Shown: positions 1-64,000 of the stretch, in pieces
How positions within the stretch are numbered: position 1 is the stretch's first letter
Layout of the letters: the number at the start of each line of letters is the position of its first letter
Source: Patescibacteria group bacterium
GTDB taxonomy: Bacteria > Patescibacteriota > Patescibacteriia > JACRDY01
Direction: 5' to 3'
DNA length: 64,000 nt
Assembly: GCA_041671565.1 (NCBI GenBank)
Contig: JBAZBH010000001.1
Location: 7,552-71,551 of the forward strand
Made by a program: the position numbers and the translations under genes
The notes under the pieces: model-generated
The model's input: the letters and a program-made list of their open reading frames with translations, nothing else
Database searches by the model: none
What the model was told of the DNA's origin: nothing

Positions 1-18
1 TCTTTTGAGAAAACGCCA

Positions 19-1293
19 GTGGCCGAAAAGTCGGAAAATTCCGAAGAAAACGGAATGACTAGAAGAAAATTTTTAAGTTACTTGGGGGCAGGAGCTGCGG
101 GCACTGCGGCCGAATTATTTGGTTTTAAAATCTTTAAAAAAACTGGCGAAATAGACTGGGATTTTTTTTCAGAAATAAATATTAAAAAAGAAAGGGGACC
201 TAACAAACAATTAATCACTGTGGGAATAGAAATAGCTAATCGAGTCGAGCAAATCATTAAAAGAGGTAATAAGATTGAGGAAGAACTGCAGAGCGCCGAC
301 TCGGAAGAAAAAAATAAGCTCGAGCAAGAAAAAAAATCTCTCAACCGAGCCTTTGACGGCTTACCCACTCAAAGAGTAGGTGATATATCAAGGGCAAATC
401 TTCAAGAAGCCAACGAATTTGCTGAAAAAATTATCGCTGACGAAAAGGTCTTGGACAACTTTAGTTTTTTCAAGCTTTTCATTAAAGATTATCTGGGTGA
501 CGGTGTATGCAATTTGGTTTATGAACATAATAATGCCGCCGCTTATCTGGAAATCGGCAAGATGGACCGGGAAGAATTAAAAACTAGATTAACGCGATTA
601 AAAGAGTTTCTCGACTCCCAAAAAACAAAATATATCCTCCAAGAGGATATTCTCTATTGCCTATTAGATCCAAACTTTAACCCCGAGCTAGATCACAAAA
701 GGGTAGCCAAGCTTTTGGATAGCAAATCGCCTGAATGGAAAGAATACCCCGCCAATCTTTTACTTAACAAAAATGGGGTGAATGACGAAGAGTATTATTT
801 TACTCGCTATAAAACAAATAATCATCTTGAGGCTTTTGATATAATTGAACTAAATAAAATTGCCGGCCTCTTGCTTAAAATAAAAAATCCCAGTTTTATT
901 AAAAGTGTTTTTGCTAATCGAGACAAAGACTACGAGGCTTATGGCGAATTTGGCGGGGCAATTGCTATTCCTAAAAAGATTACTGAGTTGATTGACATCC
1001 CGGCCGAAGAGACCGTTTCAGACTCCAGCTATGTTGTTCCGGCTAAAAGAACCGCAATTGAGCCGGCTAGTCTAGCCGTTTATCACTTTCATGCTCAAAA
1101 AATAAAGGATAACACTTTAGGTCCAAGTGTCGGCGATAGCGGTTCGCCAATACCCCAGCTAGTCTTTAGCTCGTTCGATAAAGACAAAATTGCGGTTCAC
1201 TTTTATGTTTCCCGGCGAAATAGTAAATTTACCTTGAGTGGCCCCAAATTTCAGGAAATGTCGGTTATTTGCTTGGGAGTATTGGAAAGATAA
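19..1293 (+). CDS. Hypothetical secreted protein with a twin-arginine-like N-terminal signal (TRRKFLSYLGAGAAGTAA). The start may be GTG at 19 or ATG at 55.
   Basis: A long ORF. The N-terminus has an S/T-R-R-x-F-L motif followed by an Ala/Gly-rich hydrophobic stretch. No recognisable catalytic motifs. Confidence 0.5.
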   Translation: MAEKSENSEENGMTRRKFLSYLGAGAAGTAAELFGFKIFKKTGEIDWDFFSEINIKKERGPNKQLITVGIEIANRVEQIIKRGNKIEEELQSADSEEKNKLEQEKKSLNRAFDGLPTQRVGDISRANLQEANEFAEKIIADEKVLDNFSFFKLFIKDYLGDGVCNLVYEHNNAAAYLEIGKMDREELKTRLTRLKEFLDSQKTKYILQEDILYCLLDPNFNPELDHKRVAKLLDSKSPEWKEYPANLLLNKNGVNDEEYYFTRYKTNNHLEAFDIIELNKIAGLLLKIKNPSFIKSVFANRDKDYEAYGEFGGAIAIPKKITELIDIPAEETVSDSSYVVPAKRTAIEPASLAVYHFHAQKIKDNTLGPSVGDSGSPIPQLVFSSFDKDKIAVHFYVSRRNSKFTLSGPKFQEMSVICLGVLER

Positions 1294-1307
1294 AAAAATA
1301 TAAAATT

Positions 1308-1342
1308 AAAAACCGCCTCGTACTAGCGAGATGGTTTTTTAA
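1308..1342. terminator. Imperfect hairpin plus T-run between the convergent ORF1 and fmt genes. Likely a bidirectional terminator.
   Basis: The sequence aaaaccgcctcgtactagcgagatggtttttt lies in the 60-bp convergent gap. Confidence 0.4.
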
Positions 1343-1354
1343 AATCATCAAAAT

Positions 1355-2239
1355 TTAATTCTCAATCGGCAAAGGTTCGTTGCCGTTAAGGTAATCGGAG
1401 TAGCGCATCGGTTCTTTGCCCTCGGGCTGGACCCAGTCAATGATCAGATTGGCGGTTTCGATATGGGCGCGGAGAACTTTGACCCGCTTGCCGGTGGCGT
1501 CGGTCCAGGCGCCGGGCCAAGGGTAACAGGCGCGAATTTGCGAGTAGATTTCAATTGGGGTTTTCTTCCAGTCGATTTCGCCGTCCGCCTTGGTAAACAT
1601 TTTAGTATAAGTTGCCAGTGTATCGTCTTGCGCTTGCGGCGCGATCCGGCCAGCTAAGTAATCAGGCAAAATCTGCGAGAAGAGCGCGGCGCCTTCACAA
1701 GCAAGATTATTGCCTAGGCTTTGGCTGTCGTCGTCATCGAGAATTTCAAACGATTTTTGCGCCACAATCGGGCCGTGGTCTACTTCCGCGTCAAGTTTGA
1801 TAATGCTCACGCCGGTTTTCGCCTCGCCGTTCAGGAGGGCGGTTTGAACTGGCGCCGGGCCGCGGTATGCCGGCAGGAGCGAAGGGTGGAGGTTCAAGCA
1901 GCCAAAACGGGAGAGATTTAAAAATTCTTCCGGCAAAATTTTCCCGTAAGCGACCAGCACCATCAAATCCGGGGCCAGTTTTTTTATCTCGGCGATTGCT
2001 TCGGCGTTAATTTTAGCAAATTGAAAAATCGGCAGTTTTTTCTCCAAAGCCGCAACTTTAACCGGCGAGGGAATGAGTTTATTACCCCGGCCGGAAGCTT
2101 TGTCAACTTGGGTCACTACGCCAACCACCTGGTAGCCGTCGGCCACTAAGCGGAGCAGTGTCGGCAGGGCAAACTCCGGCGTGCCTAGAAACAAAATTTT
2201 AATTTCTGAGTTTTCCATACTGATTACATTGTTATTCAC
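1355..2239 (-). CDS. fmt: Methionyl-tRNA formyltransferase
   Basis: The N-terminal formyltransferase fold is present (ILFLGTPEFA, HPSLLPAYRG, SLLP..RG). A C-terminal Fmt domain follows. It sits adjacent to def, as in the canonical def-fmt pair. Confidence 0.9.
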   Translation of the reverse strand: MNNNVISMENSEIKILFLGTPEFALPTLLRLVADGYQVVGVVTQVDKASGRGNKLIPSPVKVAALEKKLPIFQFAKINAEAIAEIKKLAPDLMVLVAYGKILPEEFLNLSRFGCLNLHPSLLPAYRGPAPVQTALLNGEAKTGVSIIKLDAEVDHGPIVAQKSFEILDDDDSQSLGNNLACEGAALFSQILPDYLAGRIAPQAQDDTLATYTKMFTKADGEIDWKKTPIEIYSQIRACYPWPGAWTDATGKRVKVLRAHIETANLIIDWVQPEGKEPMRYSDYLNGNEPLPIEN

Positions 2240-2267
2240 TAATAATTCATTGTGAGTTTATACCAGC

Positions 2268-2367
2268 CAGCTGGAGGCGATGCGAATCTGCGAATTACAT
2301 GCGAATCTACGAATGGAATTAGCACAATTCGTAGCATTCGTATGTAATTCGTAGCATTCGCATCGCG
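2268..2367. repeat. Copy A1 of the palindromic cgaat/attcg intergenic element family (a full copy: left arm, spacer, right arm).
   Basis: ggaggcgatgcgaatctgcgaattacatgcgaatctacgaat ... attcgtagcattcgtatgtaattcgtagcattcgcatcgcg. The arms are reverse complements. Related copies occur at 5649, 7936, 44380, 51134 and 53470. Confidence 0.8.
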
Positions 2368-2368
2368 T

Positions 2369-2812
2369 TTATTTTATCATCCGATCAATAAAAAGTATGC
2401 CGTTGAGATGGTCAATTTCGTGCTGTAGTACCCGCGCCAGCAAGCCTTTAGCGCGCAGGTTTTTTCGTTTGCCGCTCGGCTCTTGGTAGGTTAACAAAAG
2501 CTGGCGCGCCCGTTTAACCAGGCCATAAACTCCCGGCACCGAAAGGCAACCTTCTTCGCCAACTTCCTGCCGGATTGATTTCCAAAGAATCTGCGGATTA
2601 ACAAATGGCATCGGGCCGCCATCCACTTCCACAATCATCAGCCGCACGCTTTCGGCCACTTGCGGCGCGGCGATGCCGATACCTTGGTCGGTTTTCATGA
2701 TTTTAGCTAAATCCAAAATAAACCGCTGAAATTTCGGTTCAGCCAGTTTAGTTAAACTGATTTTTTTTGCCCGCAGGCGAAGCCGTGGGTCGGGTAAGGT
2801 GATAACTTTCAT
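2369..2812 (-). CDS. def: Peptide deformylase
   Basis: All three PDF motifs are present: GIGIAAPQV, EGCLSVPG and HEIDHLNG. Confidence 0.9.
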   Translation of the reverse strand: MKVITLPDPRLRLRAKKISLTKLAEPKFQRFILDLAKIMKTDQGIGIAAPQVAESVRLMIVEVDGGPMPFVNPQILWKSIRQEVGEEGCLSVPGVYGLVKRARQLLLTYQEPSGKRKNLRAKGLLARVLQHEIDHLNGILFIDRMIK

Positions 2813-2895
2813 AGATTAAGTCCAAAGTCCACAGTCCGGAGAAGCTCTGATCTGATTAGTTAAAAACTCACTCTGGACTTCGGACTCATGACTAT

Positions 2896-4776
2896 TTAAA
2901 TCAAATCTTCAGGGTCAATATCGATCAGCCAATCTTCGGGCACGATTTCCAGGAGACGGCCAATCGGCCCCGTGGCTTTAATAATTATAACAAAGCGAAA
3001 TTGGCTCCTGACCCGGCTAACAAAAGCCGGTTGGGGCTCGTTGATTTGAGCTGGTATTTTAGCCTCTCTTTGTAGATTTGTCAATAGCCGATACAACTCC
3101 AGGGCTGATTTTTCCGCTAATTTTTGGCTCGGCGACTGAAAAATCAAGCGGGCGAGCCGGCCATAGGGCGGATAATTTAATTCGCGGCGAGTTTCCAGTT
3201 CATCGCGATAAAACTCCTCGTCTTTTTTGGCAATAAATTTTTGGATCACCGCTTGGTCGGGATTGTAGGTTTGGAGGTAAAATTCGCCTAGTCCGCTCCG
3301 GTCCGCCGCCAGCTCAAACTTTTTTAATAATTGCCAGAGCCGCTCGCCGGACCGAAAGCCCGGCAGATAGAATAGATTGTCAACAAAAAGCAGGCCGATC
3401 GCGCCGACTGCCGGCCAATCAACCAGATTCAAAAGGCGATCAGTACCAAAGTAAATATCAGCGCCGGCCAGCTGCTTGCCAGTAATTTTTTTGAAATCAA
3501 CATCTGAGTCCAGCCGTAAAATTTTAGCGCCGGGCCAAATCGCCGGTAATTCTTTTTCCAGTTTTTCGGTGCCGGAGCCGGAAAATTTAAAACTAGTGCC
3601 GCGGCAATTGGGGCAGGCGGCCGGCAAGGGCGACTGTAAATTGCAATGATGACATTTTAAGAAACCGCCTTGATGCAAGGGCAGCGGCAAGAGGCAATGC
3701 GGGCAATTAAACACAAAACCGCATTCGCCGCAAACTACCGCTCGGGCCAGCCCGCGCTGATTAAGATACAACACCGCTTTTTGTTTTTTTTGTTTGGCGC
3801 TAAGAAGCGCGGCGTTTAACCTCCCTGAAAGCGGAGAATAATTGCCGCCTTGCCGTTCGGTTTTTAGATCAACCGTCACGGTTTTGACTTGGTTTTTTGG
3901 TTCTTTAATCAACTGGCCAGCGCCAACCGTAGTTTGATAGTAGGTTTCCACGCGCGGCGAGGGCGAAGCGAAAATTATCTTGGCGCCAAAAATCTCGGCA
4001 AGCTTTTCGGCGGCGGCGCGGGCGTCATAGCGGGGATTCTGGTCCCATTGTTTATAACTGGACTCATGCTCGGCGGTGACAATAATTAATTTTAACTGCT
4101 TGAATGGCAAGCCGATCGCCGAACGGGTGCCAACTACTACCCTCGCTTCACCCAATAAAATCCGGCGCCAGGCGGCCGCGTACTGATTTTTATTCAACTC
4201 GCTGTGAACCACGGCTGTTTGCTCGCGCCTGGCCGGCGAGAGCAGCCGACCGAGAGCCGGCAGGTCGGCGATTTCCGGCGCCAAGATTAATATCTGCCCG
4301 GCCGTTGCCTTTATCGCCGAGAATAAAAAATTATTTAAATAATTATTGGTGGTAAAAAGTAGCAGATTCCGCGCCGCCAATTTTGGCGTTAAAATTTTGG
4401 CGGCGGTAAATTTGTCCCAATTAACTTTAAAATCTTTAACCGCCACTTGTCGCTTGGGCATTTTTGGCATCATGGACTTGATCACCAGCGGCAGGGCAGT
4501 GGCGTAATAATCCGTCAACCAGTCGGCAAGACTAAATTGTTCCGGCGTAAACAGCGCTTCCGGATCGGCGATTTTCTGGAGCGGCTTGATATATTTGGGA
4601 TTAAAATCAGACTTCTCCTTAACTTCTTTAATCACGGCTTGAATTTTCTTGCCGCGAAAGGGCGCCTCCACCACCTGCCCAACTCTAACAAAACCCTCTA
4701 AGGCAGAGGGTACGGAGTAGGTAAAAAGGCTTAATTTTTTGGGCAACCGCAGGAGGGGAATAAGATCAACAAACAT
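2896..4776 (-). CDS. priA: Primosomal protein N' (PriA) homolog. The Cys4 zinc-binding region is intact, but the helicase Walker A and B motifs are degenerate.
   Basis: The Zn-binding cluster CGECGFVFNCPHC...CHHC...CPNCRG is typical of PriA, as is the overall length and domain order. The expected GxGKT position reads TTNNYLNN. The DEEH position reads TAEHE. Confidence 0.8.
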   Translation of the reverse strand: MFVDLIPLLRLPKKLSLFTYSVPSALEGFVRVGQVVEAPFRGKKIQAVIKEVKEKSDFNPKYIKPLQKIADPEALFTPEQFSLADWLTDYYATALPLVIKSMMPKMPKRQVAVKDFKVNWDKFTAAKILTPKLAARNLLLFTTNNYLNNFLFSAIKATAGQILILAPEIADLPALGRLLSPARREQTAVVHSELNKNQYAAAWRRILLGEARVVVGTRSAIGLPFKQLKLIIVTAEHESSYKQWDQNPRYDARAAAEKLAEIFGAKIIFASPSPRVETYYQTTVGAGQLIKEPKNQVKTVTVDLKTERQGGNYSPLSGRLNAALLSAKQKKQKAVLYLNQRGLARAVVCGECGFVFNCPHCLLPLPLHQGGFLKCHHCNLQSPLPAACPNCRGTSFKFSGSGTEKLEKELPAIWPGAKILRLDSDVDFKKITGKQLAGADIYFGTDRLLNLVDWPAVGAIGLLFVDNLFYLPGFRSGERLWQLLKKFELAADRSGLGEFYLQTYNPDQAVIQKFIAKKDEEFYRDELETRRELNYPPYGRLARLIFQSPSQKLAEKSALELYRLLTNLQREAKIPAQINEPQPAFVSRVRSQFRFVIIIKATGPIGRLLEIVPEDWLIDIDPEDLI

Positions 4777-4785
4777 AACGACAGT

Positions 4786-5577
4786 TTATTTTAACTTGAA
4801 GTTGGCGACCAGATAGCCGACGCCAAACGGCCCTTCGTAGCTCAAAATCTCGGTTTGGTAATTTACCTTCCGGATCACGCCGAGGAGAATCAAGAGCGAC
4901 CGCAAACCGCATTCACCGGCTTCTTCAATCAGCTTCGGGTCGAGCGCCATAATCCCGTCAACATCTTTATTCCTGAGTAATTCAATCAGTTTGGTGTCAA
5001 ACTCTTTACCCCGCGCCGAGTAGCCGGCCGGTGCCTCTTTGGTCAGGCGGTGTGACAGGTCGCCGGAAGCGATAATGCCGATCCGCTCGTTGGTTTCAAA
5101 AATCTGATTTTTCAGAATCTCGCCAAATTTCAGGTGACTCGGATAATCAAGCAGGGAATAACTAAGTGGCACAATTTTTATCTGCGGCAAATGCTGGCAG
5201 AGATAATACAGCGGCACCGTCACGCCGTGGTCCAGATTGGGCTCGGAAGTAATGGTCAGCGGCATCTCCGCGCCGACGCTCATTTTCAGTTCTTCGGCAA
5301 AACGCAAATTGGGCCGGAACTCCAAGCTCGTGCCAAAATCGCCGAACTGACCGAAGTCGCTCTGGTATTTGTCGGACAAGTTAATCAAAAAAGAATCGAG
5401 TAGCACCACGCCGTGCGGGGAGATAACTATAATGGTATCCGGCTTGGCGGCGTAAAGCTCTTGCTCCAGCTGGCCGAGCGCTTTCGCAGTCGCGTCAATT
5501 TTTTTTAAGCTCGCTTGGCCGATATTCGGAATCAAAATCGGCGCGTGCGGCGTCATGGCGGCAAAGACTAGAGACAT
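4786..5577 (-). CDS. LigB/Memo-like class III extradiol dioxygenase family protein
   Basis: Family-like motifs are MTPHAPIL, ISPHGVV, LDHGVTVPL and SGDLSHRL. The specific function is unknown. Confidence 0.45.
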   Translation of the reverse strand: MSLVFAAMTPHAPILIPNIGQASLKKIDATAKALGQLEQELYAAKPDTIIVISPHGVVLLDSFLINLSDKYQSDFGQFGDFGTSLEFRPNLRFAEELKMSVGAEMPLTITSEPNLDHGVTVPLYYLCQHLPQIKIVPLSYSLLDYPSHLKFGEILKNQIFETNERIGIIASGDLSHRLTKEAPAGYSARGKEFDTKLIELLRNKDVDGIMALDPKLIEEAGECGLRSLLILLGVIRKVNYQTEILSYEGPFGVGYLVANFKLK

Positions 5578-5648
5578 ATGGTTTATGGCTAATTAGGCTG
5601 ATTAAAATAATTCTTTTAATAATCCACCTTGGTCAAGTTAACCACCTG

Positions 5649-5754
5649 GCTGGAAGCGATGCGAATACTACGAATTACATGCGAATCTACGAATGCGTTA
5701 ACTTTATTCGTAGCATTTGTAGCATTCGCATGTCATTCGTAGATTAGCATCGCG
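5649..5754. repeat. Copy A2 of the cgaat/attcg palindromic element (full copy).
   Basis: ctggctggaagcgatgcgaatactacgaattacatgcgaatctacgaat ... attcgtagcatttgtagcattcgcatgtcattcgtagattagcatcgcg. Confidence 0.8.
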
Positions 5755-5824
5755 TTTAAGCCAGACGGCCAAAAGAAATCTCGTGAATATTAGTAAAAAA
5801 TGATTGGCAGGACCAAAAATGAGC

Positions 5825-7285
5825 CTAAAGCGCGGTTAGAGTTTCACCGAGTGGGTGCAAAACCACCACTTTATACGCCGTAGAAACGATATTGGCCCAT
5901 TTATACCCGAGGCCGATAAAAGTCGCTTCATCCGGTATCCAGCGAAGTTTGCCGTTGGAAACAGCGTAGACTTCCGGCCATTCATTGGATTTGATCAGCG
6001 TGCCGTCTTTGAAAGTCACCGGCGCGACAGTCTCGTAGCCCTCTAATTCTTTGGGGGTTAATTTAATCAGTTTGCGGCCGGGATAATTGACCTGCATCAA
6101 TTCTTTGGACCAAATCGGCGCCTTCTTGCCGTCTTTGACAAAGAAAATGCCGCCGCTGGTGGTGTCTTGAGCCAAAATGCCTTGCGGATAGATACTGTTC
6201 TCAGTAATCGGATCACCTTCGAGAAAGTTATCGAGATCAGCCTCACCCACATCCTCCACTTCCTCCGGGTTCCAGCCGATTTTTTTGAAAACCGCCTGCG
6301 ACATGATCGGCCGCTTCTCGTCATCCACAATTAAATAAATTTGCCCACGCGGCGACCGCACCAGAGAATAATTGGCTAAGGAAATCGGCCAGCCCAAAGG
6401 ATAGAGGTCGAGATCAGACTGGCTGATTGGAATAATTTTCTTCTCGTCAAAGCGAGTGGCGAGCGCGCTTTTGGATTTAATCGGCCGGCGCGTGCCGTAT
6501 TGGATATACCAAACATCGGTTTGGCCTTTAACCTGGACTAGCGAACCGTCGGGATAGGGGAGAATCGGGATATACTGCCCGTCGCCGAACCAACTAGACC
6601 AAATGCTGACAAAATTGCGGTTGCCGTTGAGGTGCGGGGTGTAAACATACATCGCCGCCGTGGCCGTGTTTTCCGGCGTCACGGTGGTGTCGTCAATGTT
6701 GTAAGTCTTGCCAGGCTGAATATTAAAGTCGGCGATATTTGCTTTGCCACTCACCGGATCTTTGCCGAGATAATATTGGAATTGCGCCGCGGCGCTGTTA
6801 ATTTGTTTGTAAAAGCCTTTCCAAGGCTGAATCTTCGGGTCGCTGAGCGTACTGCCGTCGCGCACCATGTAGCCGGTCGCCCAGTCAAACCTTTTTGGCT
6901 CCGGCGCCGGATGGGTGACCAGGCTTTGTTCTTTTTGGACTAAGGCGAGAAGAAACGCCGGCGAAATACCCCAGCGAACAGCCACCTCATAAAACGCTTG
7001 CGCGGCAGTCACCGTCACCTCCGGTATTTGATTGCCATTCGGGTCTTTGCCGCTAGACAAACAAGTGTAAGTGGCAAGGGTGCTCTTTTGCCTTTCCAGA
7101 AATTGTTGAATCTCGCTTTGATTCATTGCCCGATAATTCAAAATATCCTGCTCGCTGATGAGATTATTGGGGTTAAAATCAGCGGCGCTGGCAAAATAAG
7201 CGGGGATTAATCCGCAAATTAAGCCTAAAATAACCAACAAAAATAGCCAATTGTTTTGGGCTTTATATTTTTTTATTTTTATCAT
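5825..7285 (-). CDS. Secreted hypothetical protein with an N-terminal signal peptide or membrane anchor.
   Basis: The N-terminus has a K-rich region followed by a hydrophobic helix (NNWLFLLVILGLICGLIPAYFASAA). A 486-aa ORF with no recognisable catalytic motif. Confidence 0.5.
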   Translation of the reverse strand: MIKIKKYKAQNNWLFLLVILGLICGLIPAYFASAADFNPNNLISEQDILNYRAMNQSEIQQFLERQKSTLATYTCLSSGKDPNGNQIPEVTVTAAQAFYEVAVRWGISPAFLLALVQKEQSLVTHPAPEPKRFDWATGYMVRDGSTLSDPKIQPWKGFYKQINSAAAQFQYYLGKDPVSGKANIADFNIQPGKTYNIDDTTVTPENTATAAMYVYTPHLNGNRNFVSIWSSWFGDGQYIPILPYPDGSLVQVKGQTDVWYIQYGTRRPIKSKSALATRFDEKKIIPISQSDLDLYPLGWPISLANYSLVRSPRGQIYLIVDDEKRPIMSQAVFKKIGWNPEEVEDVGEADLDNFLEGDPITENSIYPQGILAQDTTSGGIFFVKDGKKAPIWSKELMQVNYPGRKLIKLTPKELEGYETVAPVTFKDGTLIKSNEWPEVYAVSNGKLRWIPDEATFIGLGYKWANIVSTAYKVVVLHPLGETLTAL

Positions 7286-7345
7286 AGATTAATTTCATTT
7301 TAGCAAATTTAGGAACCTTTGACAAACTTAAATAGCATTACCGTG

Positions 7346-7487
7346 TTGTAGGGGCGGACCCGCGTGTCCGCCCTAAACGGATATACTTCCGACCATAACA
7401 AATTTATTACCGTTCATGGATTTATGTTCTGAATAAACAGACGGGTTTGAACAAACCCCAGGGCGGACACGCGGGTCCGCCCCTACA
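7346..7487. repeat. GC-rich inverted repeat. Two 28-bp arms, each itself a near-palindrome, are separated by about 85 bp.
   Basis: tgtaggggcggacccgcgtgtccgccct ... agggcggacacgcgggtccgcccctaca. The direct repeat ccgttcatg occurs twice. Confidence 0.7.
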
Positions 7488-7565
7488 ACCCGTTCATGTA
7501 TTAACCCCCTTGACATTTACCTTATTTTGGACAATTATATAGTTAACCAACCCAAGGAGGCTTTC

Positions 7566-7841
7566 ATGAAAACCCAAAAACCGCCCCGCAAGGTTCACGG
7601 CCGCAAGACCCGTCTGGGCAAGTCATTTGCCTATTTGATGTCCATTTTGATCTTCATTTTGGCCGCGGCTTTTACCTGGCAGATCGGCCAAAGCCGCGAA
7701 AAACCGCTGATTTTCGCCCTTTATACGCTTTTGGCGGTCGCGGGAATGATCGGCATGGTCTGGCTGATTCGCCACATTGTCGACCACATGGACCGTTTTA
7801 TTGCCACGCCGACCATCGAGAAGGTTGAATCACCAAATTAA
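7566..7841 (+). CDS. Small membrane protein (two predicted TM helices).
   Basis: AGGAGG sits 7 nt upstream of the ATG at 7566. Two hydrophobic helices are present. The longer upstream ORF start at 7527 lacks an RBS. Confidence 0.5.
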   Translation: MKTQKPPRKVHGRKTRLGKSFAYLMSILIFILAAAFTWQIGQSREKPLIFALYTLLAVAGMIGMVWLIRHIVDHMDRFIATPTIEKVESPN

Positions 7842-7935
7842 TTCAACCCCATCCACCAATCACACTCGTCCGCCAAGCCTTCTTGGCGGATTGTTTTTTA
7901 CCCCAAATTAGAGTAAAATTTAGATATTATTAACC

Positions 7936-7983
7936 TTATTCGTAATTCGTAGTATTCGCATGAATTCGTAGATTAGCATCGCT
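7936..7983. repeat. Copy A3 (right-arm half copy) of the cgaat/attcg element.
   Basis: ttattcgtaattcgtagtattcgcatgaattcgtagattagcatcgc matches the right arm of A2. Confidence 0.7.
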
Positions 7984-7986
7984 TTT

Positions 7987-8709
7987 ATGAAAATTCTTGG
8001 CGTCCGCGTGGACAACTATAATCTAGACGAAACGCTCAATCTGGTTAAAGGTTATCTAACTGACAACCGCCAACACCTGATCGCCACGGTTAATCCAGAG
8101 ATGGTGGTGCTCGCGCAAAAAGACTTAACTTTCCGGGAAGTGCTCAATGCCACTGACCTGAATCTACCTGACGGTTTTGGCGTGATTTTAGCCTCTTGGT
8201 TTCTCGGCGATAAGCTAAAAGAGCGCATCACCGGCGTGGATTTTGTCTGGCAAATTTGCGCCCTGGCGGAAAAACTGGATAAATCCGTTTATCTTCTGGG
8301 TGGGCAAGTCAAAGTCGGGGAGGCGGCCGCCGCCAAAATCAGCAAAAACTTTCCCCGGTTGAAAATCTTTTCCGGCGGCAATGACTGCCAGCCGACTGAT
8401 CCGGCAATTATCCAAGATCTGTCAGCCAAAAAACCGCACATCATCTTGGCGGCGTTTGGCCACGGCCGACAAGAAAAGTGGCTGGCCGAGAATCTACCGC
8501 GCTTGCCATTCGTGGATATCGGCCTCGGCGTCGGCGGCGCCTTTGACTTCATTGCCGGCAAAATCAAGCGCGCGCCAAAGTTCCTGCGGCAACTGGGCCT
8601 GGAATGGCTCTGGCGGCTAATCTTACAGCCTTGGCGCTGGCAGAGAATCCTGACCGCGACGGGGAGATTTAGTTGGTTGGTGGTAAAGGCGAGGTTTTTG
8701 AACAATTAA
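7987..8709 (+). CDS. WecB/TagA/CpsF-family glycosyltransferase
   Basis: Family-typical motifs are TVNPEM and PDG.G. The length is about 240 aa. Confidence 0.75.
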   Translation: MKILGVRVDNYNLDETLNLVKGYLTDNRQHLIATVNPEMVVLAQKDLTFREVLNATDLNLPDGFGVILASWFLGDKLKERITGVDFVWQICALAEKLDKSVYLLGGQVKVGEAAAAKISKNFPRLKIFSGGNDCQPTDPAIIQDLSAKKPHIILAAFGHGRQEKWLAENLPRLPFVDIGLGVGGAFDFIAGKIKRAPKFLRQLGLEWLWRLILQPWRWQRILTATGRFSWLVVKARFLNN

Positions 8710-8903
8710 AGGCTTTATGAAAAAAATAAATACACCGAAAAAGTACTTTCACTCGTCATTGGAGCAATAATATCAGTAGGTGTATTACTCTTATTAAATA
8801 ACATAATTCCTCAAATCAGCGGCAGGGTATAGTAAAATATCATTTAACGCGAGGTAGTTGATTTAAGAACCACCGTTTGACCAAAGCAGTTGTTTAATTT
8901 AAG

Positions 8904-9296
8904 GTGAATATTTATATGGAAACATCCGCAGAATTTATTCGACGAAAAAAAAGTGCTTTTTCTAAAGGAGAGGATAAATTCGTTAATGTAAAAGACATAG
9001 GAAGAAAAGGTAAGCATTATTTCGAAAAAGAAGCTATTACATTAATGCCTCAATATAATTTAAATAATAAAGTATTTATTATAGAAAGGCTTAAAAGAAT
9101 TAAAATAGAAGGCGATAGTGAGCATAAATTACTAAAAAATGGGGACATAGAATATAGAATTTGTTACTTTATAGTTGGAAAAATTGGCAAAGCCAAAAAT
9201 AAATGGTGGTGGGGGCAGTCCTGTCCGTTAATACCTGCTAAAGATTTAAAAAAATTAATCCAAAAAGCAGAAAACGAGGGCACTATTTTAGTTTAA
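8904..9296 (+). CDS. Hypothetical protein, AT-rich. First gene of a two-gene orphan cassette.
   Basis: A putative promoter (TTGACC, 17 bp spacer, TAAGGT) and an AAGGTGA RBS precede it. Its composition is visibly more AT-rich than the flanking genes. No recognisable motifs. Confidence 0.5.
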   Translation: MNIYMETSAEFIRRKKSAFSKGEDKFVNVKDIGRKGKHYFEKEAITLMPQYNLNNKVFIIERLKRIKIEGDSEHKLLKNGDIEYRICYFIVGKIGKAKNKWWWGQSCPLIPAKDLKKLIQKAENEGTILV

Positions 9297-9297
9297 A

Positions 9298-9903
9298 ATG
9301 GAAACTGATAAAATAATAAAGGAAGTTTTTGAACGGCAAAACGAAATATTTTCTAATCTGAATTTTGAAAATATTGCTGTTTATCTGTTTTTAAAAGACG
9401 AATACACAAAACAGAATATTCTGAATAATTTTGTATTTCAATTTGTTTTTAGATCATTTTATAGGATGGACAGCGCTGGGTTGTCCGATGAAATAAAAAG
9501 TTGTTATTTTAAATTATTGGCAAATAAACAAACAAAATTAGAAATAATTTTATCGGAACTGTATAAAATTCCTACATTAAAAAATAAAAAAACGATACAA
9601 TTCAGTTTTAGCACAAAATTACTTCACACAATTGATAATAATTTACCTATTTTTGATTCGGAGGTTGGAAAAATATTTAATTTAAAAGTAAGCGGTAAAA
9701 ATGAGGATGAAAAAATTGCTTCGTGCATTAAAATATATGACACTTTAAAAGTTTACTACTTGGAATTAAATAATGCGGAAGAAATAAAAGAAGTTATTTC
9801 AAAATTCAGACAAAGATTTGATGTTGATATTAATAAAATTTCGAATACAAAAATATTAGATTTTATTTTTTGGTCACTAGGAAAATTAGAATTTAAACAA
9901 TAA
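9298..9903 (+). CDS. Hypothetical protein, AT-rich. Second gene of the cassette.
   Basis: Its start overlaps the upstream stop (TAAAATG), suggesting translational coupling. Its stop lies 2 nt before the gltX start. No recognisable motifs. Confidence 0.5.
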   Translation: METDKIIKEVFERQNEIFSNLNFENIAVYLFLKDEYTKQNILNNFVFQFVFRSFYRMDSAGLSDEIKSCYFKLLANKQTKLEIILSELYKIPTLKNKKTIQFSFSTKLLHTIDNNLPIFDSEVGKIFNLKVSGKNEDEKIASCIKIYDTLKVYYLELNNAEEIKEVISKFRQRFDVDINKISNTKILDFIFWSLGKLEFKQ

Positions 9904-9905
9904 TT

Positions 9906-11390
9906 ATGAAATTAAAATCTCAAAATGTCCGCGTCCGTTTTGCCCCGAGCCCGACTGGCTTTGTCCATGTCGGAAGTTTACTGGCCGCGCTTTATAATTG
10001 GCTGGAGGCGAAGAAAAATGGCGGGGTTTTTATTTTGCGGGTGGAGGATACGGATCAGGCGCGGCTAGTGGAGGGGAGTGTGGAGAATTTACTGAAAGTC
10101 CTGCGCTGGGCCGGACTGGACCCGGACGAGGGCGTTAGCTTCGATAAAGCAGGGAAAGTGACGGAAAAGGGCGAATTTGGGCCTTATACACAGTCAAAAC
10201 GGCTGGATATCTACCGGCAGTACGCGAAGGAGCTAATTGATAAGGACGAAGCGTATTATTGCTTTTGCACTAAAGACCGGCTAGACACTCTCCGCGCCGA
10301 GCAGGAAAAAAATAAACAACTGACTAAATACGACGGCCTCTGCCGGCATTTAACCGAAGATGAAGTCGCGGAGAAATTAAAAAATCAGGAAAGCTTTGTT
10401 ATCCGCCAAAAAGTGCCAACCGGACAGGAAGTAGTACTCCACGACTTGATCCGCGGCGAAGTAAAGTTTCCGACTGACTCGCTGGACGACTCGGTCCTGA
10501 TGAAATCCGACGGCTTTCCGACTTACCATCTCGCCGTGGTGGTGGACGACCATCTGATGCAAATCACGCATGTTATCCGCGCGCAGGAATGGTTGCCGAG
10601 CTCGCCGAAGCACTTACTGTTATACAAATCTTTTGGCTGGACGGCGCCGCAGTTCGCGCATCTGTCGCATTTATTAAACAAAGACCGCAGTAAACTTTCC
10701 AAACGCCAGGGCGATGTGGCGGTGGAAGATTATATTAAATCCGGCTATTTACCGGAAGCGATGCTGAATTTCCTTGCCATCACCGGTTGGAACCCCGGGG
10801 AGGGGACTGAGCAAGAAATTTACTCGTTAAAAGAGTTGGCCAAAAAATTCAGTCTGGACCGAGTCCACAAAACCGGCGCGGTGTTTGACCGGGAAAAATT
10901 GGATTGGATAAATGGGTTGTATATTCGGAACTTAGATATTAAAGAATTGACGAAGTTGTGTCTGCCGTATCTCGGTGAATCGGTAATCGGTAATCAGAAA
11001 TCGGAATATGTAGAAAAGGTTATCGCTTTAGAACGGGAACGGATGAAGAAGCTGTCGGACATTAGCGAAAGCACCGGTTTCTTTTTTAGCGAGCCGGAGT
11101 ATCCGGCCGCGATGCTGGTCTGGAAAAAATCTGATCAAGAGAAAACCAAGGCGACACTGATCAAACTCGCCGGGTTTCTTGGTGGCGTTAAAAAATGGAA
11201 TAAAACTGATTTGGAAACTGCAGCGATCGCCTGGATCAGCGAGCAAGGCCTGACCAACGGCGAGACTCTCTGGCCGATGCGGGTCGCCCTGACCGGTAAA
11301 GACAAAAGCCCGGGTCCGTTTGAAGTGGCTGATGTCCTCGGCGCGGAAAAAACTTTGGCGCGACTCAACGCCGCCATCGCCAAATTGTAG
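9906..11390 (+). CDS. gltX: Glutamyl-tRNA synthetase
   Basis: A class I HIGH-type motif is present (PSPTGFVHVGS), as is a KMSKS-type motif (KLSKRQG). Confidence 0.9.
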   Translation: MKLKSQNVRVRFAPSPTGFVHVGSLLAALYNWLEAKKNGGVFILRVEDTDQARLVEGSVENLLKVLRWAGLDPDEGVSFDKAGKVTEKGEFGPYTQSKRLDIYRQYAKELIDKDEAYYCFCTKDRLDTLRAEQEKNKQLTKYDGLCRHLTEDEVAEKLKNQESFVIRQKVPTGQEVVLHDLIRGEVKFPTDSLDDSVLMKSDGFPTYHLAVVVDDHLMQITHVIRAQEWLPSSPKHLLLYKSFGWTAPQFAHLSHLLNKDRSKLSKRQGDVAVEDYIKSGYLPEAMLNFLAITGWNPGEGTEQEIYSLKELAKKFSLDRVHKTGAVFDREKLDWINGLYIRNLDIKELTKLCLPYLGESVIGNQKSEYVEKVIALERERMKKLSDISESTGFFFSEPEYPAAMLVWKKSDQEKTKATLIKLAGFLGGVKKWNKTDLETAAIAWISEQGLTNGETLWPMRVALTGKDKSPGPFEVADVLGAEKTLARLNAAIAKL

Positions 11391-11412
11391 CCTTTTTGCT
11401 ATAATTAGCTTA

Positions 11413-12654
11413 ATGAAAACAAAAACTAAAATTATTGGCTTATTTACTTTAACCATTGCCGTTTTGGCTGTGGTTTTATTTAATTTTAGCGTAGTTAAGG
11501 CCGAGACCCTGACTATTTCGGCGGTTAACAACCAGCAAGTCCAAGACCTGGAAGCCGAACGCGAGCTGAAGAAACTAGAGATTGAAAAAATCCAGAAAAA
11601 ACTGGAAGTCTACGAAAAAAGCCTGGCGGACAAACGGCAAGAAAAAATTACCCTGCAAAACGAACTGGAGATTCTCTCGGAACAAATCCAGCAGACCGAG
11701 CTGAAAAGCAAAAAACTTAACCTGCAAATTGACGAAACTAACCTGGAAATCCAGGCCGTCCTCCTCCGCATCATTGACCAGGAGACGGAAATCGCCAAAC
11801 AAAAACAGCAGCTCGGGGAAATGATCCGCCAGATTGACTTTAACGATCAAAAAAATTATCTGGAGATCCTGACCGCCAGTGGCACTTTTTCTGATTTTTT
11901 TGATGAAGTGGTCCAACTCTCAACGGTCCAAAGCAGCCTCCAGCGGTCGCTGACTGAAGTTAAAGCGCTCCGCGACGATCTGACTGCCCAGCGCGCCGAA
12001 CTGGAGAAAAAAAGCGCCGACTTGAACACCCTCAAAGACGAACTAACCACCAATCTTTCTAAACTGGACGGCCAGGAATCAGCCAAAACTTATTACCTCA
12101 CTACCGCAAAAAAATCAGAAAAAAAATTCCAAAGCCTGATTGATGAAGCCAAAAAAGAACAACAACAAATTAACAGCGACATTGTCGCCTTGGAAAAAAG
12201 CATCCGGCAAAAACTGGCGGGGGAGGGGGAAGTCGTTAACAGCACCGGGCGGCTGATCTGGCCGACGCCCAAAAACACCATTACCGCGTTTTTTCATGAC
12301 CCGGACTATCCTTTCCGCAATATCTTCGAACATCCGGCGATTGACTACCGTACCCCTCAAGGCACACCGGTCAAAGCGGCCGACAGCGGCTATGTGGCGC
12401 AAGTCAAAAACGGCGGCGCCCGCGGCTACAGTTATATCATGATTATCCACAGTAACGGCCTAGCAACGGTCTACGGCCATGTCAGCAAAATATATGTCAA
12501 AGCCGATACCCCGGTCAAGCAAGGCGATATTATCGGCCTTTCCGGCGGTATGCCCGGCACCTCGGGCGCGGGGAATCTGACCAGCGGGCCGCACATGCAT
12601 TTTGAGGTGCGGCTTAACGGCATACCAGTGAACCCATTAGACTACCTGCCTTAG
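11413..12654 (+). CDS. Secreted coiled-coil M23 (LytM-type) peptidase, EnvC-like.
   Basis: It has a signal peptide and a long coiled-coil region. The C-terminal M23 motifs are HPAIDYRTP...GYV...GHVS and HMHFEV. The start was set at the Met just before the signal peptide. Confidence 0.8.
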   Translation: MKTKTKIIGLFTLTIAVLAVVLFNFSVVKAETLTISAVNNQQVQDLEAERELKKLEIEKIQKKLEVYEKSLADKRQEKITLQNELEILSEQIQQTELKSKKLNLQIDETNLEIQAVLLRIIDQETEIAKQKQQLGEMIRQIDFNDQKNYLEILTASGTFSDFFDEVVQLSTVQSSLQRSLTEVKALRDDLTAQRAELEKKSADLNTLKDELTTNLSKLDGQESAKTYYLTTAKKSEKKFQSLIDEAKKEQQQINSDIVALEKSIRQKLAGEGEVVNSTGRLIWPTPKNTITAFFHDPDYPFRNIFEHPAIDYRTPQGTPVKAADSGYVAQVKNGGARGYSYIMIIHSNGLATVYGHVSKIYVKADTPVKQGDIIGLSGGMPGTSGAGNLTSGPHMHFEVRLNGIPVNPLDYLP

Positions 12655-12688
12655 AATAGATTAAAATTTATCTTTTAATCCCCAGCTC

Positions 12689-12850
12689 TAAATCATAAAT
12701 CCAAAATTATAAATAACAAATAAATTATAAATTCAGAAATCTTAAGCAATAAACGGTTCGGGTTAGGAGTTTACCTGCCTGCGCAGGCAGGGGATTTATT
12801 GATTTAATGCTTATGATTTATTTGTTATTTATAATTTTGGATTTATGATT
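12689..12850. repeat. Large AT-rich inverted repeat with ~36-bp arms. Its spacer contains a perfect 18-bp palindrome, cctgcctgcgcaggcagg.
   Basis: aaatcataaatccaaaattataaataacaaataaat ... atttatttgttatttataattttggatttatgattt. Confidence 0.7.
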
Positions 12851-13101
12851 TCTTTAAAGAGTTAGATTTTACCATCAGCTAAAAAACCGCTCGATCGGAT
12901 TAAAACTCCTACTTTAGCAGTAGGAGTTTTGTGTTTAAATTTAAAGCTTTTTGTGGTTTTTCAGCTTAGATATCCACAGAATAATTAGGTGGCAGACACA
13001 AGATATTGTATACTAGAAAAATCTTAACCACTAAATATAGACTTTAACCAGCCCGCCGCGGGCTATATTTTTTCTCTCTAAAAATTAAAACAAAAAAACC
13101 T

Positions 13102-15885
13102 ATGGCTCTCTCCAAAATTAAAAAACGCAGCGGCCAACTAGCTGATTTTGACCGGCATAAAATTGAACGGGCAATCACTCTAGCTAGCCAAGCCGTCGCC
13201 GCGGGCTTAACCCCCGAAATTGTCAGCGCTTTAGCCGACGCGATAACAGCTGAGTTGGAACAGCGGCATAACGAGCATTCTTTCCCGGAAGTGGAAGAAA
13301 CTCAAGACCTGGTAGAAAAAACTCTGATGGCCGCCGGACATTTTAGCGTAGCCAAAGCCTATATTTTATATCGAAAATCCAGAGAAAAAGACCGCCAAGC
13401 GGCCCAAGCGGCGATTAACCAAAAAATTAAAGGCCGGTCGCTAATAATTATCAAACGGTCAGGCGCGGCGCAACCATTTGACCCGGCTAAACTCCAAAAA
13501 ACGCTAAAATTTATTTTGCCGCCAACCGTTAATGAAACGGCGATTAACCGCATTATTGAGCTGGCGGAAAACAACCTGCAGGAACAAGCTACCACCGAAG
13601 AAATCTCTGAAGCCCTAATTCTCGCCGTGCGCTCGCTGATTGAACTGGAGCCGGAGATTTATTCCCGCGCCGCCGCTCAATTGCTTTTTAGCCGAATTTA
13701 TAAGTCAGCGCTGGGCGCCGATAAAATTGATTTTACGCGGCTGGCGGAACAACACCGTGAAGCGTTTGCCGTTTATCTCCGCCAAGCCGTCGCCGCTGAG
13801 CGGCTGGATCCACGCCTCTTAGATTTTGATCTAACTAAACTGACCGCCGCCTTGCGGCTGGAACGGGATGATTTATTTCAATATCTGGGCGCCGCCACTT
13901 TAGCCAATCGTTATCTCATCAGAGATGTCGTGACCAAAAAAATCTGGGAAACGCCGCAATTTTTCTGGTTGCGCGTCGCCATGGGCGTGGCGCTGGCGGA
14001 GACCGCTGACCAACGGACGGACAAAGCCATTGAATTTTATAATATTATCTCCACCCTGCACTTTCTGCCGTCTTCACCCACACTCTTCCATGCCGGCACC
14101 CTTTTGCCGCAATGCAGTTCGTGTTACCTGACCTTTATTGATGACTCACTCGACCATATTTTCAAAGCCATTGGCGACAATGCCCAGCTGTCCAAATGGG
14201 CCGGCGGCGTGGCTAATGATTGGAGTAGTTTGCGCGGTGTCGGCGCTTTGATCAAAGGCACCGGTGTCGCCAGCCAGGGCGTCGTGCCCTTCTTGAAAAT
14301 CGCCAACGATACCACCGTGGCCATTAACCGCAGCGGCCGGCGGCGGGGCGCCACTTGCGCTTACATGGAAACTTGGCATTATGATATTGAAGATTTTTTG
14401 GAACTAAAGAAAAACACCGGCGACGAACGGCGCCGGACGCATGACATGAACACCGCCAACTGGGTGCCGGATTTGTTTATGAAACGGGTGCGCGACAACG
14501 GCCCTTGGACGCTTTTTTCCCCTGAAGAAACGCCGGAACTGCATGAAACTTATGGCGCCAAGTTTGACGCGCTATATCAAAATTATGAAAAAAAAGCGGC
14601 CGCTGGCGAACTCCGTCTCCATAAAACTCTCCGCGCGCGCGACCTTTGGAAAAAAATGGTCACCATGCTTTTTGAAACCGGCCACCCTTGGATTACCTTT
14701 AAAGACCCCTGCAATGTTCGTTCGCCGCAGGACCATGTCGGCATAGTCCATTCTTCCAACCTCTGCACCGAGATTACTCTTAACACTTCGCGCCAGGAAA
14801 CCGCGGTTTGCAATCTGGGCTCGATTAACCTGCCCGAACACTTAACCGCCACCGGCCAGCTGGATTTACCCCGACTGGAAGCAACGGTCAAAATTGCCAT
14901 GCGGATGCTGGATAATGTGATTGACATTAATTTCTATCCCACGCCGGAAGGCCAAACGGCCAATTGGCGCCACCGGCCGGTGGGCCTCGGCTTGATGGGT
15001 TTTCAGGACGCGCTTTACCGCCAAAATATCAATTTTAATTCCGCCGCTTGCCTGGATTTTGCCGATCAAAGCGGCGAGGCTTTGGCTTATTATGCCTTAC
15101 TCGCTTCCACCGAGCTGGCACGGGAAAGGGGAGCTTATGAAACTTTTCCCGGCTCCAAATGGGATCGCGGCATTTTACCTCTAGACACTTTAGATTTGTT
15201 AGAAAAAGAAAGAGGGGAAAAAATTGATCTGCCGCGGACGGGAAAACTGGATTGGCAAATTGTCCGTCAAGCCATTAAAACACACGGCTTGCGCAACTCT
15301 AACTGTCTGGCAATCGCGCCCACCGCCACCATCGCCAATATCGCCGGCGTTTTCCCCAGTATCGAGCCAATCTACAAAAACGCTTATGTTAAATCAAATA
15401 TTGACGGCGAATTTACTATTATCAACCAATATCTGGTGGCCGACCTCAAAAAGCTTGGCCTATGGAACCAAGCCCTGGCTAATGAACTGAAAGGCCGCGA
15501 CGGCAGTATTGCCGAAATTGAGATTATTCCAGTGGCCATCCGGCAAAAATATCAGGAAACTTTTGACATCGCTCCCGAGTGGCTGATTCGGGCCGCGGCT
15601 CGGCGAGGCAAGTGGTTGGACCAAAGCCAGTCGCTTAATTTATTTGTCAGAAATACTTCCGGTAAAGAAATTACCGAGATGTACTTACTGGCTTGGTCAC
15701 TCGGCCTAAAAACCACATATTATCTCCGTAGCTTGGGCGCCTCAGCCGTGGAAAAAAGCACGCTGGGGCTGCACCAGCAAGCCACTCGCCGCGACTCAGT
15801 CGCCAGCCAGCCAAAAGCCGAGCCCGCCGCTCCCGTTGTCTCGTTTTGCAAATTGGATGACCCGACTTGTGAAGCTTGTCAATAA
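13102..15885 (+). CDS. nrdA: Class I ribonucleotide reductase alpha subunit with an N-terminal ATP-cone.
   Basis: The ATP-cone start is KRSGQLADFDRHKIERAI. Active-site region motifs are CNLGSINL and NSNCLAIAPTATIANIAG. The C-terminal Cys pair is CEAC. Confidence 0.9.
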   Translation: MALSKIKKRSGQLADFDRHKIERAITLASQAVAAGLTPEIVSALADAITAELEQRHNEHSFPEVEETQDLVEKTLMAAGHFSVAKAYILYRKSREKDRQAAQAAINQKIKGRSLIIIKRSGAAQPFDPAKLQKTLKFILPPTVNETAINRIIELAENNLQEQATTEEISEALILAVRSLIELEPEIYSRAAAQLLFSRIYKSALGADKIDFTRLAEQHREAFAVYLRQAVAAERLDPRLLDFDLTKLTAALRLERDDLFQYLGAATLANRYLIRDVVTKKIWETPQFFWLRVAMGVALAETADQRTDKAIEFYNIISTLHFLPSSPTLFHAGTLLPQCSSCYLTFIDDSLDHIFKAIGDNAQLSKWAGGVANDWSSLRGVGALIKGTGVASQGVVPFLKIANDTTVAINRSGRRRGATCAYMETWHYDIEDFLELKKNTGDERRRTHDMNTANWVPDLFMKRVRDNGPWTLFSPEETPELHETYGAKFDALYQNYEKKAAAGELRLHKTLRARDLWKKMVTMLFETGHPWITFKDPCNVRSPQDHVGIVHSSNLCTEITLNTSRQETAVCNLGSINLPEHLTATGQLDLPRLEATVKIAMRMLDNVIDINFYPTPEGQTANWRHRPVGLGLMGFQDALYRQNINFNSAACLDFADQSGEALAYYALLASTELARERGAYETFPGSKWDRGILPLDTLDLLEKERGEKIDLPRTGKLDWQIVRQAIKTHGLRNSNCLAIAPTATIANIAGVFPSIEPIYKNAYVKSNIDGEFTIINQYLVADLKKLGLWNQALANELKGRDGSIAEIEIIPVAIRQKYQETFDIAPEWLIRAAARRGKWLDQSQSLNLFVRNTSGKEITEMYLLAWSLGLKTTYYLRSLGASAVEKSTLGLHQQATRRDSVASQPKAEPAAPVVSFCKLDDPTCEACQ

Positions 15886-15899
15886 TTAAATAAAAAAAT

Positions 15900-16907
15900 A
15901 TGAAAAACAAAAGTATTATCAACAACTCGGCCACTGACCCCAATAAAATTTTACCGCTGACATACCCTTGGGCGCGTGAACATTATAAAACTGGCGTCGC
16001 CAACAACTGGGTACCGGAAGAAGTGCCGATGCAGGATGACATTGAGCTCTGGAAAAAGCAGGGCGCCGGCGCCCTGACACCGGACGAACGGCGGATGATT
16101 CTCTGGAATTTGGGCTTTTTTTCCACCGCCGAAAGCCTGACGGCTAACAATATTGTCCTGGCAATTTACCGCCATATCACCAACCCGGAATGCCGGCAAT
16201 ACCTCCTGCGCCAAGCTTATGAAGAAGCGGTGCACACCGAAACTTTTATCTACTGCTGTGATTCGCTCGGCCTCGATCCCGAGGAAATTTACAATATGTA
16301 TCTGACAATTCCCAGCATCAAAGCTAAAGATGATTTGGTAATCGCCACCACCCAATCGGTTTTAGATCCGACTTTTACCACCGACACTGAAGAGAAAATC
16401 CAAAAATTTGTCCATGATTTAATCAGCTATTATGTGATTATGGAAGGCATCTTTTTTTACGCCGGCTTTGCCATGATGCTGTCGCTCTTACGCGGACGGA
16501 AAATGATCGGGGTCGGGGAGCAGTTCCAATACATTCTGCGCGACGAAACCGTCCATTTGGCTTTTGGCACGGATCTAATCAACACCATTATTCAAGAAAA
16601 TCCAAAAATCTGGACCGCCGACTTTCAGCAAAAAATCAGCCGCGATATTCAAGCGGCCGTGGAGCTGGAAGGGCAATACGCGGTTGACGCTTTGCCACGG
16701 GGGATTTTGGGCTTACAGCCGGAAACCGTCAAACAATATCTGCGCCACATCGCAGACCGGCGGCTAGAACGGCTCGGTCTGCCGACGGTTTATGGCGATG
16801 ATAATCCCTTCCCTTGGATGAGTGAAATTATCGATCTGCGTAAAGAAAAAAACTTCTTCGAAACGCGAGTGACCGAATACCAAACCGGCGGGCTCAATTG
16901 GGATTAA
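15900..16907 (+). CDS. nrdB: Class I ribonucleotide reductase beta (R2) subunit.
   Basis: Di-iron ligand motifs are present (EEAVHTETF, MEGIFFY). It lies immediately downstream of nrdA. Confidence 0.9.
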   Translation: MKNKSIINNSATDPNKILPLTYPWAREHYKTGVANNWVPEEVPMQDDIELWKKQGAGALTPDERRMILWNLGFFSTAESLTANNIVLAIYRHITNPECRQYLLRQAYEEAVHTETFIYCCDSLGLDPEEIYNMYLTIPSIKAKDDLVIATTQSVLDPTFTTDTEEKIQKFVHDLISYYVIMEGIFFYAGFAMMLSLLRGRKMIGVGEQFQYILRDETVHLAFGTDLINTIIQENPKIWTADFQQKISRDIQAAVELEGQYAVDALPRGILGLQPETVKQYLRHIADRRLERLGLPTVYGDDNPFPWMSEIIDLRKEKNFFETRVTEYQTGGLNWD

Positions 16908-16978
16908 TCAATTAATTCATAATTACCAATTTTATGCTTAAACGAAATTTAAGCGGCGGCAACGGTTGTTAGTTGCCA

Positions 16979-17012
16979 AAGAAAAGGGGCAATTTATTTG
17001 CCTCTTTTCTGT
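16979..17012 (+). terminator. Hairpin plus T-rich tail after nrdB.
   Basis: agaaaaggggcaatttatttgcctcttttct. Confidence 0.4.
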
Positions 17013-17070
17013 TGTGGACAAGCCTTTTGCCGCCACCGGTCAACTCTTGCTATGATTCAATTAAGAAAAT

Positions 17071-17724
17071 ATGATTAATCCTCTAAAACTCACTTGGCGG
17101 TCCGAGTCGCCAATAATTGTCCTGATTGCCCTTAGCGCCGCGGCCAGCGTTTGGTTTTATCAAAACATGCCGGCAATCGTGCCGATTCACTGGGGCTTGA
17201 GTGGCCAGGCGGACGGCTATGGTAGCCGGGGGTTTGCCGCTTTTTTCTTTCCCGCGCTCATCTTGGGTTTATATCTCTTACTGACCTTCATTCCTAATCT
17301 CGATCCCAAGAAAAATATCTACGCCGAATTCAAAAAAACCTACTGGATTTTACGGCTGACTTTTATTCTATTTTTTATTCTGATTTATTTCACCGCTTCT
17401 TTGGTCGGAGTAGGGTATAACCTGCCGGTGGGCCAAATTGTCTGCGGTGGCATCGGCCTCTTATTCATCATTATCGGCGCCTGCCTGACTAAGATTAAAC
17501 CCAACTGGTTCGTGGGCATCCGCACGCCCTGGACCTTAAGTGACGACATAGTCTGGGAAAAGACCCATCGGCTCGGCGGCAAGCTGTTTATGCTTGCGGG
17601 CCTCGGCTTTATCGCCAGCATCACCTTGCCGGCCGGTTGGAACTTGGGCCTGGGCCTCGGAGTGACATTTTTGGCAATAATTATTACCGTTGTTTATAGC
17701 TACTGGCTTTCGCGCCAGAATTAA
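17071..17724 (+). CDS. SdpI/YhfL-family membrane protein
   Basis: A multi-TM protein with the family-typical GIRTPWTL motif. Confidence 0.55.
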   Translation: MINPLKLTWRSESPIIVLIALSAAASVWFYQNMPAIVPIHWGLSGQADGYGSRGFAAFFFPALILGLYLLLTFIPNLDPKKNIYAEFKKTYWILRLTFILFFILIYFTASLVGVGYNLPVGQIVCGGIGLLFIIIGACLTKIKPNWFVGIRTPWTLSDDIVWEKTHRLGGKLFMLAGLGFIASITLPAGWNLGLGLGVTFLAIIITVVYSYWLSRQN

Positions 17725-17796
17725 CCGGGCAGAAGATAAAATTCACTTGTTGATAAGTGGATATTGCCTATTTTCTGGAGGAATGAGATAATCTTT

Positions 17797-17824
17797 TTAC
17801 CCCAGTTATTGGGGTATTTTTATC
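17797..17824 (+). terminator. Rho-independent terminator after the SdpI-family gene.
   Basis: accccagttattggggt followed by atttttat. Confidence 0.55.
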
Positions 17825-17845
17825 CCTAACAAATAAGCTAAAATT

Positions 17846-18004
17846 ATGTCTTTTTTTCAAGACGATGAGTCTTTAAACAGCGATGACACTGTCGCCGGCG
17901 ACGACAACGCCGATGAAGTGGAAACCTTGGAAGGCGACGAAGATTTCGCCGACGATGACAGTGATGACGAAGATGAGGATGAAGATGAAGCAACCGAAGA
18001 ATAA
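17846..18004 (+). CDS. Small (52 aa) extremely acidic protein. It is too short to appear in the supplied ORF track.
   Basis: The translation MSFFQDDESLNSDDTVAGDDNADEVETLEGDEDFADDDSDDEDEDEDEATEE* shows clean GAN codon periodicity. A hairpin plus T-run terminator follows. Confidence 0.4.
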   Translation: MSFFQDDESLNSDDTVAGDDNADEVETLEGDEDFADDDSDDEDEDEDEATEE

Positions 18005-18019
18005 ACTTCTGCTGCAAAA

Positions 18020-18050
18020 AAACCTTCGGGGAAACTCGGAGGTTTTTTTA
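18020..18050 (+). terminator. Hairpin plus T7 run after the acidic small ORF.
   Basis: aaccttcggggaaactcggaggttttttta. Confidence 0.5.
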
Positions 18051-18621
18051 TTTAAAACAAGCGCAGTGATCAAGTCTCTAAACCACCGTAAGTAGCTGGC
18101 GTAGGGGCAATTCACGAATTGCCCCAAGCTAATTCAAAAATCTAATCCTTGTTAGATAATACAAATTACCTTAATTTATTACCCTCGTTTTGCCCTCGCC
18201 GGGCAGGCGTTATCCGCCGCGGCGGATAACCAAAGAGTCTTGGGTCATTTTGTCTTGCCTTCCAAGACAAAATGAGCAGACGCGCGGCTACTTGGCAATT
18301 ATTTACTTTTGAATAAAAGACACTGTAGAGGAGTGCTGGTATAAAATCAGTCTAAAAAAATAACCGCGGGGTGATGACCGCGGATTTTGGTTTTGAGGGG
18401 ATGGGGACGGATGATTATTGGATGGGGATTTTTTTGAACTTTGAGCCCTGACGACGGTCTCGCCAACGGCGCCATAAATTGCTGAGGGACGGGGGATAGT
18501 CGCCGCTACATTCAGAGTTGAATAATCCTGTCCAAATGAACGCCCAAGCTTTTTTTAAGCATTGATCAATCCTCCTTGTAAATTATTATCGGCTTTTGGC
18601 CTACTTCTGTCAACCAAAATT

Positions 18622-19179
18622 TTAATGTTTTCTGGCTCTTATTATCTTTTTAACCGCCGACAAGCCGTCTAACTGTTTTTGCAATAAATAATCCTTTAAC
18701 CCCTCTTTACCCTTAATAATCTCGTAAGTAAATAATTCCTCTTCATCGTCGCCGGGATAGGGGAAGATGAATACTTTTAAATTATCATCATTTCTAAAAT
18801 ATTCAGTGACTTTCCAAGGATCAGTATCGCCGCATTCAAATATTATATTTTTGTCTAAACTAATAACATCAGGGATCCGGCCAAAAAAATTGTATTCCAA
18901 ACTGGATTTTAAACCAAAATTATTTCTGATATATTCTTCTGCCAAAACTTTTAAAGCCAGATGATTATTACTGCCGCCCTGATAATCAATGCTTTTAATC
19001 TGGCCATCTAAAATTTTATCAACAGTTGTTTGATAATCGGCTTTATTAAAGCCAGTTTTTGTTTTACTGATTTTTATATACTTCCGGTTCAATAAATCCA
19101 AAACATCGCTTAGCCCCTGATAATCCGGACTGCCGGTGAAATTTGAATAAAAAATTTCAAAAATATCAGCTCCGTCCAT
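18622..19179 (-). CDS. Hypothetical protein, AT-rich. It lies immediately downstream of the tyrosine recombinase, 3 bp away.
   Basis: A 185-aa ORF with no recognisable motifs. It is tightly packed against the recombinase stop. Confidence 0.4.
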   Translation of the reverse strand: MDGADIFEIFYSNFTGSPDYQGLSDVLDLLNRKYIKISKTKTGFNKADYQTTVDKILDGQIKSIDYQGGSNNHLALKVLAEEYIRNNFGLKSSLEYNFFGRIPDVISLDKNIIFECGDTDPWKVTEYFRNDDNLKVFIFPYPGDDEEELFTYEIIKGKEGLKDYLLQKQLDGLSAVKKIIRARKH

Positions 19180-19181
19180 AA

Positions 19182-20123
19182 CTAATCTTTTAAGGGATGA
19201 AACTTATGATGCGTTTTTTCCGCGTAACGGTCAGAGGCATGAACATAACGAGTGGTGGTATTCAACGACTCGTGACCGAGCAAATGCTGCAACGCGGCCG
19301 GATTGGCCCCTTGTTCAGCCATATAAGTTGCAAAACCATGCCTCAACGAGTGGGCGCTGATCGGTAAATTAATTCTTAATTTTTCCCGATATTCTTTGAT
19401 TTTATATTGCAAATAATTAGTGGAGATGCTTTTATTTTTTTCATTGCAATTACTACCGCGATAGGGGATAAAAAGGGCGGCCGAACTGTCATTCCGCTCG
19501 GCTAAATATTTTTGAATTGACTTATGCGCCCGCGGAGTTAAATAAACAAATCTTTGTTTTTTGCCCTTACCCATAATAAAAATTCTGCCGGTGTTGTCTA
19601 TCTGGCTCTTTTTTAAAGACAACAACTCGGAAATACGCATACCGGTAGAGAAGAGGACTTCGAGCATCGCCCGGTTGCGATCAGCAATAATTTTATTATT
19701 TTCCAGTTCAACCGGCGATTCAATCAATTTAATCATCTCCTGCAGCTCGGCGATTTGCGGATGTTTTTTTTCGGTTTTAATCAGCTTAACCGCTTCCGGG
19801 GCAATAGGGGAGACATAGTCCATATCAACCAAAAATTTAAGATATGATCTAAGGGCCGATAACATGCGATTCATTGAGAAGCTGGATAATTTTTTTTGGC
19901 CTTTATTTTGATTGGCAGTATTGCGGTCAATTGAAGTCAGGTAGGCTTTATAATAATTAATATCTTTCTTGGTCAAGTGATCAAACTTTAATTTAGCGTC
20001 AGTCAAATAATCCTCGAAGACCTTTAAGTCCCGCTCATAACTATATAAAGTTTCCTCGGAAAAATTATTAGTCCGGAGGTTTAATAGATATTCGTCTAGA
20101 TAGGCTAATTGATAGGAGGGCAT
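19182..20123 (-). CDS. Tyrosine recombinase/integrase (Xer-like).
   Basis: The catalytic residues are identifiable in order: R (GMRISE), K (GKGKKQR), H-x-x-R (HSLRHGFAT), H (LLGHES) and Y (RYVH). Confidence 0.8.
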   Translation of the reverse strand: MPSYQLAYLDEYLLNLRTNNFSEETLYSYERDLKVFEDYLTDAKLKFDHLTKKDINYYKAYLTSIDRNTANQNKGQKKLSSFSMNRMLSALRSYLKFLVDMDYVSPIAPEAVKLIKTEKKHPQIAELQEMIKLIESPVELENNKIIADRNRAMLEVLFSTGMRISELLSLKKSQIDNTGRIFIMGKGKKQRFVYLTPRAHKSIQKYLAERNDSSAALFIPYRGSNCNEKNKSISTNYLQYKIKEYREKLRINLPISAHSLRHGFATYMAEQGANPAALQHLLGHESLNTTTRYVHASDRYAEKTHHKFHPLKD

Positions 20124-20278
20124 AGCGGGTTTATTGTATCATAGTTTAAAAGACCAAGTCAAACTGAGTGTAAGGGATATTATACTCAGTTATAGATAAG
20201 GGCCAGTTAAAGCCCTTGATATAATAAAAAGCCCCTGCGCGAGGCTATATTTAATTTTTGCTATTTAATTTTTTATAT

Positions 20279-21253
20279 TTACTTGATGAATACCCTATTA
20301 CCAAACATTAAATTAATATAATTAATTTTTTGGTCTTTGACTTTTTCTCTTAAAATCAGGTTTAGATTGGCCAGCTGGCGGTCCAAGTCATCAGCCGTGT
20401 TGAAATAGACGCTATAGCCCTTCTTCAGGACGGCTCGGACTTCTGTCCCCTGCCTGGTTGGCAATTGGAACGACTCCGGCTCTAGTCCCCCGGCAATTAA
20501 TTTATTTTGCAGTAGGGAAGTGAAATTTATTACTTCAGGGTCAATAATTTTCTGCCCGATTTTAACCTCAGTGTCACTCAGATCATAGATCAATGGCAAA
20601 CCCGGCTCCAGGACCGACAGGTCAATCAGACTCTCGCCTGACCCCGCGGCCGGCGCCGTAGCCTCAGCCGTCTCCCCCGCGACTAAAGTGACATTGGCAA
20701 CTAAAACTTCTTTAACTGCCAAGCCGCTCGGGTCCAAATAATAATACCGGCCGTTACTAATATACACTATCTGGTTATTCTTCTCTTTAACCTCAATTTT
20801 CAGCGTTTTTAAGGGCCGTTTCTTGATTTGGACGCTATCTATCACAAAACGGCTTCGGAGGTCATTTTCGGCCATTTTTGAGCTAAAAAACCATAGATTT
20901 GACTGGGAAAAGACCCCAAACCGGCTCTTGCCCAGTTGATCGCGGATAACCGCCTCGATTTGACCCGCATCCAGGGTTTTAGTCCCTGTCACCTGAATAT
21001 TCTGAATCCGGAAAACACCGGACCAAAATAAGATATAAGCGAGAAATAAAAAGCCGACCGCCGCGAGCGCCGCATAAACTTTAAAACTCCGCCGCTGCCA
21101 AAAATACTGCCGGACACGAAACGAGCCGTCGTTGCCATGGCGCGGGCTAAGCATCCGGCCGGAAGGGTGTTTGAATTTATTGCGGGACCAGAAAAACATA
21201 ATAGAAGATAAAAACTTAAAGAGAAAAACTAAAGACAACAACTCAAAACTCAA
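20279..21253 (-). CDS. ftsQ: Cell division protein FtsQ/DivIB (POTRA domain). The real start is probably an internal Met near 21154-21199.
   Basis: A TM helix precedes a POTRA-like region (IQNIQVTG...LDAGQIEAVI). It lies directly downstream of ddl, as in dcw clusters. Confidence 0.7.
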   Translation of the reverse strand: MSFELLSLVFLFKFLSSIMFFWSRNKFKHPSGRMLSPRHGNDGSFRVRQYFWQRRSFKVYAALAAVGFLFLAYILFWSGVFRIQNIQVTGTKTLDAGQIEAVIRDQLGKSRFGVFSQSNLWFFSSKMAENDLRSRFVIDSVQIKKRPLKTLKIEVKEKNNQIVYISNGRYYYLDPSGLAVKEVLVANVTLVAGETAEATAPAAGSGESLIDLSVLEPGLPLIYDLSDTEVKIGQKIIDPEVINFTSLLQNKLIAGGLEPESFQLPTRQGTEVRAVLKKGYSVYFNTADDLDRQLANLNLILREKVKDQKINYINLMFGNRVFIK

Positions 21254-21287
21254 AACATGGCTGTTTTTCGTTTTTATCTTTAATCTT

Positions 21288-22448
21288 TTAGTTTCCCTTA
21301 TACCAGTCGCTCCCCGAACTAAAATCCGTGGTCAGATTATTTTTCTCCTGATGGCGCTCCAGGGCGAGCCTGATCAGTTCATCGAGAAGTTTCGGGTATG
21401 ACAGGCCGCTGATCCCCCAGAGTTTGGGATAAATGCTGTGCGAAGTAAAGCCCGGAATGGTATTCGCTTCGTTAACATACAGTTTGCCCCCGGACAAGAA
21501 AAACTCCACTCGCGCCATGCCGGACAGGTCTAAGGCTTGATAAACTTGCAAGGAAATTTCTTGGGTTTTTTTGATCAATTTCTGGCTTAAATTTTGGGCC
21601 GGGAAATAATAAGCCGTCTGGTCGTCGTAATACTTGGCGGCAAAGTCGTAGAACTCGTTTTTGGGCGCCACTTCGCCAATCGCCGACGCCCGCGGCCGGT
21701 CGTTCCCCAGGACCGCGCACTGCAACTCCCGCGGTTTCCGTATCGCTTTCTCGACAATAATTTTCCGGTCAAAACGCGCGGCAAGGTTAATTGCTTTAAC
21801 GAGCTCAGGCCGGTTATGCGCTTTGGAAATGCCAACTGACGAGCCGGAATTAGCCGGCTTGATAAACAGCGGATAACCGAATTTGGCTAGGCGTCGCAAA
21901 ATAACCGAACGGTTTTTCTGCCAAGCGCTTTTCAAAAACCAGTCATACGGCCCCACCGGCAAACCGGCTTGCTGTAAAATCTTCTTCTGAATAATTTTAT
22001 CCATACCCACGGCCGAGCCGAGAACGCCACAGCCGACATAGGCTTTATTGGCCATTTCTAATAGACCTTGAATGGTGCCGTCTTCGCCATAAGTGCCATG
22101 CAGGACCGGAAAAAAAACATCAATACCATAACCATTGCCAAAATGCGCCGCTCCCCGGCCACCGGCCACTGTCGCCAACTTTTTCTCTTCCGGGTCAGCG
22201 AGCAAAAACGCCGGCTTAACCAAGGCGTGTTGATTGCCAGCCGCCAACTTCAAACCTTGCTGGAGAAACTTAACCGCGTCGCGGCCGACTAACCACTGAC
22301 CCTGTTTAGTAATACCAATCGGCACCACCGTGTATTTTTTCTTATCCAAAGCCTGCATCACTGATTGGGCGGAAACGATGGAAACCTCGTGTTCGCCGGA
22401 ACGGCCGCCGAAGAGGACACCGATGGTGAGTTTTTTGTGTCTAGACAT
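21288..22448 (-). CDS. ddl: D-alanine--D-alanine ligase
   Basis: An ATP-grasp protein with the Ddl N-terminus ([15 protein letters not shown]) and a C-terminal NEANTIPG-type region. Confidence 0.9.
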
Positions 22449-22456
22449 AGAGATAG

Positions 22457-22570
22457 TGTGAAGTTCAAAACCCTAAGTGCAAAGTTCAAATCAAGTTCAA
22501 AGATCAAAAGGTGCCAGAGTTTTGACATTTGAACTTGATTTGAACTTTGAATCTTTGAACTTTGAACTTA
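22457..22570. repeat. Copy B1 of the agttcaaa-type inverted-repeat element (about 50-bp arms built from agttcaa heptamers).
   Basis: gaagttcaaaaccctaagtgcaaagttcaaatcaagttcaaagatcaaa ... tttgaacttgatttgaactttgaatctttgaactttgaactt. A second copy lies at 30817. Confidence 0.8.
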
Positions 22571-22591
22571 TTAGCGCGTTTTGCCTTCAAA

Positions 22592-23773
22592 TTATGTTAA
22601 TTGGCGTGGTAACAAAGGATTAATTCTAGCAACTATTTCATAATTAATCGTCCCAATCTTCTCCGCCAAATCCTCCGCCGTGATTTCTAATTTCCCCTGT
22701 CGGCCGATCAAGACAGCTTCAGCGCCGACCGGCACCGGGCCAGCCTTCGTCACTTCAACTATCGTCAAATTCATGCTGACGCGGCCGCGGACCGGACAAC
22801 GGACGCCGTTGATCAGCACTTCGCCTTTGTTGGACAAATGGCGGTCATAGCCTTCAAAGTAGCCAACCGGTAAAATCGCGAGTTTGGTTGGTCTGGCTGG
22901 TTTATAAGTGCAACCGTAACCAATACAAGCGCCCTTGCCTACATATTTTACCGCAATCACCCGCGTTTTCCAAGCGAGAACCGGCCGGAGACTAAACTTG
23001 GGATAAATTTTCAGAGTTAATTTTTTCGCGGCCGCGCTCGGCCAGAGGCCGTAGAGGCCAATCCCTAGGCGAATCAGATTAAACCGGCTGTCCGGCCGCA
23101 CCAGGGCCGCGGCGCTGCAAGCAAAATGCTTGAGTAAGATATTAATGCCGGCTTTTTCCAATTTAGCAACAAAACTATTAAACCGCTTAATCTGCAGATC
23201 CGTGAACTTCTGGTTCTCTTCGCTCGCCGCAAAGTGTGAGAAGACTCCCTCTATTTCTATATTTCTATATTTCTTTATTTCTTTTATTGTCTTTAACGCC
23301 TCACTCTCCCCCACTACTCCGAGGCGCGAAGTCCCGGTGTCATATTTAAAATGGATTTTCGCGGTTTTATTTATTTTCTTCGCGGCCGCATTTATCGCTC
23401 GCGCCGACGCCAAACTATACACCACCAAACTGATATTATTTTTGACCGCCAAGCCGAGGTCGCCAAAATAATATGACAAAACCAAGATCGGCTTTTTGAT
23501 ACCGTTCTTTCGCAGTTCCAGCGCCTCGTCCAGATTGACGACCGAGAGCCAGTCAACTTCCCGCTGAATCACTTTAGCCACTAGAACCATGCCATGGCCA
23601 TAAGCGTTACTCTTCACCGCCGGGGCCAGTAAAACTTTCCGCCCCAAAATCCCCCGGAATTGGCGGAGGTTGTGGCGGAGATTTGAGGTTGATATTTCTA
23701 GCCAAGAGTTATTGACAAAAATATTATTATATGCTAAGTTAATAAATATAAACTCCATGTGTACTAACCACAA
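22592..23773 (-). CDS. alr: Alanine racemase
   Basis: The PLP-lysine motif AVKSNAYGHG is present, as is a C-terminal beta domain. The N-terminal extension in the ORF track is probably not translated. Confidence 0.85.
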   Translation of the reverse strand: MWLVHMEFIFINLAYNNIFVNNSWLEISTSNLRHNLRQFRGILGRKVLLAPAVKSNAYGHGMVLVAKVIQREVDWLSVVNLDEALELRKNGIKKPILVLSYYFGDLGLAVKNNISLVVYSLASARAINAAAKKINKTAKIHFKYDTGTSRLGVVGESEALKTIKEIKKYRNIEIEGVFSHFAASEENQKFTDLQIKRFNSFVAKLEKAGINILLKHFACSAAALVRPDSRFNLIRLGIGLYGLWPSAAAKKLTLKIYPKFSLRPVLAWKTRVIAVKYVGKGACIGYGCTYKPARPTKLAILPVGYFEGYDRHLSNKGEVLINGVRCPVRGRVSMNLTIVEVTKAGPVPVGAEAVLIGRQGKLEITAEDLAEKIGTINYEIVARINPLLPRQLT

Positions 23774-23793
23774 ACTGCAAGAAAGGACAAGAA

Positions 23794-24018
23794 ATGCCTA
23801 ATAAACTTGTGTTCACTACAGATGTAATAACCATTTCGAGCGGAATCAAATGTGAGCATTGTGGAGAGACCATCAGCAGAGGCAAACAGTATCTGTTGAT
23901 TTCCGGCCACGGCCACAATACCGCCAGCGGTCCGGAATACCACTTCTCTATCCATCTCGACTGTCGGGGAGAAGTTGAGACCACGAGGCACCTCAACCAT
24001 CTAAACATTGATCTCTAA
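23794..24018 (+). CDS. Small (74 aa) putative zinc-binding protein (C-x2-C ... H-x2-C).
   Basis: AAAGGA sits 8 nt upstream of the ATG. The Cys/His pattern is CEHC ... HLDC. A strong terminator hairpin follows immediately downstream. Confidence 0.4.
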   Translation: MPNKLVFTTDVITISSGIKCEHCGETISRGKQYLLISGHGHNTASGPEYHFSIHLDCRGEVETTRHLNHLNIDL

Positions 24019-24044
24019 ACTACTGTCAATTCCAAAATCCCACC

Positions 24045-24081
24045 CTGGGGACCTAACACAATTAAGGTCCCTTTTATTTTT
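24045..24081. terminator. Bidirectional rho-independent terminator between convergent genes.
   Basis: ggggacctaacacaattaaggtccc followed by ttttattttt. Confidence 0.6.
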
Positions 24082-24883
24082 ACTCAACCACCTTGAATGA
24101 CTTAATAATTTTTTCTTTGATTTCAGCGGCGGGCGAGTTTTGGATACTGCAGTCAAAACTCAAAAGGTAAAAACCGTTGTCTTCCAAGAGCAGGCCGTCA
24201 TTAGAGCATTCGGCGCCAATCGTCACTTGATAAGCTTTTTGCCCGCTGAGTTTGGCATCAGCGACTTTTTTAATGCCACCTAGACCCTGGTCGGCCAATA
24301 AATCCGCTAAATTTTTGTAGTTAGTCTCGCCGCTCTGCGACTTGAAAGCTTTGGCGAGGCTAGCGAGATCCGGCCAATAATCCACGGTTAAATATTTATA
24401 ATAACCGGGATTGGCCTCGCCCATCACCGCCAAATCGGCGTCAGCGTTAAACACTAAGAACTTGGCCAGTGTGCTGGAGGTTTTCTGCTCCTCGGCGGTG
24501 GCAGCCTCAAACAAAAAAGTCTCGGGGTAGCTAATCTCAAAGTGCTTGCCCTGAAAAGTTTTCCAATCGCCAATCTCGGCCGTGGCGCGGCGGAGCGGTT
24601 CAACTAGATTGGTATTAATACTACTCAACCGATTATTTAAACTTAAATTCGCGCCGGCCTCACACTCACTGACCTGATTTTTGGCCGCGGCCGCTTCGGC
24701 TTTAAGTTTAGTTACCTGGCCGCGATACAGCGAGCTGACAGCGACCACGGCAATAATGGCCAAAACGACAACGGCGACGAGAGCGAACTTTAGCCACAAG
24801 ACGGCGTGGCTTTTTTTGAAGAGGGACATAGGAGGAGGTATTAGATTATTATTTAAAATCACATAACACATAACATGGAACAA
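24080..24883 (-). CDS. Hypothetical membrane-anchored protein. It probably starts at MSLFKK near 24828.
   Basis: A single N-terminal TM helix (LKFALVAVVVLAIIAVVAV) followed by a soluble domain. No recognisable motifs. Confidence 0.4.
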   Translation of the reverse strand: MFHVMCYVILNNNLIPPPMSLFKKSHAVLWLKFALVAVVVLAIIAVVAVSSLYRGQVTKLKAEAAAAKNQVSECEAGANLSLNNRLSSINTNLVEPLRRATAEIGDWKTFQGKHFEISYPETFLFEAATAEEQKTSSTLAKFLVFNADADLAVMGEANPGYYKYLTVDYWPDLASLAKAFKSQSGETNYKNLADLLADQGLGGIKKVADAKLSGQKAYQVTIGAECSNDGLLLEDNGFYLLSFDCSIQNSPAAEIKEKIIKSFKVVE

Positions 24884-24926
24884 GGGTGGTTATAGGTCTC
24901 TTGTTATGTGTTCCATGTTATGTGAT
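24858..24926. repeat. Copy C1 of a ~70-bp imperfect palindromic element built from cacataa-type heptamers.
   Basis: atcacataacacataacatggaacaagggtggttataggtctcttgttatgtgttccatgttatgtgat. A near-identical copy lies at 39422. Confidence 0.8.
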
Positions 24927-24941
24927 TTACTTCCCTTGGTT

Positions 24942-25340
24942 CTATTCTGTCGTCACGCCGTCAAACTCGGGGCCGTTGGCTTCGGCCTCGGCCTTGGTGG
25001 CGCGAACGACGCCATCCTGATGGTGCGCCGGGGAATAAATGGTGTAAAGCTTTAGCATCTCGGAAGCGGAAGTATTAATCACATTATGCTGCGCGCCGGC
25101 CGGCACCACAATCGCCGACCCGTCCGTCACCGCGTACTCATTGCCGTCAATCAGGCACTTACCCATCCCCTTTTCAAACCGGAAAAACTGGTCATTGTCC
25201 GTGTGCACTTCCAGGCCGATTTCTTCACTCGGCTGCAAACACATCAGCACCAGCTGGCTGTGCTTGCCAGTGTACAGGACATGGCGGAAGTCGGTGTTCC
25301 GAAGGGTCTCTTTTTCAATGTTAGCGTTAAAGCCTTTCAT
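24942..25340 (-). CDS. Cupin-domain protein
   Basis: A small-barrel protein with cupin-like motifs (G.E..H.D.....F..G.G ... P.G..H) and metal-binding His residues. Confidence 0.6.
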   Translation of the reverse strand: MKGFNANIEKETLRNTDFRHVLYTGKHSQLVLMCLQPSEEIGLEVHTDNDQFFRFEKGMGKCLIDGNEYAVTDGSAIVVPAGAQHNVINTSASEMLKLYTIYSPAHHQDGVVRATKAEAEANGPEFDGVTTE

Positions 25341-25386
25341 AAAGTTAGAGGTTATTTATAAAATTTTATTTTTTTTCGTTCCCTTT

Positions 25387-25626
25387 TTACCTCCCAAAAC
25401 GATCTTCGGGGTTTTTGCTTTTTCTCACTTTTGTTGGTTCTCCATCTGGACCGATAGCCAAATCAGTATCAAGGTCTGCCGCCGCTGGTCTTTGATAGGT
25501 ACTCGGTAATTCATTCTTCTCTTTGAACAATCGCTCTATTTCAGCCCTTCGTCTTAAATCCTTAGCTTCTTTAGTTTCATTGGCGGGTGGTAAAAAATAG
25601 TCTGAGAATGGTTTTTCTGGCGGCAT
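25387..25626 (-). CDS. Hypothetical small protein
   Basis: A 79-aa ORF with normal GC content. No recognisable motifs. Confidence 0.3.
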   Translation of the reverse strand: MPPEKPFSDYFLPPANETKEAKDLRRRAEIERLFKEKNELPSTYQRPAAADLDTDLAIGPDGEPTKVRKSKNPEDRFGR

Positions 25627-25648
25627 ATTTTTTTAAGTTAAGGGTGAG

Positions 25649-25897
25649 TTAGTTTATTTTTTTAATTAATTTTAATTTCTCCGACTTTTTCAATTTCTTA
25701 ATCCGCGCTTCCTCGCGCGCGGCCGCTCCGCGATTCTTAAACTTCCTACTATAAACCACCCTCACCGGCCGCCGCGCCCTGGTATACTTGGCGCCGAGCC
25801 TACCGCCATTATGCTCCGCCACCCGCCGCGCCAAGTCCGTGGTAATGCCGGTGTAGAGAGTGGCGTCGGAACAGAGGAGGATATAGAGGTGGTACAT
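25649..25897 (-). CDS. GIY-YIG nuclease-domain protein (YhbQ-like).
   Basis: The GIY-YIG core is present as YHLYILLCSDATLYTGITTDLARRVAEHN. Confidence 0.7.
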   Translation of the reverse strand: MYHLYILLCSDATLYTGITTDLARRVAEHNGGRLGAKYTRARRPVRVVYSRKFKNRGAAAREEARIKKLKKSEKLKLIKKIN

Positions 25898-25928
25898 AGT
25901 TAGTTGTTTTTGTAAATTTTATAGTTAA

Positions 25929-26828
25929 TCAAACTAAAAACATTCGCTGGCAAAAAGCGCTAATTCCTATTCCATTTGTATTACAAGTCTGGACTCTATA
26001 TACCGGTACATTATTTATAAAAATAGTATAACCTACATTTATACCACTAGCCTTCTTAGCTATTATCACATCTTTTATTTTTGTCTGCTTGTCAATAGGT
26101 TTATAGATAGTAACACCCAAATCATTAACAATGATTACATATAAATCTTCGTCTTGACAATCTGTAATAAAATTTAAGAAATCATTTTTTTGCTTTGGTG
26201 TTAAATTATTAAAAGCATCAAAACAAGTAGTATTCAATAGAGATTGATATTTTTTACCATGCTCTCTGGCCCAAATCAAAAGTTTTTGATTATTCTTAGC
26301 CGTCCTCTTTAATTCACCCCTTTTATTAATATTCTTACCAGTAATTTTGAAAATGTGGTCATGTAGTTCTTTCCACATTTTATTTTGCTGTTTGATAAAA
26401 CTAAAACCGAAAAGTTTTTCTAATTTTCTTTGACCTAAATTTTTTAATGTTCCGGTTCCCGATTTAGCAATAGATTTTATGGAAAATCTTGTTTTCTTTT
26501 TGCTAATATGCTCCGCATCAACATCGGAAGTTGATTGCTCAATAACAAAATGACGGCCAGTCCAAACAACTCCGATGATCTTACCCTTTTTATCTATTTC
26601 GTTATCTAATATTTTTTTAATTTCTGGCTGAATTTTTATAAAATTATCATTTTGCAATTTTAATCTCTTCTTACCGTCTTCTCTTGCTAAAACTTGGTTA
26701 GATAATTTGGCTAAATTTTCACTATAAGAAAAAGTTATTTTATAAAGATGACAAATATACTGACAAACTAATAATTCAAAATAGTCCGCTTGAGCTCGAT
26801 TTGACTTTTCTTTATTACCCTTTTTCAT
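25929..26828 (-). CDS. Putative Type II restriction endonuclease. AT-rich, directly downstream of the N6-adenine methyltransferase.
   Basis: It lies 6 bp downstream of the methyltransferase on the same strand. Its composition is strongly AT-rich. No conserved REase fold is recognisable by eye. Confidence 0.45.
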   Translation of the reverse strand: MKKGNKEKSNRAQADYFELLVCQYICHLYKITFSYSENLAKLSNQVLAREDGKKRLKLQNDNFIKIQPEIKKILDNEIDKKGKIIGVVWTGRHFVIEQSTSDVDAEHISKKKTRFSIKSIAKSGTGTLKNLGQRKLEKLFGFSFIKQQNKMWKELHDHIFKITGKNINKRGELKRTAKNNQKLLIWAREHGKKYQSLLNTTCFDAFNNLTPKQKNDFLNFITDCQDEDLYVIIVNDLGVTIYKPIDKQTKIKDVIIAKKASGINVGYTIFINNVPVYRVQTCNTNGIGISAFCQRMFLV

Positions 26829-26834
26829 ATTTAA

Positions 26835-28289
26835 TTAGTTAAAATAAGCACTAACTATTTTATTAATTTCTTTTTGTTCGCGTTCAAAATTATAATTTAG
26901 ATCCTTTTTAATATTTTTAATAATATTTTCTGATATACTGGCTATGATTTTTATCTCTTGAACTTTAAAATTAGGCATGGGTAATTTTTTTATATCCCTA
27001 ATCTGAATTGAATTAGTGTGATTTAATAATTTAATTATTTTATTATAAATATTACTATTCAAAATACCAACAAAAAATTCTGGGGGGTATTTTAAAGGAT
27101 CTTTCGGAAAAAAACACATGGCCTTATTGCTTTCCCAAAGCGCTCCTCTTTCGGCTATCCTTGCCGACAAAGAAGAGCATATTCCTGAGATAATAAAACC
27201 GTCTTTATTACTTTCTAGATTTAAGTTTTTTGAGATTTTATAATTTTTTATAGATTGTTTATCCCACTTTATACAATATTCTACAGGAGAAAAATACTTT
27301 ATATCTCCACCCTTTTTATGATAAAACTTCCAATCACCGCTTGCCTTAATTACCTCTATCGGTATTTTCTGTAGACCACCGTTTCCAAACTGTCTCCCCC
27401 GATAATCTATAACACCTAAAAACGCTTTGTTATTTGTAGTATGCATCCCAAGCCCACCATTTAAAAAATCAACTAATTTTGGAAAAACTTTCATCTTATT
27501 AAGTATTGTGACATTGCCATTAAATCCAAAAATATAATCAGGGTTATTTAAAATTTCTCTTTGATTTATTCTTTTTTTAATCCCACTATAATCAGCTACT
27601 TGGTTGTTTCTACAATCGTTAAAAACAACAAAATGATTTTTGTCTGGCTTTTTATTTTTTAAATATATTATACAAGTATTTACCGACGCGCCGGTATCTT
27701 TAAATAAATTCTTAGGACAAATAGTTATTTCATTTATAGTATAGCTGGTCAGTAAAAATTTTCTTAAATTCTTATGAATTCCTAGGGTTAAGAAAGTATC
27801 GCTAATAATAAAACAAAGCTCGCCATAAATTTTTAAAAGTCGACAGCTTAAATAAAGAAACATGGCGTATGTATCATTAGCCCCTATTTCTTTATATATT
27901 TTTTTAAGCTCGCCCTTATTTTTTTTTATATAGCCACTTTGTTTATTAAGATAAGGAGGATTACCAATTATATGGCTAAACTCTTGTTTTTCGTTAAATA
28001 AACTATTACTCAAACTAGTTTCTAGCAGAGTATCTTTGATGACTATATTTTCTATTCCTAATTTAGTTATTATTTTATTTGTTTCGGGATTTATATCCCA
28101 AACGGTTATTTGTTGCGGCGATAATAATCTTTTTTCTAATATTTTAGAAACAAAAGCGCCATCACCTCCGCTGGGTTCAAGCAAATTACTTTTTGAAGTA
28201 AAACTTTTTACAAATTTATTAACCATATACTCAACGGTGTGTTGAGGTGTGTAAAAAGCTCCTAATTGTTTTTGTCTGTTTTTATCCAT
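26835..28289 (-). CDS. N6-adenine DNA methyltransferase (gamma-class, TaqI/Eco57I-like), with a C-terminal target-recognition domain.
   Basis: Motif X/I is LGAFYTPQ. Motif IV is IIGNPPYLN (NPPY). The composition is AT-rich. Confidence 0.8.
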   Translation of the reverse strand: MDKNRQKQLGAFYTPQHTVEYMVNKFVKSFTSKSNLLEPSGGDGAFVSKILEKRLLSPQQITVWDINPETNKIITKLGIENIVIKDTLLETSLSNSLFNEKQEFSHIIGNPPYLNKQSGYIKKNKGELKKIYKEIGANDTYAMFLYLSCRLLKIYGELCFIISDTFLTLGIHKNLRKFLLTSYTINEITICPKNLFKDTGASVNTCIIYLKNKKPDKNHFVVFNDCRNNQVADYSGIKKRINQREILNNPDYIFGFNGNVTILNKMKVFPKLVDFLNGGLGMHTTNNKAFLGVIDYRGRQFGNGGLQKIPIEVIKASGDWKFYHKKGGDIKYFSPVEYCIKWDKQSIKNYKISKNLNLESNKDGFIISGICSSLSARIAERGALWESNKAMCFFPKDPLKYPPEFFVGILNSNIYNKIIKLLNHTNSIQIRDIKKLPMPNFKVQEIKIIASISENIIKNIKKDLNYNFEREQKEINKIVSAYFN

Positions 28290-28295
28290 AATTAC

Positions 28296-28385
28296 ACTTA
28301 ATTTATCACGACTCCCTCTTGATCTTCTTCACCCCCCCATATACTTCCTCAAAACCTTCGGAATCTCCACCGAGCCGTCTTCGGC
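28296..28385 (-). pseudogene. Decayed duplicate of the serS 3' end. About 57 bp is roughly 90 percent identical to 29560-29616, with a 1-bp frameshift.
   Basis: cttcacccccccatatacttcctcaaaaccttcggaatctccaccgagccgtcttc here, versus cttcacccctcccatatatttcctcaaaaccttaggaatctcgaccgagccgtcttt in serS. Translation recovers ...DGSVEIPKVLRKYMGG and is then disrupted. Confidence 0.6.
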
Positions 28386-28530
28386 CCATCCCTACCATTT
28401 TCCCTAGAAGGTGAAAATGGTTATCCATATTTACAATGTGCATTTTTTGCACATTACTTTTATTGATATTCCAGTATGTGCAAAATTTGCACGGACTGAA
28501 CTAGTTCCAAAATGGAAACAATTGGGGCGT

Positions 28531-29421
28531 CTATTTTTTGTTATTAACACCAATTTTCCACACTCCTTTTTCACGAAAAGCCGGAATGGTTTGCCGTTTG
28601 GCTTTATTAAGAAGAGTAATAATGGATTCATCTTCTTTTTTGGCATATTCAGAAAGCCGAATAATTTTATCCCCTTTTAGATAGGCGATCCTTTTGTGAA
28701 AAGATTCTAAAAGCGCCAGGGATAAAACTTTATCCATGATAGCGGTTTTTTTCTTGTTGCTATTTTTGTATTCTCCAAAGGACTTATAATAAGCGGCCTT
28801 TTCTTTATCGCGAATAATAATCGGCGGAAACCCGGTTTGTAACAATAAGTAATTGATCAACACGCGGCCAATCCTGCCATTGCCATCACAAAACGGATGA
28901 ATATGTTCAAATTCAAGATGAAATTTGGAAATTTTTTCCAAAAAATATTCCGTGTGGCGACTTGAATATTCCAGAAGTAAGGCGTCGATCATCGCCTCGA
29001 GATGTTCCGGCGCCGGGGCAATATATGTTCCGACGCGGACATACTCATACTGCTGACGAAACCGGCCGGCGATTCCTTCGTCTATATTGGAAATCAACAT
29101 CTTATGCAGAAGCAAAATTAAATCCTTATCGATATTTTTTGTATTTATTTTATCTTTTACATACTCAAACACCCGCGCCAAATTTTTTGCTTCAAAAACT
29201 TCACGCACCGACACATTACGAGACACCTCCATATCCAAAAGAATCTTTTCTGTTTCAGAAATAGTGAGGGTCGAATTTTCAATCGCATTGGAGTTATAAA
29301 CCGACTCCGGAAGCTCGGCCTCAAATATAATATCCAAAAGAGGCTCCTTATTTTTCTTCAAGGAATCGTAATCCCGCCTCAAGGTATTAATTTTCTCCTT
29401 AATGTCTTTTGATATAGCCAT
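28531..29421 (-). CDS. Fic-family protein (AMPylator/toxin-like) with an intrinsic inhibitory motif.
   Basis: The Fic motif is HPFCDGNGRIGR. An N-terminal S-x-x-x-E-N inhibitory-helix motif is present (SNAIEN). AT-rich. Confidence 0.85.
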   Translation of the reverse strand: MAISKDIKEKINTLRRDYDSLKKNKEPLLDIIFEAELPESVYNSNAIENSTLTISETEKILLDMEVSRNVSVREVFEAKNLARVFEYVKDKINTKNIDKDLILLLHKMLISNIDEGIAGRFRQQYEYVRVGTYIAPAPEHLEAMIDALLLEYSSRHTEYFLEKISKFHLEFEHIHPFCDGNGRIGRVLINYLLLQTGFPPIIIRDKEKAAYYKSFGEYKNSNKKKTAIMDKVLSLALLESFHKRIAYLKGDKIIRLSEYAKKEDESIITLLNKAKRQTIPAFREKGVWKIGVNNKK

Positions 29422-29545
29422 AATAAAACCTTACTAAATTATACTATCATTATAGCAAATTCACGACAAAACATCAAGCTACCGTGAATTTGTAGCAAAA
29501 ATAGCATAAATTCACGCTAATATTGCAATAATTCCCTAAAAACCT

Positions 29546-30802
29546 CTATTTTATACTTATTTTCTTCACCCCTCCCATATATTTCCTCAAAACCTTAGGA
29601 ATCTCGACCGAGCCGTCTTTCTGCTGAAACTGCTCCAAAATCGCCGGCACCAGGCGGCTGGTCGCGAGACCCGAGGCATTGAGCGTGTGAACAAACTCGT
29701 TTTTGCCGGTCGCGGCGTCTTTGTAACGAATGCTCCCCCGGCGGGCTTGATAGTCTAGGGCGTTAGAGGCGCTGGAAACTTCTTTAAAGATATTCATGCT
29801 CGGGATCCAGACTTCGATGTCGAGCGTTTTCGCCATGGCCGCGGACGCGTCTTCGGCCGCCAGTTGAACGGTCTGGAAGCAAAGGCCAAGGCCGTCAACC
29901 AATTTTTCCGCGTTTTTGACCAATTCCTCGAGCGCTTTAGCTGAGTCGCCCGGCTTCACGAACTGGAACATTTCGATTTTATTGAACTGATGCCCGCGGA
30001 TCATTCCCCGCTCTTCTTTCCGATAACTGCCGGCCTCGCGGCGGAAGCAGGCGGAATAGGCGTAGTATTTGAGCGGTAGGGATTTTTCGTCCAGGATTTC
30101 GTCGCGGTGGTAGTTGCCAATCATCATTTCTGAGGTGGCATTCAAACAAAGCCGATCCTCGGTCCAGAAGAGGTCGTCACGGAACTTCGGCAAGTGGCCG
30201 GAAGTGTAGGCCGACTGCTCGGTCAAGAGATAGGGCGGCAAAATAAAGGTGTAGCCGTTTGACCGGTGAAAATCCACAAAGTAATTGAGTAGCGCCCATT
30301 CCAACTCCGCTCCCAGCCCGCGGTAAAGCCAAAAGCCGTTACCCGACATTTTGACCGCGCGCTCGTAGTCAATGATATTCAGGCTGGTGGCGAGATCCAC
30401 ATGGTCTTTCGGCGTGAACTTGAATACCGGCTTTTTGCCAAACGAGCGAACGATCTGATTATTTTCTTTGCCACCGGGCAGGACATCGTCGGCCGGCAGG
30501 TTGGGGAGGGCCGCCATGACTTCGTTTAATTTCCCTTCCACGGCTTTCAGTTCTTCGTCCAGTTTTTTGATCGCCTCGCCCACTTTTTTCATCTCGGCGA
30601 TGACTTCCGGGGTAGGCTTGGTTTTGGAGTGAGCGTTCCGTTCGGATTTCAGCTGATCAACCTCGCCGATCAGCCGCCGGCGTTCGGCGTCCAGCTGGAT
30701 AGCGGCGTCCAGGGCCGGGTCGAGCTTTTCCGGCGGGAGGCGTTTGAGGAGGGCGGCTCTTACAACCTCTTTTTGTTCAATGATACGATTGATGTCGAGC
30801 AT
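29546..30802 (-). CDS. serS: Seryl-tRNA synthetase
   Basis: An N-terminal coiled-coil arm is followed by class II motifs (FRREAGS..., GSRLV...). Confidence 0.9.
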   Translation of the reverse strand: MLDINRIIEQKEVVRAALLKRLPPEKLDPALDAAIQLDAERRRLIGEVDQLKSERNAHSKTKPTPEVIAEMKKVGEAIKKLDEELKAVEGKLNEVMAALPNLPADDVLPGGKENNQIVRSFGKKPVFKFTPKDHVDLATSLNIIDYERAVKMSGNGFWLYRGLGAELEWALLNYFVDFHRSNGYTFILPPYLLTEQSAYTSGHLPKFRDDLFWTEDRLCLNATSEMMIGNYHRDEILDEKSLPLKYYAYSACFRREAGSYRKEERGMIRGHQFNKIEMFQFVKPGDSAKALEELVKNAEKLVDGLGLCFQTVQLAAEDASAAMAKTLDIEVWIPSMNIFKEVSSASNALDYQARRGSIRYKDAATGKNEFVHTLNASGLATSRLVPAILEQFQQKDGSVEIPKVLRKYMGGVKKISIK

Positions 30803-30816
30803 ATAATATATTTATG

Positions 30817-30950
30817 TTTTAAGTTCAAAACCCTAAGTTCAAAGTTCAAATCAAGTTCAAAGATCAAATGATTATTCTCGGTTAGCCATGAAGCCGCTTT
30901 TGGCCTTTGGATTTGATTTGAACTTTGAATTTTGAACTTTGAACTTTTTA
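30817..30950. repeat. Copy B2 of the agttcaaa-type inverted-repeat element.
   Basis: ttaagttcaaaaccctaagttcaaagttcaaatcaagttcaaagatcaaa ... tttgatttgaactttgaattttgaactttgaact. Confidence 0.8.
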
Positions 30951-30960
30951 AAATCTTGCT

Positions 30961-31416
30961 CTATTTATGGACAAGTTTCGCTCCATTCAATTTGTCATTC
31001 CGCAACAACGAGCTCTTGTACTTCTCCGGCTGGAAGGGCTGGAGGCGGTGGACGGCGGCTTTAATCTTTAATTCTGCCAGCTTGCCGCGCAATTCGTCCA
31101 GGTCCATTTTCTGGTCGTAACCGAGGCAGACCACTTCGGGTTTTAATTCTTTAATAATTTTAAACCGGTTGGTCAGGTAGCCGAGAGCCGCGCGATTCAC
31201 CAGTGGGGATTTTTTCACGGCTTTGAGCCGGGCGTTTTCGTTAAACTGCGGACGCTGGCCTTTGTATTTTTTGACATTCAGATCGCGCGCCACCACCACG
31301 ATCAGATAATCGCCATAAACTTTCGCTTGGCGGAAAAAATCCAAGTGCCCGGGGTGTAGGCCGTCGAAAGTGCCGAAAACCATGACTTTAATCATAGTGT
31401 CTTTGTAGAAACGCAA
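30961..31416 (-). CDS. Cytidylyltransferase-like nucleotidyltransferase (HxGH type; RibL/FAD-synthase-like or glycerol-3-P cytidylyltransferase-like).
   Basis: The motif GTFDGLHPGH is present and the size is about 145 aa. The specific substrate cannot be assigned. Confidence 0.55.
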   Translation of the reverse strand: MRFYKDTMIKVMVFGTFDGLHPGHLDFFRQAKVYGDYLIVVVARDLNVKKYKGQRPQFNENARLKAVKKSPLVNRAALGYLTNRFKIIKELKPEVVCLGYDQKMDLDELRGKLAELKIKAAVHRLQPFQPEKYKSSLLRNDKLNGAKLVHK

Positions 31417-31424
31417 TGCTTTGC

Positions 31425-31472
31425 GTCTCCGTAATAAATCAAATAACGCGTTTAGAGACGCAAAGCATTGCG
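31425..31472. repeat. 22-bp-stem hairpin in the gap between lysK and the nucleotidyltransferase gene.
   Basis: aaacgcaatgctttgcgtctc ... gagacgcaaagcattgcgtctc. Confidence 0.6.
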
Positions 31473-31475
31473 TCT

Positions 31476-33035
31476 CTACCGATCGACTGCCTCATTAAGC
31501 CGTTTGACTACCAAATCACGGTCGAGGGACGCCAGGAGCCAACCGGCCTGGGGGCCGGAGTCTTTACCGAGAAATATACTGTAAATCGCGCTAAACAAGT
31601 CTTTTGGTTCAATCTGTAGATCCGCCTTGATCTGGTGGAGGGCGCTGTGCAGTTCTTCGCCGGAAAGCTTGGGCGAGGCAGAAAAAACTTTCAGGAGTTC
31701 GGCGAGCGCTTCTTTTTGTTTGGCGCTAAGGTCAACCGGCGGCAAGGTATCAAGAATATTAAATTTAAAACTGTCCGGCGCCGAAGTCGCGAGCCACTTG
31801 CGGGCGTAGTCTTCGCGCACCGCGATTTCCGCTTTTTCGTCCGCGGTCAGACCGTCCCCTTTCTCAGTCTCGGCGTAAGTGAGGACGCTGGCGCGGGGCA
31901 TTTGCAAGAGATAAGCGATTTTAGAAAAACGGAGGCGGTAGACCGGCGGTTTTTCCGGCAACAGCTGGGCGTACTCATAAGCCTGGCCGAGATCTGACTG
32001 CGGGTCTTTAAGGTATTCGTCAATACAGCGGTCCAGCTCGTCATAAAGCCGCGGCACGGCGTCGCCGTCCAGTTTGAACTCAATCCTGGTTTTGGCGCGC
32101 GTGCGCATCATCAAGAAACGAACCAACTGCGCCGGCAGAAGATCCACAATGTCAGCGGCTGAGACGCCCACACCCTTAGACGAACTCATCTTCTTGCCGC
32201 CATCAATCATGATCCATTCGTAAATATGGCTGTAAGGCACCGGGATTTTAAAAACTTGCTCGGCAATCGCCCGGGCGACGAAAAACGCGCCGCCTTTGGT
32301 GTAGTGGTCCAGCCCGGCGAGCTCCACGGCCGTGCCGCGGAATTGCCAACGCGCCACAATCGCTAGCTTGTACGGCAGTTTGGCATTGCCATCAAAGGGC
32401 GAAATCTGGCCTTGATAACCGCAGCCAACAGCCCAGTCAACCATCTTTGGCTCGCAAGTAAAACTGACCAGCTGGCCGTCCCAACCCGTGACTTTGGTCG
32501 TGCCCATCTTGCCGCACTTTGGGCAGATGACATTAAGCGGGTACCAGTCGTCGGCCTTGACCGAGCCGGAAACCGACTGATAAATCGCGCGGATCTCGGC
32601 GGCGTGGTCGAGAGCGATCCGGATCGACTCGTTGTATTCGCCGCCGCGGTAAGCGTCCGAGTCCAGAATAAACTTGGGCTCGCAGCCGAGTTGCTTGATA
32701 ACTTTTAGAAAATCCTGGGCGTAATAATCAGCGTAGCTTTTGTACCCCGGCTCCGGTGACGGAATGTTACATAAAGGCAAACCCATCAGCGGGCGGTATT
32801 TCTTTTCGTCAAGATAAACCGGCAGGCCATCCATCGGGTCAAAATCATCAAAACCATAGAGATATTCGGCCGTCTCGCCCGCCTGCCGCAGACCGCGGTA
32901 AATAGCGTCATGAATCAAGACACCACGGAGCGACCCGACATGGACTTTGCCCGAGGGGGTTTTGTAGTCAGTGACCAGATAACTTTTCTGCGGTTTTTTC
33001 CTGATTTCCTCAACAATTTGATTGACCCAAAACAT
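31476..33035 (-). CDS. lysK: Class I (archaeal-type) lysyl-tRNA synthetase
   Basis: The N-terminal HIGH-region equivalent is PSGKVHVGSLRG. A KMSKS-type loop is GKKMSSSKG. The length is about 520 aa. Confidence 0.8.
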   Translation of the reverse strand: MFWVNQIVEEIRKKPQKSYLVTDYKTPSGKVHVGSLRGVLIHDAIYRGLRQAGETAEYLYGFDDFDPMDGLPVYLDEKKYRPLMGLPLCNIPSPEPGYKSYADYYAQDFLKVIKQLGCEPKFILDSDAYRGGEYNESIRIALDHAAEIRAIYQSVSGSVKADDWYPLNVICPKCGKMGTTKVTGWDGQLVSFTCEPKMVDWAVGCGYQGQISPFDGNAKLPYKLAIVARWQFRGTAVELAGLDHYTKGGAFFVARAIAEQVFKIPVPYSHIYEWIMIDGGKKMSSSKGVGVSAADIVDLLPAQLVRFLMMRTRAKTRIEFKLDGDAVPRLYDELDRCIDEYLKDPQSDLGQAYEYAQLLPEKPPVYRLRFSKIAYLLQMPRASVLTYAETEKGDGLTADEKAEIAVREDYARKWLATSAPDSFKFNILDTLPPVDLSAKQKEALAELLKVFSASPKLSGEELHSALHQIKADLQIEPKDLFSAIYSIFLGKDSGPQAGWLLASLDRDLVVKRLNEAVDR

Positions 33036-33109
33036 AGGAATAATGTTTAAAAAAGATTAGGTTTAGTTATTCTATTTTAGCGAAAGTTAGGGGTTTTGGC
33101 AATGACGAA

Positions 33110-33242
33110 GAGATTTAAGATTTAGGATTTAAGATTTAAGAATGTCGGTAATCAGCGTTTAACCTAATAATCATGGTTAAGGGTTTAGCTTAGTTCAATA
33201 CGGAGTTTATTCTTAAATCTTAAATCCTAAATCTTAAATCTC
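33110..33242. repeat. Inverted repeat E1 with arms of tandem agatttaag units and a ~65-nt spacer.
   Basis: agatttaagatttaggatttaagatttaagaat ... attcttaaatcttaaatcctaaatcttaaatct. A fragment lies at 39368-39388. Confidence 0.75.
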
Positions 33243-33289
33243 CTACTAAAAAAGACTTAAGAAGCTAACCCCTTAAGTCCCTTTAAATT

Positions 33290-33745
33290 CTACTCTACCG
33301 TCAGGATCTCATAAGTCAGCTTCCCCCGCGGCACTTCCACCGTCACCTGCTCGCCGGCCTGGCGGCCGAGAAAGGCCTGGCCGAGGGGCGATTCATTGGA
33401 AATTTTGCCCTTCAGCGGGTCGGCTTCGTTAAAGCTGACGATCTGGAACTCCTGCTTGCCGCCTGCCGATTTGACGGTAATTTTCGAGCCGAGATTAACC
33501 ACGCCTTGGGCCGACTGGGCTGACAAAACGGCGTGTTTTAGCGCGTCTTCCAGCTCCAAAATATGAGTTTCATTGTGCGACTGGTCTTCTTTTGCTTCCT
33601 GATACTCAAAATTTTCGCTCAAGTCCCCGAGGCCCTTGGCGTATTCAATTTTATCGGCGATAATTTTTCGTTTTTTCAGGCACTCCCCCAGCTCTTTTTT
33701 TAGCTTGTCGAGGCCTTCGGTCGTAACCATGATTTCGTCTGCCAT
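33290..33745 (-). CDS. greA: Transcription elongation factor GreA
   Basis: An N-terminal coiled-coil with acidic-tip residues (DLSEN) and a C-terminal FKBP-like domain. The size is 151 aa. Confidence 0.85.
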   Translation of the reverse strand: MADEIMVTTEGLDKLKKELGECLKKRKIIADKIEYAKGLGDLSENFEYQEAKEDQSHNETHILELEDALKHAVLSAQSAQGVVNLGSKITVKSAGGKQEFQIVSFNEADPLKGKISNESPLGQAFLGRQAGEQVTVEVPRGKLTYEILTVE

Positions 33746-33925
33746 AGTGATTGTTTACGATTTAGCAACTAGATATTAAATAAAAAATCCCCCTGAACGG
33801 TTATGGAGATAATTAACTCTTTAATAATAGCGTACCTAAAAATGCTGTCAAGAGGGATATGTCTAGTGGATATTAAGCTTATTTTAGGCTTTTTCTAGTT
33901 TACCAGAAAGAACTAATTTTAGGGT

Positions 33926-34047
33926 AGAAATAGAGAAATAAAGAAATAAAGAAATAGTTCTAGTGAGTGATTATTCCAACAAGATCTTTTATTGTCTAAC
34001 TCTACCTACCTCCAATTTCTTTATTTCTCTATTTCTTTATTTCTTCT
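33926..34047. repeat. Inverted repeat F with arms built from gaaata(a)ag units.
   Basis: gaaatagagaaataaagaaataaagaaatag ... caatttctttatttctctatttctttatttc. Confidence 0.65.
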
Positions 34048-34051
34048 TTTA

Positions 34052-35452
34052 TCAAAACTTCCCCTGTAAATAATCCCCTAATTCCGCGATTTTGATTCTT
34101 TCTTGTTTCATCGTGTCGCGGTCCCGAACTGTCACCGCCCTGTCTTCAAGCGTCTCAAAGTCCACGGTCACGCAATACGGCGTGCCGACTTCGTCCTGGC
34201 GGCGGTACCGTTTGCCAATGCTCTGAGTTTCGTCGTAGTCAACCGAGAAGTTCTGGCGCAATTCCGCGGCCAGCGGCTCGGCAATAGTAGCCAGTTCTTC
34301 TTTTTTGGACAAAGGCAGGACGGCAACTTGAATCGGCGCCAGATTCTTCGGGAACTTCATCACCACGCGGGTTTCAGTTTCACCGTCTTTGGCAGTTGGC
34401 GCCTCTTCCTCGTGGTAAGCCTCCAAGAGGCAAACCAGCATCATCCGGTCCATGCCAAAGGTCGGCTCGATCACATGCGGCAAAAATTTTTCGCCGGTTT
34501 CCGGGTCGGTGTACTGCAAATCCTGACCGCTAACGGCCTGGTGCCGTGAGAGGTCAAAATCCGTGCGGTAAGCGATACCATGGAGCTCTTTGACGCCAAA
34601 AGGATATTGGTACTCGATATCCACGGTTCGCTTGCTGTAATGCGCCCGCTCCCCGTCCGGAATCTCATGCCAGATCAAATGATCCATATTTACCTGCATA
34701 ATGTCCTGCCACCAGCGCTTGATTTCGCTTAGCCACATTTCAAAAACTTTTTCCCAGTCTTTGGGGTTAATGAAGTATTCCAGCTCGCCGATTTCAAACT
34801 CTTTGGTGCGGAAGATGAAGTTGCCCGGGGTGATTTCGTTCCGGAAGCACTTGCCAATCTGGGCAATGCCAAAGGGCAAACGGCGGCGCGTGACATTCAG
34901 AATATTTTTAAAATTAACAAACATGCCACCGGCGGTTTCCGGCCGGAGATAAGCGACCGTCGAGCTGTCTTCGGTCGGACCAAGGAAGGTTTTCAGCATC
35001 TGGTTGAAATTTTTGGGCTCAGTTAAAGCGCCTTCGCAATCCGGACAAACCAGCTCGCTGATAGTTTTAGGCTGTTCTTTGTCATGACCCGGCTCCAAAC
35101 TATTCATTTCCAAAAGGTGGTCGGCGCGGAAGCGGTGGTGGCATTTCTTGCATTCCACCAATAAATCATTAAAGTTCTGCAAATGGCCCGAGGCTTCCCA
35201 AGCTTTGGGGTTCATGATAATCGCCGAGTCGAGTGGCACCATGTCGGCGCGTTCCTGCACAAAAAACCGCCACCAAGCTTTCTTGATGTTTTGCTTGAGG
35301 AGGTGGCCCAGCGGGCCGTAGTCCCAGGAGTTGGCGAGGCCGCCGTAGATTTCCGAACCCGGGAACACCAAGCCGCGGCGTTTGCAGAGCGAGACGATTT
35401 TGTCCATTTTGTCTTCCTTGTTTTCGGGTTTAACTTGAGTTTTAATAGTCAT
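34052..35452 (-). CDS. glyQS: Glycyl-tRNA synthetase (alpha2 dimeric type).
   Basis: The N-terminus GLVFPGSEIYGG...WDYGPLG matches the class II GlyRS alpha2 family. A C-terminal anticodon-binding domain follows. Confidence 0.9.
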   Translation of the reverse strand: MTIKTQVKPENKEDKMDKIVSLCKRRGLVFPGSEIYGGLANSWDYGPLGHLLKQNIKKAWWRFFVQERADMVPLDSAIIMNPKAWEASGHLQNFNDLLVECKKCHHRFRADHLLEMNSLEPGHDKEQPKTISELVCPDCEGALTEPKNFNQMLKTFLGPTEDSSTVAYLRPETAGGMFVNFKNILNVTRRRLPFGIAQIGKCFRNEITPGNFIFRTKEFEIGELEYFINPKDWEKVFEMWLSEIKRWWQDIMQVNMDHLIWHEIPDGERAHYSKRTVDIEYQYPFGVKELHGIAYRTDFDLSRHQAVSGQDLQYTDPETGEKFLPHVIEPTFGMDRMMLVCLLEAYHEEEAPTAKDGETETRVVMKFPKNLAPIQVAVLPLSKKEELATIAEPLAAELRQNFSVDYDETQSIGKRYRRQDEVGTPYCVTVDFETLEDRAVTVRDRDTMKQERIKIAELGDYLQGKF

Positions 35453-35544
35453 AATTTATTTTAACAAGCTGTCACGCCGACAGGCCGTCATGCCGTCAGT
35501 AGCTATCAGCTGACTGTCGGCCTATCGGCTTGTCGGCCTGTGAG

Positions 35545-36096
35545 CTATACCGTCATTATCTCCTCTTCCTTCTTCTCCAACATTTCCTTGATCTGATCGT
35601 TGTACTTGCCGGTCAGCTCGTCCAGGTCTTTTTGCAGGCGGTATTTATCGTCCTCGGTAATTTCATTGTTTTTCTCCTGCTCGGACGCCTCGTCGCGGAT
35701 CTTATCGCGGAGACCGCGGACCGCCACCCGGCCATTCTCGATCTTTTCTTTCAGCACTTTGACCAGATCCCGGCGGGTTTCTTCCGTCATCTGCGGCACG
35801 CTAACGCGGATAAACTGGCCTTCGTTCGCGGTCCCGAGACCGAGGTTTGCCGCGGCAATCGCCTTTTCCACATCTTTGAGGAGGCCCTTATCCCATGGCT
35901 CGACGGTCATACTCCGCGCGTCGGCAACGGTAATACTGCCCACCTGCTTGATCGGCATTTTACTGCCATAAGCCTCCACCAAAAGGTTTTCAATCAAGGC
36001 CGGGTTAGCGCGCCCGGTGCGGAGACCCATCAGGTCGGCCTTCAGGTGGTCAATTAATTTAGCAAACTCCGGCTTATAATCTTCAAGTATACTCAT
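35545..36096 (-). CDS. frr: Ribosome recycling factor
   Basis: About 183 aa. The RRF fold signatures are LRTGRANPALIE and VSVPQMTEETRRDLVK. Confidence 0.9.
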   Translation of the reverse strand: MSILEDYKPEFAKLIDHLKADLMGLRTGRANPALIENLLVEAYGSKMPIKQVGSITVADARSMTVEPWDKGLLKDVEKAIAAANLGLGTANEGQFIRVSVPQMTEETRRDLVKVLKEKIENGRVAVRGLRDKIRDEASEQEKNNEITEDDKYRLQKDLDELTGKYNDQIKEMLEKKEEEIMTV

Positions 36097-36104
36097 AAAT
36101 TTAG

Positions 36105-37178
36105 TTATTTTTTCTGTAATAAAGTCGTGCCTAAATATAGCACTTTGGTGTTCAGCGGGTCAATCGCCAAGACCGTGCCGGCCCGAGTGGTCGGCAGTTT
36201 GGTGGTAATCCAGTTTTGGCCGCCATCCAGCGATTTGTAAAAAGTGCTGTCGGTCGCATAATACAGGCCGTTGCTGTTTTCCGGGTCAACAGCCACGGAA
36301 TAGATGGCCGCACTGCCGGGCTTGGTCAGCAGATTAACCGCCGTCCAAGTTTCGCCGCCGTCGCCGGATTTAAGAATACCAAAGGGCGACGCCCAAGCGA
36401 GACCATGATTAACCGACCGGTCCAAGACCAGGTCACGATATTGGAGCGCGCCGGCAAAAGGATTAAACGGATCACGGAGCTGGCTCCAATCCACACCCTT
36501 GGTGGCGGTGCGGAAAATGCCGGCGCCTTCAGTCGCCACATAAACCATCCGGCTGTCGCGCGGATCAACGATAATTTTGCGAATCCGGTTGCCCATTGAT
36601 TTGATATTGGTCCAGCTCAGACCCGAGTCCGAACTTTTGAGAAAATTACCCTCGGCAGTGCCGACATAAATAATTTTCGGGGTGTACCAGTCAACCGCCA
36701 CACTGGTCGAAACATCGCTGGCGCGGGTGCCGTAGTAAACCTGGCGCCAATCGCGGGCACAATTGGTGGACTTAAAAATCCGGTTTAACGCCACGCCGTA
36801 CAGGGTACAACTGTCCTTCGGGTCAACCGCGACATCCTCCAGGCTTTTCATTTCACCGGGCAGGCTGCGTGGCAACTGCCAATTCTCGCCGCCGTCATAA
36901 GTGAAAATCAGGCCGCTCGTCGCCGTCACCAGATAAATCGCCAAATGGTCTTGCGGGTCAGAAACTATCCTTTTGATGTTCTGGGCGTTAATGCTCGCCG
37001 GCGCGCCGCTGGTGGTTGGAATCAGGTTTTTGGCTTGCCAACTGCCACCCTGATCAATTGTCTTAAAAATGCCGCCGTCATTGCCCACCGCCGTTTTGCC
37101 GCCAAGGCTAATTTGGCAGCCGGCCAGAAGCGGCAAGGAAAGCGCCAGACTGAGTAAAATCAAAACTTTTTTGGACAT
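36105..37178 (-). CDS. Lipoprotein with BNR/Asp-box repeats (Ycf48-like).
   Basis: The lipobox is LLAGC. Repeated S-x-D-x-G-x-T/N-W motifs occur as DGGENWQ, DGGETWT, DGGQNWI and SGLSWT. Confidence 0.6.
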   Translation of the reverse strand: MSKKVLILLSLALSLPLLAGCQISLGGKTAVGNDGGIFKTIDQGGSWQAKNLIPTTSGAPASINAQNIKRIVSDPQDHLAIYLVTATSGLIFTYDGGENWQLPRSLPGEMKSLEDVAVDPKDSCTLYGVALNRIFKSTNCARDWRQVYYGTRASDVSTSVAVDWYTPKIIYVGTAEGNFLKSSDSGLSWTNIKSMGNRIRKIIVDPRDSRMVYVATEGAGIFRTATKGVDWSQLRDPFNPFAGALQYRDLVLDRSVNHGLAWASPFGILKSGDGGETWTAVNLLTKPGSAAIYSVAVDPENSNGLYYATDSTFYKSLDGGQNWITTKLPTTRAGTVLAIDPLNTKVLYLGTTLLQKK

Positions 37179-37203
37179 ATATTTGTTTATTTTAAAAATT
37201 GGC

Positions 37204-38250
37204 TTAAACCAAATTCAAAAGCAGATTTTCCAGCGCCAACTGGGGATTAACATTTTGACTAAGCAGCCGCCGAGTGGTCTCGATCAGCCCCAACCAGTGT
37301 CGGAGTTTGCCTGAATCCACTGTAGCTATTTTAGCGGTTTTTAAGCGATCTAGCAACCACAAATTGCAAAGTCCGGGCGGAATCTCCTCCTGGCTATGGC
37401 GGATAAGAAGCGCGTCGCGGACAATACTAGCCCAGATTTCCAAATCAGCGAGCACGGAGAGCGACCGGGCAATTACGCCTTCCTCATCCTCTCCCATTTC
37501 CGCCGCCGCCAAAAACCGCTCGCGATTGCCCGCGCCGATTAAATCCAAAAATTTTGCCGCGCGATCTTTATAATCGGAGAGTGTTTCCGGCTCGCGAAAA
37601 TAGCTAATCGCCACTCCCGGCCGGCCGAGAGCCAAATAGGACAACTCATCGGCGAGGCCGCGCTCGGCGCCTAAGGTGACCAGATAGTCATAAATCGCCT
37701 CGCGGCTGACCGGCTCCAGCTTCAGTTTCTGACAACGGGACAAAATCGTCGACGGCAGATTATCAATGTTGGCGGCAAGGAGAATCAGCACCACTTGCCG
37801 GCCCGGCTCTTCCAAAAGTTTCAAGGCGGCATTGGCCGACTCGACACTCAGGAGCTCGGCCTCGGGAATCAAGGCGATTTGATAAGAATTGAGAAATGAA
37901 CTGCGACTGAGGCGGTCTTTAAATTCCCGCAAATCATCAATTTTGATATTTTTGTTCAGTTTATCGGTTTTGGGGTCGCGTAAACGATTTAAAGTGAGGA
38001 CATCCGGGTGAATGCCTTTCTCGACTTGCTGGCAGTTAAGGCAAGCGCCACAAGGCCGGCCGTCGGACAGATTAAGGCAAAGGAGCGCGGCAATAAACCC
38101 GGAACAAATTTTCTGGCGGCCCAAATGCGGCGCGCCATAAATCAAATAGGCGGATGCCACCCGGTTATTTTTGATGCTAGTTTGCAAAAAACTAACCGCC
38201 GCCTGGTGACCCACCACTCCCCAATTTTTATCCCAATCAATTTTTGCCAT
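37204..38250 (-). CDS. holB: DNA polymerase III delta' subunit
   Basis: An AAA+-like N-terminus is followed by the Zn-module cluster CGACLNC of delta'/tau. The size is about 348 aa. Confidence 0.75.
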   Translation of the reverse strand: MAKIDWDKNWGVVGHQAAVSFLQTSIKNNRVASAYLIYGAPHLGRQKICSGFIAALLCLNLSDGRPCGACLNCQQVEKGIHPDVLTLNRLRDPKTDKLNKNIKIDDLREFKDRLSRSSFLNSYQIALIPEAELLSVESANAALKLLEEPGRQVVLILLAANIDNLPSTILSRCQKLKLEPVSREAIYDYLVTLGAERGLADELSYLALGRPGVAISYFREPETLSDYKDRAAKFLDLIGAGNRERFLAAAEMGEDEEGVIARSLSVLADLEIWASIVRDALLIRHSQEEIPPGLCNLWLLDRLKTAKIATVDSGKLRHWLGLIETTRRLLSQNVNPQLALENLLLNLV

Positions 38251-38253
38251 AAG

Positions 38254-39360
38254 CTATAAAGTTTTTAAAACTTCCCAAGTTTTTTGGGCGGTCTGCTGCC
38301 AGCTGAACTCAGCCGCCCGAACTAATCCCCGCTTGATTAACTCTTGCCGGGCGCTTTCGTCATTAAACAATTTTAAAATTTCTGCAGCGATTGCTTCGGG
38401 CTTTGCCGGGTCAACTAACGCCGCCGCGCCGCCGGCCACTTCCGGACAAGCGGTGACGCTAGAAGTGATTACCGGACAGCCACAAGCCATGGCTTCCAGA
38501 ATCGGAATGCCAAAACCTTCATAAAACGACGGCAGGAGAAACATTTTGGCGGCCGCGAGTAGATAAGGCAAATTTTCATCCGCTACCCAGCCGGGCAAAA
38601 TGATTTTATCGCACGCCGGCGACTGCTCCAGCTCAACGGCAACTTGGTTGTACCAACGGCCGGGCTTACCCGCCAGCACCAGTTGGTAGTCTAGCGGTTG
38701 CAATAGATTAAAAGCGCGAATCATGCCGGGCGTGTTTTTCTTTAACTCCAGTCGGCTGATACTGAGAATAAATGGCTCTTTAATGCCATATTTGGCAAGC
38801 ACGGCCTCGATTTTCGCTCGGTCGGTAATCGGGCGGTAACGCGCCGAGTCATAAGCGAGCGGCACCACGGCGACTTTGCCTTTGGCCGCCGGATAAAACT
38901 TCAGAATATCACCCCGCGAATAAAGGGAAACCGTAAAAATCTGCCGCGCGCGGCGGCTATCCAGCCAGTTAAAAAAGTTCAGGTACAGCTTGCCCTGGGG
39001 CGAATAAGCCTCGGGCGTAGCGCGGAAAGCCACATCGTGGATAGTGACGGCGAGGCGCCGCGGACTGATAATCGGCGCCACATGCGCCGGCACAAATAGC
39101 GCGTCCGGCGCGCGCCAAATCATCTCCCAACTCAGACGAAAATGCGTCCAGAGAAACTTGGGCGGCCAGGCTAAAACCCGACTCCGCCAGTTCGCCGGCA
39201 ACTCCGCCAATTCGCCGGTTAGCGGCTCGCTGGAATACAAAACCACCTCCTGGTCCGGAGGAATGATGTTTTTCAGTTCTTGAATGAGGTGCCAAGCGTA
39301 CCATTCCACGCCGGTTTTTTGAGCGCGGTTGGCGCGCGAAGCGTCAATGCCGAGGGTCAT
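38254..39360 (-). CDS. Glycosyltransferase family 1 (GT4).
   Basis: The C-terminal motif EGFGIPILEAMACGCPVITS is present. Confidence 0.8.
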   Translation of the reverse strand: MTLGIDASRANRAQKTGVEWYAWHLIQELKNIIPPDQEVVLYSSEPLTGELAELPANWRSRVLAWPPKFLWTHFRLSWEMIWRAPDALFVPAHVAPIISPRRLAVTIHDVAFRATPEAYSPQGKLYLNFFNWLDSRRARQIFTVSLYSRGDILKFYPAAKGKVAVVPLAYDSARYRPITDRAKIEAVLAKYGIKEPFILSISRLELKKNTPGMIRAFNLLQPLDYQLVLAGKPGRWYNQVAVELEQSPACDKIILPGWVADENLPYLLAAAKMFLLPSFYEGFGIPILEAMACGCPVITSSVTACPEVAGGAAALVDPAKPEAIAAEILKLFNDESARQELIKRGLVRAAEFSWQQTAQKTWEVLKTL

Positions 39361-39421
39361 AGGAAGAATTAAGATTTAAGAATACCTGTAGATTTGCATC
39401 TTACGGTATAACTTGGTTAAA

Positions 39422-39490
39422 ATCACATAACACATAACATGGAACAAGGGTAGTTATAGGTCTCTTGTTATGTGTTCCATGTTATGTGAT
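39422..39490. repeat. Copy C2 of the ~70-bp imperfect palindromic element.
   Basis: atcacataacacataacatggaacaagggtagttataggtctcttgttatgtgttccatgttatgtgat. It differs from C1 at one position. Confidence 0.8.
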
Positions 39491-39541
39491 GACTTGGATA
39501 TTAGTTCAAACACGAATTACCAACATTATTAAATCCTAGAT

Positions 39542-40555
39542 CTATTTTGTCGCTAGAATACTCCGTTTGTAGCTCTCCAGGTTCTCGAGCGCGATTCCCG
39601 TCCCCTTGGCAACGCAGAGTAGCGGTTCGTCGGCGACATACGCCGCCACGCCGGTGGCGCGGGAGATGAGTTGGTCGATGTTGCGGAGTAAAGCCGAGCC
39701 GCCGCTGAGAATAATGCCTTTATCAATCACATCGGCCGCCAGCTCCGGCGGAGTTTTATGCAGGACATCTTTGACCGCCACAATAATCCCTTCCAGCTCG
39801 TTTTGAATGGCGTCGGTCACATCGTCCGAGGTGACGGTAATCGTCTTGGGCAGACCCGAGACCATATCGCGGCCGCGGATTTCCATTTGCATCCGCTCTT
39901 CCAGATATAGGGCCGAGCCGATTTCAATCTTAATATCTTCGGCCGTCCGTTCGCCGATCGCCAGGCCGTATTTTTTGCGGACATGGTTACTGATCGCGGC
40001 GTCAAACTTGTTGCCGCCGATGCGGACCGAAGTGGAAGCAACAATGCCGCCGAGCGAGATAATCGCCATCTCCGAGGTGCCGCCGCCAATATCAATAATC
40101 ATGTGGCCGGAAGCCGAACCGATCGGGATATTGGCGCCAATCGCCGCCACAATCGGCTCTTTGATAATATAAGCGGCGCGGGCGCCCGCGGCAATTGTCG
40201 CGTCAATGACCGCCCGTTTCTCGGTCGAAGTAATGCCGGCCGGCACCGCCACCATCACTTCCGGCCGAAAAAGGTGCACGCCGCCAAGGGCTTTATTAAT
40301 AAAATAACGAAGCATGGCTTCGGTGGTTTTGTAGTCGGCGATCACGCCGTCTTTAAGCGGCCGTCGGGCGATAATCGTATCCGGCGTCCGGCCGATCATT
40401 TCTTTCGCCTCTTTACCCACCGCCAGAATTTTCTTGTCTAAGCGCGAAGTCGCGACTACCGAGGGTTCATTGATAATAATCCCCCGTTTCGGCACATGCA
40501 CCAAAACATTGGTGGTGCCGAGATCAATCGCGATTTTCTTGATAAATTTGAACAT
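39542..40555 (-). CDS. mreB: Rod shape-determining protein MreB (paralog 1). It sits apart from mreCD.
   Basis: The actin-fold motifs are IDLGTTNVLVHV, DIGGGTSE and ILSGGSALL. Confidence 0.9.
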   Translation of the reverse strand: MFKFIKKIAIDLGTTNVLVHVPKRGIIINEPSVVATSRLDKKILAVGKEAKEMIGRTPDTIIARRPLKDGVIADYKTTEAMLRYFINKALGGVHLFRPEVMVAVPAGITSTEKRAVIDATIAAGARAAYIIKEPIVAAIGANIPIGSASGHMIIDIGGGTSEMAIISLGGIVASTSVRIGGNKFDAAISNHVRKKYGLAIGERTAEDIKIEIGSALYLEERMQMEIRGRDMVSGLPKTITVTSDDVTDAIQNELEGIIVAVKDVLHKTPPELAADVIDKGIILSGGSALLRNIDQLISRATGVAAYVADEPLLCVAKGTGIALENLESYKRSILATK

Positions 40556-40561
40556 AAATAG

Positions 40562-42463
40562 CTAATTCTTGGTAATTGTTAGCTGTCGGTCAACTCGCAA
40601 ATCCGTAGTAATCGTCTTTTCCGCGTCACCTAATTTTACTCTAATTGATGCTTCATGTCCAACCGTGCCGGCTTGCTTTTGCAGATAAAGATTGTAAGGC
40701 GCCGCGGACTGAAATTGACCTTTTAATCCGGCCGGTAACTGATAGCTAAAAACCAAAGTTTTTGTCTGCCCGGGATTAATATACCAAAAGGCGCCAAAGA
40801 CGGTTTTGCCTAATTCTTCGCTGGTATCAACCGCGCCCGGCTTACCCGGATTGTCACCGCGGTCGCTCGTGAGCGCGCCCACTGTAGAAACTAGCTGACT
40901 GCCCAGCGGCGCGTAAACTCGCGTGTAGCCCCGCCAACGGCTGGTGCGGTAATCATACTGCCCGTTGTTGGCATAAGTCAGCGTCACTGTGGCGATGAGA
41001 CGGTCTTGTTCGTCTAGCGCCAAACTGTAGTCAATTTTTTTATCCATCACCCGGTCGGTTTTCAAAGCGCCTAAGTTCGCGTCGATTACCGCCAGACAGT
41101 CAGAGTTCTCGGGCGACTTTAATTCTCCGGCCCAATTATTGGCGAGATAAATACTTTGTAGATCCGCCTGTCGGTCGTAAAACAGCAAATGCTTTTCTCG
41201 CAGGCCGGAGTTTATCTCGCGGCAAGCGCGGAGCCAGTCAGCCGCCGGCAAGGCAAAAATTTTGGCGAGCAGTTGCTGGCTAAGCTCATAAACCACATCT
41301 TTGCGGTCAGTTTTAGGCAGTCCCCGCTCAATATAATCTTGTTCCACCTCTTGCTGGAGCAAATCGCCAAAATCAGCCGCGGTAAAAACTTTTTCTTGAT
41401 AACTGAGCGGACCGGTTAACGCTAACAAATTGGCGACGAAATCCTGGTCAAAGGCAATCACGCCATCCAGCTTTTCTTTACCTCGTTCCTGACCATAAAA
41501 CCAAATCAGCTTCTCGGCTGTGGTGGGAAAATCCGGCGACCAATTAGCGTCACGGAACCACCAACTCTTAATCAAATAATCGCGGAGCGGCGCGGGCGAC
41601 GCGATATCCAGATATTTCTCCGCCGGCCGATCAAGAGCGTATGAATCCGCCGTTTGCCAGTCTTTAATCTCTCCGTCTTTAACTTTAAGAATACCGTAAA
41701 CACCAATAAACCCGCCGCTGGGGCGCAGTTCGTCGTTGTTTTGCATAATCACCAGGTAAGTCCGCTCTTGCCCTAAACCGGCGAGTCGCGGCAAGACTTG
41801 AATGGTGGAATTAATTACTTCGGTCGCATCATCTAGGAGCGACAAATAGAAGTTAACCCCGGCAACCAACTTGCCGAGCGGTGCGAGCAAATGTTGTCTG
41901 GGCATCTTTTTTAATTCCGCGCTTCCAAGCTGCCAGTCAGCCCGCACACCTTGAGCGACCGGCGCCATCCTCTGAAAAACTTTCAAGAGACTGGCTTTGT
42001 CGGCTAAAGTTAACTTGGCGTAAGTGACGCCCGGCGGCAAAGCCGCGTCCAGAGCCGCGGCGATATCCAATGATTGTTGAACGGCGGGCAGAATAAAATC
42101 ACTCGCTCTGAACAACTGGTTGATTGCTTGATAGTTTTCTCGGGCATAAGGGAGGTAGGCCGAAAAACGAAACCCCGAAAAATCGTTTCGGGCGGCGGCA
42201 ATTTTGGTTTCTAAAACCGCCAATTTTTCGCCAGCGGCGACAAAATCGTTTTCCTCTAAATCGCGGCTAATCAGCCTTAGTTGTTCTTCCGCGCCGAGCG
42301 CTTGGTTCGCTAAACGGTAGCCGCCGACCGCGCCGGCGATTGCCAGACCGCAAAACCCCATAAAAAATATGGCGGCGATCAATATAATAACTAATCTTTT
42401 AGTCATGGCTTTAAAATTAAAAAAATTATTCCCTGGGGCGCCGCGCGCCGGCGTATTTGGCAA
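40562..42463 (-). CDS. Large membrane-anchored hypothetical protein. It probably starts at MTKRL near 42406.
   Basis: An N-terminal TM helix precedes a ~600-aa soluble domain. It lies in the glycosyltransferase cluster. The longest ORF overlaps the upstream GT2 gene, which favours the internal start. Confidence 0.5.
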   Translation of the reverse strand: MPNTPARGAPGNNFFNFKAMTKRLVIILIAAIFFMGFCGLAIAGAVGGYRLANQALGAEEQLRLISRDLEENDFVAAGEKLAVLETKIAAARNDFSGFRFSAYLPYARENYQAINQLFRASDFILPAVQQSLDIAAALDAALPPGVTYAKLTLADKASLLKVFQRMAPVAQGVRADWQLGSAELKKMPRQHLLAPLGKLVAGVNFYLSLLDDATEVINSTIQVLPRLAGLGQERTYLVIMQNNDELRPSGGFIGVYGILKVKDGEIKDWQTADSYALDRPAEKYLDIASPAPLRDYLIKSWWFRDANWSPDFPTTAEKLIWFYGQERGKEKLDGVIAFDQDFVANLLALTGPLSYQEKVFTAADFGDLLQQEVEQDYIERGLPKTDRKDVVYELSQQLLAKIFALPAADWLRACREINSGLREKHLLFYDRQADLQSIYLANNWAGELKSPENSDCLAVIDANLGALKTDRVMDKKIDYSLALDEQDRLIATVTLTYANNGQYDYRTSRWRGYTRVYAPLGSQLVSTVGALTSDRGDNPGKPGAVDTSEELGKTVFGAFWYINPGQTKTLVFSYQLPAGLKGQFQSAAPYNLYLQKQAGTVGHEASIRVKLGDAEKTITTDLRVDRQLTITKN

Positions 42464-43229
42464 AATATTTCAGCCAGCTTTTGATATGTTCGCGGCTGGT
42501 TTTATGAAATAAGCCAAACAGCCACCAACTTTCCGCCGAAGTCCGCTGATGGTAATGCACCACTTCCGCCTCGGCGAAGTAAACTACTGAAAAACCGGCT
42601 TCCCAAAACCGCCGGCAATAATCAACATCGTCAAAATACATAAAAAACCTTTCGTCCAAAAGCCCGACTTTATCAAGGGCCGATCGGCGGATCATCTGGC
42701 AGCCGCCCAGCAACCAATCCACCTCGCGACTCTCTTTATGGTCCCAATTCATCATTAAATATCTTTCCACTTTCTGTCGCAGGCCGGGTAAACGACCGAG
42801 AATTGTCCGGCGGTAAAACGGCATCAGAAAACTGGGAAAACAATAACAGGAGTATTGCAGGGTGCCATCGGGATTAATCAACTTCGAACCGAGGATACCG
42901 ACGGCCGGATGTTCGTCCAGATATCTGACCATCTTTTCTAATTCATTGGTTAAAATCAAAATATCCGGATTAATAATCATCACATAGCGACCAGTCGCCT
43001 GTTGGAGGCCAAGGTTGTTGCCGCCGCTGTAACCCAGATTTTTTTCCGTGGCGATATATTTGACTTCCGGGAACTCGGTTCTTACCATCTCGCCGCAACC
43101 GTCACCCGAGCCGTTATCGACGACAATCACTTCGTAGGGAATTGCCAAACGCAAAAGCCGCAAGCCCTTGAGGCATTGCCGCAGGAGGCCTTTTGATTTG
43201 TAGACGAGAATGACGATGGAAAGCGACAT
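42426..43229 (-). CDS. Glycosyltransferase family 2
   Basis: The GT-A N-terminus is VILVYKSKGLLRQCLKGL...VVDNGSGDG, with a DxD region. Confidence 0.8.
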   Translation of the reverse strand: MSLSIVILVYKSKGLLRQCLKGLRLLRLAIPYEVIVVDNGSGDGCGEMVRTEFPEVKYIATEKNLGYSGGNNLGLQQATGRYVMIINPDILILTNELEKMVRYLDEHPAVGILGSKLINPDGTLQYSCYCFPSFLMPFYRRTILGRLPGLRQKVERYLMMNWDHKESREVDWLLGGCQMIRRSALDKVGLLDERFFMYFDDVDYCRRFWEAGFSVVYFAEAEVVHYHQRTSAESWWLFGLFHKTSREHIKSWLKYFAKYAGARRPRE

Positions 43230-43230
43230 A

Positions 43231-43312
43231 GAATTAGTATTCAGGGAACAGTATTCGGGGAACAGGGAAAAACGACCCCTGAATACTGTATACTGCCCCC
43301 TGAATACTTACT
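43231..43312. repeat. Copy D1 of the gtattcaggg/cccctgaatac inverted-repeat element.
   Basis: agtattcagggaacagtattcggggaacagggaaaaacgacccctgaatactgtatactgccccctgaatact. Confidence 0.75.
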
Positions 43313-44360
43313 TAAACCATTGCCTCATAACCTTGGCGTCAACCTTTCTTAACCGTTTTAACTGCCGCCGTTTATGCCAAACATTGGGAATTAAGGCGAA
43401 AAACTGACCCACCGACCGGGTAGTGCCGACCTCGCATATTAGCACATAGGCGATTTTTTTCAACTCATAGCCAAGTATCCAGGGTAAGGCCCGGAAGAAA
43501 TTGCCCAAATACTCGTTTTTGGCGAGCAGGAGCCAATGATTGCGGAAAGACAGCCGGTTAACAAACCGCGACTTGCGGCGGCGGTCGCGCCAGGTAATCA
43601 GATTGCCGCCCGCGGCATGGCCAAAGCCGGTGCGGTAGTGATAGGCTTCGGCAGTGGGCAAATACAAGGCCGACCAGCCGTTTGACTGCAACCGCCAAGC
43701 GAGATCGACATCATCTTTATACATAAAAAAATCTTCATCCAGATATTCATAATAATCAGCCTCAGCCGTAAATTTTAAATTTTCTCCACGGCGGCGATTT
43801 TTGATTTTCACCGCTTCCAGGGCCGCCCGACGAAGGAGCACCAGATTACCCGATAAGCCAAAAACTTCTTCGGTTTGCTGATATTGGCCCTTATCTTCCT
43901 CACCCGCTCCCCGGTCATAAAACCGGCGCGACTGGCGAGCGAAGATTCCGGTAGTATCAATAATTTCCGGGCGAATACCCGGCGCCGCCGCCTCTGACGA
44001 ATTAATTTTTAAAACCTTGCCGCTAAGGCTACTCAACTTCGGCCGGGCGTCAGCGACCGCGATAATTTTCTCCAACCAGTCCGGCGCCAAAATCACATCT
44101 TGGTTCAGAAGCAAAACGAACTCGCTCTCCCAAAACTTGATCGCCTGATTATTGCCCTGACAAAAACCTAGATTTTTAAAATTCTGTAAAACCGTCACTT
44201 CCGGATAATCCCGCCGCAAATGCTCCACCGTGCCGTCCTGCGAGCCATTATCCACCACCAAAATTTTAAAATCGCGGTAAGTTTGGTTAAAAACCGACCG
44301 CAGACAGTCGTCGAGGTATTTGATGGCGTTGTAGGTGACGATATTTATAGACACTTTCAT
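43308..44360 (-). CDS. Glycosyltransferase family 2
   Basis: The N-terminus is VSINIVTYNAIKYLDDCLRSV...VVDNGSQDGT. Confidence 0.8.
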   Translation of the reverse strand: MKVSINIVTYNAIKYLDDCLRSVFNQTYRDFKILVVDNGSQDGTVEHLRRDYPEVTVLQNFKNLGFCQGNNQAIKFWESEFVLLLNQDVILAPDWLEKIIAVADARPKLSSLSGKVLKINSSEAAAPGIRPEIIDTTGIFARQSRRFYDRGAGEEDKGQYQQTEEVFGLSGNLVLLRRAALEAVKIKNRRRGENLKFTAEADYYEYLDEDFFMYKDDVDLAWRLQSNGWSALYLPTAEAYHYRTGFGHAAGGNLITWRDRRRKSRFVNRLSFRNHWLLLAKNEYLGNFFRALPWILGYELKKIAYVLICEVGTTRSVGQFFALIPNVWHKRRQLKRLRKVDAKVMRQWFK

Positions 44361-44379
44361 ATTAAAAAGTTATTCATTC

Positions 44380-44470
44380 CCTACGAATTACGAATTAGCG
44401 CGAATGTACGAATTACGAATCGCCGTGGTGGCTGGATTCGTACATTCGCGCTAATTCGTTATTCGTAGGG
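44380..44470. repeat. Copy A4 of the cgaat/attcg palindromic element (full copy, with a different spacer).
   Basis: ccctacgaattacgaattagcgcgaatgtacgaattacgaat ... attcgtacattcgcgctaattcgttattcgtaggg. Confidence 0.75.
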
Positions 44471-44471
44471 G

Positions 44472-46130
44472 CTAATATATTTCTTTTCTGTAGCACTCTT
44501 CGCAATAAACCTTTTCCGGCCGGTCCGGCGCGTAGGTGGTTTCAAATTCATTAGCGCAGCCGGGCCTCATGCATTGGCGATGATAAAGCCGGCGGGGATT
44601 ATTATGCCAGGATAACTGTTTAAGATGGCGGCAACCCGGACATAGGCGCGGCAAAGGCAACTTTTGCGCTCGATAAAATTTTAACTCTTGCGTGATAATT
44701 TTGTAATTGCGTTGGCAGGCATGGCAAGCCAAAATTTCATTGACGATTGAATCCGGCGCTTCCCCAATTTTATCCGGCAATTCTTTGATGATTTCTTTGC
44801 CTTTGGTAATAAAAATATCATCGCGCCAATTATAACCTTGCCTTAGTGCCTCGTCTTTAGTCAAAGGAAAAAAATTCTGCGCTTCGGTTTCATTATAGCC
44901 AAAAGGTGAAAATTGGGGCGGGAAAAACTCGCCGTATTCCCCATCTTGCTTCATCTGGGCGATAATCTGCTGTTTTAATTTCCGATATTCGCTTTCAGTA
45001 TATTGTTTATTTAAAATACAGAAACGCTGGCCCTTTAAGCCGGAACAGCCAAAACAATCTTTCACATTATGGCTATGCGACAGATATTGGCAATCATTGA
45101 CCGTATAAGTCATGTAAGAAAAATAGGTATTATAACCCTGGCCGATGCCTTGAATTTCATAGAGCAGTTCGCTGCCCACTGGCTGACCAAAACCATAAGA
45201 ATCACGGCAATCTTTCACACCCTCGCAGCCCCAGCAATTAACCAAATCTTCGCCGTCGATCACAAGAAAACAACTTTGGCAGTTTTTAGCGTTAAGCAAA
45301 TAATCGCCGGTAGAGTTAACAACTTTGTTAATTTCGGCGAATTTATGGATAATTTGGCTTTTAGTTTTTTCAAACTCTTTTTCTAAAACGGAAAACTGTT
45401 GAAAGCTGGAAAAATCAATCTCTTGAATCTTCTTTTGATACTCTGTTTCGGTTAGTTGCTGGCCGCGGAAAACATATTTCTGGTTGCGCAGGTTAAAACT
45501 CATAAAACAATCTTGGCAACCGTGGCAATTGTAACAAAACTTTAAATTGTAAGAGTTTTGGCAGTTAATGGCGTGCAGGCAATTAAAACATTGGAAACAC
45601 CAAAAACATTGGTAACAGAGTTCGCAGTTTTTATACATCATGTAGCTGTCCACAATATCTTTACTGTTAAACACCCAATGAGAATAAAAACAATCTTCGG
45701 CAAAAAAAATCACGCTGCAAGAATAGCAATTTTTATCATTGCCGGAATGGGCAGTATAATCGGAGTTGATGTTATTTTGGGATAAAAGCGCGGCTTTAGG
45801 CACAGCTAAAAATAATTCTTGCCATTGTTCGAAGAACGGCCGATTTTTGTCCCACTCGCGGCCATAAGCCTGCGAATCCCACTGGTCGCCCCACCAACAG
45901 TCGCGGCAATAAACCGGAAATTTGTTTTCCGGATGATAAACCGAGATTATTGGCTTTTGGCAAAAATCGCAATTTCGTTGATATAAAACTTGTGGATTTC
46001 TAAAAGCCAGTTTCCGTTGCATGCGGCAAGCCGGACACCACGACGGCTCGGGCACACTAATTTTATTATAAAACTGCCGATCGCTGTCGGTGATAATAAA
46101 CTCGGTTTGGCAACTTTTACAGATTGGCAT
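44472..46130 (-). CDS. Cysteine-rich multi-zinc-ribbon protein (paralog 1, 552 aa).
   Basis: About 10 percent Cys. The N-terminal ribbon is MPICKSCQ...CPACR. The central region has repeated C-x2-C-x2-C-x2-C modules. A C-terminal ribbon is present. Its C-terminus, YCEECYRKEIY, is identical to that of the neighbouring gene. Confidence 0.5.
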   Translation of the reverse strand: MPICKSCQTEFIITDSDRQFYNKISVPEPSWCPACRMQRKLAFRNPQVLYQRNCDFCQKPIISVYHPENKFPVYCRDCWWGDQWDSQAYGREWDKNRPFFEQWQELFLAVPKAALLSQNNINSDYTAHSGNDKNCYSCSVIFFAEDCFYSHWVFNSKDIVDSYMMYKNCELCYQCFWCFQCFNCLHAINCQNSYNLKFCYNCHGCQDCFMSFNLRNQKYVFRGQQLTETEYQKKIQEIDFSSFQQFSVLEKEFEKTKSQIIHKFAEINKVVNSTGDYLLNAKNCQSCFLVIDGEDLVNCWGCEGVKDCRDSYGFGQPVGSELLYEIQGIGQGYNTYFSYMTYTVNDCQYLSHSHNVKDCFGCSGLKGQRFCILNKQYTESEYRKLKQQIIAQMKQDGEYGEFFPPQFSPFGYNETEAQNFFPLTKDEALRQGYNWRDDIFITKGKEIIKELPDKIGEAPDSIVNEILACHACQRNYKIITQELKFYRAQKLPLPRLCPGCRHLKQLSWHNNPRRLYHRQCMRPGCANEFETTYAPDRPEKVYCEECYRKEIY

Positions 46131-46230
46131 AATTAAGTATTCAGGGAACAGTATTCAGTATTCAGGGAACTATATCCATGAACGGCGGATACGAACCCCT
46201 GAATACTGAATACCGTTCCCTGATCCCTTA
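46131..46230. repeat. Copy D2 of the gtattcaggg/cccctgaatac inverted-repeat element.
   Basis: agtattcagggaacagtattcagtattcagggaac ... gaacccctgaatactgaataccgttccctga. Confidence 0.75.
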
Positions 46231-47976
46231 GTATATCTCCTTACGGTAGCACTCCTCGCAATAAATCTTCCGATACCCCCACTCCGCCGGATAATATGAA
46301 GTAATTTTCTGCCCACAAAGCCCGCAAGCGGCCTCGCGGCCGAATAAGCCGGCCATCTGGCGGAAGTTTTCGGTCACGCGGTAATTATAATAATAGCGCG
46401 GCAAAGGAATGTTATTCGCTTGATAAAACTTGATTTCCTGCGGGATATAGCGAAAAATCTTGCCGGTTTTGCCGCATTTAATGGTTTTATTAACCACCGC
46501 TTCGGTTTTCGTCCCCTGAATACTGTCCGGCAATTCCTCGACCGTTAAATCAATTTTGGGCTCGGTGATAATCTCCTCCTGCCAACCGGCGCCGCGCGCC
46601 GCGACCTGCTCGCGGTTTTCCGGGAAATAAAGATAAGCGAGCGTGTCATTATAACCGTTATACATCATCGACACCGGCAGATACTCGCCATATTCGCCGC
46701 GCGCGGTCATTTTTTCTTTGATTAGTTTAACCAGCCGGCGATATTCGGCTTCGGGATATTGTTTATTCAGAATACAAAAACTCTTTTTGCGAAGACCAAC
46801 ACAACCGAAACAATCATGGCAATCTTCGCATTGATCCAGGTATTCGCTGTCGCGGCAACGGATAGCGTAAACACAAAATTTAAAATTATAGCAATCAAGC
46901 GACTGGGCAGAGCCGCAACTGAGCTGACCGCGGTAAGGTCCAACCGAGTCATAAATATCTTTATTGCCTAGCGCCCGCATCAGATTAAAGCAATCTTCGC
47001 CCTCTTCCATAAAAAAACAGTCGCGGCAATTTTTGCTCTCAGTCAGATAGTTACCCGAGCAGTTAACGGTTTTAACATTAAAGTTATCGCGGTGGATCGC
47101 CTCGGCAACTAAAACTTTTTTAAATTCAGCTTTTAAGTCCTGAATTGTGAACCAAGAGCCGAAATTGATTTCGGCGATTTTCCGCTCATACTCCGCCGCG
47201 CTGTATTGCTGATTTTTGATGCAGTATTCGGCGTTGCGGAGGTTCCAGCACATCAGACAATTCTTGCAGCCACGGCAATCATAGAGAAAATAACTATCCA
47301 GGCAGTCGCGGCTTTCCAGTGAATAATGGGTATTGTAACACTGCCAACAGCGAGTGCAGCTGTAGCATTTTTCCAGGTTATAAGAGTAGACCGAGTCAAA
47401 ACAATCTTTACAACCGACCATGCGATAACCAAAATACAAATCTTCACTTTCGGCAAAAGAACGGGTGAGATAACAATTCTTGCTGGTGTAAGCATCGTCG
47501 CAGTATTCACAATTAACATTAGTACCGTCAGTCAACTGATGATAATGCGGCGTCTTTTTTTGCAGGGCGGTTAATTGTTCGAGAAACGGCTGATCCAAAT
47601 TTACTTTCGCCTCCGGCACCTGCCAATTGTCTTTCAACCAATTTTCTCTTTTATAAACCGGGAACGGCGCCTGGGGTGAAAATGTCGAAATAATACTTTC
47701 GCCGGTCTGATCGCATTTTCTCTGGTAAAAATTGCCGAACGGCCAAAACGACGCCAAATGCTGGCGCCGGCAGTTGACGCAGAGCGTCGGCAGAGGCACG
47801 CCAATCCGGCCGTAGAACGCACGGTCCTCGGGGGAAATAGTAAACGCGGTTTGGCAGTTTTTACAAGCAGGCATAGGAATAATTAAAAGTGTAAAAATCA
47901 AAATGGAAAATGACAATTTAAAATTAAAAATGTCTAGTAAGCTAGTTAATTCATTAAACCGCCGAGAAGCTGGCAA
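46228..47976 (-). CDS. Cysteine-rich multi-zinc-ribbon protein (paralog 2). The likely real start is MPACKNCQ near 47868.
   Basis: It has the same architecture as 44472-46130: MPACKNCQ...CVNCR, repeated C-x2-C-x2-C-x2-C modules, and the C-terminus YCEECYRKEIY. Confidence 0.5.
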   Translation of the reverse strand: MPASRRFNELTSLLDIFNFKLSFSILIFTLLIIPMPACKNCQTAFTISPEDRAFYGRIGVPLPTLCVNCRRQHLASFWPFGNFYQRKCDQTGESIISTFSPQAPFPVYKRENWLKDNWQVPEAKVNLDQPFLEQLTALQKKTPHYHQLTDGTNVNCEYCDDAYTSKNCYLTRSFAESEDLYFGYRMVGCKDCFDSVYSYNLEKCYSCTRCWQCYNTHYSLESRDCLDSYFLYDCRGCKNCLMCWNLRNAEYCIKNQQYSAAEYERKIAEINFGSWFTIQDLKAEFKKVLVAEAIHRDNFNVKTVNCSGNYLTESKNCRDCFFMEEGEDCFNLMRALGNKDIYDSVGPYRGQLSCGSAQSLDCYNFKFCVYAIRCRDSEYLDQCEDCHDCFGCVGLRKKSFCILNKQYPEAEYRRLVKLIKEKMTARGEYGEYLPVSMMYNGYNDTLAYLYFPENREQVAARGAGWQEEIITEPKIDLTVEELPDSIQGTKTEAVVNKTIKCGKTGKIFRYIPQEIKFYQANNIPLPRYYYNYRVTENFRQMAGLFGREAACGLCGQKITSYYPAEWGYRKIYCEECYRKEIY

Positions 47977-48071
47977 TTTTACATTTTACACTGTCATTTT
48001 TATTTTTGATTTTTAAACTTTACATTTGCCAACAAATTTTCTTCATAAATTCATAAAACCCGTTACAGTTA

Positions 48072-48620
48072 TTAGCGCCTACCTTCAACTAAGTACACCG
48101 ACTTAAACCGCCGGCTAAATAGCCTCAGCGGAATAAACACCAAAGTTAAAATTAAGGCGAGGAAAAAAGCCTGCCAGCCAAGATTGGCGAAATAATCACC
48201 TGTTAATTCAATCATGAACGGCTGCCAACCCAGCCAAAAAGCCAAATTAAGGTAAATAAAATTAAAAAGTGAATATACTCCGAGGCCCAAAAGACTGAGT
48301 GAGAGCAAAGAATAAAGCGACCGATTGGTAAAAAATAACTTAAATAAAAAGTTAATCAGTAAAACGGCGCCCAGCAGCGGGAAAATAATGCCGCCGAAAA
48401 ATAACGGCGAATAGACTTCCAAAATCAAACCAGCGACCGCCGCTAGGTAAAGGCCCAACTGATAATTCACCAGCAAGACCACAAAAAAAATAAAAACTAA
48501 AATCAGATTAAGCTGGCTCCAGGGCCTCGCCAGCGCGCCGATAAAGCTTAACTGAAAAAAAATTAAAAATAAAAGCCAAACCAGAATACCGCCATTTTTA
48601 ATTATTTTAGCCGCGTCCAT
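48072..48620 (-). CDS. mreD: Rod shape-determining protein MreD (polytopic membrane protein).
   Basis: A 182-aa, entirely hydrophobic protein with multiple TM helices, directly downstream of mreC. Confidence 0.5.
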   Translation of the reverse strand: MDAAKIIKNGGILVWLLFLIFFQLSFIGALARPWSQLNLILVFIFFVVLLVNYQLGLYLAAVAGLILEVYSPLFFGGIIFPLLGAVLLINFLFKLFFTNRSLYSLLSLSLLGLGVYSLFNFIYLNLAFWLGWQPFMIELTGDYFANLGWQAFFLALILTLVFIPLRLFSRRFKSVYLVEGRR

Positions 48621-48650
48621 ATTTTTGGTTTTAATCTGCTAACTGGCGGA

Positions 48651-49448
48651 CTAAGGAATTAAGACTGTGACCAGACTCAGCCGCTGATAATCCACCAAGG
48701 GATAAATGTAAGCCTTGGCAAAAAGTTCGCTGGCATTTGCTTCCACCTTGTCAACCAGCCCTAAAAATAAACCGCGGGGAATATTTGATTGCAGGCCGGA
48801 AGTAATAATCGTTTGTCCGGGATCGATCTTCTCGTCTTGGGGAATCATCGTCAGTTTAACGCTAATGCCATGCTCGCCTTCCATAATGCCGACAGTTTGC
48901 TGTTGGTTTTGCACTGTCGCCGCCACGCGGCTTTGGCTGTCGGTTAAAAGGAGCAAAGTGGAAAAATTTTCTTGCACTTCAATAATCGTCCCCACCAAAA
49001 CGCCTTCGCCGGCGATTACCGGGTAGCCAACCTGAATGCCATCGGCCCGACCGCGATTGATAATCAAACCAGAAAGGCTGTTTTCGGCGACGCGCGAAGT
49101 AATGCGAGCGGTCACAAAATGATAACCCTTGCCTTCCACAAAATTCAGTTGCTGGCGAAGCAATTGGTTTTCTACCTCCAAAACCTTGAGTTGCGAGACA
49201 TCCAGCGCTAATTGTTCAAGTTTGGCCTTTAAAACTTGGTTTTCCTCGGTCAAGACGGCTTTAGTTTTAAAGCCGCCGGCGGCCGTGCCGGCTTCGGTTA
49301 AAGCGCCTTGGGCGGGTCCGGCTAGCTGAATGAACCAGTTGGTCAAAAAATTATTGCCCCACCGCCAATATAAAAAAACCAGCGCGAGACAAACCACCGC
49401 GCCAATCAGCCACCATTTAGTTCCCCGCTTATAACCAACTTGGTACAT
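48651..49448 (-). CDS. mreC: Rod shape-determining protein MreC
   Basis: An N-terminal TM helix, a coiled-coil (LKAKLEQLALDVSQLKVLEVENQLLRQQL), and a C-terminal beta-rich domain with GYPVIAGEGVLVG. Confidence 0.75.
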   Translation of the reverse strand: MYQVGYKRGTKWWLIGAVVCLALVFLYWRWGNNFLTNWFIQLAGPAQGALTEAGTAAGGFKTKAVLTEENQVLKAKLEQLALDVSQLKVLEVENQLLRQQLNFVEGKGYHFVTARITSRVAENSLSGLIINRGRADGIQVGYPVIAGEGVLVGTIIEVQENFSTLLLLTDSQSRVAATVQNQQQTVGIMEGEHGISVKLTMIPQDEKIDPGQTIITSGLQSNIPRGLFLGLVDKVEANASELFAKAYIYPLVDYQRLSLVTVLIP

Positions 49449-49458
49449 AAAACTAAAG

Positions 49459-49983
49459 TTAATCTAATATTTTGGCATCATAATTTTTTACATAATGCCT
49501 GTAATAGCCAATAAATCCGCTTATTAAAAACGATCCTTCGGCGATGACTCCCATCGGCGAGAAAATAATCGCGTTATACAAAACAATTATTGATGTACCA
49601 CCCATCATTAATTTTCTCATCAACCTGTTGTCTGCTTGAAAGTTTCCAGTGATAAAAATGATTAATCCAATATAAATTATCAAATCGGACAGGGCCTTAT
49701 AGGTGAAAAATAATGAAATCGTGTTTAGCGCGATAAAGACAAACAAGTATTTTTTATTGGTGGTGAAATAGCAGGTGATAAATCTCAAAACGGAAATAAA
49801 AACAATAACACCGGCCGCTGTTTTATTTAATAAAAAATAATGGGCGCTGATTAAGCTGGCTGAAACAATCAAGCATAAAAAAGTATATTCTCGCTTTTTA
49901 TATTGCAAACTTAGAAAGTCAAAGCCCATGGCGATAGCCATCGCGACTTGCGAGATTATAAACGGAAGCGTTAAGTCAGGCAT
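49459..49983 (-). CDS. Hypothetical polytopic membrane protein inserted between mreB and mreC. AT-rich.
   Basis: A 174-aa protein with 4-5 predicted TM helices. No recognisable motif. Confidence 0.4.
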   Translation of the reverse strand: MPDLTLPFIISQVAMAIAMGFDFLSLQYKKREYTFLCLIVSASLISAHYFLLNKTAAGVIVFISVLRFITCYFTTNKKYLFVFIALNTISLFFTYKALSDLIIYIGLIIFITGNFQADNRLMRKLMMGGTSIIVLYNAIIFSPMGVIAEGSFLISGFIGYYRHYVKNYDAKILD

Positions 49984-50016
49984 AGAAAGAAATAAAAAAG
50001 CCCCAAATAACTATTT

Positions 50017-51066
50017 CTAGACATCATTAGTGGAGGGAATTAATAGATCTTTGAGATTATCCAAATCTTCCAAAATCAGGCCGGTGCCGCGCGCCACGCA
50101 AGTCAGCGGATCATCGGCGACGCGCACCGGGATCTGGGTGATTTTGGAAATCACTTTATCCAGATTTTTCAGGAGCGCTCCCCCGCCGGTTAAGACCATG
50201 CCGCGCTCATAAATATCGGCCACCAAATCCGGCGGCGTAATTTCTAAGGTCGCTTTGATATTCTCAATGATGGTTTTAACTGACTTCGCCAGCGCCTCGC
50301 GGATTTGACCGTCGGTCACCATAATTTCTTTCGGCAAGCCGGAAATCAAATCGCGGCCGCGCATTTCCAACTCCAGCGGGTCTTTGAGCGGCCCGGCCGA
50401 GCCGATTTTCTTTTTGATTTCTTCAGCCACCGGCTCGCCCAAAAGCAGGTTAAAATTTTCCCGGGCGTACTGGACGATATTACGGTTCATCTCGTCGCCG
50501 GCAATGGTAATCACTTTAGCAGTAACAATGCCACCAAGAGAAATCACGGCAATCTCGCTGGTGCCGCCGCCGATATCAACGACTAAATTACCCACCGCCT
50601 CCTGCACCGGCATCCGCGCGCCAATCGCCGCCGCCATGGCTTCTTCCACCAAGAAAACCTCGCGCGCGCCGGCGGACAGCACCGCGTCTTCGGCTGCTTT
50701 CCGTTCCACTTCCGTCACTTCCAGCGGCACGCCGACAACGACCCGCGGCCGCGGAAAAAATGAAAAGCCCTCACCGTGCACTTTATTAATAAAATATTTC
50801 AACATTTTCTCCGCCACTTCAAAGTCGGAAATCACGCCGTTAACGAGCGGCCGCGTCACCAATAAATGTGGCGGCGCTTTGCCGATCATCCGCTGGGCTT
50901 CCGCGCCAACCGCGATAATCTGGTCGGTGCGGGTATTGACCGCCACCACCGACGGCTCGTTAATCACGATCCCCTTACCCATAACATAAACCAAGGTATT
51001 GGCCGTACCGAGGTCAATACCCAAATCTTTGGAAAAATAGCCGAGTAAGCGATCAACTAAAAACAT
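50017..51066 (-). CDS. mreB: Rod shape-determining protein MreB (paralog 2), in operon with mreCD.
   Basis: The actin-fold motifs are IDLGTANTLVYV, DIGGGTSE and VLTGGGALL. Confidence 0.9.
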   Translation of the reverse strand: MFLVDRLLGYFSKDLGIDLGTANTLVYVMGKGIVINEPSVVAVNTRTDQIIAVGAEAQRMIGKAPPHLLVTRPLVNGVISDFEVAEKMLKYFINKVHGEGFSFFPRPRVVVGVPLEVTEVERKAAEDAVLSAGAREVFLVEEAMAAAIGARMPVQEAVGNLVVDIGGGTSEIAVISLGGIVTAKVITIAGDEMNRNIVQYARENFNLLLGEPVAEEIKKKIGSAGPLKDPLELEMRGRDLISGLPKEIMVTDGQIREALAKSVKTIIENIKATLEITPPDLVADIYERGMVLTGGGALLKNLDKVISKITQIPVRVADDPLTCVARGTGLILEDLDNLKDLLIPSTNDV

Positions 51067-51133
51067 AAAATAATAATCATTCTAACTGTTTAAGCTCCTT
51101 CGTTGATAATCCACGATGGTCATAATTAAACGA

Positions 51134-51186
51134 CCGGCTGAAAAGCGATGCGAATGCTACAAATTACATGCGAATACTACGAATAA
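51134..51186. repeat. Copy A5 (left-arm half copy) of the cgaat/attcg element.
   Basis: ccggctgaaaagcgatgcgaatgctacaaattacatgcgaatactacgaat. It shares the gctacaaatt variant with A6. Confidence 0.75.
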
Positions 51187-51190
51187 TTAA

Positions 51191-51583
51191 CTATTCCGCT
51201 TGCTGGTTGTCTTTACTGAATGACAAAAATAAAAATTCTAAGAGTGACAAAAAGGCGACCAAGATTAATCCCAGCCACCAGGTTAAAAGGCTTAAACTAA
51301 CTAGTATCAACGAGCCGACAAGTAAAAGTGAAAATAATAGTCCCTGGCGGAGCGCCACCGCCACTTGGCGGACCGCTAAATCCTGGCGCACCAAAAGGCG
51401 CCGCAAAGCCAGCCCCAGAACGGCAAACGAAGTTGTTAAAGCAAAAAATAGGGTTAAGTAGAAAAAAAATAAGCCAAGAAAACCAGCCACTTCTGGATTA
51501 ATGCTAAACAGCACCACCACCCACGCGGCCCAGCAAAAAACCGCGATAATCGCCATAAAAAACAGGTATTTCTTTAAGGTCAT
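51191..51583 (-). CDS. Hypothetical small polytopic membrane protein
   Basis: A 130-aa protein with about 4 TM helices. Confidence 0.4.
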   Translation of the reverse strand: MTLKKYLFFMAIIAVFCWAAWVVVLFSINPEVAGFLGLFFFYLTLFFALTTSFAVLGLALRRLLVRQDLAVRQVAVALRQGLLFSLLLVGSLILVSLSLLTWWLGLILVAFLSLLEFLFLSFSKDNQQAE

Positions 51584-51820
51584 AAGGAGTGTTTAAGGTG
51601 GTTATATCTTAACAAAAATTGGGGTCTAAAACAAGGGTGCGAATTTATAAATAATTTCCAATTTTTAATTTAAAATTTCTAACCAATTTATAATTTTTAA
51701 TTTTAAATTACCACGAACTCGGTTGGAGGCTTAAAATTAAGAATTAAACCTTAAAAATTATTAAATAATAAATCTCAAATTCTCCGCCAACTCCTGCCCG
51801 CCGAAGAGGACGCGCTACAA

Positions 51821-52309
51821 CTACCGGTAGACTGCGCAGATTCTTCGCACCCATTTAAACTGCCTCAAGCTTTTAATAGGATAAGGCATATGGTCAAACC
51901 ACCGATCGGCAAAAGATTCGACTGTCAGTTTTATCACTTTTCCTAAATATGGGTCGGCTAAAAATATTTTATCTTTTTCCAGGCCGACAACCACAGAAAA
52001 ATGCGCGCCTTGTTCCGGGGAAAACCAATTAACAATCACCGGCACCTTCTTTTTAATAAACTTTTTTACCTCAACAATCGATGAATTGTCTTTACAAAAT
52101 CCCTTAAAACCAATTTTAGCGACCGCAACAACAAATTTATCATCTGGGCAACCCTCGTTTCGGTTAACTTTTCCGTTCTTAATCTCCATGGCAGTCAGTC
52201 TGGCCCAATACATTTCCGACTGTTTCACGCCATAATAATCCATCACCATCTTAAAACACGCCGGCCCGCAAAAGCCATAAGATTGCTTAAAGATTTTTAG
52301 TTTGATCAT
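51821..52309 (-). CDS. Peptidase C39-like (papain-fold cysteine protease) domain protein.
   Basis: The catalytic Cys context is SYGFCGPACFKMV. The downstream His context is GAHFSVVVG. About 160 aa, with no transporter domain. Confidence 0.55.
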   Translation of the reverse strand: MIKLKIFKQSYGFCGPACFKMVMDYYGVKQSEMYWARLTAMEIKNGKVNRNEGCPDDKFVVAVAKIGFKGFCKDNSSIVEVKKFIKKKVPVIVNWFSPEQGAHFSVVVGLEKDKIFLADPYLGKVIKLTVESFADRWFDHMPYPIKSLRQFKWVRRICAVYR

Positions 52310-52321
52310 ATAACAAAATAA

Positions 52322-53140
52322 TTATATTTTTTCATCTGCCGATTTATCAGCCTTTTTAGTAACAATAAAAGCCACATCTTTAAAAGCCGCCGTTTCATTT
52401 TTTTCAATAACCACCGGGTATTGAGCTTCAAATTTTTCTTTTAGAAAATCAAAGTATTGACCTTGCGTTCTAGCAACAAACAATTTACCGCCGGGATTTA
52501 ATTTTTCAATGGCGGCGCCGAGCGTCTGATCAAAGTATCTATCCTGAGGCAAGAAACCGCTACCTGAATAAAGCAACTCGCCAGCGCTATCAATTTCCAA
52601 ATCAAATTCCGGCTTGTCTGACATTTCCAAAATACTCCGCCATTTGGCGTCATTGGGATGCAAATCAGAACTTATTTGGGATAAAATTTCTCGGCTTTCC
52701 GCCGCTGATAGATTAATTTTACCTTGTTTAATATCCTGAACGATGGCTTTCTTTCTTCTTTCCGCTCTCTTCTTTACGAGCGAAGTTCCAAAAACTTCAA
52801 CCTGATCGCCGAATTTTGAACGAATTTGGTCATTGAAAAACCCGAAACCGCAGCCTAGGTCTAAAATTTTCATTTTACCTTTTATGCCAGCCGCTTTTCT
52901 CGTTTCAATCATTCCCGGTATCACTTCATTTAAAAAATCAACCCCGTGCAATTCATTGATAGTATAATCGCCTTCTCGAGAATAATCGCCCATTTTTCTG
53001 TCTGCCAGCCGACATTCCATAACTCGCCGATCGCGAGGCTTTTCGACATAATGATCTTTCGCCGCCGTGCTCCATTTCTCGCCAAAATGTTTTTTACTCT
53101 CGTCGCTCAAAAACGGCCGATTTTCAAATGCATTTGCCAT
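52322..53140 (-). CDS. Class I SAM-dependent methyltransferase
   Basis: Motif I is ILDLGCGFGFF. The acidic loop and motif II follow (VEVFGTSL). Confidence 0.65.
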   Translation of the reverse strand: MANAFENRPFLSDESKKHFGEKWSTAAKDHYVEKPRDRRVMECRLADRKMGDYSREGDYTINELHGVDFLNEVIPGMIETRKAAGIKGKMKILDLGCGFGFFNDQIRSKFGDQVEVFGTSLVKKRAERRKKAIVQDIKQGKINLSAAESREILSQISSDLHPNDAKWRSILEMSDKPEFDLEIDSAGELLYSGSGFLPQDRYFDQTLGAAIEKLNPGGKLFVARTQGQYFDFLKEKFEAQYPVVIEKNETAAFKDVAFIVTKKADKSADEKI

Positions 53141-53165
53141 AGATTAATTTTAATTATAACCCGCG

Positions 53166-53459
53166 CTAAGTAATAAACCTCAACTTCTTCACCAATTCCT
53201 CCCCGCCGAAGCGGCCGTTCAAGAGTTGAATAGCGCGGCGCTGATTGAGCTGGAGTTCTTGGGCAATGGCCGGCGACAGGCAGGCAACAGTCAGAGTTTT
53301 GTCTTTGAGATACAGCGCGCGGACCTTTTTGCCGGCTGGCGTGCCTAAAACTTCCACTGCCACCTCGTCAAAGGCGGCCGTCACCCGCGCGGCGTCAACC
53401 TGAACGGCGATGCCGGCGACTTTAATTCTTTTTTGCAGTAAACTTCTTAACGAGTCCAT
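53166..53459 (-). CDS. DUF721/DciA-like small protein
   Basis: About 97 aa. The N-terminus LRSLLQKRIKVAG...AVEVLGTPAG and the region LTVACLSPAIAQEL resemble DUF721 family members found near replication genes. Confidence 0.45.
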   Translation of the reverse strand: MDSLRSLLQKRIKVAGIAVQVDAARVTAAFDEVAVEVLGTPAGKKVRALYLKDKTLTVACLSPAIAQELQLNQRRAIQLLNGRFGGEELVKKLRFIT

Positions 53460-53469
53460 ATTTTAATAA

Positions 53470-53530
53470 TTCATTAGTATTCGTAGCATTCGCATGTAAT
53501 TTGTAGCATTCGCATCGCTTCCAGCCAGAT
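53470..53530. repeat. Copy A6 (right-arm half copy) of the cgaat/attcg element, inverted relative to A5.
   Basis: attcattagtattcgtagcattcgcatgtaatttgtagcattcgcatcgcttccagccag. Its reverse complement matches A5 closely. Confidence 0.75.
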
Positions 53531-53588
53531 AATTAGTACGACCATCGCGAATTAACCACAAAAAACCTAAACAATTAACACAATTAGC

Positions 53589-56500
53589 TTAATTCTCTCT
53601 AAACTCGCAAATTTCCCGGAAGTCGCAAAAGCGGCAGGGCCAGCCGGGCGTAGCCGTAAAATCCGACCCTTGAATCCGATCAATGATATTTATAATTTTT
53701 TCTTGGATTTTTTCTTTATCTTTCTCCGAACCGATAAACGACACGGCTTTATTTTCCTCAATGTAATAATAAGTCAGTTTCTGCGGCTGCAGCCCAAAGG
53801 CCTGCTCGGCCGCCAACTGGTAAATCAAAAGCTGGTCGCGGTCGTCGTCTTTGACTTCGGTTTTCGGTTGGCCGGTTTTATAGTCAATAATTTCCACCCC
53901 GCCAGCCACTTGGTCAATCCGGTCCACCCGGCCGGAGATTTTGTACGGGCCAACCGCGATTTTAAACGGGCTTTCCAGTTTAATCGGCGTCGGCCGATCT
54001 TGGCTGATTAGCCGATAATACTCTTTAAGTATTCGCCGGCCCTTGTCGCGGTATTCCTTTTTCTCGGCCGCATTTTTATACCAAGTATCCACCCAACTCG
54101 CTTCATAAAGCTCAAGCAAAACTTCCCATGACGGCAGAGCCAGCTTGTTGCCCGCCTTGGCGCCAAATAAATCAGATTGTCCCCCGCCCTCCAACATCTG
54201 GTTAAAAAACTTTTGCAAGGTCACATGAATGGTGGAGCCAAAACTAAAGCTGGGTTTGCCAAAAGTCGGAATTTTAAGGATATAGGCGTATTTATACTGG
54301 AGCGGGCATTTTTCAAAACTGGAAATCTGCGAAAACGGGAATTTGTCCGGCAAAGGCAACTTCGCCGCCGCCCCGCCAGCGCTAGTAGCATATTTAACCG
54401 TCTCAATAGTTTCCTTGTTCTCTTGTTCTCTTGTTCTCTTATTCTCTTGTCCCCCATACCCCAACTCCGCCAAAAACCGTGACGGCTTTTTTTTCTGTGA
54501 CCCGCCGTAATCTTCGGCGGAAGTCAAAAATAAGCCCAGCTTGGCGCGCGTGGCGGCCACATAAAACAGCCGCCGTTCTTCCTCCAGATGAATGTCGCCC
54601 GAGGGCGCCACTTCTTTGACCAGCTCATCGGGCAATTCAATGCTCTCGGCCCGTTCCGAAGTGGGAAACCGCAAATGAACCAGATTGACAATAAAAACAT
54701 ACTTGAACTCCAGCCCCTTGGCGCCATGAATGGTCATCACCCGCACAACATCCGGCCCGGCCTCGACATCCGCCTGCAGGCCGCCTTCTTCACCCGACTC
54801 CAACTCTAATTTCATTAACTCCAGAAAATCTTTCAGCTTCGGGTCATCAATTTCTTCTTCAAAGGCTTTGATTTTTTTATAAAATTGGTTCAAATACAGA
54901 AGATCTTCGCGGCCTTTCTCGTTGTCTAAGTCTTTCAAATAACGGACATAACCCAGCTCGGTCAAAAAAGTTATTAGCAGTTCGCCAACTGACTTTTCTT
55001 GCGCCAGCTGGGTGTGCCGGACAACAAAACTTAAAAGCTGATTAATTGTGTCTAGGGTTTTCGGCTCCAGGCCGGACATCAGGGCCGCCTTTTGCAGACT
55101 TTCATAGAGTGACCAACCCTGGCGGTAAGCCTGATGCGACAACTGGACTAGATCTTGCGGCGCGATTTTGAACATCGGAAAATTCAGCACCCGCCAGACG
55201 GCCGGACTTTCGTGATAATTGTCCAAAAGCTTGAAGTAAGCGAGTACATCTAAAATAACTTCTTTGGCATAAAGCCCGCGCAGGGCCAAAAACTGAAACG
55301 GCACACCGGCGCGGAGTAACGCGGCGTTAAATGGCTTGGCCGAAGCGTTCGCCCGCACCAAAATGGCAAAATCCGACCACTCGGTCTCCGGGTCGGCCTT
55401 TTTTAAAGCCAAAATCTGGTTGAGCACGCCGGCCACTTCCTCGCCGACCGTGCCATAATGCCGGTGCTCGATTTGGCCGCCGATCTCGTTTGCCGCCTTG
55501 AGCTGTTTATCAATTTTCTTGAATTTTTTGAGATTAACGCCCTTTTTTTGCGCCTGTTCTAATATCGCCGCGGATTCATTCAACCGGCACTCCAGCCGAT
55601 TGGGGTTATTGCCTTGGATAAATTTATAAGCCAAGTCCAAAATGTTTTGCGCCGAACGGTAATTCTCGGTCAGTACCACTTCCTTGGCCGCCGAATAATC
55701 GCTTTTGAATTCCAAGATATTAGAAAGTGACGCCCCGCGGAAGCGGTAAATCGCCTGGTCGTCATCACCCACCACGGTCAGATTATTTCGGGGGCTCGCG
55801 AGCAGCTTAATCAGTTGATACTGCGCCCAATTAGTGTCCTGAAACTCGTCCACCAAAATATATTTAAATTGTTCCTGATAACGCCGGAGAATCTGCGGCC
55901 GGTCTTGGAATAACTTCAAAGTATAATTAATCAAATCGCCAAAATCCAAAGCGTTGTTATCAAGCAATAATTGCTGATAAACCTGATACGCCCCCGCCAC
56001 CTCGTTTAATCTTTTAACCTCCATTTCATCCACCGCCTCTGACTTATCCTCTGACGGCGAATTATTGTCTTGTTCTTTTGTTCTTTTGCCTGCCCCGCGC
56101 ATGCTGGGGTTCTTTTGTTCTTTTGTTTTAATGTTCTTGTGTTTTAATGTCCTCCCCCCGCTACTCTCCATCCCATCCAAATTAATTTTCAACTTCTCGG
56201 CGTACTCCAAATAGTCCCCGGCCGAAATCATTTCGTCTTTCGCTCGAGAAAAATGTTTCAGGAGCGCATGGATAAACTTAGTTGGGTTGCCCAAGGGGTG
56301 GTAATAGTCCAAGTTAAACTTAGCCAAATTCTGCCGCACCAAAAGCCACTGCGCCGTTCCATCCATAATTTTAAAATCGCTCGGCAGACCAATGTCCAAG
56401 GCGTGAGTTTTTAGAATCCGCTCGCAAAACGAATGGAAAGTCGCAATCCACAAATCAACATAACCGTAAGGTAACAGCCGGTCCACCCGCTCTTCCATTT

Positions 56501-56759
56501 CTGCCGCGGCTTTATCGGTAAAGGTGACGGCCAAAATCTCCTCGGGCTTAGCTTTATCCGAAAGCGCCAACCAAGCGATCCGCTGGGTGATGACCGTGGT
56601 TTTGCCCGTGCCGGCGCCGGCGACAATCAAAAGCGGCCCGGCGTCATGGGTAACCGCCAATTTTTGCTCCGGATTAAGGTTTTTAGTGATATCTTTGGTC
56701 TCCATAAGCACTAATATCTTAGCATAAATTAAAGGTTTTGACAGTCGGCAAGAATCCAA
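53589..56759 (-). CDS. UvrD/PcrA-type helicase fused to a C-terminal RecB/Cas4-like PD-(D/E)xK nuclease with an Fe-S Cys cluster (AddA-like).
   Basis: Walker A is AGAGTGKT. Motif II is VDEFQDTN. The C-terminal region has GRVDRID...EIIDYKTG plus Cys residues spaced like the Cas4/AddB-type Fe-S ligand set (CPLQ...CRFCDFREIC). Two in-frame K/E/Q-rich tandem-repeat insertions are present. Confidence 0.85.
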   Translation of the reverse strand: MDSCRLSKPLIYAKILVLMETKDITKNLNPEQKLAVTHDAGPLLIVAGAGTGKTTVITQRIAWLALSDKAKPEEILAVTFTDKAAAEMEERVDRLLPYGYVDLWIATFHSFCERILKTHALDIGLPSDFKIMDGTAQWLLVRQNLAKFNLDYYHPLGNPTKFIHALLKHFSRAKDEMISAGDYLEYAEKLKINLDGMESSGGRTLKHKNIKTKEQKNPSMRGAGKRTKEQDNNSPSEDKSEAVDEMEVKRLNEVAGAYQVYQQLLLDNNALDFGDLINYTLKLFQDRPQILRRYQEQFKYILVDEFQDTNWAQYQLIKLLASPRNNLTVVGDDDQAIYRFRGASLSNILEFKSDYSAAKEVVLTENYRSAQNILDLAYKFIQGNNPNRLECRLNESAAILEQAQKKGVNLKKFKKIDKQLKAANEIGGQIEHRHYGTVGEEVAGVLNQILALKKADPETEWSDFAILVRANASAKPFNAALLRAGVPFQFLALRGLYAKEVILDVLAYFKLLDNYHESPAVWRVLNFPMFKIAPQDLVQLSHQAYRQGWSLYESLQKAALMSGLEPKTLDTINQLLSFVVRHTQLAQEKSVGELLITFLTELGYVRYLKDLDNEKGREDLLYLNQFYKKIKAFEEEIDDPKLKDFLELMKLELESGEEGGLQADVEAGPDVVRVMTIHGAKGLEFKYVFIVNLVHLRFPTSERAESIELPDELVKEVAPSGDIHLEEERRLFYVAATRAKLGLFLTSAEDYGGSQKKKPSRFLAELGYGGQENKRTREQENKETIETVKYATSAGGAAAKLPLPDKFPFSQISSFEKCPLQYKYAYILKIPTFGKPSFSFGSTIHVTLQKFFNQMLEGGGQSDLFGAKAGNKLALPSWEVLLELYEASWVDTWYKNAAEKKEYRDKGRRILKEYYRLISQDRPTPIKLESPFKIAVGPYKISGRVDRIDQVAGGVEIIDYKTGQPKTEVKDDDRDQLLIYQLAAEQAFGLQPQKLTYYYIEENKAVSFIGSEKDKEKIQEKIINIIDRIQGSDFTATPGWPCRFCDFREICEFREN

Positions 56760-56843
56760 TAAAACCTTGACTTTTTAATAAACATAGATTAAAGTAAAAA
56801 AAACTAGTTCATTTCTAAACTTAACCCGTTAAAGGAGAACGAC

Positions 56844-57458
56844 ATGCCAAGTGACAAGGGGCAAAACAGACTCTTTTTTAAACTCAAATTCGTCGCGGCC
56901 AATGGAGGAACCCTAACTGGACAATCTGTGAGAGGGTGTTTCTCAAGCATTGCGGAATCATTTCTCAGTTTAAAACAAAAAGGGCTCTGCCCTGCCACGC
57001 TGGCAAATATTGCCATTCAAGCGGAGTTGATATTCTCGGTTGATGGCCGACCCAATCACGAATTTTCGGCTAATTTGGAAGGGATTTCCCTAACCGAGGA
57101 ACTGACAAAAACTTACTTCGAAACGATGGCAACATCCAGCGCCGATCTGGCAAACTACTCGGGAATTATTATTTCTATTACCCTAAGTGGAACCAAAACT
57201 TCCTCCAAAAAATATGGAAAAGTTGGGGTAACAGAAGAATTAATCGAGAAAATCATCAAGGGCGTTCTAAGCCATACCAGCGCAAAAAACACGGCGAGAG
57301 CAACGAAGCAAATCGGAATCGTTGCCAGCGCTTTCGTCAGGTTTAGAAAAGAAAAACGACTAACTGGCAGAATGGCAGACAGAATCATCGCCGCTCTGGA
57401 AACAATTAAGCCACTCGACGGCGAACTGAGACAAAGCATCTTAGATGCTGTCAGATAG
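56844..57458 (+). CDS. Hypothetical protein (204 aa).
   Basis: AAAGGAG sits 7 nt upstream of the ATG. A strong terminator follows. No recognisable motifs. Confidence 0.45.
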   Translation: MPSDKGQNRLFFKLKFVAANGGTLTGQSVRGCFSSIAESFLSLKQKGLCPATLANIAIQAELIFSVDGRPNHEFSANLEGISLTEELTKTYFETMATSSADLANYSGIIISITLSGTKTSSKKYGKVGVTEELIEKIIKGVLSHTSAKNTARATKQIGIVASAFVRFRKEKRLTGRMADRIIAALETIKPLDGELRQSILDAVR

Positions 57459-57473
57459 CCACATTTGATATAA

Positions 57474-57506
57474 CCCGGGGACGGCTCAGTCCCTGGGTTT
57501 TTAAAT
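57474..57506 (+). terminator. Rho-independent terminator
   Basis: cccggggacggctcagtccctggg followed by ttttt. Confidence 0.6.
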
Positions 57507-57601
57507 ATTAAAGTTACCATTCTGCGAGGTGTTGACTTTTATCTAAAAAACGCTAAACTTTCCTTACTGCGCTATTTCACAACCAAACAACGGGGGAACT
57601 A

Positions 57602-58294
57602 ATGAACGAACTGCAAATTTCGACTCTAAAATTGCTAGGCTGGGGCATCGGCGGCCTAATTGCCCTGCGGCTCTTTGGCGGAATATTTCTGGACATACTG
57701 GAAATCATACTTGACCTCCTGGCGAGTTATTGGCAAAAGGTAAAACCTTTGCCGCGCCTACCCTATCAAGTCACTTGGCCGGGCTACCTCGCCAATCTGA
57801 CCAACAAAGACGCCGCTCATGTCCGGGAAATCTGCCGTCGGCTAGCGGATTTAAGCCGCAAGCATAACCTACCGATTGCCGTCATGGCCGTAGGCTCGGC
57901 TTTAAACCGCGATACCGACCGACTCGGGCAAAAAATTCCGCCGCGCGACATCGACCTCTTACTACTGGCGGCAAACGCCAAAGACGCTGACCGCGCCAAT
58001 CAGATCTTTCGGGATTTTATCGCGCGCCAACCTGAGGTTGACCGCGATAAAACCAGCGGCGAACCCAAAGAGCATACTTGGAATGTTTTCAGCTTCGACA
58101 ACTGTTCGAAATTTTGGGAGCTGAATTTCCCAGGGAAAAGCCGAACGGTGCAACTTTTTGTTCACCACTACCACAAAGTCGGCCATCTGCGGCAGCAACT
58201 CAGACAAGAAATCAAAAAACGACTGATCGACCCCGACTATCGGTTCGCCTACCTCATCATCGCAGAAAGCGCCTCCGGGCGCTTTTTTTCTTAA
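57602..58294 (+). CDS. Hypothetical protein with an N-terminal TM helix and a possible minimal nucleotidyltransferase-like motif.
   Basis: GGGGGA lies upstream of the ATG. The TM helix is LLGWGIGGLIALRLFGGIFL. The segment GS...DID (AVGSALNRDTDRLGQKIPPRDIDLL) loosely resembles the Pol-beta NTase G[SG]x(n)DxD motif, but the spacing is atypical. Confidence 0.35.
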   Translation: MNELQISTLKLLGWGIGGLIALRLFGGIFLDILEIILDLLASYWQKVKPLPRLPYQVTWPGYLANLTNKDAAHVREICRRLADLSRKHNLPIAVMAVGSALNRDTDRLGQKIPPRDIDLLLLAANAKDADRANQIFRDFIARQPEVDRDKTSGEPKEHTWNVFSFDNCSKFWELNFPGKSRTVQLFVHHYHKVGHLRQQLRQEIKKRLIDPDYRFAYLIIAESASGRFFS

Positions 58295-58914
58295 ATCTCG
58301 TCAAAATCAACCGTCCGCGGGATCAGTTTAATCGCCGGCGCCGAGGCGGCGCTGAGGACAAACTTAACTAAGATATTAGAGAAAATAATACTCATCACCA
58401 CCGAGAATGGCATAACACCGGCAAAGGCAATCAGACAAAACAGAAAACTGTCAGCGACTAGAGCAACGGTATTCGACAAAAGCGAACCCGCCAGATCATT
58501 GAACCGGTGGTAAATCCGGCTGAAAATCTCCGTGTCAATCAGCTCGGAAATCACTTGCGAAATCACGCTCGCGAGCACTATCCGGAAAACCGGGGTTAAG
58601 ATATTTTGGTAATCCGCCTGAAAAGCCCAACTCGGCTCGGCCGGCAGTTTGCCCACCAAGTAAAACAAAATAACCATCGCCAAATTGATACCCGCCGCCG
58701 TGCAGACCACCACTCGAGCGCTCTTTTTGCCGGCGGTCTTATGGACAAAATCCCGGAGAGTAAAAGTCAGCGGATAAATCACCGTGCCACCGTCCATCGC
58801 CAGGTTGACCCAAGGCAGGAGCGCGATTTTGGTCGATAAAACATTGGCAATCAACTGTGACGCCACATATAGGGCGGCGCTGATTAGGGCGAGATTATTT
58901 TTGATGGTTGGCAT
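58291..58914 (-). CDS. YhhQ/DUF165-family (VUT) membrane transporter, queuosine-precursor-transporter-like.
   Basis: A polytopic 207-aa membrane protein. The family-like segments are VASQLIANV and TAAGINLAMVILFYLVG. Confidence 0.55.
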   Translation of the reverse strand: MPTIKNNLALISAALYVASQLIANVLSTKIALLPWVNLAMDGGTVIYPLTFTLRDFVHKTAGKKSARVVVCTAAGINLAMVILFYLVGKLPAEPSWAFQADYQNILTPVFRIVLASVISQVISELIDTEIFSRIYHRFNDLAGSLLSNTVALVADSFLFCLIAFAGVMPFSVVMSIIFSNILVKFVLSAASAPAIKLIPRTVDFDEI

Positions 58915-58966
58915 AATTAAATATAAAAAGCCCCTAAGGGACTTGTTTTCTTACCAAAAATCTAGC

Positions 58967-60103
58967 TTATAATCTATCTCTTCTAAAATTATCTAAAATC
59001 GCCGTAGCTAAAACATTAGATAAAACCGTTGGCACGGCATTCCCTATTTGTAAATTTCTATCGCTCCGAGAGCCATAAAATTGATAACTATCAGGAAAAC
59101 ACTGAATCCTGGCCCCTTCTCGGGTGGTTAAAGGCCGCGCCGCTTTTGGATGAATGCATCTTGACGACGACGGCGTGCTTAAATTTCTGGTTATGGTCGG
59201 CGCTGGCCTTTTCCACCAAAGCCGGCAATAAGTATTTTTGAATCCCGATGTCGGCCTCAAATTTTCTGGCAAATCTTCCGGCGTCCCGCCATCCGGCAAG
59301 AGCTCCATCATTTTTACCAGCTTCGCGTTATTCTTTGGCGCGTTCTGATCCATTATTTTTTTAGGCGCATTTTGGCGCATAAATCTTTGAAAACTATTCT
59401 TCGGCGCTGAAGCATAATTAAAACTCTCTTCGCCGGTTTTAATAAATGGCAAATCGCTGATTGCCTCTTCAAGCGTTAAATATGGTTTTAAATTTTTTTG
59501 GAATAAACTTCTAGATTCTTTTAAATTATAATTAGTGGGCTGAGGATAAACAAAATTAGTTTTAAGTTTCGAGCCAATAATTACTATCCTTTCTCTGATC
59601 TGCGGCGCGCCGTAATCTGCCGCATTTAAAACTTGGGATTGAACTTTATAGCCAAGTGATTTAAAAAGCAAAATTATTGTTTCTAGCAATTCTCCGTTTT
59701 GCATCGATAAAAGACCTCTGACATTTTCAAAAAGAAAAAACTTTGGATTAAATTCTTTTAAAACGCGATAATACTCTTGGAAGAGCTTGCCCCGCGGATC
59801 ATTTATCAACCTTTTGCCAACAGTTGAATACGCCTGACAAGGCGGCCCACCAATAATTATATCTATCTCGTTAGGTTTAATCCCTAAATCATTTTCAATT
59901 TTTTTGGCATTAAACTTCTTAATATCATCGATATAAACTTTTACAGTCGGATGGTTCAGTGAATAAGCTTTTGCCATATTCGGTAAAATCTCATTAGCCG
60001 CAACAATTTCAAAATTACTATTATGGGCAAAACCATAACTTAACCCGCCCACACCGCAAAACAAATCAATAATTTTTAACTTCTTGCTCATAAAAAAATC
60101 CAA
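58967..60103 (-). CDS. dcm: DNA (cytosine-5)-methyltransferase
   Basis: Motif I is DLFCGVGGLSYGF. Motif IV is GGPPCQAYS. Motif VI is FENVRGL. AT-rich. Confidence 0.9.
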   Translation of the reverse strand: MDFFMSKKLKIIDLFCGVGGLSYGFAHNSNFEIVAANEILPNMAKAYSLNHPTVKVYIDDIKKFNAKKIENDLGIKPNEIDIIIGGPPCQAYSTVGKRLINDPRGKLFQEYYRVLKEFNPKFFLFENVRGLLSMQNGELLETIILLFKSLGYKVQSQVLNAADYGAPQIRERIVIIGSKLKTNFVYPQPTNYNLKESRSLFQKNLKPYLTLEEAISDLPFIKTGEESFNYASAPKNSFQRFMRQNAPKKIMDQNAPKNNAKLVKMMELLPDGGTPEDLPENLRPTSGFKNTYCRLWWKRPAPTITRNLSTPSSSRCIHPKAARPLTTREGARIQCFPDSYQFYGSRSDRNLQIGNAVPTVLSNVLATAILDNFRRDRL

Positions 60104-60105
60104 GG

Positions 60106-60909
60106 CTAACTAAAACTTATATCTTTAAATTTTATTGGGCTTTCGGTTATTTTCCAGACAAAATTGTTTTGATCAATATTAAAAACCGTTTGCCCCTCCA
60201 TTTGTTGCCTAGTAATCCAGTTCACGCTATCGTCATCAATTTCATCCAATCTAATAAACGCCACTTGACCATTATACAGATCGAAATGAATTGCCAACGA
60301 ATGAACCTTAAAATCATGAAAAACCCTCTTGGCCTCCAAAACTTTGTGTTGTTTTATATCATTGATTCCGGTAAAACCTGCCTGCATTTCTACCCTGACC
60401 TTTTCTTTGCCTTTTAATCTAATTTCTAAATCAGCCTTTGGGGTTCTTTTAAAAGTCTCTATATTTCTCAAATCATCGTCGCCGATTAAATCAATTTTAG
60501 AAGTATTAACATTAAATATTATGCCGAGGGCTTTAAGAAAATAGTTTGAAATTATATAACCTCTCATCCAGGAAAAATAAACTTGCTCCGGTCGTCGGCC
60601 CTGGTTATTAAGTCTGGGCAAAATATTACTCGCTTTCATTATTTTAAAAGTGCGATCTATATATTCCGCTTTAAAAGCGGCTAGATTATCTATTTTTATT
60701 TCAGCCGCAACTACGCTATTAATTTTATAGATAATGTCGTAAAGCCTTTTATTTAAAATCTTTATATAATTAAAATCAACAGTAGGAGTAACATCTTTGG
60801 CGCCAAAGAAATCTTTTACGACCGCCTGACTAACGAAACCTAATTTCCGCCGATACTGCCGAAAATATTCAGCGGTAATTGTAATTTCTCTTGGCATAAT
60901 TTTATACAC
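60106..60909 (-). CDS. Putative Type II restriction endonuclease partner of the C5-methyltransferase. AT-rich.
   Basis: It lies 3 bp upstream of dcm on the same strand, in AT-rich composition. A possible D...E.K-type core is ADLEI...VEMQAG. No confident fold call. Confidence 0.4.
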   Translation of the reverse strand: MYKIMPREITITAEYFRQYRRKLGFVSQAVVKDFFGAKDVTPTVDFNYIKILNKRLYDIIYKINSVVAAEIKIDNLAAFKAEYIDRTFKIMKASNILPRLNNQGRRPEQVYFSWMRGYIISNYFLKALGIIFNVNTSKIDLIGDDDLRNIETFKRTPKADLEIRLKGKEKVRVEMQAGFTGINDIKQHKVLEAKRVFHDFKVHSLAIHFDLYNGQVAFIRLDEIDDDSVNWITRQQMEGQTVFNIDQNNFVWKITESPIKFKDISFS

Positions 60910-60977
60910 ACAAATTAACCTTTGAAGTCTAATGACTGAGGTTAAAATTAGTTAACTATTTTTATTATACCATGTAA

Positions 60978-61598
60978 CTACGCCCGTTTGAAATTGCGAA
61001 TCACGGCCATGACCACACCCTGAATCAGCGGGTCTTGAACATAAATCGGCTGGTAGGCTTTATTCGCCGGCTGAAGGCGGATGCGGTTCGCCTCGCGGTA
61101 AAACTTCTTCAGCGTGGCGTAAGCGTTGTCCAGAAGCGCCACCACCGTATCACCGTTATTCGGGCTGGGGTTCCGTTCAATCACCACATAGTCGCCGTCC
61201 AAAATCCCGTCTTCCATCATACTGTCGCCTTTAACTTGCAAAACATAAGAGTTCTCCCGATGGATAACCAGATTTGCCGGAATCGCCACCACCTCCGGAT
61301 TGGCAACCGCCTCGATTGGCTCGCCGGCGGCAATCAAACCCATCAGCGGTAGATTGATAATCTCGCCAATATTTACTTCGCCCTCGTCAACCGGCGTCAG
61401 TTCAATCGACCGCGACTCATTGGTGGACCGTTTAAGGTAGCCTTTCTTTTCTAAGGCCTCAATGTGGTCGGCAACAGTCGCGACCGAAGCCAATTTAAAC
61501 TCCGCGGCAATCTCGCGAAAGCTGGGCGAATAGCCGTGGCCGATAATAAAATCACGGATAAACTCCAAGATTTCGTGCTGTTTTTTGGTTAATCCCAT
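60978..61598 (-). CDS. lexA: LexA repressor
   Basis: An N-terminal winged HTH is followed by the cleavage site and S24 peptidase motifs (VKGDSM ... K). Confidence 0.85.
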   Translation of the reverse strand: MGLTKKQHEILEFIRDFIIGHGYSPSFREIAAEFKLASVATVADHIEALEKKGYLKRSTNESRSIELTPVDEGEVNIGEIINLPLMGLIAAGEPIEAVANPEVVAIPANLVIHRENSYVLQVKGDSMMEDGILDGDYVVIERNPSPNNGDTVVALLDNAYATLKKFYREANRIRLQPANKAYQPIYVQDPLIQGVVMAVIRNFKRA

Positions 61599-61709
61599 AT
61601 GGTTGATAGCGACTTGTGGTTAGCAGTTAGCGATTTGGGCCTAATTAATTAAATTAATAAGTTTGCTAACTGCTAGCAGCTAATAGCTATCAGGTAATTC
61701 CATTATACC

Positions 61710-61724
61710 GAACAAACACCGAAC
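61710..61724. promoter_or_regulatory. Candidate direct-repeat LexA box (GAAC-N7-GAAC on the plus strand, GTTC-N7-GTTC on the lexA strand), about 110 bp upstream of lexA.
   Basis: The sequence is cGAACaaacaccGAACag. It matches the GTTC-N7-GTTC LexA operator class described for alphaproteobacteria. Its relevance in this lineage is unknown. Confidence 0.3.
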
Positions 61725-61816
61725 AGACAAGATAAGTTATCCACAAAGGAAAAACCAATAAAAAAAGAGGTTTTTTAGACCTCCAGTTGAAATGAGCTCG
61801 GAGAGAAAACTCTACT

Positions 61817-62278
61817 TTACCAATTATTTTTTGGCAAATAACTGATTTTAATGCTAACTCCGGGCAAACGCCGCCTCAAGAAATTCTCGAGAAACTTAAT
61901 TTTTACGCCATGCCAGTGCTCTTCCTCGATGTTATAGTCAAATGCCGCCGATCCGCCAGCTGCGCCGCAGTCTTCATGATGAAAGACATAAAGTGTTTCC
62001 CAGCTATGGAGCGCCTGCAACAACCGCAGCCAGCTCACAATCAGCCAACGGCACAATAACCGACGCCACCAACTCCCGTGAACCAGACTGATTCCGCCTC
62101 CCGGCAGTATCAGTAAATCGGAATGGCCCAAAAGACTGTTCTTGGTCAAAAACCCAAACAACCATGGACCGAGCCGACCATCACTGCAACACAAGACACA
62201 AGCCTTCATTGAAGCGGACATGCTGATTCCTCCTAGGTGAATCGGGGCGATCCCCTTGATTGACGATTGACTAAACAA
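61817..62278 (-). CDS. Beta-carbonic-anhydrase-like protein. The start is probably at MSASMKAC near 62222.
   Basis: C-x-D-x-R is present as CCSDGRL. H-x-x-C-G is present as HHEDCGAAGG. The protein is shorter than typical beta-CA. Confidence 0.4.
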   Translation of the reverse strand: MFSQSSIKGIAPIHLGGISMSASMKACVLCCSDGRLGPWLFGFLTKNSLLGHSDLLILPGGGISLVHGSWWRRLLCRWLIVSWLRLLQALHSWETLYVFHHEDCGAAGGSAAFDYNIEEEHWHGVKIKFLENFLRRRLPGVSIKISYLPKNNW

Positions 62279-62397
62279 TTGATGCTATAGTTTACGCTAT
62301 ATAATTTTTAATGTCAATCTGCCCTCTTGGCATTTCCCCAGAAAGAAGGTAAGATAACCCCACTACAAAAATCAACCGCGAACCGTAGGAGGAACTT

Positions 62398-62679
62398 ATG
62401 GACTTTCTCATCCACAGCCCGCAGTTCAACCAGTTCGTGGTTGGCCACGAACTGCACTGGGCCATCGGCTTTATTGTCGGCCTAATTTTATTCCTAACCG
62501 CCGGCTACAACCTCAAAGAAGGCTGGCATAGCCACCTTAACACTCCCGGCAAAAAAATAATGGCAGTCATTAAACTGGCCATTTCGCTTCCGGTCTTTAT
62601 CTTCTTACTCAGCGTCTTAGTGCTTATCTTTAAGTACAAACTCGACCTGGGCATCTACAAATGGAGTAACTTTCTGTAA
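62398..62679 (+). CDS. Small membrane protein (93 aa, 2 TM).
   Basis: GGAGG sits 7 nt upstream of the ATG. Two hydrophobic helices are present. Confidence 0.45.
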   Translation: MDFLIHSPQFNQFVVGHELHWAIGFIVGLILFLTAGYNLKEGWHSHLNTPGKKIMAVIKLAISLPVFIFLLSVLVLIFKYKLDLGIYKWSNFL

Positions 62680-62725
62680 ATCACATACCAAACCAACTTC
62701 CCGTCCAGGCATCCGCCGGACGGGA

Positions 62726-63265
62726 TTATATTTTATAGAGATAAATCGCTTTGGCGCTTGGCGCCAGCCTAATCACTTTGGTTGGGGTCCAGCCGGGCAA
62801 AGAAAAGGCGTAAGACACCACCCGGCTGCCGGGTTTTAGTTCTTGCTTCAGTTTATCCCCCAGCTGGTTAGTCCGCAAATTTAAAGGCAGGCCAAAGAAA
62901 TAAACTACATCCGCGCCGGACAAATCTTCTTTAAAAATATTTTTGAGCTTAAAGGTCAGACTTTGGTTTAAATTAAACAGCCGACGCCACTCGCAAATTA
63001 AGTAAAGCGGCAATGAAATTTCTAAACCCACGGCCTTGACCCTATATTTCTTGGCGGCTAAAACTACTGCCCGGCCATCGCCACAACCGAGATCATAAAA
63101 CACTTCTCCCGGCTGAAGTTCGGCGAGCGCCAAAGCCTGAACCAAATCTCGTTGCCGCGTCGGCACCCATGGCGCGAACGACCGAAAAGCCACCACCCCG
63201 CCAATTACAAAAGAAACCAGTAAAACCAGCAAAACCGCAATAATTAACCAATTAAACAATAGCAT
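62726..63265 (-). CDS. Membrane-anchored class I SAM-dependent methyltransferase
   Basis: An N-terminal TM helix precedes motif I, VFYDLGCGDGR. Confidence 0.6.
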   Translation of the reverse strand: MLLFNWLIIAVLLVLLVSFVIGGVVAFRSFAPWVPTRQRDLVQALALAELQPGEVFYDLGCGDGRAVVLAAKKYRVKAVGLEISLPLYLICEWRRLFNLNQSLTFKLKNIFKEDLSGADVVYFFGLPLNLRTNQLGDKLKQELKPGSRVVSYAFSLPGWTPTKVIRLAPSAKAIYLYKI

Positions 63266-63266
63266 A

Positions 63267-63782
63267 TTATTCTCTCAGCTTAACCATCAGCCAAGTGCTG
63301 GGCGACTTTTGCGGTTTAATTAGCCTAATTTTTTTAAAACCAACTTTTTGATAACACCTAATCGCCCTGATATTTTTGGGCAAAACTTCCAGATAAAGGT
63401 TCTTTTCCCGAGGAAAATTCTTAAAAAACCAATTGACGGCTTGCTGCATCGCAACCGTGCCGATCCCCCGGCCCCAATAACGCTTTTCGCCAATGGCAAT
63501 ATAAACTTCATAATGCTTCTTAGTCTTTTTCCGTTGAATCAAAATGTGGCCAATCGGCTTCCGCTTAGCGGTAATAATAAAATCAAAGCCGTTTTTATTG
63601 GTTAAATGGCGGCTTAAAATTCTAACCACGGCTTCCGGCTTTACCGCTTCGTTAGTTCCTGAAGTCCAACGGCGCAGTTCCGGATCGTTCCACCAACGAT
63701 TAAACAGCTTAAAGTGGTTAGGTTTTAACTTAATCAAACTGATTTTTAACATATAGCTTAAGTATATCAAAAAACCGCCCAT
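63267..63782 (-). CDS. GNAT-family N-acetyltransferase. It probably starts at MLKISL near 63752.
   Basis: The acetyl-CoA-binding motif is RYWGRGIGT (Q/R-x-x-G-x-G/A). About 160 aa. Confidence 0.65.
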   Translation of the reverse strand: MGGFLIYLSYMLKISLIKLKPNHFKLFNRWWNDPELRRWTSGTNEAVKPEAVVRILSRHLTNKNGFDFIITAKRKPIGHILIQRKKTKKHYEVYIAIGEKRYWGRGIGTVAMQQAVNWFFKNFPREKNLYLEVLPKNIRAIRCYQKVGFKKIRLIKPQKSPSTWLMVKLRE

Positions 63783-63830
63783 AGGACGATTTTTAGTTAG
63801 TTGGCTTTTTCCTAAACTTTAAACCTCGGC

Positions 63831-64000
63831 TAAACTGACCCCGCCATCCTCGCCAACTTTAACCAACACTTTTTTAACCGCTATCTCGGGGTATTTAGCC
63901 GTAATTAAATCGGCCACCCGCGCCATCACCGCCTGGTGCTTCTGTTCGTCGTTCTCCATTCGGCCGCCGTAAGCGCCGCAATCGGTATGGTTCATGAGTA
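63831..64000 (-). CDS. Partial gene (the C-terminal end lies inside the window). Beta-carbonic-anhydrase-like protein with an HTDCGAYGG motif.
   Basis: Translating the reverse complement gives ...MNHTDCGAYGGRMENDEQKHQAVMARVADLITAKYPEIAVKKVLVKVGEDGGVSLAEV*. The gene continues beyond the window end. Confidence 0.4.

Follow-up and report, generated by a model that had tools for sequence, protein, structure and literature searches.

Introduction

Genes embedded in type I restriction-modification (R-M) loci can be independent defences in their own right, as has been described for PrrC (PMC12707154) and TgvAB (PMC11411939). In Patescibacteria, small islands and genes transferred one by one are abundant, and defence functions are enriched among them; they include a complete type I R-M island (PMC12455944). 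Here, we analyse a 1.2-kb islet within a 64,000-nucleotide stretch of DNA (hereafter, the window) from a Patescibacteria group bacterium. Like the small islands of Patescibacteria, the islet is a short, compositionally atypical insertion between housekeeping genes. An initial annotation had described it as a pair of orphan genes with a promoter of their own, horizontally acquired and perhaps forming a toxin-antitoxin, abortive-infection or other defence pair. The horizontal origin finds support in our analysis; the pairing does not.

A compositionally foreign islet upstream of gltX

The features of the locus are as follows.

7987..8709, + strand: WecG/TagA/CpsF-family glycosyltransferase gene (PF03808), left flank; a host gene of normal GC, outside the islet
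8710-9905, genes on the + strand: the islet, between the WecG-type glycosyltransferase gene and gltX
8710..8915, + strand: AT-rich non-coding leader, in which the Shine-Dalgarno sequence and the claimed weak promoter were read from the sequence
8916..9296, + strand: gene A, probably 126 aa from ATG 8916; an undescribed family of ~125-aa proteins, predicted to be alpha/beta
9298..9903, + strand: gene B, 201 aa; predicted to be all-helical with 11 helices; a putative divergent relative of DUF6308 (PF19827)
9906..11390, + strand: gltX (glutamyl-tRNA synthetase; PF00749 and PF19269), right flank; a host gene

The two plus-strand genes that had been placed between a WecB-family gene and gltX were verified as co-directional ORFs, the left-hand neighbour being of the WecG type with its stop at 8709, and the gltX ATG standing at 9906. 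The islet is AT-rich and compositionally foreign, as the initial annotation had claimed, with a GC content of 0.268 compared to a window mean of 0.459 (sd 0.057; z = -3.35). This is a significant departure, a GC content as low as this being found in just 0.16% of equal-length windows. The encoded proteins are indeed Lys/Asn/Ile-rich: K+N+I+F+Y content is 0.41 in A and 0.45 in B and has a median of 0.27 among window proteins, such that B ranks as the most extreme protein in the window and A as the third.

The gene list of the window contains no integrase or recombinase gene adjoining the islet, there is no tRNA anywhere in the 64 kb, and, short chance matches apart, the islet is not bracketed by repeats; in these respects it differs from the small islands of Patescibacteria. 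The window copies of A and B adjoin wecG and gltX, and no R-M or mobility gene. The 206-bp leader gave no Rfam match, and tblastn with all neighbour proteins detected no coding remnant in it. An exact-identity look-up retrieved three other contigs (L157-L159), from different samples, with identical flanking proteins; the islet is present in all of them, and no empty wecG-gltX site was found among contigs with flanking proteins of exact identity. Elsewhere in the window, a second AT-rich islet (25851-28350) encodes an N6-adenine DNA methyltransferase.

Gene starts, junction and expression

Of the gene sizes given initially, the 201 aa of B stand, whereas the 130 aa of A, counted from GTG 8904, should probably be shortened. 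The most likely start of A is ATG 8916 (126 aa), because the GTG sits within the Shine-Dalgarno sequence and because homologues begin at the equivalent 'MET..EFI', which corresponds to ATG 8916. The Shine-Dalgarno sequence itself, AAGGTGA at 8901-8907, is found as annotated, 8 nt ahead of this ATG. The junction between the genes had been described as an overlapping TAAAATG, but A ends with TAA at 9294-9296, a single spacer base follows and B begins with ATG at 9298, so the two genes do not overlap. At normal spacing, no Shine-Dalgarno sequence precedes B, and its stop (9901-9903) lies 2 nt ahead of the gltX ATG, as had been noted.

The letters of the sigma70-like promoter proposed for the islet are present (TTGACC at 8877-8882, 17 nt, then TAAGGT at 8900-8905), but they do not make a convincing promoter. 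The -10 box matches TATAAT at just three of six positions and overlaps the ribosome binding site, so the two cannot serve one transcript. A consensus promoter scan returned no site at TTGACC/TAAGGT, and promoter-like sites are fewer in the region than in shuffled sequence (4 compared to 5.9 +/- 2.6). There is no terminator between the WecG stop and A, nor any on the plus strand within the islet. Most likely, A and B are expressed by read-through within a wecG-gltX transcription unit, in which ribosomes would start on A at its own Shine-Dalgarno sequence and re-initiate on B 1 nt past the A stop. Transcription of gltX most likely has to cross the islet, and in this genome an essential gene would then probably depend on transcription through foreign DNA.

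Two well-conserved protein families

Neither window protein gave a significant match in Pfam, NCBIfam, PHROGs or PADLOC, in agreement with the absence of recognisable motifs reported for them. They are nonetheless not orphans: the A family comprises 468 representatives at 50% identity and the B family 724 clusters at 90% identity and, among the matches listed, each protein has more than 120 homologues at 40-75% identity. Both genes are real genes under purifying selection, and each family has invariant polar residues. For A, dN is 0.20-0.21 with synonymous sites saturated, and dN/dS is ~0.10 where computable; for B, dN/dS is 0.16-0.19. Structure prediction, which had been suggested as a check, gave confident AF2 models for both proteins (pLDDT of 95.7 for A and 96.7 for B).

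The A model consists of a helix, five strands including a long hairpin, and a second helix. Thirteen residues are invariant in the family (K26, D27, R30, Q46, K52, E79, Y80, R81, Y84, W97, G100, Q101 and D110), and a strictly conserved cluster of charged residues is displayed on one face of the predicted beta-sheet, which would be consistent with nucleic-acid binding or cleavage. Foldseek searches with the model returned nothing significant (best E-value 0.14 in PDB and 0.059 in BFVD), a profile search against PDB sequences gave chance-level matches only, and there was no consistent Pfam or PADLOC match among 59 family members scanned. A PADLOC 'Specificity_I' hit (E = 0.0023) was a one-off, seen in 1 of these 59, and was rejected. 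In a single instance, A is fused to HEPN_AbiV.

The B family is best described, on profile similarity, as a divergent sister group of DUF6308. This domain is matched weakly by 42 of 61 B-family members, over profile positions 92-193 of 193. One member (P0245) scores 32.9 bits, above the gathering threshold of 27.3 bits, whereas nine others scanned against DUF6308 score 14-25 bits or nothing, and the window protein itself has no match at E <= 1. Two B clusters carry a precomputed PF19827 label. The B family is similar to DUF6308 in length (~200 aa compared to a 193-position profile) and its C-terminal half is matched colinearly, but its N-terminal half is unmatched. No mention of DUF6308 or PF19827 was found in the literature searched. 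PADLOC gave nothing consistent across the 61 members, and the B profile found only chance-level matches among PDB sequences. A fusion of B to an AlbA_2-like region was seen once.

A and B occur independently

HMMs for both families were run over every ORF of 156 related loci. A was found in 66 of these and B in 90, and none contained both; only the window does. Searching for a divergent partner (B beside A, or A beside B) under permissive settings (hmmsearch --max, E <= 50) gave only noise, with E > 0.3. The nearest A and nearest B relatives have neighbours that differ from those in the window, and nucleotide similarity to them stops at the ORF ends, being confined to 8915-9297 for A (72-75% identity) and to 9293/9296-9903 for B (~80% identity). 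There is no tightly linked same-strand neighbour at 19 of 52 A loci and 22 of 48 B loci. Nor did clustering of the neighbours (blastp and phmmer) reveal a fixed alternative partner, the immediate neighbours being highly diverse, and remote homology of A or B to the recurrent neighbour families was at an hhalign probability of 2% or less. A and B come from two separate families that adjoin each other only in this genome, and they are very probably not a toxin-antitoxin or other two-part module.

Distribution and genomic neighbourhoods

Together, the two families are found in Patescibacteria, DPANN and other archaea, Chloroflexota and other phyla. A is rare, with only 61 loci among 185,579 species genomes (at 40-67% identity), and these span CPR, Woesearchaeota/Nanoarchaeota, Methanoperedens, Chloroflexota, Omnitrophota, Bacteroidota and others; B was found in Patescibacteria, Nanoarchaeota and Nanohalarchaeota. 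Over this patchy range of bacterial and archaeal phyla, identity levels are similar. Almost everywhere, members of both families are richer in AT than their hosts, whose GC ranges from 0.3 to 0.6, and A-family and B-family genes lie on average 7.3 (n = 64) and 10.7 (n = 47) GC points under their flanks, respectively. The horizontal acquisition proposed for the islet is thus supported by its extreme composition, by the AT-richness of both families relative to flanks across dozens of unrelated hosts and by their patchy cross-phylum spread.

Both families recur among R-M genes and integrative elements, A more strongly than B. A link with R-M genes is seen in a minority of the loci (at least 17 of 53 for A and 11 of 26 for B), and the gradient of R-M gene distance around A and B is shallow, with small counts, and can be regarded as suggestive only. 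Within the minority, several arrangements recur. A lies within or appended to an R-M operon at L014, L018, L026, L040, L044, L052 and L053, forming a co-directional array HsdS-x-HsdR-A-RecB/Cas4-like at L018, L026, L040 and L052 and separated by no more than 25 bp from a large restriction or methylase gene upstream of it at L026, L040, L044 and L053. B is placed similarly at L092, L105, L114 and L123, with co-directional arrays of the form HsdS-x-HsdR-..-B (L092), HsdM-HsdS-x-B (L105) and HsdR-x-B (L123). The top Pfam families among the 150 nearest neighbour proteins of A are N6_Mtase (7), Eco57I (7), AAA_21 (6), HSDR_N (4) and PDDEXK_1 (4), whereas for B, SppA and TPR proteins, and not R-M genes, are the commonest neighbours. 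B often stands alone between housekeeping genes, beside RmuC, beside a class-Ic tRNA synthetase (L006) or, as here, beside gltX.

A and B also occur in elements with a serine recombinase, D5-type primase, ParB-methyltransferase, RadC, Fic and XRE-Panacea genes, and small GIY-YIG genes share their neighbourhoods. Three IMG/VR viral contigs carry B; none was found with A, and tblastn gave no match to either in cultured phages and plasmids.

Origin and possible roles of the islet

The islet is probably best explained as a horizontally acquired segment made up of two unrelated single-gene cargo units from a mobile-element and defence pool, which have been juxtaposed only in this lineage. A and B would have been drawn from accessory genes that move through R-M operons, defence islands and integrative elements in Patescibacteria, DPANN archaea and other uncultured lineages, and each protein would act alone as an accessory factor in conflict between host and mobile DNA. 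Judged by neighbourhood, either gene may have a defence-related role of its own. We infer that A is a stronger candidate than B for a role in such conflict, because it often follows directly on the 3' side of a restriction or methylase-restriction gene and is several times a neighbour of a RecB/Cas4-like nuclease.

A different reading, which we regard as unlikely, is that A and/or B are anti-restriction or anti-defence genes and that the window holds the stranded remnant of an integrative element or phage. Both families do occur in elements that encode serine recombinases, D5_N/DUF5906 primases, ParB-N6/N4 methyltransferases and RadC, genes that characteristically lie in the early or leading parts of mobile elements, and to this can be added the viral contigs carrying B and a locus at which B lies between two ParB-methyltransferase genes (L151). 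However, A is often found in host-type hsd operons right after the restriction gene, an arrangement that better fits a defence accessory; no viral contig with A was found, and cultured phages and plasmids gave no match to either family. Moreover, direct reading of the sequences shows the A and B proteins to be basic, as opposed to acidic DNA mimics.

It is improbable that A and B are free-standing selfish genes which, in the manner of homing endonucleases, insert themselves between conserved host genes. A and B are AT-rich single-gene insertions with homology stopping at the ORF ends, and the solitary B genes between housekeeping genes and the nearby GIY-YIG genes are also in keeping with this reading, but neither protein matches a known homing-endonuclease family or nuclease fold and the insertion sites are not conserved.

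We consider it very improbable that A and B constitute one functional module of interdependent partners, which was the role suggested initially. Like type II toxin-antitoxin systems, the pair consists of two small genes that run in one direction and almost abut, here on an islet of foreign composition, and the 1-nt spacing makes translational coupling probable. The defining conserved pairing is nevertheless absent: A and B co-occur at none of the 156 related loci, even by permissive search, and homology stops at each ORF boundary. Both genes often occur alone, which counts against a toxin since a constitutively toxic partner is not expected to stand alone, and neither matches a toxin-antitoxin or PADLOC family.

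That B is a divergent HhH-GPD-type DNA glycosylase appears extremely unlikely. By eye, the segment 'K107...P117-I-F-D120' resembles the helix-hairpin-helix and catalytic Asp of MutY/EndoIII, B has a similar length (~200 aa), and its weak Foldseek hits are mostly to MjOgg, MutY, MagIII and EndoIII. These hits all have E >= 0.89, probability <= 0.18 and TM <= 0.29, however, and the K-to-D spacing is 13 residues compared to ~18 in the glycosylase family. Searched against PDB sequences, the B profile retrieves no glycosylase even at E <= 10, and its hhalign probability against E. coli EndoIII (an approximate sequence) is 0.1%; the assignment was rejected. It is scarcely credible that A and B are lineage-specific housekeeping genes, AT-rich through amino-acid composition only and without horizontal transfer: the islet is stable in all four contigs, from different samples and with identical flanking proteins, but the families are rare, scattered across phyla and domains, AT-rich relative to hosts of GC 0.3 to 0.6, and set in a genomic context that differs at nearly every locus.

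Significance and comparison with known systems

By itself, this is an unremarkable small islet of horizontal origin, and the toxin-antitoxin reading of it is very probably wrong. Its analysis defines two sizeable, well-conserved and confidently foldable protein families, of which A has no Pfam family or structural match in the libraries searched, and both recur beside R-M genes in ultra-small bacteria and archaea, organisms with a little-known defence repertoire. If either were to function in defence or counter-defence, the catalogue of single-gene systems would gain an entry, and there would be a handle on how genome-reduced symbionts treat foreign DNA.

The preferred reading, of two single-gene cargo units, invites comparison with the accessory genes of type I R-M systems, namely PrrC in EcoprrI and TgvAB in Vibrio cholerae VPI-2. 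In sequence and fold, A and B resemble neither PrrC, which is an ABC-ATPase anticodon nuclease, nor TgvAB, which is of the GmrSD type, and the copies in the window adjoin no hsd gene. Like PrrC and TgvAB, they are patchy, horizontally mobile and dispensable for the R-M enzyme itself (PMC12707154, PMC11411939). The likeness extends to gene arrangement: at a substantial minority of loci, A or B is co-directional with hsdM/S/R arrays, lying inside them or at their 3' end, and is often within 25 bp of the preceding gene.

Composition and layout of the islet

The 1196 bases between the stop codon of a WecG-family gene (wecG) and the ATG of gltX (window 8710-9905) make up a short islet of foreign DNA carrying accessory genes. 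They are filled by two plus-strand ORFs, A and B, names that we also use for the corresponding protein families.

Genes of the islet and its flanks
7987-8709, plus strand: WecG/TagA/CpsF-family glycosyltransferase gene (PF03808)
8916-9296, plus strand: gene A, 126 aa (ORF listed from GTG 8904 as 130 aa)
9298-9903, plus strand: gene B, 201 aa
From ATG 9906, plus strand: gltX (PF00749)

The GC content of the islet is 0.268, compared with a mean of 0.459 for the 64-kb window (sd 0.057 for equal-length windows; z = -3.35), and 0.16% of equal-length windows are equally AT-rich. The combined share of Lys, Asn, Ile, Phe and Tyr is 0.41 in A and 0.45 in B, both among the highest in the window (median 0.27). 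The AT-rich composition, two ORFs and tight spacing described in the initial annotation thus hold, whereas several of its details need revision. The listed start of A, GTG 8904, falls inside the Shine-Dalgarno sequence AAGGTGA (8901-8907) and, in the family alignment, the first residue of A homologues aligns with ATG 8916, which we therefore take as the start. The A/B junction, previously read as an overlapping TAAAATG, consists of TAA, a single spacer base and ATG without overlap; the stop of B lies 2 nt before the gltX start. The proposed sigma70-like promoter (TTGACC, 17 nt, TAAGGT) is present as a string, but a consensus scan places no site there. In its -10 box only 3 of 6 positions agree with the consensus, and the box overlaps the proposed RBS, so that the promoter and RBS claims are mutually exclusive. 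Promoter-like sites in the region number 4, versus 5.9 in shuffled sequence, and no terminator-like site was found from wecG to A or, on the plus strand, within the islet. Together with the gene spacing, this suggests that A and B probably ride on a wecG-gltX transcript in this genome, and that B is probably translated by re-initiation after A.

We found no tRNA, Rfam match or bracketing repeat in the islet, and no recognisable coding remnant in its 206-bp leader. The first seven codons of gltX match the islet in AT-richness, and the foreign DNA may therefore extend at its right end into the gltX start. The sequence just upstream of gltX (9877-9905) is without a Shine-Dalgarno-like element at normal spacing, the closest being an AGGAAA about 23 nt 5' of the start, within gene B.

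Two uncharacterised protein families

A and B are real genes, and not the orphans that they had been taken for. An exhaustive profile search gave 468 representatives of A at 50% identity, nearly all stand-alone proteins of 120-140 aa (125 homologues in a 90%-clustered collection), while B has 128 homologues by single-sequence query and 724 by family profile. Alignments reveal an invariant polar-rich set in A (K26, D27, R30, Q46, K52, E79, Y80, R81, Y84, W97, G100, Q101 and D110) and invariant residues E24, F47, Y55, F71, F104, K107, K185 and D188 in B. Comparison with the closest relatives gives dN/dS values of 0.16-0.19 for B and about 0.10 for A where synonymous sites are unsaturated. AlphaFold2 predicts both structures with very high confidence (pLDDT 95.7 for A, 96.7 for B), A as a helix, five strands including a long hairpin, and a helix, and B as eleven helices.

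On the basis of profile matches, B appears to be a divergent relative of Pfam DUF6308, a family of which we found no mention in the literature searched. Weak matches occur in 42 of 61 B members, always colinear and covering profile positions of about 92-193 of 193; one member scores 32.9 bits against a gathering threshold of 27.3 and the others 14-25 bits, and the window B protein gives no DUF6308 match. No consistent Pfam or PADLOC match was found among 59 A members, and window A has none in NCBIfam or PHROGs. The weak structure matches of B concentrate on HhH-GPD glycosylases, with a motif similar by eye. This assignment was rejected: TM-scores are at most 0.29, the B profile recovers no glycosylase among PDB sequences, and the hhalign probability against EndoIII is 0.1%.

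Rare fusions were seen, each a single instance: A with HEPN_AbiV (P0288; L160 208-1323, E = 8.9e-27, on a 2-kb high-GC contig), A with a GGACT/AIG2-like gamma-glutamyl cyclotransferase domain (P0350), and a 630-aa ORF (L118 1560-3452) in which a full B domain (residues 4-203) precedes about 430 residues including an AlbA_2/Schlafen-like 'ERHKVEFK...NTNGGMLLIGV', recognised by eye. The last may be a true fusion or a missed stop codon; all are hints that may be gene-call artefacts.

A and B do not travel as a pair

The initial annotation had suggested, as speculation, that the islet is a horizontally acquired two-component module such as a toxin-antitoxin, abortive-infection or other defence pair. 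We ran both family HMMs on every ORF of 156 related loci drawn from species genomes, metagenomes, viral contigs and exact-sequence look-ups, leaving out three same-strain contigs and one short fusion contig. A is present in 66 loci, B in 90 and both in none, the two occurring together only in the window; a permissive search (no filters, E <= 50) of the same loci found no divergent B beside A or A beside B. The nearest B relatives (L071-L074, about 80% DNA identity) align to window 9293/9296-9903 and the nearest A relatives (L010 and L011, 72-75%) within 8915-9297, so that similarity stops at each ORF's own boundaries, and the neighbours in all six loci differ from those in the window. When immediate neighbours were clustered with blastp and phmmer, no fixed partner emerged for either family, and hhalign detected no hidden kinship between A or B and recurrent neighbour families. 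Moreover, 19 of 52 A loci and 22 of 48 B loci have no same-strand neighbour within 40 bp. The lack of co-occurrence, the homology ending at the ORFs, the absence of a fixed partner and the solo loci make a pair unlikely, and a toxin-antitoxin, like any other module of two proteins that need each other, fits these data poorly. Horizontal acquisition, by comparison, is upheld by composition and scattered spread.

Genomic neighbourhoods

Cluster-labelled gene maps reveal a recurring layout in which A or B lies towards the 3' end of a co-directional type I restriction-modification (R-M) array.

Gene orders in type I R-M arrays
HsdS-x-HsdR-A-RecB/Cas4-like: L026; close variants in L018, L040 and L052
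HsdM-HsdS after A: L014
HsdS-x-HsdR-x-x-B: L092
HsdR-x-B: L123
HsdM-HsdS-x-B: L105
HsdM-x-HsdS-B: L114

A large upstream gene ends within 25 bp of the A start in L026, L040, L044, L052 and L053, and in L044 and L053 it contains an N6-adenine methyltransferase module. Among the 150 nearest neighbour proteins of A, the leading Pfam families are N6_Mtase and Eco57I (7 each) and AAA_21 (6), then HSDR_N, PDDEXK_1 and UPF0020 (4 each), with SWI2_SNF2, T1R_D3-like, ResIII and MmeI_Mtase at 3 each. The ranking for B (Peptidase_S49/SppA 5, TPR 4, and N6_N4_Mtase, Metallophos and AAA_22 3 each) indicates a weaker link to restriction genes. By cluster labels, and counting loci with sufficient flanking sequence, an R-M gene lies within 6 kb of A in at least 17 of 53 and within 6 kb of B in at least 11 of 26. 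Given small counts and a shallow distance gradient, the association is no more than suggestive.

Both families also occur in integrative elements with serine recombinase, D5_N/DUF5906 primase, ParB-methyltransferase, RadC, Fic, XRE-Panacea and AbiEii. Neighbour families common to A and B include a 250-aa RecB/Cas4-like nuclease, a 226-aa protein of no assigned family, a 135-aa receiver-like protein, 23S-IVS four-helix proteins and small GIY-YIG proteins, which suggests that both draw on a single pool of cargo genes that are shuffled among loci.

The 226-aa protein and the 250-aa nuclease (PD-(D/E)XK, with a Cys cluster) recur beside A or B (L093 555-1987, L001 4931-5611, L085 8599-9288, L026 8389-9141, L052 8381-9157 and L019 7229-7996). 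They are occasionally paired, the former preceding the latter in L093, and may constitute a two-gene system of their own. SppA, the commonest Pfam family among the nearest neighbours of B (5 of 150; L085, L092, L103 and L104), is also encoded near A in L040, suggesting that in some Patescibacteria the position next to sppA is a recurrent site of insertion. Two unrelated lineages have B beside a gene for a class-Ic aminoacyl-tRNA synthetase: B lies downstream of a 563-aa GlnRS/GluRS-like gene in L006 (3877-6600) and upstream of gltX in the window (9298-11390); in L120 it lies two genes after the synthetase family of L006. The proximity may be fortuitous, or it may reflect a favoured neighbourhood for insertion.

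Horizontal mobility

Both families show the behaviour of accessory genes that move horizontally. Across hosts of about 0.3 to 0.6 GC, the mean GC deficit relative to the flanks is 7.3 points for A genes (n = 64; more than 5 points in 37) and 10.7 points for B genes (n = 47; more than 5 points in 37). A search of 185,579 species genomes gave only 61 A loci, which are spread over many Patescibacteria classes, Woesearchaeota/Nanoarchaeota, Methanoperedens, Bathyarchaeota, Chloroflexota, Omnitrophota, Brocadiaceae, Bacteroidota and others, with identities of 40-67% that are similar regardless of phylum. Named B hosts are Patescibacteria, Nanoarchaeota and Nanohalarchaeota, and B is present on three IMG/VR contigs; both families are absent from cultured phage and plasmid collections. 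All three other contigs encoding flanking proteins identical to those of the window carry the islet, and none offers an empty site.

The window contains further AT-rich segments: a second strongly AT-rich islet (25649-28350, minus strand, GC 0.27-0.29) and two minus-strand segments of one gene each (59451-61000 and 18551-19200).

Genes in the other AT-rich segments
26835-28289, minus strand: N6-adenine DNA methyltransferase, 484 aa, with GAFYTP and NPPY motifs; matches M.BseCI 7qw5 (E = 1.2e-9) and also M.TaqI
25929-26828, minus strand: protein of no assigned family, 299 aa, adjoining the methyltransferase gene; could be the cognate restriction enzyme
25649-25897, minus strand: small GIY-YIG-like protein, 82 aa, resembling a family beside B in L108
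60106-60897, minus strand: 263 aa, no match among PDB sequences
18622-19179, minus strand: 185 aa

The last two look like further single-gene foreign insertions in the same genome.

Origin and possible roles of the islet

Patescibacteria are reported to carry abundant small islands and transferred defence genes (PMC12455944). The islet is most likely a small horizontally acquired insertion whose two cargo genes are unrelated and stem from the mobile-element/defence-island pool, the adjacency of A and B being most likely a local accident of insertion or recombination and not a functional pairing. Judged by genomic association, each protein may on its own take part in conflicts with foreign DNA, in defence or counter-defence. 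A is the stronger candidate, as it repeatedly directly follows restriction genes and displays a conserved charged beta-sheet face. The locus is chiefly of value for its two well-defined families of uncharacterised proteins, one of which lacks any family or fold assignment; both are candidates for functions linked to restriction in ultra-small prokaryotes. PrrC (PMC12707154) and TgvAB (PMC11411939) are precedents for genes that lie within type I R-M loci and have independent functions.

Follow-up and report, generated by a model that had tools for sequence, protein, structure and literature searches.

A probable composite, recombinase-free island with a Fic cassette and a restriction-modification pair after serS in a Patescibacteria genome

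The window analysed here is a 64,000-nt stretch of a Patescibacteria group bacterium genome (GCA_041671565.1), and all coordinates are counted from its first letter. In this window, the segment that follows the seryl-tRNA synthetase gene serS is markedly AT-rich: GC content is 23-40% across 25929-29620, compared with 43-56% in the flanks. Measured in 400-nt windows, it is 0.23-0.31 from 26000 to 28199; it is 0.35-0.40 in the Fic region (28400-29599), 0.43-0.45 to the left of the island (25200-25999) and 0.54-0.56 to its right (29600-30799). This compositional check bears out the AT-rich island of the original prediction, which had also reported that no integrase lies within it; among the ORFs of 25929-29620, neither an integrase nor a transposase was found. 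The only recombinase nearby, a tyrosine recombinase at 19182-20123, scores as XerC/XerD and is a housekeeping-type Xer. All island genes are on the minus strand, and the features of the locus are as follows.

25649-25897, minus strand: GIY-YIG protein, 82 aa (Pfam GIY-YIG), in the native-composition right flank of the island as its genes read
25929-26828, minus strand: ORF299, 299 aa, probable restriction endonuclease partner, from its pairing with the methyltransferase (MTase) and its predicted core
26835-28289, minus strand: gamma-class N6-adenine DNA MTase, 484 aa (Eco57I 1e-18; N6_Mtase 5e-18; weak TaqI_C)
28306-28381, minus strand: copy B, putative displaced native-type serS tail, from a 61-column alignment to 29559-29619 and from codon fit
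28382-28530, minus strand: spacer from the Fic stop to copy B; hairpins at 28498-28519 and 28435-28455
28531-29421, minus strand: predicted class II Fic protein, 296 aa (Pfam Fic 1.3e-21; PADLOC PDC-S04 2e-38, SoFic 2e-27)
29449-29516, minus strand: promoter/operator of the Fic cassette, the best promoter-like site in the region
29449-29454, minus strand: -10 element TATAAT of the Fic cassette promoter
29457-29465, minus strand: box3 of that promoter, CGTGAATTT, inside the 17-nt spacer
29472-29477, minus strand: -35 element TTGATG of that promoter
29483-29491, minus strand: box2 of that promoter, AAATTCACG, inverted
29508-29516, minus strand: box1 of that promoter, CGTGAATTT
29546-30802, minus strand: serS, 418 aa, the target gene (Pfam Seryl_tRNA_N and tRNA-synt_2b)
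29546-29619, minus strand: copy A, the ~24 codons that now form the functional end of serS (GC3 0.50; AT-shifted; collinear with the closest relative, L132)

The MTase and ORF299 are best explained as a Type II restriction-modification (R-M) pair that is kept as a unit in other contexts. The MTase carries the motifs GAFYTP, LEPSGGDG and IIGNPPY in gamma-class order, which together with the Pfam families Eco57I and N6_Mtase confirms the gamma-class N6-adenine enzyme with an NPPY motif that had been predicted. PADLOC places it in MTase_II (7e-45), its nearest solved relatives are M.BseCI and M.TaqI, and its GC3 is 0.22. ORF299 lies 6 nt downstream in the same direction. It recurs in two other genomic contexts, 1-3 nt after an Eco57I-type MTase of 480-484 aa, and nucleotide homology between R-M modules begins exactly at the M start codon and ends exactly at the ORF299 stop. 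No repeats flank the pair. Described Type II systems with gamma-class TaqI/Eco57I-type m6A methylases likewise have motifs X, I and IV (NPPY) in this order ahead of a C-terminal, TaqI_C-like recognition domain, and the present pair resembles them in its closely spaced, co-directional partner gene and its conservation as a unit, but ORF299 belongs to no described REase family. It has no Pfam or PADLOC match and nothing significant in NCBIfam or among PDB sequences, the best Foldseek match (E 1.7) is not significant, and among the best 120 of its 229 homologues any name that is given belongs to Patescibacteria/CPR, as for a Patescibacteria-specific protein. Its AF2 model (pLDDT 79) contains an alpha-beta-beta-beta-alpha core with invariant E77, D102 and S116-x-K118, from which ORF299 is probably a PD-(D/E)xK nuclease. 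The endonuclease call derives from two things only, the conserved pairing with a methylase and this PD-(D/E)xK-like model. The predicted downstream endonuclease thus stands as a co-directional partner, but as a nuclease it is putative, with no known family or significant fold match.

The Fic protein is predicted to be a class II, glutamate-autoinhibited AMP-transferase. Its active site, HPFCDGNGRIGR at residues 175-186, is invariant in 30 homologues and fits HxFx(D/E)GNGRxxR. The N-terminal inhibitory motif SNAIEN (S44-N-A-I-E48-N49) is invariant too, and in a phmmer alignment it lies opposite the TVAIEG inhibitory motif of human FICD, the best solved relative (5e-22); along with the Pfam Fic match, these two motifs agree with the class-II-like Fic first proposed. 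The structural model, of low confidence (pLDDT 64), matches BT_2513, FICD, CdFic and SoFic. The canonical motif and the (S/T)xxxE(G/N) helix are shared with class II Fic proteins such as human FICD/HYPE, Clostridium difficile Fic and Bacteroides BT_2513, and HMM and fold matches also connect the protein to Fic-plus-winged-helix proteins (Shewanella SoFic) and to PADLOC PDC-S04. However, it is only ~25% identical to any solved protein, and it departs from known class II Fic proteins in being tied to a rigid three-box promoter and in its short C-terminal domain, ~45 aa with a helix-turn-helix-like beta-alpha-alpha-alpha-beta pattern and no significant Pfam match. There is no separate antitoxin ORF beside Fic.

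The promoter of the Fic cassette is of sigma-70 type and scores 10/12, with a TG extension. Box1 and box2 are 16 nt apart, 5 nt separate box2 from the -35 element, and the 17-nt spacer holds box3. This three-box layout is present in 29/30 Fic cassettes, with exactly these spacings in 28, and the three boxes co-vary within loci; it may be that the DNA-binding-like C-terminal domain of Fic represses its own cassette promoter via the CGTGAATTT boxes. Nucleotide homology among the cassettes runs from box1 to ~5 codons short of the stop and no further. An integron gene cassette was considered and rejected, since the unit has its own conserved promoter and no IntI occurs in the window region examined. 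In the spacer after Fic, the first ~70 nt are common to L132 and both hairpin motifs to another locus, L086; the hairpin at 28435-28455 is also terminator-like on the plus strand.

The remaining feature of the island is the second serS tail. Positions 28322-28381 align with 29559-29619 at 91.8% identity over 61 columns (blastn E 3.7e-17). A copy of the serS 3' end of ~57 bp, ~90% identical and with one frameshifting deletion, had been predicted, and on formal alignment it proves genuine (57-61 nt, 92%, a 1-nt deletion), although its start, which had been put at 28296, lies ~10-25 nt further right. The C-run at 28332-28338 is one C short, which shifts the frame and leads to an early TGA; with the lost base put back, copy B reads DGSVEIPKVLRKYMGGVKKIKRES up to the original stop, TGA at 28306-28308. 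The repeat is not a chance occurrence, as there is no comparable duplicate at any of 80 related serS loci and only 1 of 202 random 1-kb segments is comparably flanked. The arrangement of the parts is also as first described: the two repeat copies lie on either side of the Fic cassette, and of the Fic cassette alone, while the R-M pair lies directly beyond the decayed copy, the MTase start being 16 nt past the displaced serS stop.

Every substitution between copies A and B is synonymous. The six codons that differ fit island usage in copy A (LLR -4.1) and native usage in copy B (LLR +2.6), and 5/6 of the differences have A/T in the functional copy A and G/C in the dead copy B. The GC3 of serS is 0.60-0.85 over most of the gene and 0.50 in the first 20 codons, and it drops to 0.50 in the last 24. 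The codon log-likelihoods and this terminal GC3 drop suggest that the functional tail, copy A, came with the Fic cassette and that copy B is the native tail. As an empty site was not encountered in any conspecific genome, only composition and six codons speak to the order of events and to their direction. The two tail copies of any one genome have lineage-specific states in common (ATG in the window, TTG GGT in L132), for which independent events or gene conversion would be needed.

In related genomes, the gene order lysS-CTase-serS-alr-ddl is conserved, and what lies between serS and alr varies. The island genes are absent from this interval in 80 related genomes, in which alr either adjoins serS or is separated from it by unrelated genes, a comparison that upholds the prediction of a foreign segment. 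In L002, alr begins 158 nt after serS, and the L001 interval holds FecR, deaminase, hydrolase, DUF7670 and LRR genes; these two and 78 others have a single serS end, with SerS at most 78% identical, so that they are not conspecific. In L132, the interval contains Fic, N6_N4 MTase, GmrSD, DUF7670, GIY-YIG and NYN genes. Here the serS-Fic-serS' arrangement is as in the window, with different defence genes after the displaced tail; collinearity with the window covers the serS tail and what comes after it, and a GIY-YIG gene stands at the equivalent position (73% aa identity). Divergence from the window at four-fold sites is 0.27 for Fic, 0.51 for serS and 0.52 for alr, and the low value for Fic could come in part from compositional constraint. 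The window and L132 have the Fic cassette in common but not the R-M pair, which supports separate acquisition of at least two modules and sharpens the one or two successive integrations of the original prediction.

Related Fic cassettes adjoin serS, argS, asnS/aspS, comM, MBL hydrolase, GT4, UvrD/RmuC and other genes, and some are flanked by duplicates specific to the target in question. In L084, 100 nt of the MBL-hydrolase 3' end are duplicated in frame at 90% identity, and in L094 the duplicate is 42 nt of the comM 5' end. L132 has a duplicated serS 3' end whose left boundary differs from that in the window, an 83-nt intergenic repeat flanks the cassette of L137, and in L138 the GT4 3' tail is duplicated at ~65% nucleotide identity over a core of ~100 nt, with the frame intact for ~35 codons. 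Long flanking duplicates occur in 5/24 Fic cassette contexts and in 1/202 controls (Fisher p = 5e-5), the controls being random 1-kb segments in comparable loci and the count being of direct repeats of >=35 nt. Since 19/24 contexts have no flanking duplicate, the footprint is often erased, or is tied to only some insertion routes.

The best explanation of these observations as a whole, with a probability of about 0.6, is that the segment after serS is a foreign, composite, defence-type island in a variable serS-alr interval, assembled without a recombinase from an R-M module and a Fic cassette that brought a replacement serS tail. At least two insertions of minimal gene modules would be involved. 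The R-M pair would have entered 16 nt past the native serS stop, without flanking repeats. The Fic cassette would have come in attached to a substitute serS tail; through recombination somewhere in the last ~20 serS codons, this tail would have been joined to the gene, and the native tail, now frameshifted, would have been pushed to the far side of the cassette. The most likely mechanism of the joining is recombination, anchored by homology, of DNA that was taken up from a relative whose serS was already followed by Fic; single-crossover insertion of a circularised fragment and homology-facilitated illegitimate recombination are possible routes. In Saccharibacteria, com-dependent natural transformation with homologous recombination has been described, and com genes are conserved across the CPR (PMC10633639). 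The homology route presupposes a donor with Fic beside the same gene, and the first insertion at each new site stays unexplained by it. The L138 tails (~65% nucleotide identity) have diverged too far for the duplicated stretch to have undergone simple homologous recombination.

The event may be classed as an insertion with long target duplication rather than as integrase-mediated att recombination, and was probably homology-driven in naturally transformable bacteria. Such insertions (Kobayashi laboratory; Furuta et al. 2010, PMC2853133) concern R-M units without mobility genes, flanked by target duplications of >30 bp and mostly found in naturally competent species. Like the Fic cassette, they are small units of deviant GC content without a transposase or integrase; their direct repeats match a single target in insert-free genomes and may overlap a gene 3' end. 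The ~1.24-kb unit with its 57-61-nt repeat falls within the published limits (<20 kb, >30 bp, without mobility genes), which were defined for units carrying R and M genes. However, the flanked unit here is the Fic cassette, with the R-M pair beside it repeat-free. Repeat identity here is no more than 83-95% (~65% in L138), and by codon usage the repeats resemble alleles from two genomes and not a fresh duplication.

An integrase-mediated island, in which attP mimics the serS 3' end, the two copies are attL and attR and the integrase was later lost or acted in trans, is unlikely. Direct repeats of a gene 3' end do bracket foreign DNA, the gene is made whole again by the incoming copy, as happens with integrative elements that replace a tail, and the same site is occupied in L132. 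Integrative elements that insert at, and restore, gene 3' ends (tRNA, tmRNA or protein-coding) by means of a tyrosine or serine integrase likewise supply a substitute end and displace the native one to the far border between attL-/attR-like direct repeats, and the Fic cassette alone is flanked by such repeats (61 nt, 92%). Unlike them, it is a ~1.1-kb, single-gene element without an integrase, conserved att core or fixed target. No recombinase occurs in the island or adjoins the Fic cassette in ~27 contexts examined, and the one nearby is of Xer type. The repeats vary from 42 to 100 nt with varying boundaries, and cassette homology ends at the promoter and the Fic C-terminus without a shared att core. 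There is no fixed attachment site, because the same cassette adjoins many genes and at least four targets other than serS are duplicated around it. The site-specific integration into the serS terminus that was originally proposed is thus not supported.

Equally doubtful is an origin of the duplicate with the R-M module, in which copy B would derive from a relative with an R-M pair directly after serS and would have been joined illegitimately downstream of a resident Fic cassette, homology-facilitated illegitimate recombination leaving the donor's last ~60 nt at the left end. Copy B is indeed 16 nt from the MTase start, and displaced tails directly precede N6_N4 MTase and GmrSD genes in L132, MTase and TdeIII genes in L084, and PRiA4_ORF3 and PIF1 genes in L138. 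The boundaries of copy B differ between the window and L132, and the L138 tail is a divergent allele with an intact frame. However, foreign codon usage is found in copy A and not in copy B, exactly where the GC3 of serS drops. In L094, it is a 5' end that has been displaced, and it lies upstream of the cassette; the ORFs next to it have no family assignment (the one tested, of 282 aa, has no Pfam match). Both processes may also have occurred in succession.

Local duplication of the serS end in situ, by target-site duplication or replication slippage and followed by decay without any foreign tail, is less likely still. It would resemble the published long-target-duplication cases, which have near-identical repeats from a single target (PMC2853133), and in L084 the 6/10 synonymous differences fit one constrained and one neutral copy. 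However, the A/T bias of the functional serS tail over the dead one is the reverse of what AT-biased decay of the dead copy would give, in L094 too the AT-richer copy is the functional one, and the ~65% identical copies of L138 have kept an open frame for ~35 codons. A wrong join of AT-rich sequence to the serS contig is very improbable: the source is a MAG and assembly ERZ27249449 breaks inside Fic, but the junctions are identical in three other assemblies (L081, L082 and L083), of which L081 runs from lysS through serS into Fic and the Logan contig L083, identical to the window, spans the serS tail, Fic, copy B, M, ORF299, GIY-YIG and cupin genes, and the serS-Fic-serS' layout recurs in L132, an independent relative.

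The Fic cassette is a widely transferred, toxin-like, self-contained unit of ~1 kb with its own promoter. More than 100 of its Fic homologues are 75-97% identical across Patescibacteria, although the nearest GTDB serS is 78% identical, and the cassettes have 31-42% GC in hosts of 28-58% GC. Taken as a whole, the segment after serS is a probable defence island of an ordinary kind whose mobility footprint is moderately interesting, and the footprint of the Fic cassette at serS recurs at other genes in other genomes.

By itself the locus is an ordinary defence-type island of known gene families, an R-M pair and a Fic protein that occupy a variable gap between genes in a CPR genome. Added interest comes from the recurrent, recombinase-free and tail-duplicating insertion of its Fic cassette, a unit of about 1 kb that is very widespread in Patescibacteria. 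Every gene between 21 and 33 kb of the window is on the minus strand, in the following arrangement:

31476-33035, minus strand, class I lysS
30961-31416, minus strand, cytidylyltransferase-like gene
29546-30802, minus strand, serS
28531-29421, minus strand, Fic
about 28306-28381, minus strand, serS-tail copy (copy B)
26835-28289, minus strand, methyltransferase
25929-26828, minus strand, ORF299
25649-25897, minus strand, GIY-YIG
between GIY-YIG and alr, minus strand, a 79-aa ORF, a cupin and a 267-aa ORF
22592-23773, minus strand, alr
21288-22448, minus strand, ddl

The host MAG has a GC content of about 50%, and its best SerS matches in a GTDB comparison are Patescibacteria MAGs with at most 78% identity. 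A composition scan bears out the AT-rich island of the original prediction: GC is 0.23-0.31 across the methylase and ORF299 and 0.35-0.40 across Fic, against 0.43-0.56 in the flanks. The order lysS, cytidylyltransferase, serS, alr, ddl recurs in 80 related genomes, none of which has the three island genes (Fic, methylase and ORF299) after serS, and this agrees with the deviant GC in upholding a foreign origin. The serS-alr interval is 158 nt in one relative (L002) and about 330 nt in three others (L007, L034 and L075); in a further one (L001) it holds 4.1 kb of unrelated genes. Duplicates of the serS tail in the 80 genomes amount to nothing beyond 13-22-nt chance matches. No tRNA or tmRNA genes that might serve as integration targets were found within the window, and an Rfam search of 25000-31500 returned only sub-threshold hairpin matches, all outside the island. 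These include miRNA-like matches to a hairpin at 31405-31479 (25-nt arms, 96% complementary) in the 59 nt that separate the cytidylyltransferase gene from lysS. A palindromic element of about 110-130 nt is present twice, at 22461-22569 in the ddl/alr gap and at 30821-30946 in the serS/cytidylyltransferase gap, so that the copies bracket the entire variable segment from serS to alr. Its arms (AAGTTCAAAACCCTAAGTTCAAAGTTCAAATCAAGTTCAAAGATCAAA) are 98% identical from copy to copy, the loops are dissimilar, and it was not found in any other locus examined, including that of the closest relative (L132).

The methylase matches Pfam Eco57I and N6_Mtase, with a weak TaqI_C match, and PADLOC MTase_II (7e-45), and its motifs follow the gamma-class order. 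ORF299 has no Pfam or PADLOC match, nothing significant in NCBIfam and no match to the PDB by sequence-profile search. In two other genomic contexts it lies 1-3 nt behind an Eco57I-type methylase of 480-484 aa, once in a DndB/PDDEXK neighbourhood (L126) and once between rimK and metS, again as an AT-rich insert (L129). Nucleotide homology among these modules starts exactly at the methylase start codon and ends exactly with the ORF299 stop, and no direct or inverted repeats flank the pair in the window, L129 or L126. The AlphaFold model of ORF299 (pLDDT 79) has a helix-strand-strand-strand-helix core with invariant E77, D102 and S116-x-K118, as would be expected of an SxK variant of the PD-(D/E)xK nucleases. 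Foldseek against the PDB gives nothing significant (best E 1.7), although the weak list is enriched in nucleases of that class (NucS, HsdR, Cas4, AdnAB, BbvCI, Hjc and Exo5). The call of an endonuclease is thus unproven, though a putative restriction endonuclease is a reasonable reading. The 229 homologues appear to be a Patescibacteria/CPR set, the best 120 of them bearing only such names or none, and ORF299 would represent a Patescibacteria-specific candidate restriction enzyme family with at least 229 members.

Fic is the only protein that the cassette encodes. The active site of this protein is canonical, the SNAIEN motif lines up with TVAIEG, the inhibitory motif of human FICD (E 5e-22), the model of Fic matches BT_2513, FICD, CdFic and SoFic, and PADLOC assigns the protein to candidate PDC-S04 (2e-38) and SoFic (2e-27). 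The 100 nt upstream of the gene, which in the window contain the top promoter-like site of the region, have a rigid layout in 29 of 30 loci, with exact spacings in 28: CGTGAATTT, 16 nt, AAATTCACG, 5 nt, TTGACA, a 17-nt spacer holding a third CGTGAAT, and TATAAT. In two loci (L104 and L106) CGTTAAT replaces CGTGAAT at all three boxes, a co-variation that would be expected if a single DNA-binding protein reads all three. The last ~45 residues of Fic, predicted in a low-confidence model to fold as beta-alpha-alpha-alpha-beta and ending in IPAFREKGVWKI, are presumably an excisionase/MerR-type helix-turn-helix; as Pfam gave nothing meaningful at E up to 10, this domain is best called putative. Fic may repress itself through the three boxes.

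The anticipated duplicate of the serS 3' end, with its frameshifting deletion, survives formal alignment, 28322-28381 matching 29559-29619 at 92% identity over 61 columns (E 3.7e-17). Copy B is short of one base in a C-run, which shifts the frame; once that base is restored its translation ends in DGSVEIPKVLRKYMGGVKKIKRES and a stop, and the functional serS (copy A) ends in DGSVEIPKVLRKYMGGVKKISIK and a stop. All six substitutions between the copies are synonymous, and at five of them the functional copy has A/T where the dead copy has G/C. GC3 is 0.60-0.85 across most serS codons, and 0.50 in both the first 20 and the last 24. At the six differing codons, island codon usage is favoured for the functional copy (log-likelihood ratio -4.1) and native usage for the dead copy (+2.6). 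Because of this codon-usage fit and the fall in GC3 over the last 24 codons, we infer from what are few sites that the present serS tail is probably incoming DNA and the decayed copy the displaced native tail. A synonymous-versus-nonsynonymous statistic was also considered; at about 0.1 for the window it is not decisive alone, and in a second locus (L084) the differences are compatible with neutral decay, so the argument relies instead on the direction of changes and on a third locus (L138).

In the closest relative, L132, SerS is 82% identical to that of the window and Fic 97%. The order there is serS, Fic, a 270-nt spacer, an in-frame serS-tail duplicate, an N6_N4 methylase, GmrSD, two ORFs, GIY-YIG, NYN, alr and ddl. 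The serS-Fic-serS' layout is thus common to both genomes, while the defence genes past the displaced tail differ, and the left boundary of the duplicate lies about 10 nt apart between the two. Divergence at four-fold-degenerate sites is 0.51 for serS, 0.52 for alr and 0.44 for the cytidylyltransferase, against 0.27 for Fic, which suggests that the Fic block was shared later than the split of the host lineages. Within each genome the two tail copies share bases specific to that lineage, so that gene conversion or independent events are required. The GIY-YIG gene on the right flank (window 25649-25897, L132 8552-8803) has a four-fold-site divergence of 0.25, from only 24 sites, close to the value for Fic and far from those for serS and alr; the gene may have been exchanged together with Fic. 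Upstream of the cytidylyltransferase-serS pair, the window (31476-33035), L001 and L002 encode a class I LysRS (PF01921), whereas the equivalent place in L132 (111-1616) encodes a class II tRNA-synt_2 enzyme with an OB anticodon-binding domain; a non-orthologous gene may have taken over the syntenic position.

More than 100 proteins share 75-97% identity with the window Fic, from sources whose names include Patescibacteria, Gracilibacteria and Peregrinibacteria; no relatives of the cassette were found in viral contigs. Across 42 metagenome loci and several further contigs, GC of the Fic gene is 31-42% whatever that of the host (28-58%). Similarity to the window at the nucleotide level begins only about 100 nt before the start codon and ends about five codons short of the stop. 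The neighbours are almost everywhere different, and include argS and RadC, asnS/aspS, comM, a UvrD-type helicase-nuclease with RmuC, a type I HsdR, an N6_N4 methylase with a TdeIII endonuclease, PRiA4_ORF3 with PIF1, and an AAA_14/DUF4143 protein. At 3380-4714 in one locus (L091), immediately downstream of the cassette, comes another Fic-domain protein, longer at 444 aa, and after it an Exo_endo_phos nuclease. Just upstream of the intact cassette, several loci retain decayed pieces of a second one, either a Fic promoter or a Fic 3' end with its hairpin (L138, 4380-4440; L086, 2090-2151; upstream regions of L100 and L098). Such pieces suggest that insertion or replacement happened repeatedly at sites already occupied.

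Duplicates flanking the cassette recur at other targets. L084 has 100 nt of the 3' end of a metallo-beta-lactamase-fold gene duplicated at 90% identity, in frame to its own stop, and the displaced tail is directly followed by an N6_N4 methylase and a TdeIII endonuclease. In L094 the duplicate is 42 nt of the comM 5' end (83% identity), the functional copy again being AT-richer. The last ~38 codons of a glycosyltransferase are duplicated in L138, with about 65% nucleotide identity over a core of about 100 nt, about 55-60% protein identity and an intact frame over about 35 codons. L137 has an 83-nt duplicate (95% identity) from a repeat-rich intergenic region, which is a piece of a dispersed repeat and not a gene end; arrays of its short unit (GAAATACAAGGGCAGCCCTTT) at 4419-4681, 5908-6051 and 7683-7762 flank the cassette on both sides and recur 1.8 kb downstream. 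When repeats of at least 35 nt are counted that lie within 700 nt to both sides, 5 of 24 cassettes have them, compared with 1 of 202 random 1-kb segments taken from those loci (Fisher p = 5e-5).

These observations fit recombination steered by homology with the adjoining gene, because the copies are allele-like (judged in the window and L094 by the direction of the changes, and in L138 by a divergent yet intact frame), the serS-Fic block is common to two diverged genomes, and its boundaries differ there. A fragment could be taken up from a genome already carrying the cassette beside that gene, and inserted either by circularisation and a single crossover or through one homologous and one illegitimate junction. 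Such an event would be consistent with insertion with long target duplication, the mechanism of which is, to our knowledge, still open in the later literature. That class comprises units without mobility genes, with repeats of more than 30 bp that sometimes lie over gene 3' ends, mainly in naturally competent species, and the describing work did not establish its mechanism (PMC2853133). The proposed uptake and homologous recombination would also be consistent with Saccharibacteria, where natural transformation is com-dependent and proceeds with homologous recombination (PMC10633639).

Alternatively, some displaced tails may be the left ends of incoming downstream modules, as the tail stands immediately before a differing foreign module in the window, L132, L084 and L138. 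One integrase acting at a fixed attachment site cannot account for the duplicates, because a conserved cassette is found with duplicates of five targets, the repeat length varies and no recombinase is nearby. The interpretation first proposed is thus partly supported: the DNA is foreign and arrived in two or more steps, and the serS tail was probably replaced. Site-specific integration by an integrase is not supported, and the sole recombinase of the neighbourhood scores as XerC/XerD. This tyrosine recombinase (19182-20123, minus strand), whose XerC/XerD/XerA scores stay under the equivalog cut-offs, follows an ftsQ-like gene 5.8 kb away from the island and is judged to be a housekeeping enzyme unlinked to the island. 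A Xer/dif-type module was set aside in that neither inspection by eye nor a repeat search gave a common junction motif. Circular permutation was likewise rejected for the pair of hairpin motifs in the spacers of the window and L086, as their order is incompatible with one circle; what L086 has upstream is instead the remnant of another Fic 3' end. An assembly artefact is ruled out by three other contigs with exactly the same structure. In one assembly of the same organism (ERZ27249449) there is a break inside Fic, with contigs L081 and L082 overlapping by only 14 nt, perhaps because coverage is low or strains differ at the cassette. When an island-free strain of the organism was sought by exact-protein look-up with SerS and GIY-YIG, all contigs found carried the same arrangement.

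Carried further, homology-guided insertion leads to a bolder reading, to which we give roughly one chance in five: that Patescibacteria have, in the autoregulated Fic cassette, a recombinase-free mobile unit not recognised before. The cassette would move joined to a surrogate end of its last neighbour gene (serS, comM, the MBL hydrolase or GT4), used as homing homology in natural transformation, each insertion repairing the target and leaving its displaced native end behind as a fossil. The excisionase-like C-terminal domain of Fic and the three CGTGAATTT boxes might, in addition, act in the DNA transaction itself, beyond repression.

In Patescibacteria from groundwater and sediment the cassette is very abundant and strongly conserved, and it has been met several times with long, allele-like duplicates of the adjoining gene end and without a recombinase. 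Fic and its operator, with the co-varying boxes, form a compact pair suited to studies of Fic autoregulation. The hundreds of near-identical cassettes in differing contexts are a natural data set on how small defence or toxin genes spread among tiny, naturally transformable genomes that mostly lack classical mobile elements.

Follow-up and report, generated by a model that had tools for sequence, protein, structure and literature searches.

Which kind of protein is encoded by a tandem pair of cysteine-rich genes in a Patescibacteria genome, and does their position in a glycosyltransferase/mre gene cluster bear on their role? The pair lies in a stretch of 64,000 nucleotides, here called the window, and consists of two intact, neighboring ORFs on the same (minus) strand, as stated in the initial annotation. 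Gene A (44472..46130) encodes 552 residues and gene B (46228..47874) 548—rather than ~560 each—and the cysteine content amounts to 7.1% in A (39/552) and 6.9% in B (38/548), which corrects an earlier value of ~10% and stands beside a mean of 6.6% in their family. B is taken to start at the ATG at 47874, where the start of every homolog aligns; a TTG at 47976, which would add 34 residues overlapping an AT-rich palindrome, was rejected as the start. Public gene calls are poor here, with A recorded only as a 343-aa fragment. BLASTP aligns A and B as full-length paralogs at 36% identity (E 8e-114), and both share the start MP[IA]CK[SN]CQT and the identical C-terminal end YCEECYRKEIY. The reiterated C-x2-C spacing is likewise borne out: A features 19 CxxC pairs and B 16, ~7-fold more than the 2.7 ± 1.5 expected from 5000 shuffles, and the longest chain of such pairs, in A, has a length of six. 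As judged by hydropathy, neither protein has a TM segment, a hydrophobic N terminus, or a signal peptide (maximum KD19 0.81 for A and 0.54 for B). Motif scans of both yielded no Walker A, no ferredoxin (CxxCxxCxxxCP) or radical-SAM (CxxxCxxC) signature—nor a Pfam match to either—and no DnaJ cysteine-rich region with its four CxxCxGxG repeats; these absences agree with the initial annotation insofar as it had listed them. No catalytic motif or match to an enzyme family was found for A or B. Judged by their sequences, a cytoplasmic character of both proteins is supported.

A and B belong to a very large, Patescibacteria-specific family of cytoplasmic-looking proteins of ~550 residues, here called FAM, A being an "A-type" and B a "B-type" member. 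The homolog search returned more than 6,298 matches of ~550 residues each. Clustered at 50% identity, the family comprises 6,237 groups, nearly all of them from Patescibacteria; the best 150 homologs measure 523–602 residues. In addition, there are at least 577 genomic matches, the best 80 of which come from Patescibacteria MAGs. Against hundreds of full-length homologs of 523–602 residues, A is 41–57% and B 29–65% identical—its own orthologs lying at 60–65%, with 1,236 matches for B overall—and the homology covers the whole layout of two zinc sites, two solenoid halves, a loop domain, and two further zinc sites. Tandem arrays of 2–11 FAM copies occur in 54 of 79 related loci, counts over which are not independent because the loci are phylogenetically related and were picked via the A-type C-terminal motif, many being Paceibacteria that share one synteny block. 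No characterized family accounts for A and B, as initially held: the FAM core has no match in Pfam, NCBIfam, or PDB sequence and fold searches, no family of the PADLOC anti-phage defense models matches A or B, and the sole Pfam match of A that passes its cut-off is zf_Tbcl on residues 3–40. Since A and B are also strongly conserved, neither a known family nor a lack of conservation undercuts the initial annotation. A literature search found no publication on this family.

The predicted architecture of A runs from a basic double treble-clef zinc module through solenoid half 1, a helical hairpin, solenoid half 2, and an acidic loop domain to a second basic double zinc module. The N-terminal module (residues 1–90; 45861..46130, minus strand, as for all parts of A and B) carries the predicted C4 sites Zn1 (C4, C7, C32, C35) and Zn2 (C54, C57, C75, C78). 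Zn1 corresponds to zf_Tbcl (PF13451; residues 3–40, 26.7 bits, E 5.6e-6, cut-off 24), and its ligands, two CxxC pairs, are 100% conserved in 50 sequences. Zn2 resembles zf_Tbcl_2 (PF23477; residues 50–79, 15 bits, E 0.02) below the cut-off of 27. Of 45 FAM members, 11 match PF13451, and 2 match PF23477 at E ≤ 0.01. Both entries describe "probable treble clef" fingers of unknown function and cover ~40 of 550 residues, whereas FAM features a fixed two-finger tandem at both termini. The C-terminal module of A (residues 466–552; 44475..44735), with Zn3 (C469, C472, C497, C500) and Zn4 (C520, C525, C543, C546), is a duplicate of the N-terminal one (hhalign probability 99.7%, E 1.8e-26), and the cysteine columns of the terminal modules are 82–100% conserved in the family alignment. 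It is preceded by a family-specific loop/helix domain (residues 397–465; 44736..44942) with the pattern GEYGEFFP..SPFGYNET..W.D, which matches nothing in any library searched, bears a net charge of −6, and ranks among the best-conserved parts of the protein (mean column entropy 1.61 bits, pLDDT >90). In B, residues 1–90 (47605..47874) retain an intact Zn1 (C4, C7, C32, C35) next to a degenerate Zn2 (C54 alone, with T57, K75, and N78), and residues 464–548 (46231..46485) retain Zn4 (C517, C520, C539, C542) next to a Zn3 reduced to C467. This loss of Zn2 and Zn3 ligands is a trait of the whole B-type subfamily, as judged by its consensus, and sets it apart from the two Pfam fingers. B has no match to PF13451 at E ≤ 1, though its four Zn1 cysteines align, and likewise none to PF23477. 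Zinc modules at both ends, as initially proposed, are thus predicted for both proteins, but only half of the four C4 sites remain in B. In Zn4, the pattern W/Y-H-R-x-C ... C ... VYCxxCY can be aligned with one half of the LIM domain of CRP1, the C-terminal one (PDB 1CTL/1B8T; E 8e-4 for 1ctl when PDB sequences were searched with a profile). A LIM protein requires two consecutive fingers, of which one is matched here, and Pfam LIM (PF00412) is found in neither A nor B and in 1 of 45 members (E 0.008); an assignment of FAM as a LIM protein was rejected.

The central region comprises two β-solenoid halves. Half 1 of A (residues ~118–238; 45417..45779) consists of ~7 coils of 12 residues and a closing helix with the pattern NLRN..Y..Q.S.EEY, and half 2 (residues ~268–389; 44964..45329) is its internal duplicate (hhalign probability 99.9%, E 3e-31, 120 columns). 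B features the same layout, with the two halves and the intervening helical hairpin at residues ~117–385 (46720..47526); phrog_15341 matches its residues 270–365. The AF2 models have a mean pLDDT of 86.9 and a pTM of 0.89 for A and of 84.9 and 0.86 for B, with the solenoids at just 66–79 pLDDT, and AF2 tends to overpredict β-solenoids from repeats (PMC11795689). The 12-residue register and the in-phase, period-3 cysteines can be read from the sequence alone; in B, every cysteine from 122 to 218 falls into the same phase modulo 3. Sequence statistics, profile comparison, and modeling point to a cysteine-lined double β-solenoid with zinc-finger caps at both ends, and this duplicated, antifreeze-like solenoid with treble-clef caps replaces the former label of a multi-zinc-ribbon protein.

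The closest β-solenoids are those of the Tenebrio molitor antifreeze protein TmAFP (PDB 1EZG), the spruce budworm AFP (1M8N), and the Lolium IRI protein (3ULT). With TmAFP, FAM shares the coil period of 12 residues and a small residue or cysteine at every third position. Some FAM paralogs carry faint precomputed matches to Pfam AFP (PF02420), which matches neither A nor B (E ≤ 1) nor any of 45 members (E ≤ 0.01). Unlike TmAFP, A and B have no TCT and feature one to two stray TxT without an ice-binding ladder. Insect AFPs are secreted and form one disulfide per coil, whereas FAM lacks a signal peptide, has cysteines that are neither conserved nor paired, and embeds two solenoid halves in a zinc-capped cytoplasmic protein of 550 residues. 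The coils of bactofilin, hexapeptide LbH, and SufB/SufD are wider (18 or more residues versus 12) and bear no sequence relationship to FAM, which also lacks conserved cluster-binding cysteines. An identity as bactofilin (PF04519)—characterized by an HMM match, triangular coils of 18 residues, and polymerization—was rejected, with no Pfam match found.

What do the central cysteines do? They make up ~10% of the residues within the solenoids versus ~0.2% in helical and loop regions, and their number varies from member to member between 7 and 20 in half 1 and between 3 and 14 in half 2, against a mean of 0.3 in nonrepeat regions. Most positions are variable, with Ser, Leu, or Val as replacements and no pairwise co-occurrence; co-occurrence at i/i+6 is absent too, and the count of central cysteines is even in just 47% of members. 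Within the very tight coils of 12 residues, they appear to be interchangeable and not conserved metal ligands, for which reason A is predicted to bind ~4 Zn and B 2 Zn. By analogy to the Tenebrio protein, they probably line the solenoid core, an inward orientation that, like the geometry of the zinc sites, is inferred. Packing alone does not account for the excess of cysteine over Ala or Ser at the period-3 positions. A few central cysteines are highly conserved—C202, C205, and C208 of a CxxCxxCxxC motif at 199–208 (column frequencies 0.62–1.0), and C362—and could form further metal sites. This motif and the confinement of cysteine to the solenoids would suit a metal or redox protein, with ladders that take up additional Zn, Cu, or Fe or build Fe–S clusters and with a role either in metallothionein-like buffering or as a β-helix scaffold akin to SufBD, served by an ATPase and Hsp70. 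Genes for ArsR-like wHTH proteins and for CutA1 near FAM (6 loci each) fit such a role, and the Hsp70 and ATPase genes of the wider family neighborhood offer an analogy to HscA/HscB and SufC of the ISC and SUF systems. The variability of most central cysteines, the lack of covariation among them, the missing ferredoxin and radical-SAM motifs, and the lack of any sequence match to Fe–S, metallothionein, or Suf families nevertheless make this role improbable.

The surroundings of the pair were initially described as repeats that bracket the two genes within a glycosyltransferase/mre cluster. These repeats are long intergenic hairpins. The one between B and A (46134..46230, minus strand; dG −59.8 kcal/mol, z −10.8) is built of AGTATTCAGGG(AAC) repeats and stops 3 nt short of the A start codon (ATG); AGTATTCAGGG-type motifs occur 9 times versus 0.7 expected, and a hairpin of this type sits at the GT2b|GT2a junction as well as at B|A. 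The A|GT2a junction features another palindrome (44379..44470, minus strand; 35-nt arms, 97% complementary; dG −60.2 kcal/mol, z −12.2), and an AT-rich palindrome upstream of B (47881..48026, minus strand; 51-nt arms, 80% complementary; dG −37.5 kcal/mol, z −5.9) overlaps the TTG-extended frame. Since at least 10 long intergenic hairpins occur across the window, A and B are not specifically bracketed. The setting between GT2 and mreD holds in part: the pair has two GT2 genes (PF00535) on one side and the gene for MreC (PF04085) on the other, whereas the 182-aa membrane ORF that precedes the MreC gene is assigned as mreD by position only because it has no Pfam match. This setting suggests a cell-envelope or cell-shape factor, either a bactofilin-like cytoskeletal β-helix polymer or a partner of the glycosyltransferases. 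A relative, locus L013, keeps the order FAM–GT2a–GT2b–DUF4012–MreB (FAM 47% identical to the window, neighbors 61–90%), and the FAM copies of a Wolfebacteria locus directly precede mraZ with the dcw cluster. Over the 79 related loci, however, GT2 and DUF4012 neighbors occur once and MreC/MreD homologs not at all, the contexts differ widely between lineages, and Pfam gives no bactofilin match. The glycosyltransferase/mre cluster is hence no family trait, and an envelope role is highly improbable.

An unbiased clustering of 1,149 neighboring ORFs from the 79 loci identifies a VirD4/TrwB-like ATPase as the commonest neighbor of FAM (25/79 loci, 34 copies), followed by DnaK (14 loci), GrpE (12), a PaaX-like protein (12), and DnaJ (5). 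In Paceibacteria, the genes follow the order grpE–FAM×1–4–(paaX)–dnaK–ATPase–FAM×1–4–ATPase2–dnaJ–FAM on one strand, with gaps mostly <100 bp. The pairing of FAM and ATPase also occurs outside the dnaK block and in the Falkowbacteria locus L011; ATPase and dnaK are both absent nearby in this window, in Kerfeldbacteria L086, Wolfebacteria L087, and Gracilibacteria L005 and L088. The ATPase features TrwB_AAD_bind, T4SS-DNA_transf, DUF87, and TraG-D_C domains and a bona fide zf_Tbcl_2 (43 bits), the finger type that Zn2 of FAM resembles, and is soluble, devoid of the membrane anchor that true VirD4 carries at its N terminus. Its T4CP domain set is that of the orphan VirD4-like T4CPs of Patescibacteria, none of which is encoded in the window. 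CPR genomes are reported to contain 5,713 VirD4-like T4CPs, just 148 of them near virB4, and exaptation has been raised as possible (bioRxiv 10.1101/2025.01.22.634366). The same preprint is silent on the cysteine-rich family and on a placement in dnaK operons, as its text never uses the word "zinc" and has "cysteine" a single time, in another context.

Tentatively, at a probability somewhat short of even, we favor FAM as a zinc-capped solenoid family of nonenzymatic, rigid binding scaffolds or adaptors that work with the VirD4-like ATPase and Hsp70; the functional part of this reading is drawn solely from gene neighborhood. Paralogs would vary the solenoid surface and keep the zinc caps and the loop domain constant. 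The partners would be the orphan soluble VirD4/TrwB/HerA-type hexameric ATPase with its shared zf_Tbcl_2 finger and the GrpE–DnaK–DnaJ system, a partnership suggested because the genes interleave on the same strand in many Paceibacteria. A and B would be satellite copies, moved beside the GT2/mre genes by a lineage-specific rearrangement.

The same neighborhood could make FAM the cargo of a VirD4-type ATPase, kept export-competent by DnaK, with the arrays as diversifying effectors or surface proteins for epibiotic life and disulfides formed after export, as in insect antifreeze proteins. Adjacent T4CP-like ATPases and tandem paralogs that diverge faster than their neighbors, as seen in L013, fit this proposal. 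It is improbable in light of the missing signal peptide and TM segment, the unanchored ATPase, the distance of most CPR T4CPs from virB4 (bioRxiv 10.1101/2025.01.22.634366), and the location of FAM genes amid housekeeping operons (ribosomal, dnaK, dcw). Four zinc sites of intracellular type would be odd in a secreted protein, and the cysteine counts and missing i/i+6 co-occurrence disfavor obligate disulfides.

Nucleic acid binding, in turn, would have the basic zinc modules grip DNA or RNA, the solenoid act as a rigid spacer, and the TrwB/FtsK-like ATPase serve as a DNA translocase, for instance in DNA uptake, segregation, or repair. The terminal modules are indeed basic (net charge +2 N-terminally and +8 C-terminally in A; family means +3 and +6), the ATPase carries the TrwB all-α DNA-binding domain, and the zinc module superposes with small phage "zinc-ribbon domain" proteins. 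One JGI gene call labels a homolog "Zn ribbon nucleic-acid-binding protein," a name that is automatic and constitutes no evidence. With an overall pI of ~6.5 and an acidic core, no match to a known DNA- or RNA-binding zinc-finger family, a Zn4 that resembles LIM—a protein-binding finger—and half of the fingers gone in the B-type subfamily, this role is unlikely.

Beyond the scaffold reading, FAM, the orphan soluble VirD4/TrwB-like ATPases, and GrpE–DnaK–DnaJ may constitute a Patescibacteria-specific machine for handling proteins or nucleoproteins, with the diversified, zinc-capped solenoids as exchangeable substrate adaptors or cargo—a speculative proposal that we rate as rather unlikely. New here are a concrete fold, the prediction of 4 Zn versus 2 Zn, and an operon link that recurs between FAM and both Hsp70 and the orphan VirD4-like ATPases. 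Experimentalists gain a defined set of partners, and for annotators the family merits a dedicated model. Patescibacteria genomes are tiny, yet some spend 10–11 tandem genes on FAM, up to ~20 kb of a genome of <1 Mb. Such a machine, if real, would assign a role to a gene family that ranks among the largest of those without annotation in CPR, and likewise to the thousands of "exapted" T4CP homologs.

The tandem minus-strand genes A (44472-46130) and B (listed as 46228-47976) encode proteins of 552 and 548 aa that belong to one Patescibacteria family, here called FAM, whose predicted structure, a central solenoid capped by zinc modules, is very probably correct. As the initial annotation held, the two neighbours are paralogs: they align end to end with 36% identity (E 8e-114), share the N-terminal motif MP[IA]CK[SN]CQT and end in the same 11 residues, YCEECYRKEIY. 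The listed ORF of B opens at a TTG (47976) and is 34 codons longer than the form starting at ATG 47874, the surplus codons lying inside an AT-rich palindrome. Because all homologs begin at the MPxCKxC motif, the start of B is placed at ATG 47874, and this family N-terminus defines where both genes truly begin. In the public records (entry P0001, P0267), A is represented only by a 343-aa JGI fragment (100% identity, 62% coverage), and B by a 557-aa product with its start too far upstream; the paralog P0017 has no record. The cysteine content, first estimated at about 10%, amounts to 39/552 residues (7.1%) in A and 38/548 (6.9%) in B. The reiteration of CxxC is strongly non-random, with 19 pairs in A and 16 in B vs 2.7 ± 1.5 in shuffled sequences. 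By regular expression, neither protein carries ferredoxin, radical-SAM or Walker A motifs, as stated before, nor DnaJ-CRR or heme-c style motifs.

The search of both proteins against Pfam proposed at the outset matched residues 3-40 of A only (zf_Tbcl, 26.7 bits) and nothing in B; a zf_Tbcl_2 match at residues 50-79 of A is sub-threshold. NCBIfam returned no match for A and B, and PADLOC none for FAM. PDB searches with single sequences and profiles found nothing beyond half-LIM similarity. The best Foldseek match in the PDB has an E of 1.8, and in BFVD small zinc-ribbon phage proteins alone are matched (E ≥ 0.04). By tblastn, phage genomes yield a single 77-residue match, on the N-terminal module. 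The phage family phrog_15341 matches the solenoid repeat at residues 133-209 of A and 270-365 of B (E 6e-11 and 4.5e-10); the Cys-rich solenoid repeat is thus also present in phage proteins, and the match is functionally uninformative. The match level for formal membership of the Pfam AFP family is not reached, and by the respective defining tests FAM is not an AFP, LIM, ferredoxin, radical SAM, DnaJ-CRR, bactofilin or defence protein. In the literature on PF13451/PF23477/zf_Tbcl and on CPR Cys-rich, beta-solenoid or antifreeze proteins, no description of FAM was found.

The domain composition features two terminal double zinc modules, as judged by alignments of 50 and 120 members. Conserved cysteines are limited, besides C202, C205, C208 and C362, to four C4 sets predicted to bind zinc (A numbering): Zn1 (C4, C7, C32, C35; 100% conserved), Zn2 (C54, C57, C75, C78; 82-98%), Zn3 (C469, C472, C497, C500; 86-100%) and Zn4 (C520, C525, C543, C546; 98-100%). 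By hhalign (99.7%, E 1.8e-26), Zn1+Zn2 and Zn3+Zn4 are two copies of a single double module; Zn4 resembles one half of a LIM domain, the C-terminal one (E 8e-4). B retains Zn1 and Zn4 only. This loss of Zn2 and Zn3 is not decay, since B sits in a separate, old subfamily, the B-type, whose consensus lacks those ligands; it comprises 1,236 matches and includes orthologs of B at 60-65% identity, for example Falkowbacteria HY933_01370. Charge differs along the protein, basic in the two double modules and acidic in the core, a distribution that bears on nucleic-acid binding, one of the rivals to the reading of FAM as a scaffold.

The central cysteines follow a strict 3-residue period (in B, those from 122 to 218 are all in one phase) and fit a 12-residue register with a (D/N)-C-(Y/F) marker and about 7 coils per half. 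The two repeat halves are duplicates, including the closing NLRN..Y..Q.S.EEY helix (hhalign 99.9%, E 3e-31). Column frequencies of Cys are 0.2-0.8, with Ser, Leu, Val and Ala as alternatives, and helical and loop regions have a mean Cys of 0.3. Half 1 contains 7-20 cysteines per member, half 2 contains 3-14. Pairs at i+3, i+6, i+9 and i+12 do not co-occur above expectation, and totals are even in just 47% of members; on this lack of co-occurrence, obligate disulfide pairs and per-coil C4 sites are rejected. It also speaks against a metal/redox or Fe-S role, a further rival to a scaffold. Four exceptions among the central cysteines, C202, C205, C208 and C362, are conserved at 78-100% and may provide additional sites. 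The central pattern, as read from the sequence, points to a very tight beta-solenoid with small residues along its inside, comparable to the Tenebrio antifreeze protein, and not to metal ligands or obligate disulfides. AF2 can over-predict beta-solenoids for repeats (PMC11795689); the sequence periodicity supports the solenoid independently of the AF2 model. FAM would be read as a rigid, non-enzymatic scaffold. Between paralogs, variation is greatest on the solenoid and hairpin surfaces (entropy 2.0-2.3 bits vs 1.35-1.6 bits in the loop domain and caps). As candidate functional surface, a conserved Tyr/acid ladder (Y125, Y136, E145, Y149, D161, Y173) and the loop domain at residues 397-465, which is acidic (GEYGEFFP..SPFGYNET), rank first. 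Exported cargo also competes with the scaffold; neither A nor B has a hydrophobic leader or TM segment, in line with the earlier statement that signal peptides are absent.

Of the candidates that were scored in the homology search, 6,298 match FAM at E ≤ 1e-3. At the level of 50%-identity clusters there are 6,237 representatives, 2,434 with E ≤ 1e-30; the best 150 clusters are all full length (523-602 aa). Genomic matches number at least 577. FAM is restricted to Patescibacteria: source names include Kerfeld-, Falkow-, Uhr-, Nomura-, Lipton-, Wolfe-, Giovannoni-, Gracili- and Peregrinibacteria and others, and the annotations read without exception 'hypothetical' or 'zinc-ribbon domain containing'. 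Two labels are discordant, a 'Burkholderiales' MAG (L049, JAMPXW010000002.1) and an 'Oligoflexia' protein (P0343); both carry typical FAM/ATPase/DnaJ arrays and are probably mis-binned Patescibacteria DNA. A Paceibacteria synteny block is common to many TPA MAGs labelled 'Saccharibacteria'.

The surroundings of A and B are those of a GT2/mre cluster, as first described: two GT2 genes and DUF4012 lie downstream, MreC, an Imp-YgjV-like protein and MreB upstream, and a second MreB after DUF4012. The neighbour called mreD, a 182-aa ORF at 48072-48620, fits by position and has no HMM support in Pfam. The two MreB paralogs (39542-40555 and 50017-51066; 47% identical) enclose the mreC/putative mreD/FAM/GT2/DUF4012 stretch. 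This setting suggests an envelope or cytoskeleton role as a rival to the scaffold; co-occurrence was examined in 79 related loci, each spanning at most ~22 kb, and the association hardly recurred. GT2a, GT2b and DUF4012 are found in one close relative only (L013, with one FAM copy 47% identical to A and neighbours 61-90% identical), and MreC and MreD in 0/79 loci.

A long hairpin occupies every intergenic gap around A and B: 43236-43308, 44379-44470 (-60.2 kcal/mol, z -12.2), 46134-46230 (-59.8 kcal/mol, z -10.8; stopping 3 nt short of the ATG of A) and 47881-48026, the AT-rich palindrome upstream of B. The claim that repeats specifically bracket A and B is rejected, as at least six more hairpins of the same style fill other gaps in the window (22480-22549, 24856-24928, 29436-29512, 31405-31479, 39422-39490, 51687-51764, 61604-61692). 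The window hairpins, near-perfect and with arms of 23-35 bp, lie in many gaps between co-directional genes, the pairs 24856/39422 and 43236/46134 share sequence, and AGTATTCAGGG occurs 9 times vs 0.7 expected. The window hairpins carry no canonical U-tract, and Rfam at gathering threshold gave 0 matches in the whole 64-kb window, hairpins included. They characterize this CPR genome as a whole and may serve in mRNA processing, stability or termination. No tRNA genes were found in the window. A low-GC island at 25929-29421 (28% GC at 26-28 kb vs ~47% overall) holds an unannotated 299-aa ORF (25929-26828), an Eco57I/N6_Mtase-type methylase (26835-28289) and a Fic/DOC protein (28531-29421); it probably represents a restriction-modification or toxin module gained by horizontal transfer.

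Across the 79 loci, FAM occurs as 1 (25 loci), 2 (15), 3 (10), 4 (18), 5 (6) or 6 (2) copies, and the largest paralog arrays have 7, 10 and 11 copies (one locus each), one MAG carrying 11 copies in 22 kb. When all 1,149 flanking ORFs were clustered without prior assumptions, the commonest neighbour was a soluble VirD4/TrwB/HerA-type ATPase (25 loci, 34 copies), followed by DnaK (14 loci), rpsD (13), rpoA (13), GrpE (12), a PaaX_M-type regulator (12) and DnaJ (5). The recurrent same-strand order is rpsM...rpsI, grpE, FAM (one to four), paaX-like (reversed), dnaK, long ATPase, FAM (one to four), short ATPase paralog, dnaJ, FAM, with gaps mostly <100 bp. Paceibacteria supra-operons of this kind are L012, L015, L016, L018, L023, L024, L026, L029, L038, L049, L055, L060 (an example, at 1-13666), L080 and L081; in all of them FAM copies and the genes of two soluble, paralogous VirD4/TrwB-like ATPases stand between the Hsp70 genes. 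Besides zf_Tbcl_2 (43 bits), the long ATPase has a K/E/P-rich tail, and its finger is the one marginal match (E 3e-4) of the FAM zinc and solenoid module HMMs among all neighbouring ORFs. The grpE-proximal FAM copy is B-type in four loci. FAM also stands beside the ATPase without the dnaK block, and in one Falkowbacteria locus; the 64-kb window itself holds no ATPase, grpE or dnaK. The 170-aa PaaX_M (Cas2-like domain) protein, always on the opposite strand directly upstream of dnaK (L012 13575-14087, minus, and 11 further loci), may be a lineage-specific chaperone-operon regulator.

Other lineages differ in context: TrmB-like regulators adjoin FAM in Kerfeld- and Gracilibacteria (wHTH loci L086 9071-9820 and L088 9150-9908), Wolfebacteria have rplJL-FAM-FAM-mraZ, and one Gracilibacteria contig has FAM near AHSA1 and ABC transporter genes. 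ArsR-like and CutA1 genes lie near FAM in 6 loci each. Small wHTH regulators (TrmB-like, ArsR/MarR-like) and CutA1 stand directly beside FAM in several lineages (clusters c15, c16, c22; loci L007-L085), which hints at dedicated, possibly metal-related regulation.

A 2025 preprint counts 5,713 VirD4-like T4CPs in CPR genomes, 148 of them near virB4, considers exaptation possible and does not mention FAM (bioRxiv 10.1101/2025.01.22.634366). The neighbourhood statistics suggest, tentatively and at somewhat less than even chances, a functional link to the ATPase and Hsp70, in which FAM would act with the orphan T4CP-like ATPase and the chaperone. A bolder interpretation, in which ATPase, Hsp70 and FAM as adaptor make up a machine specific to CPR, is rather unlikely. 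The building blocks of FAM, treble-clef fingers and an AFP-like solenoid, are already known; as far as the libraries used and the searchable literature extend, what is new is their combination, its scale in reduced genomes and the operon link.
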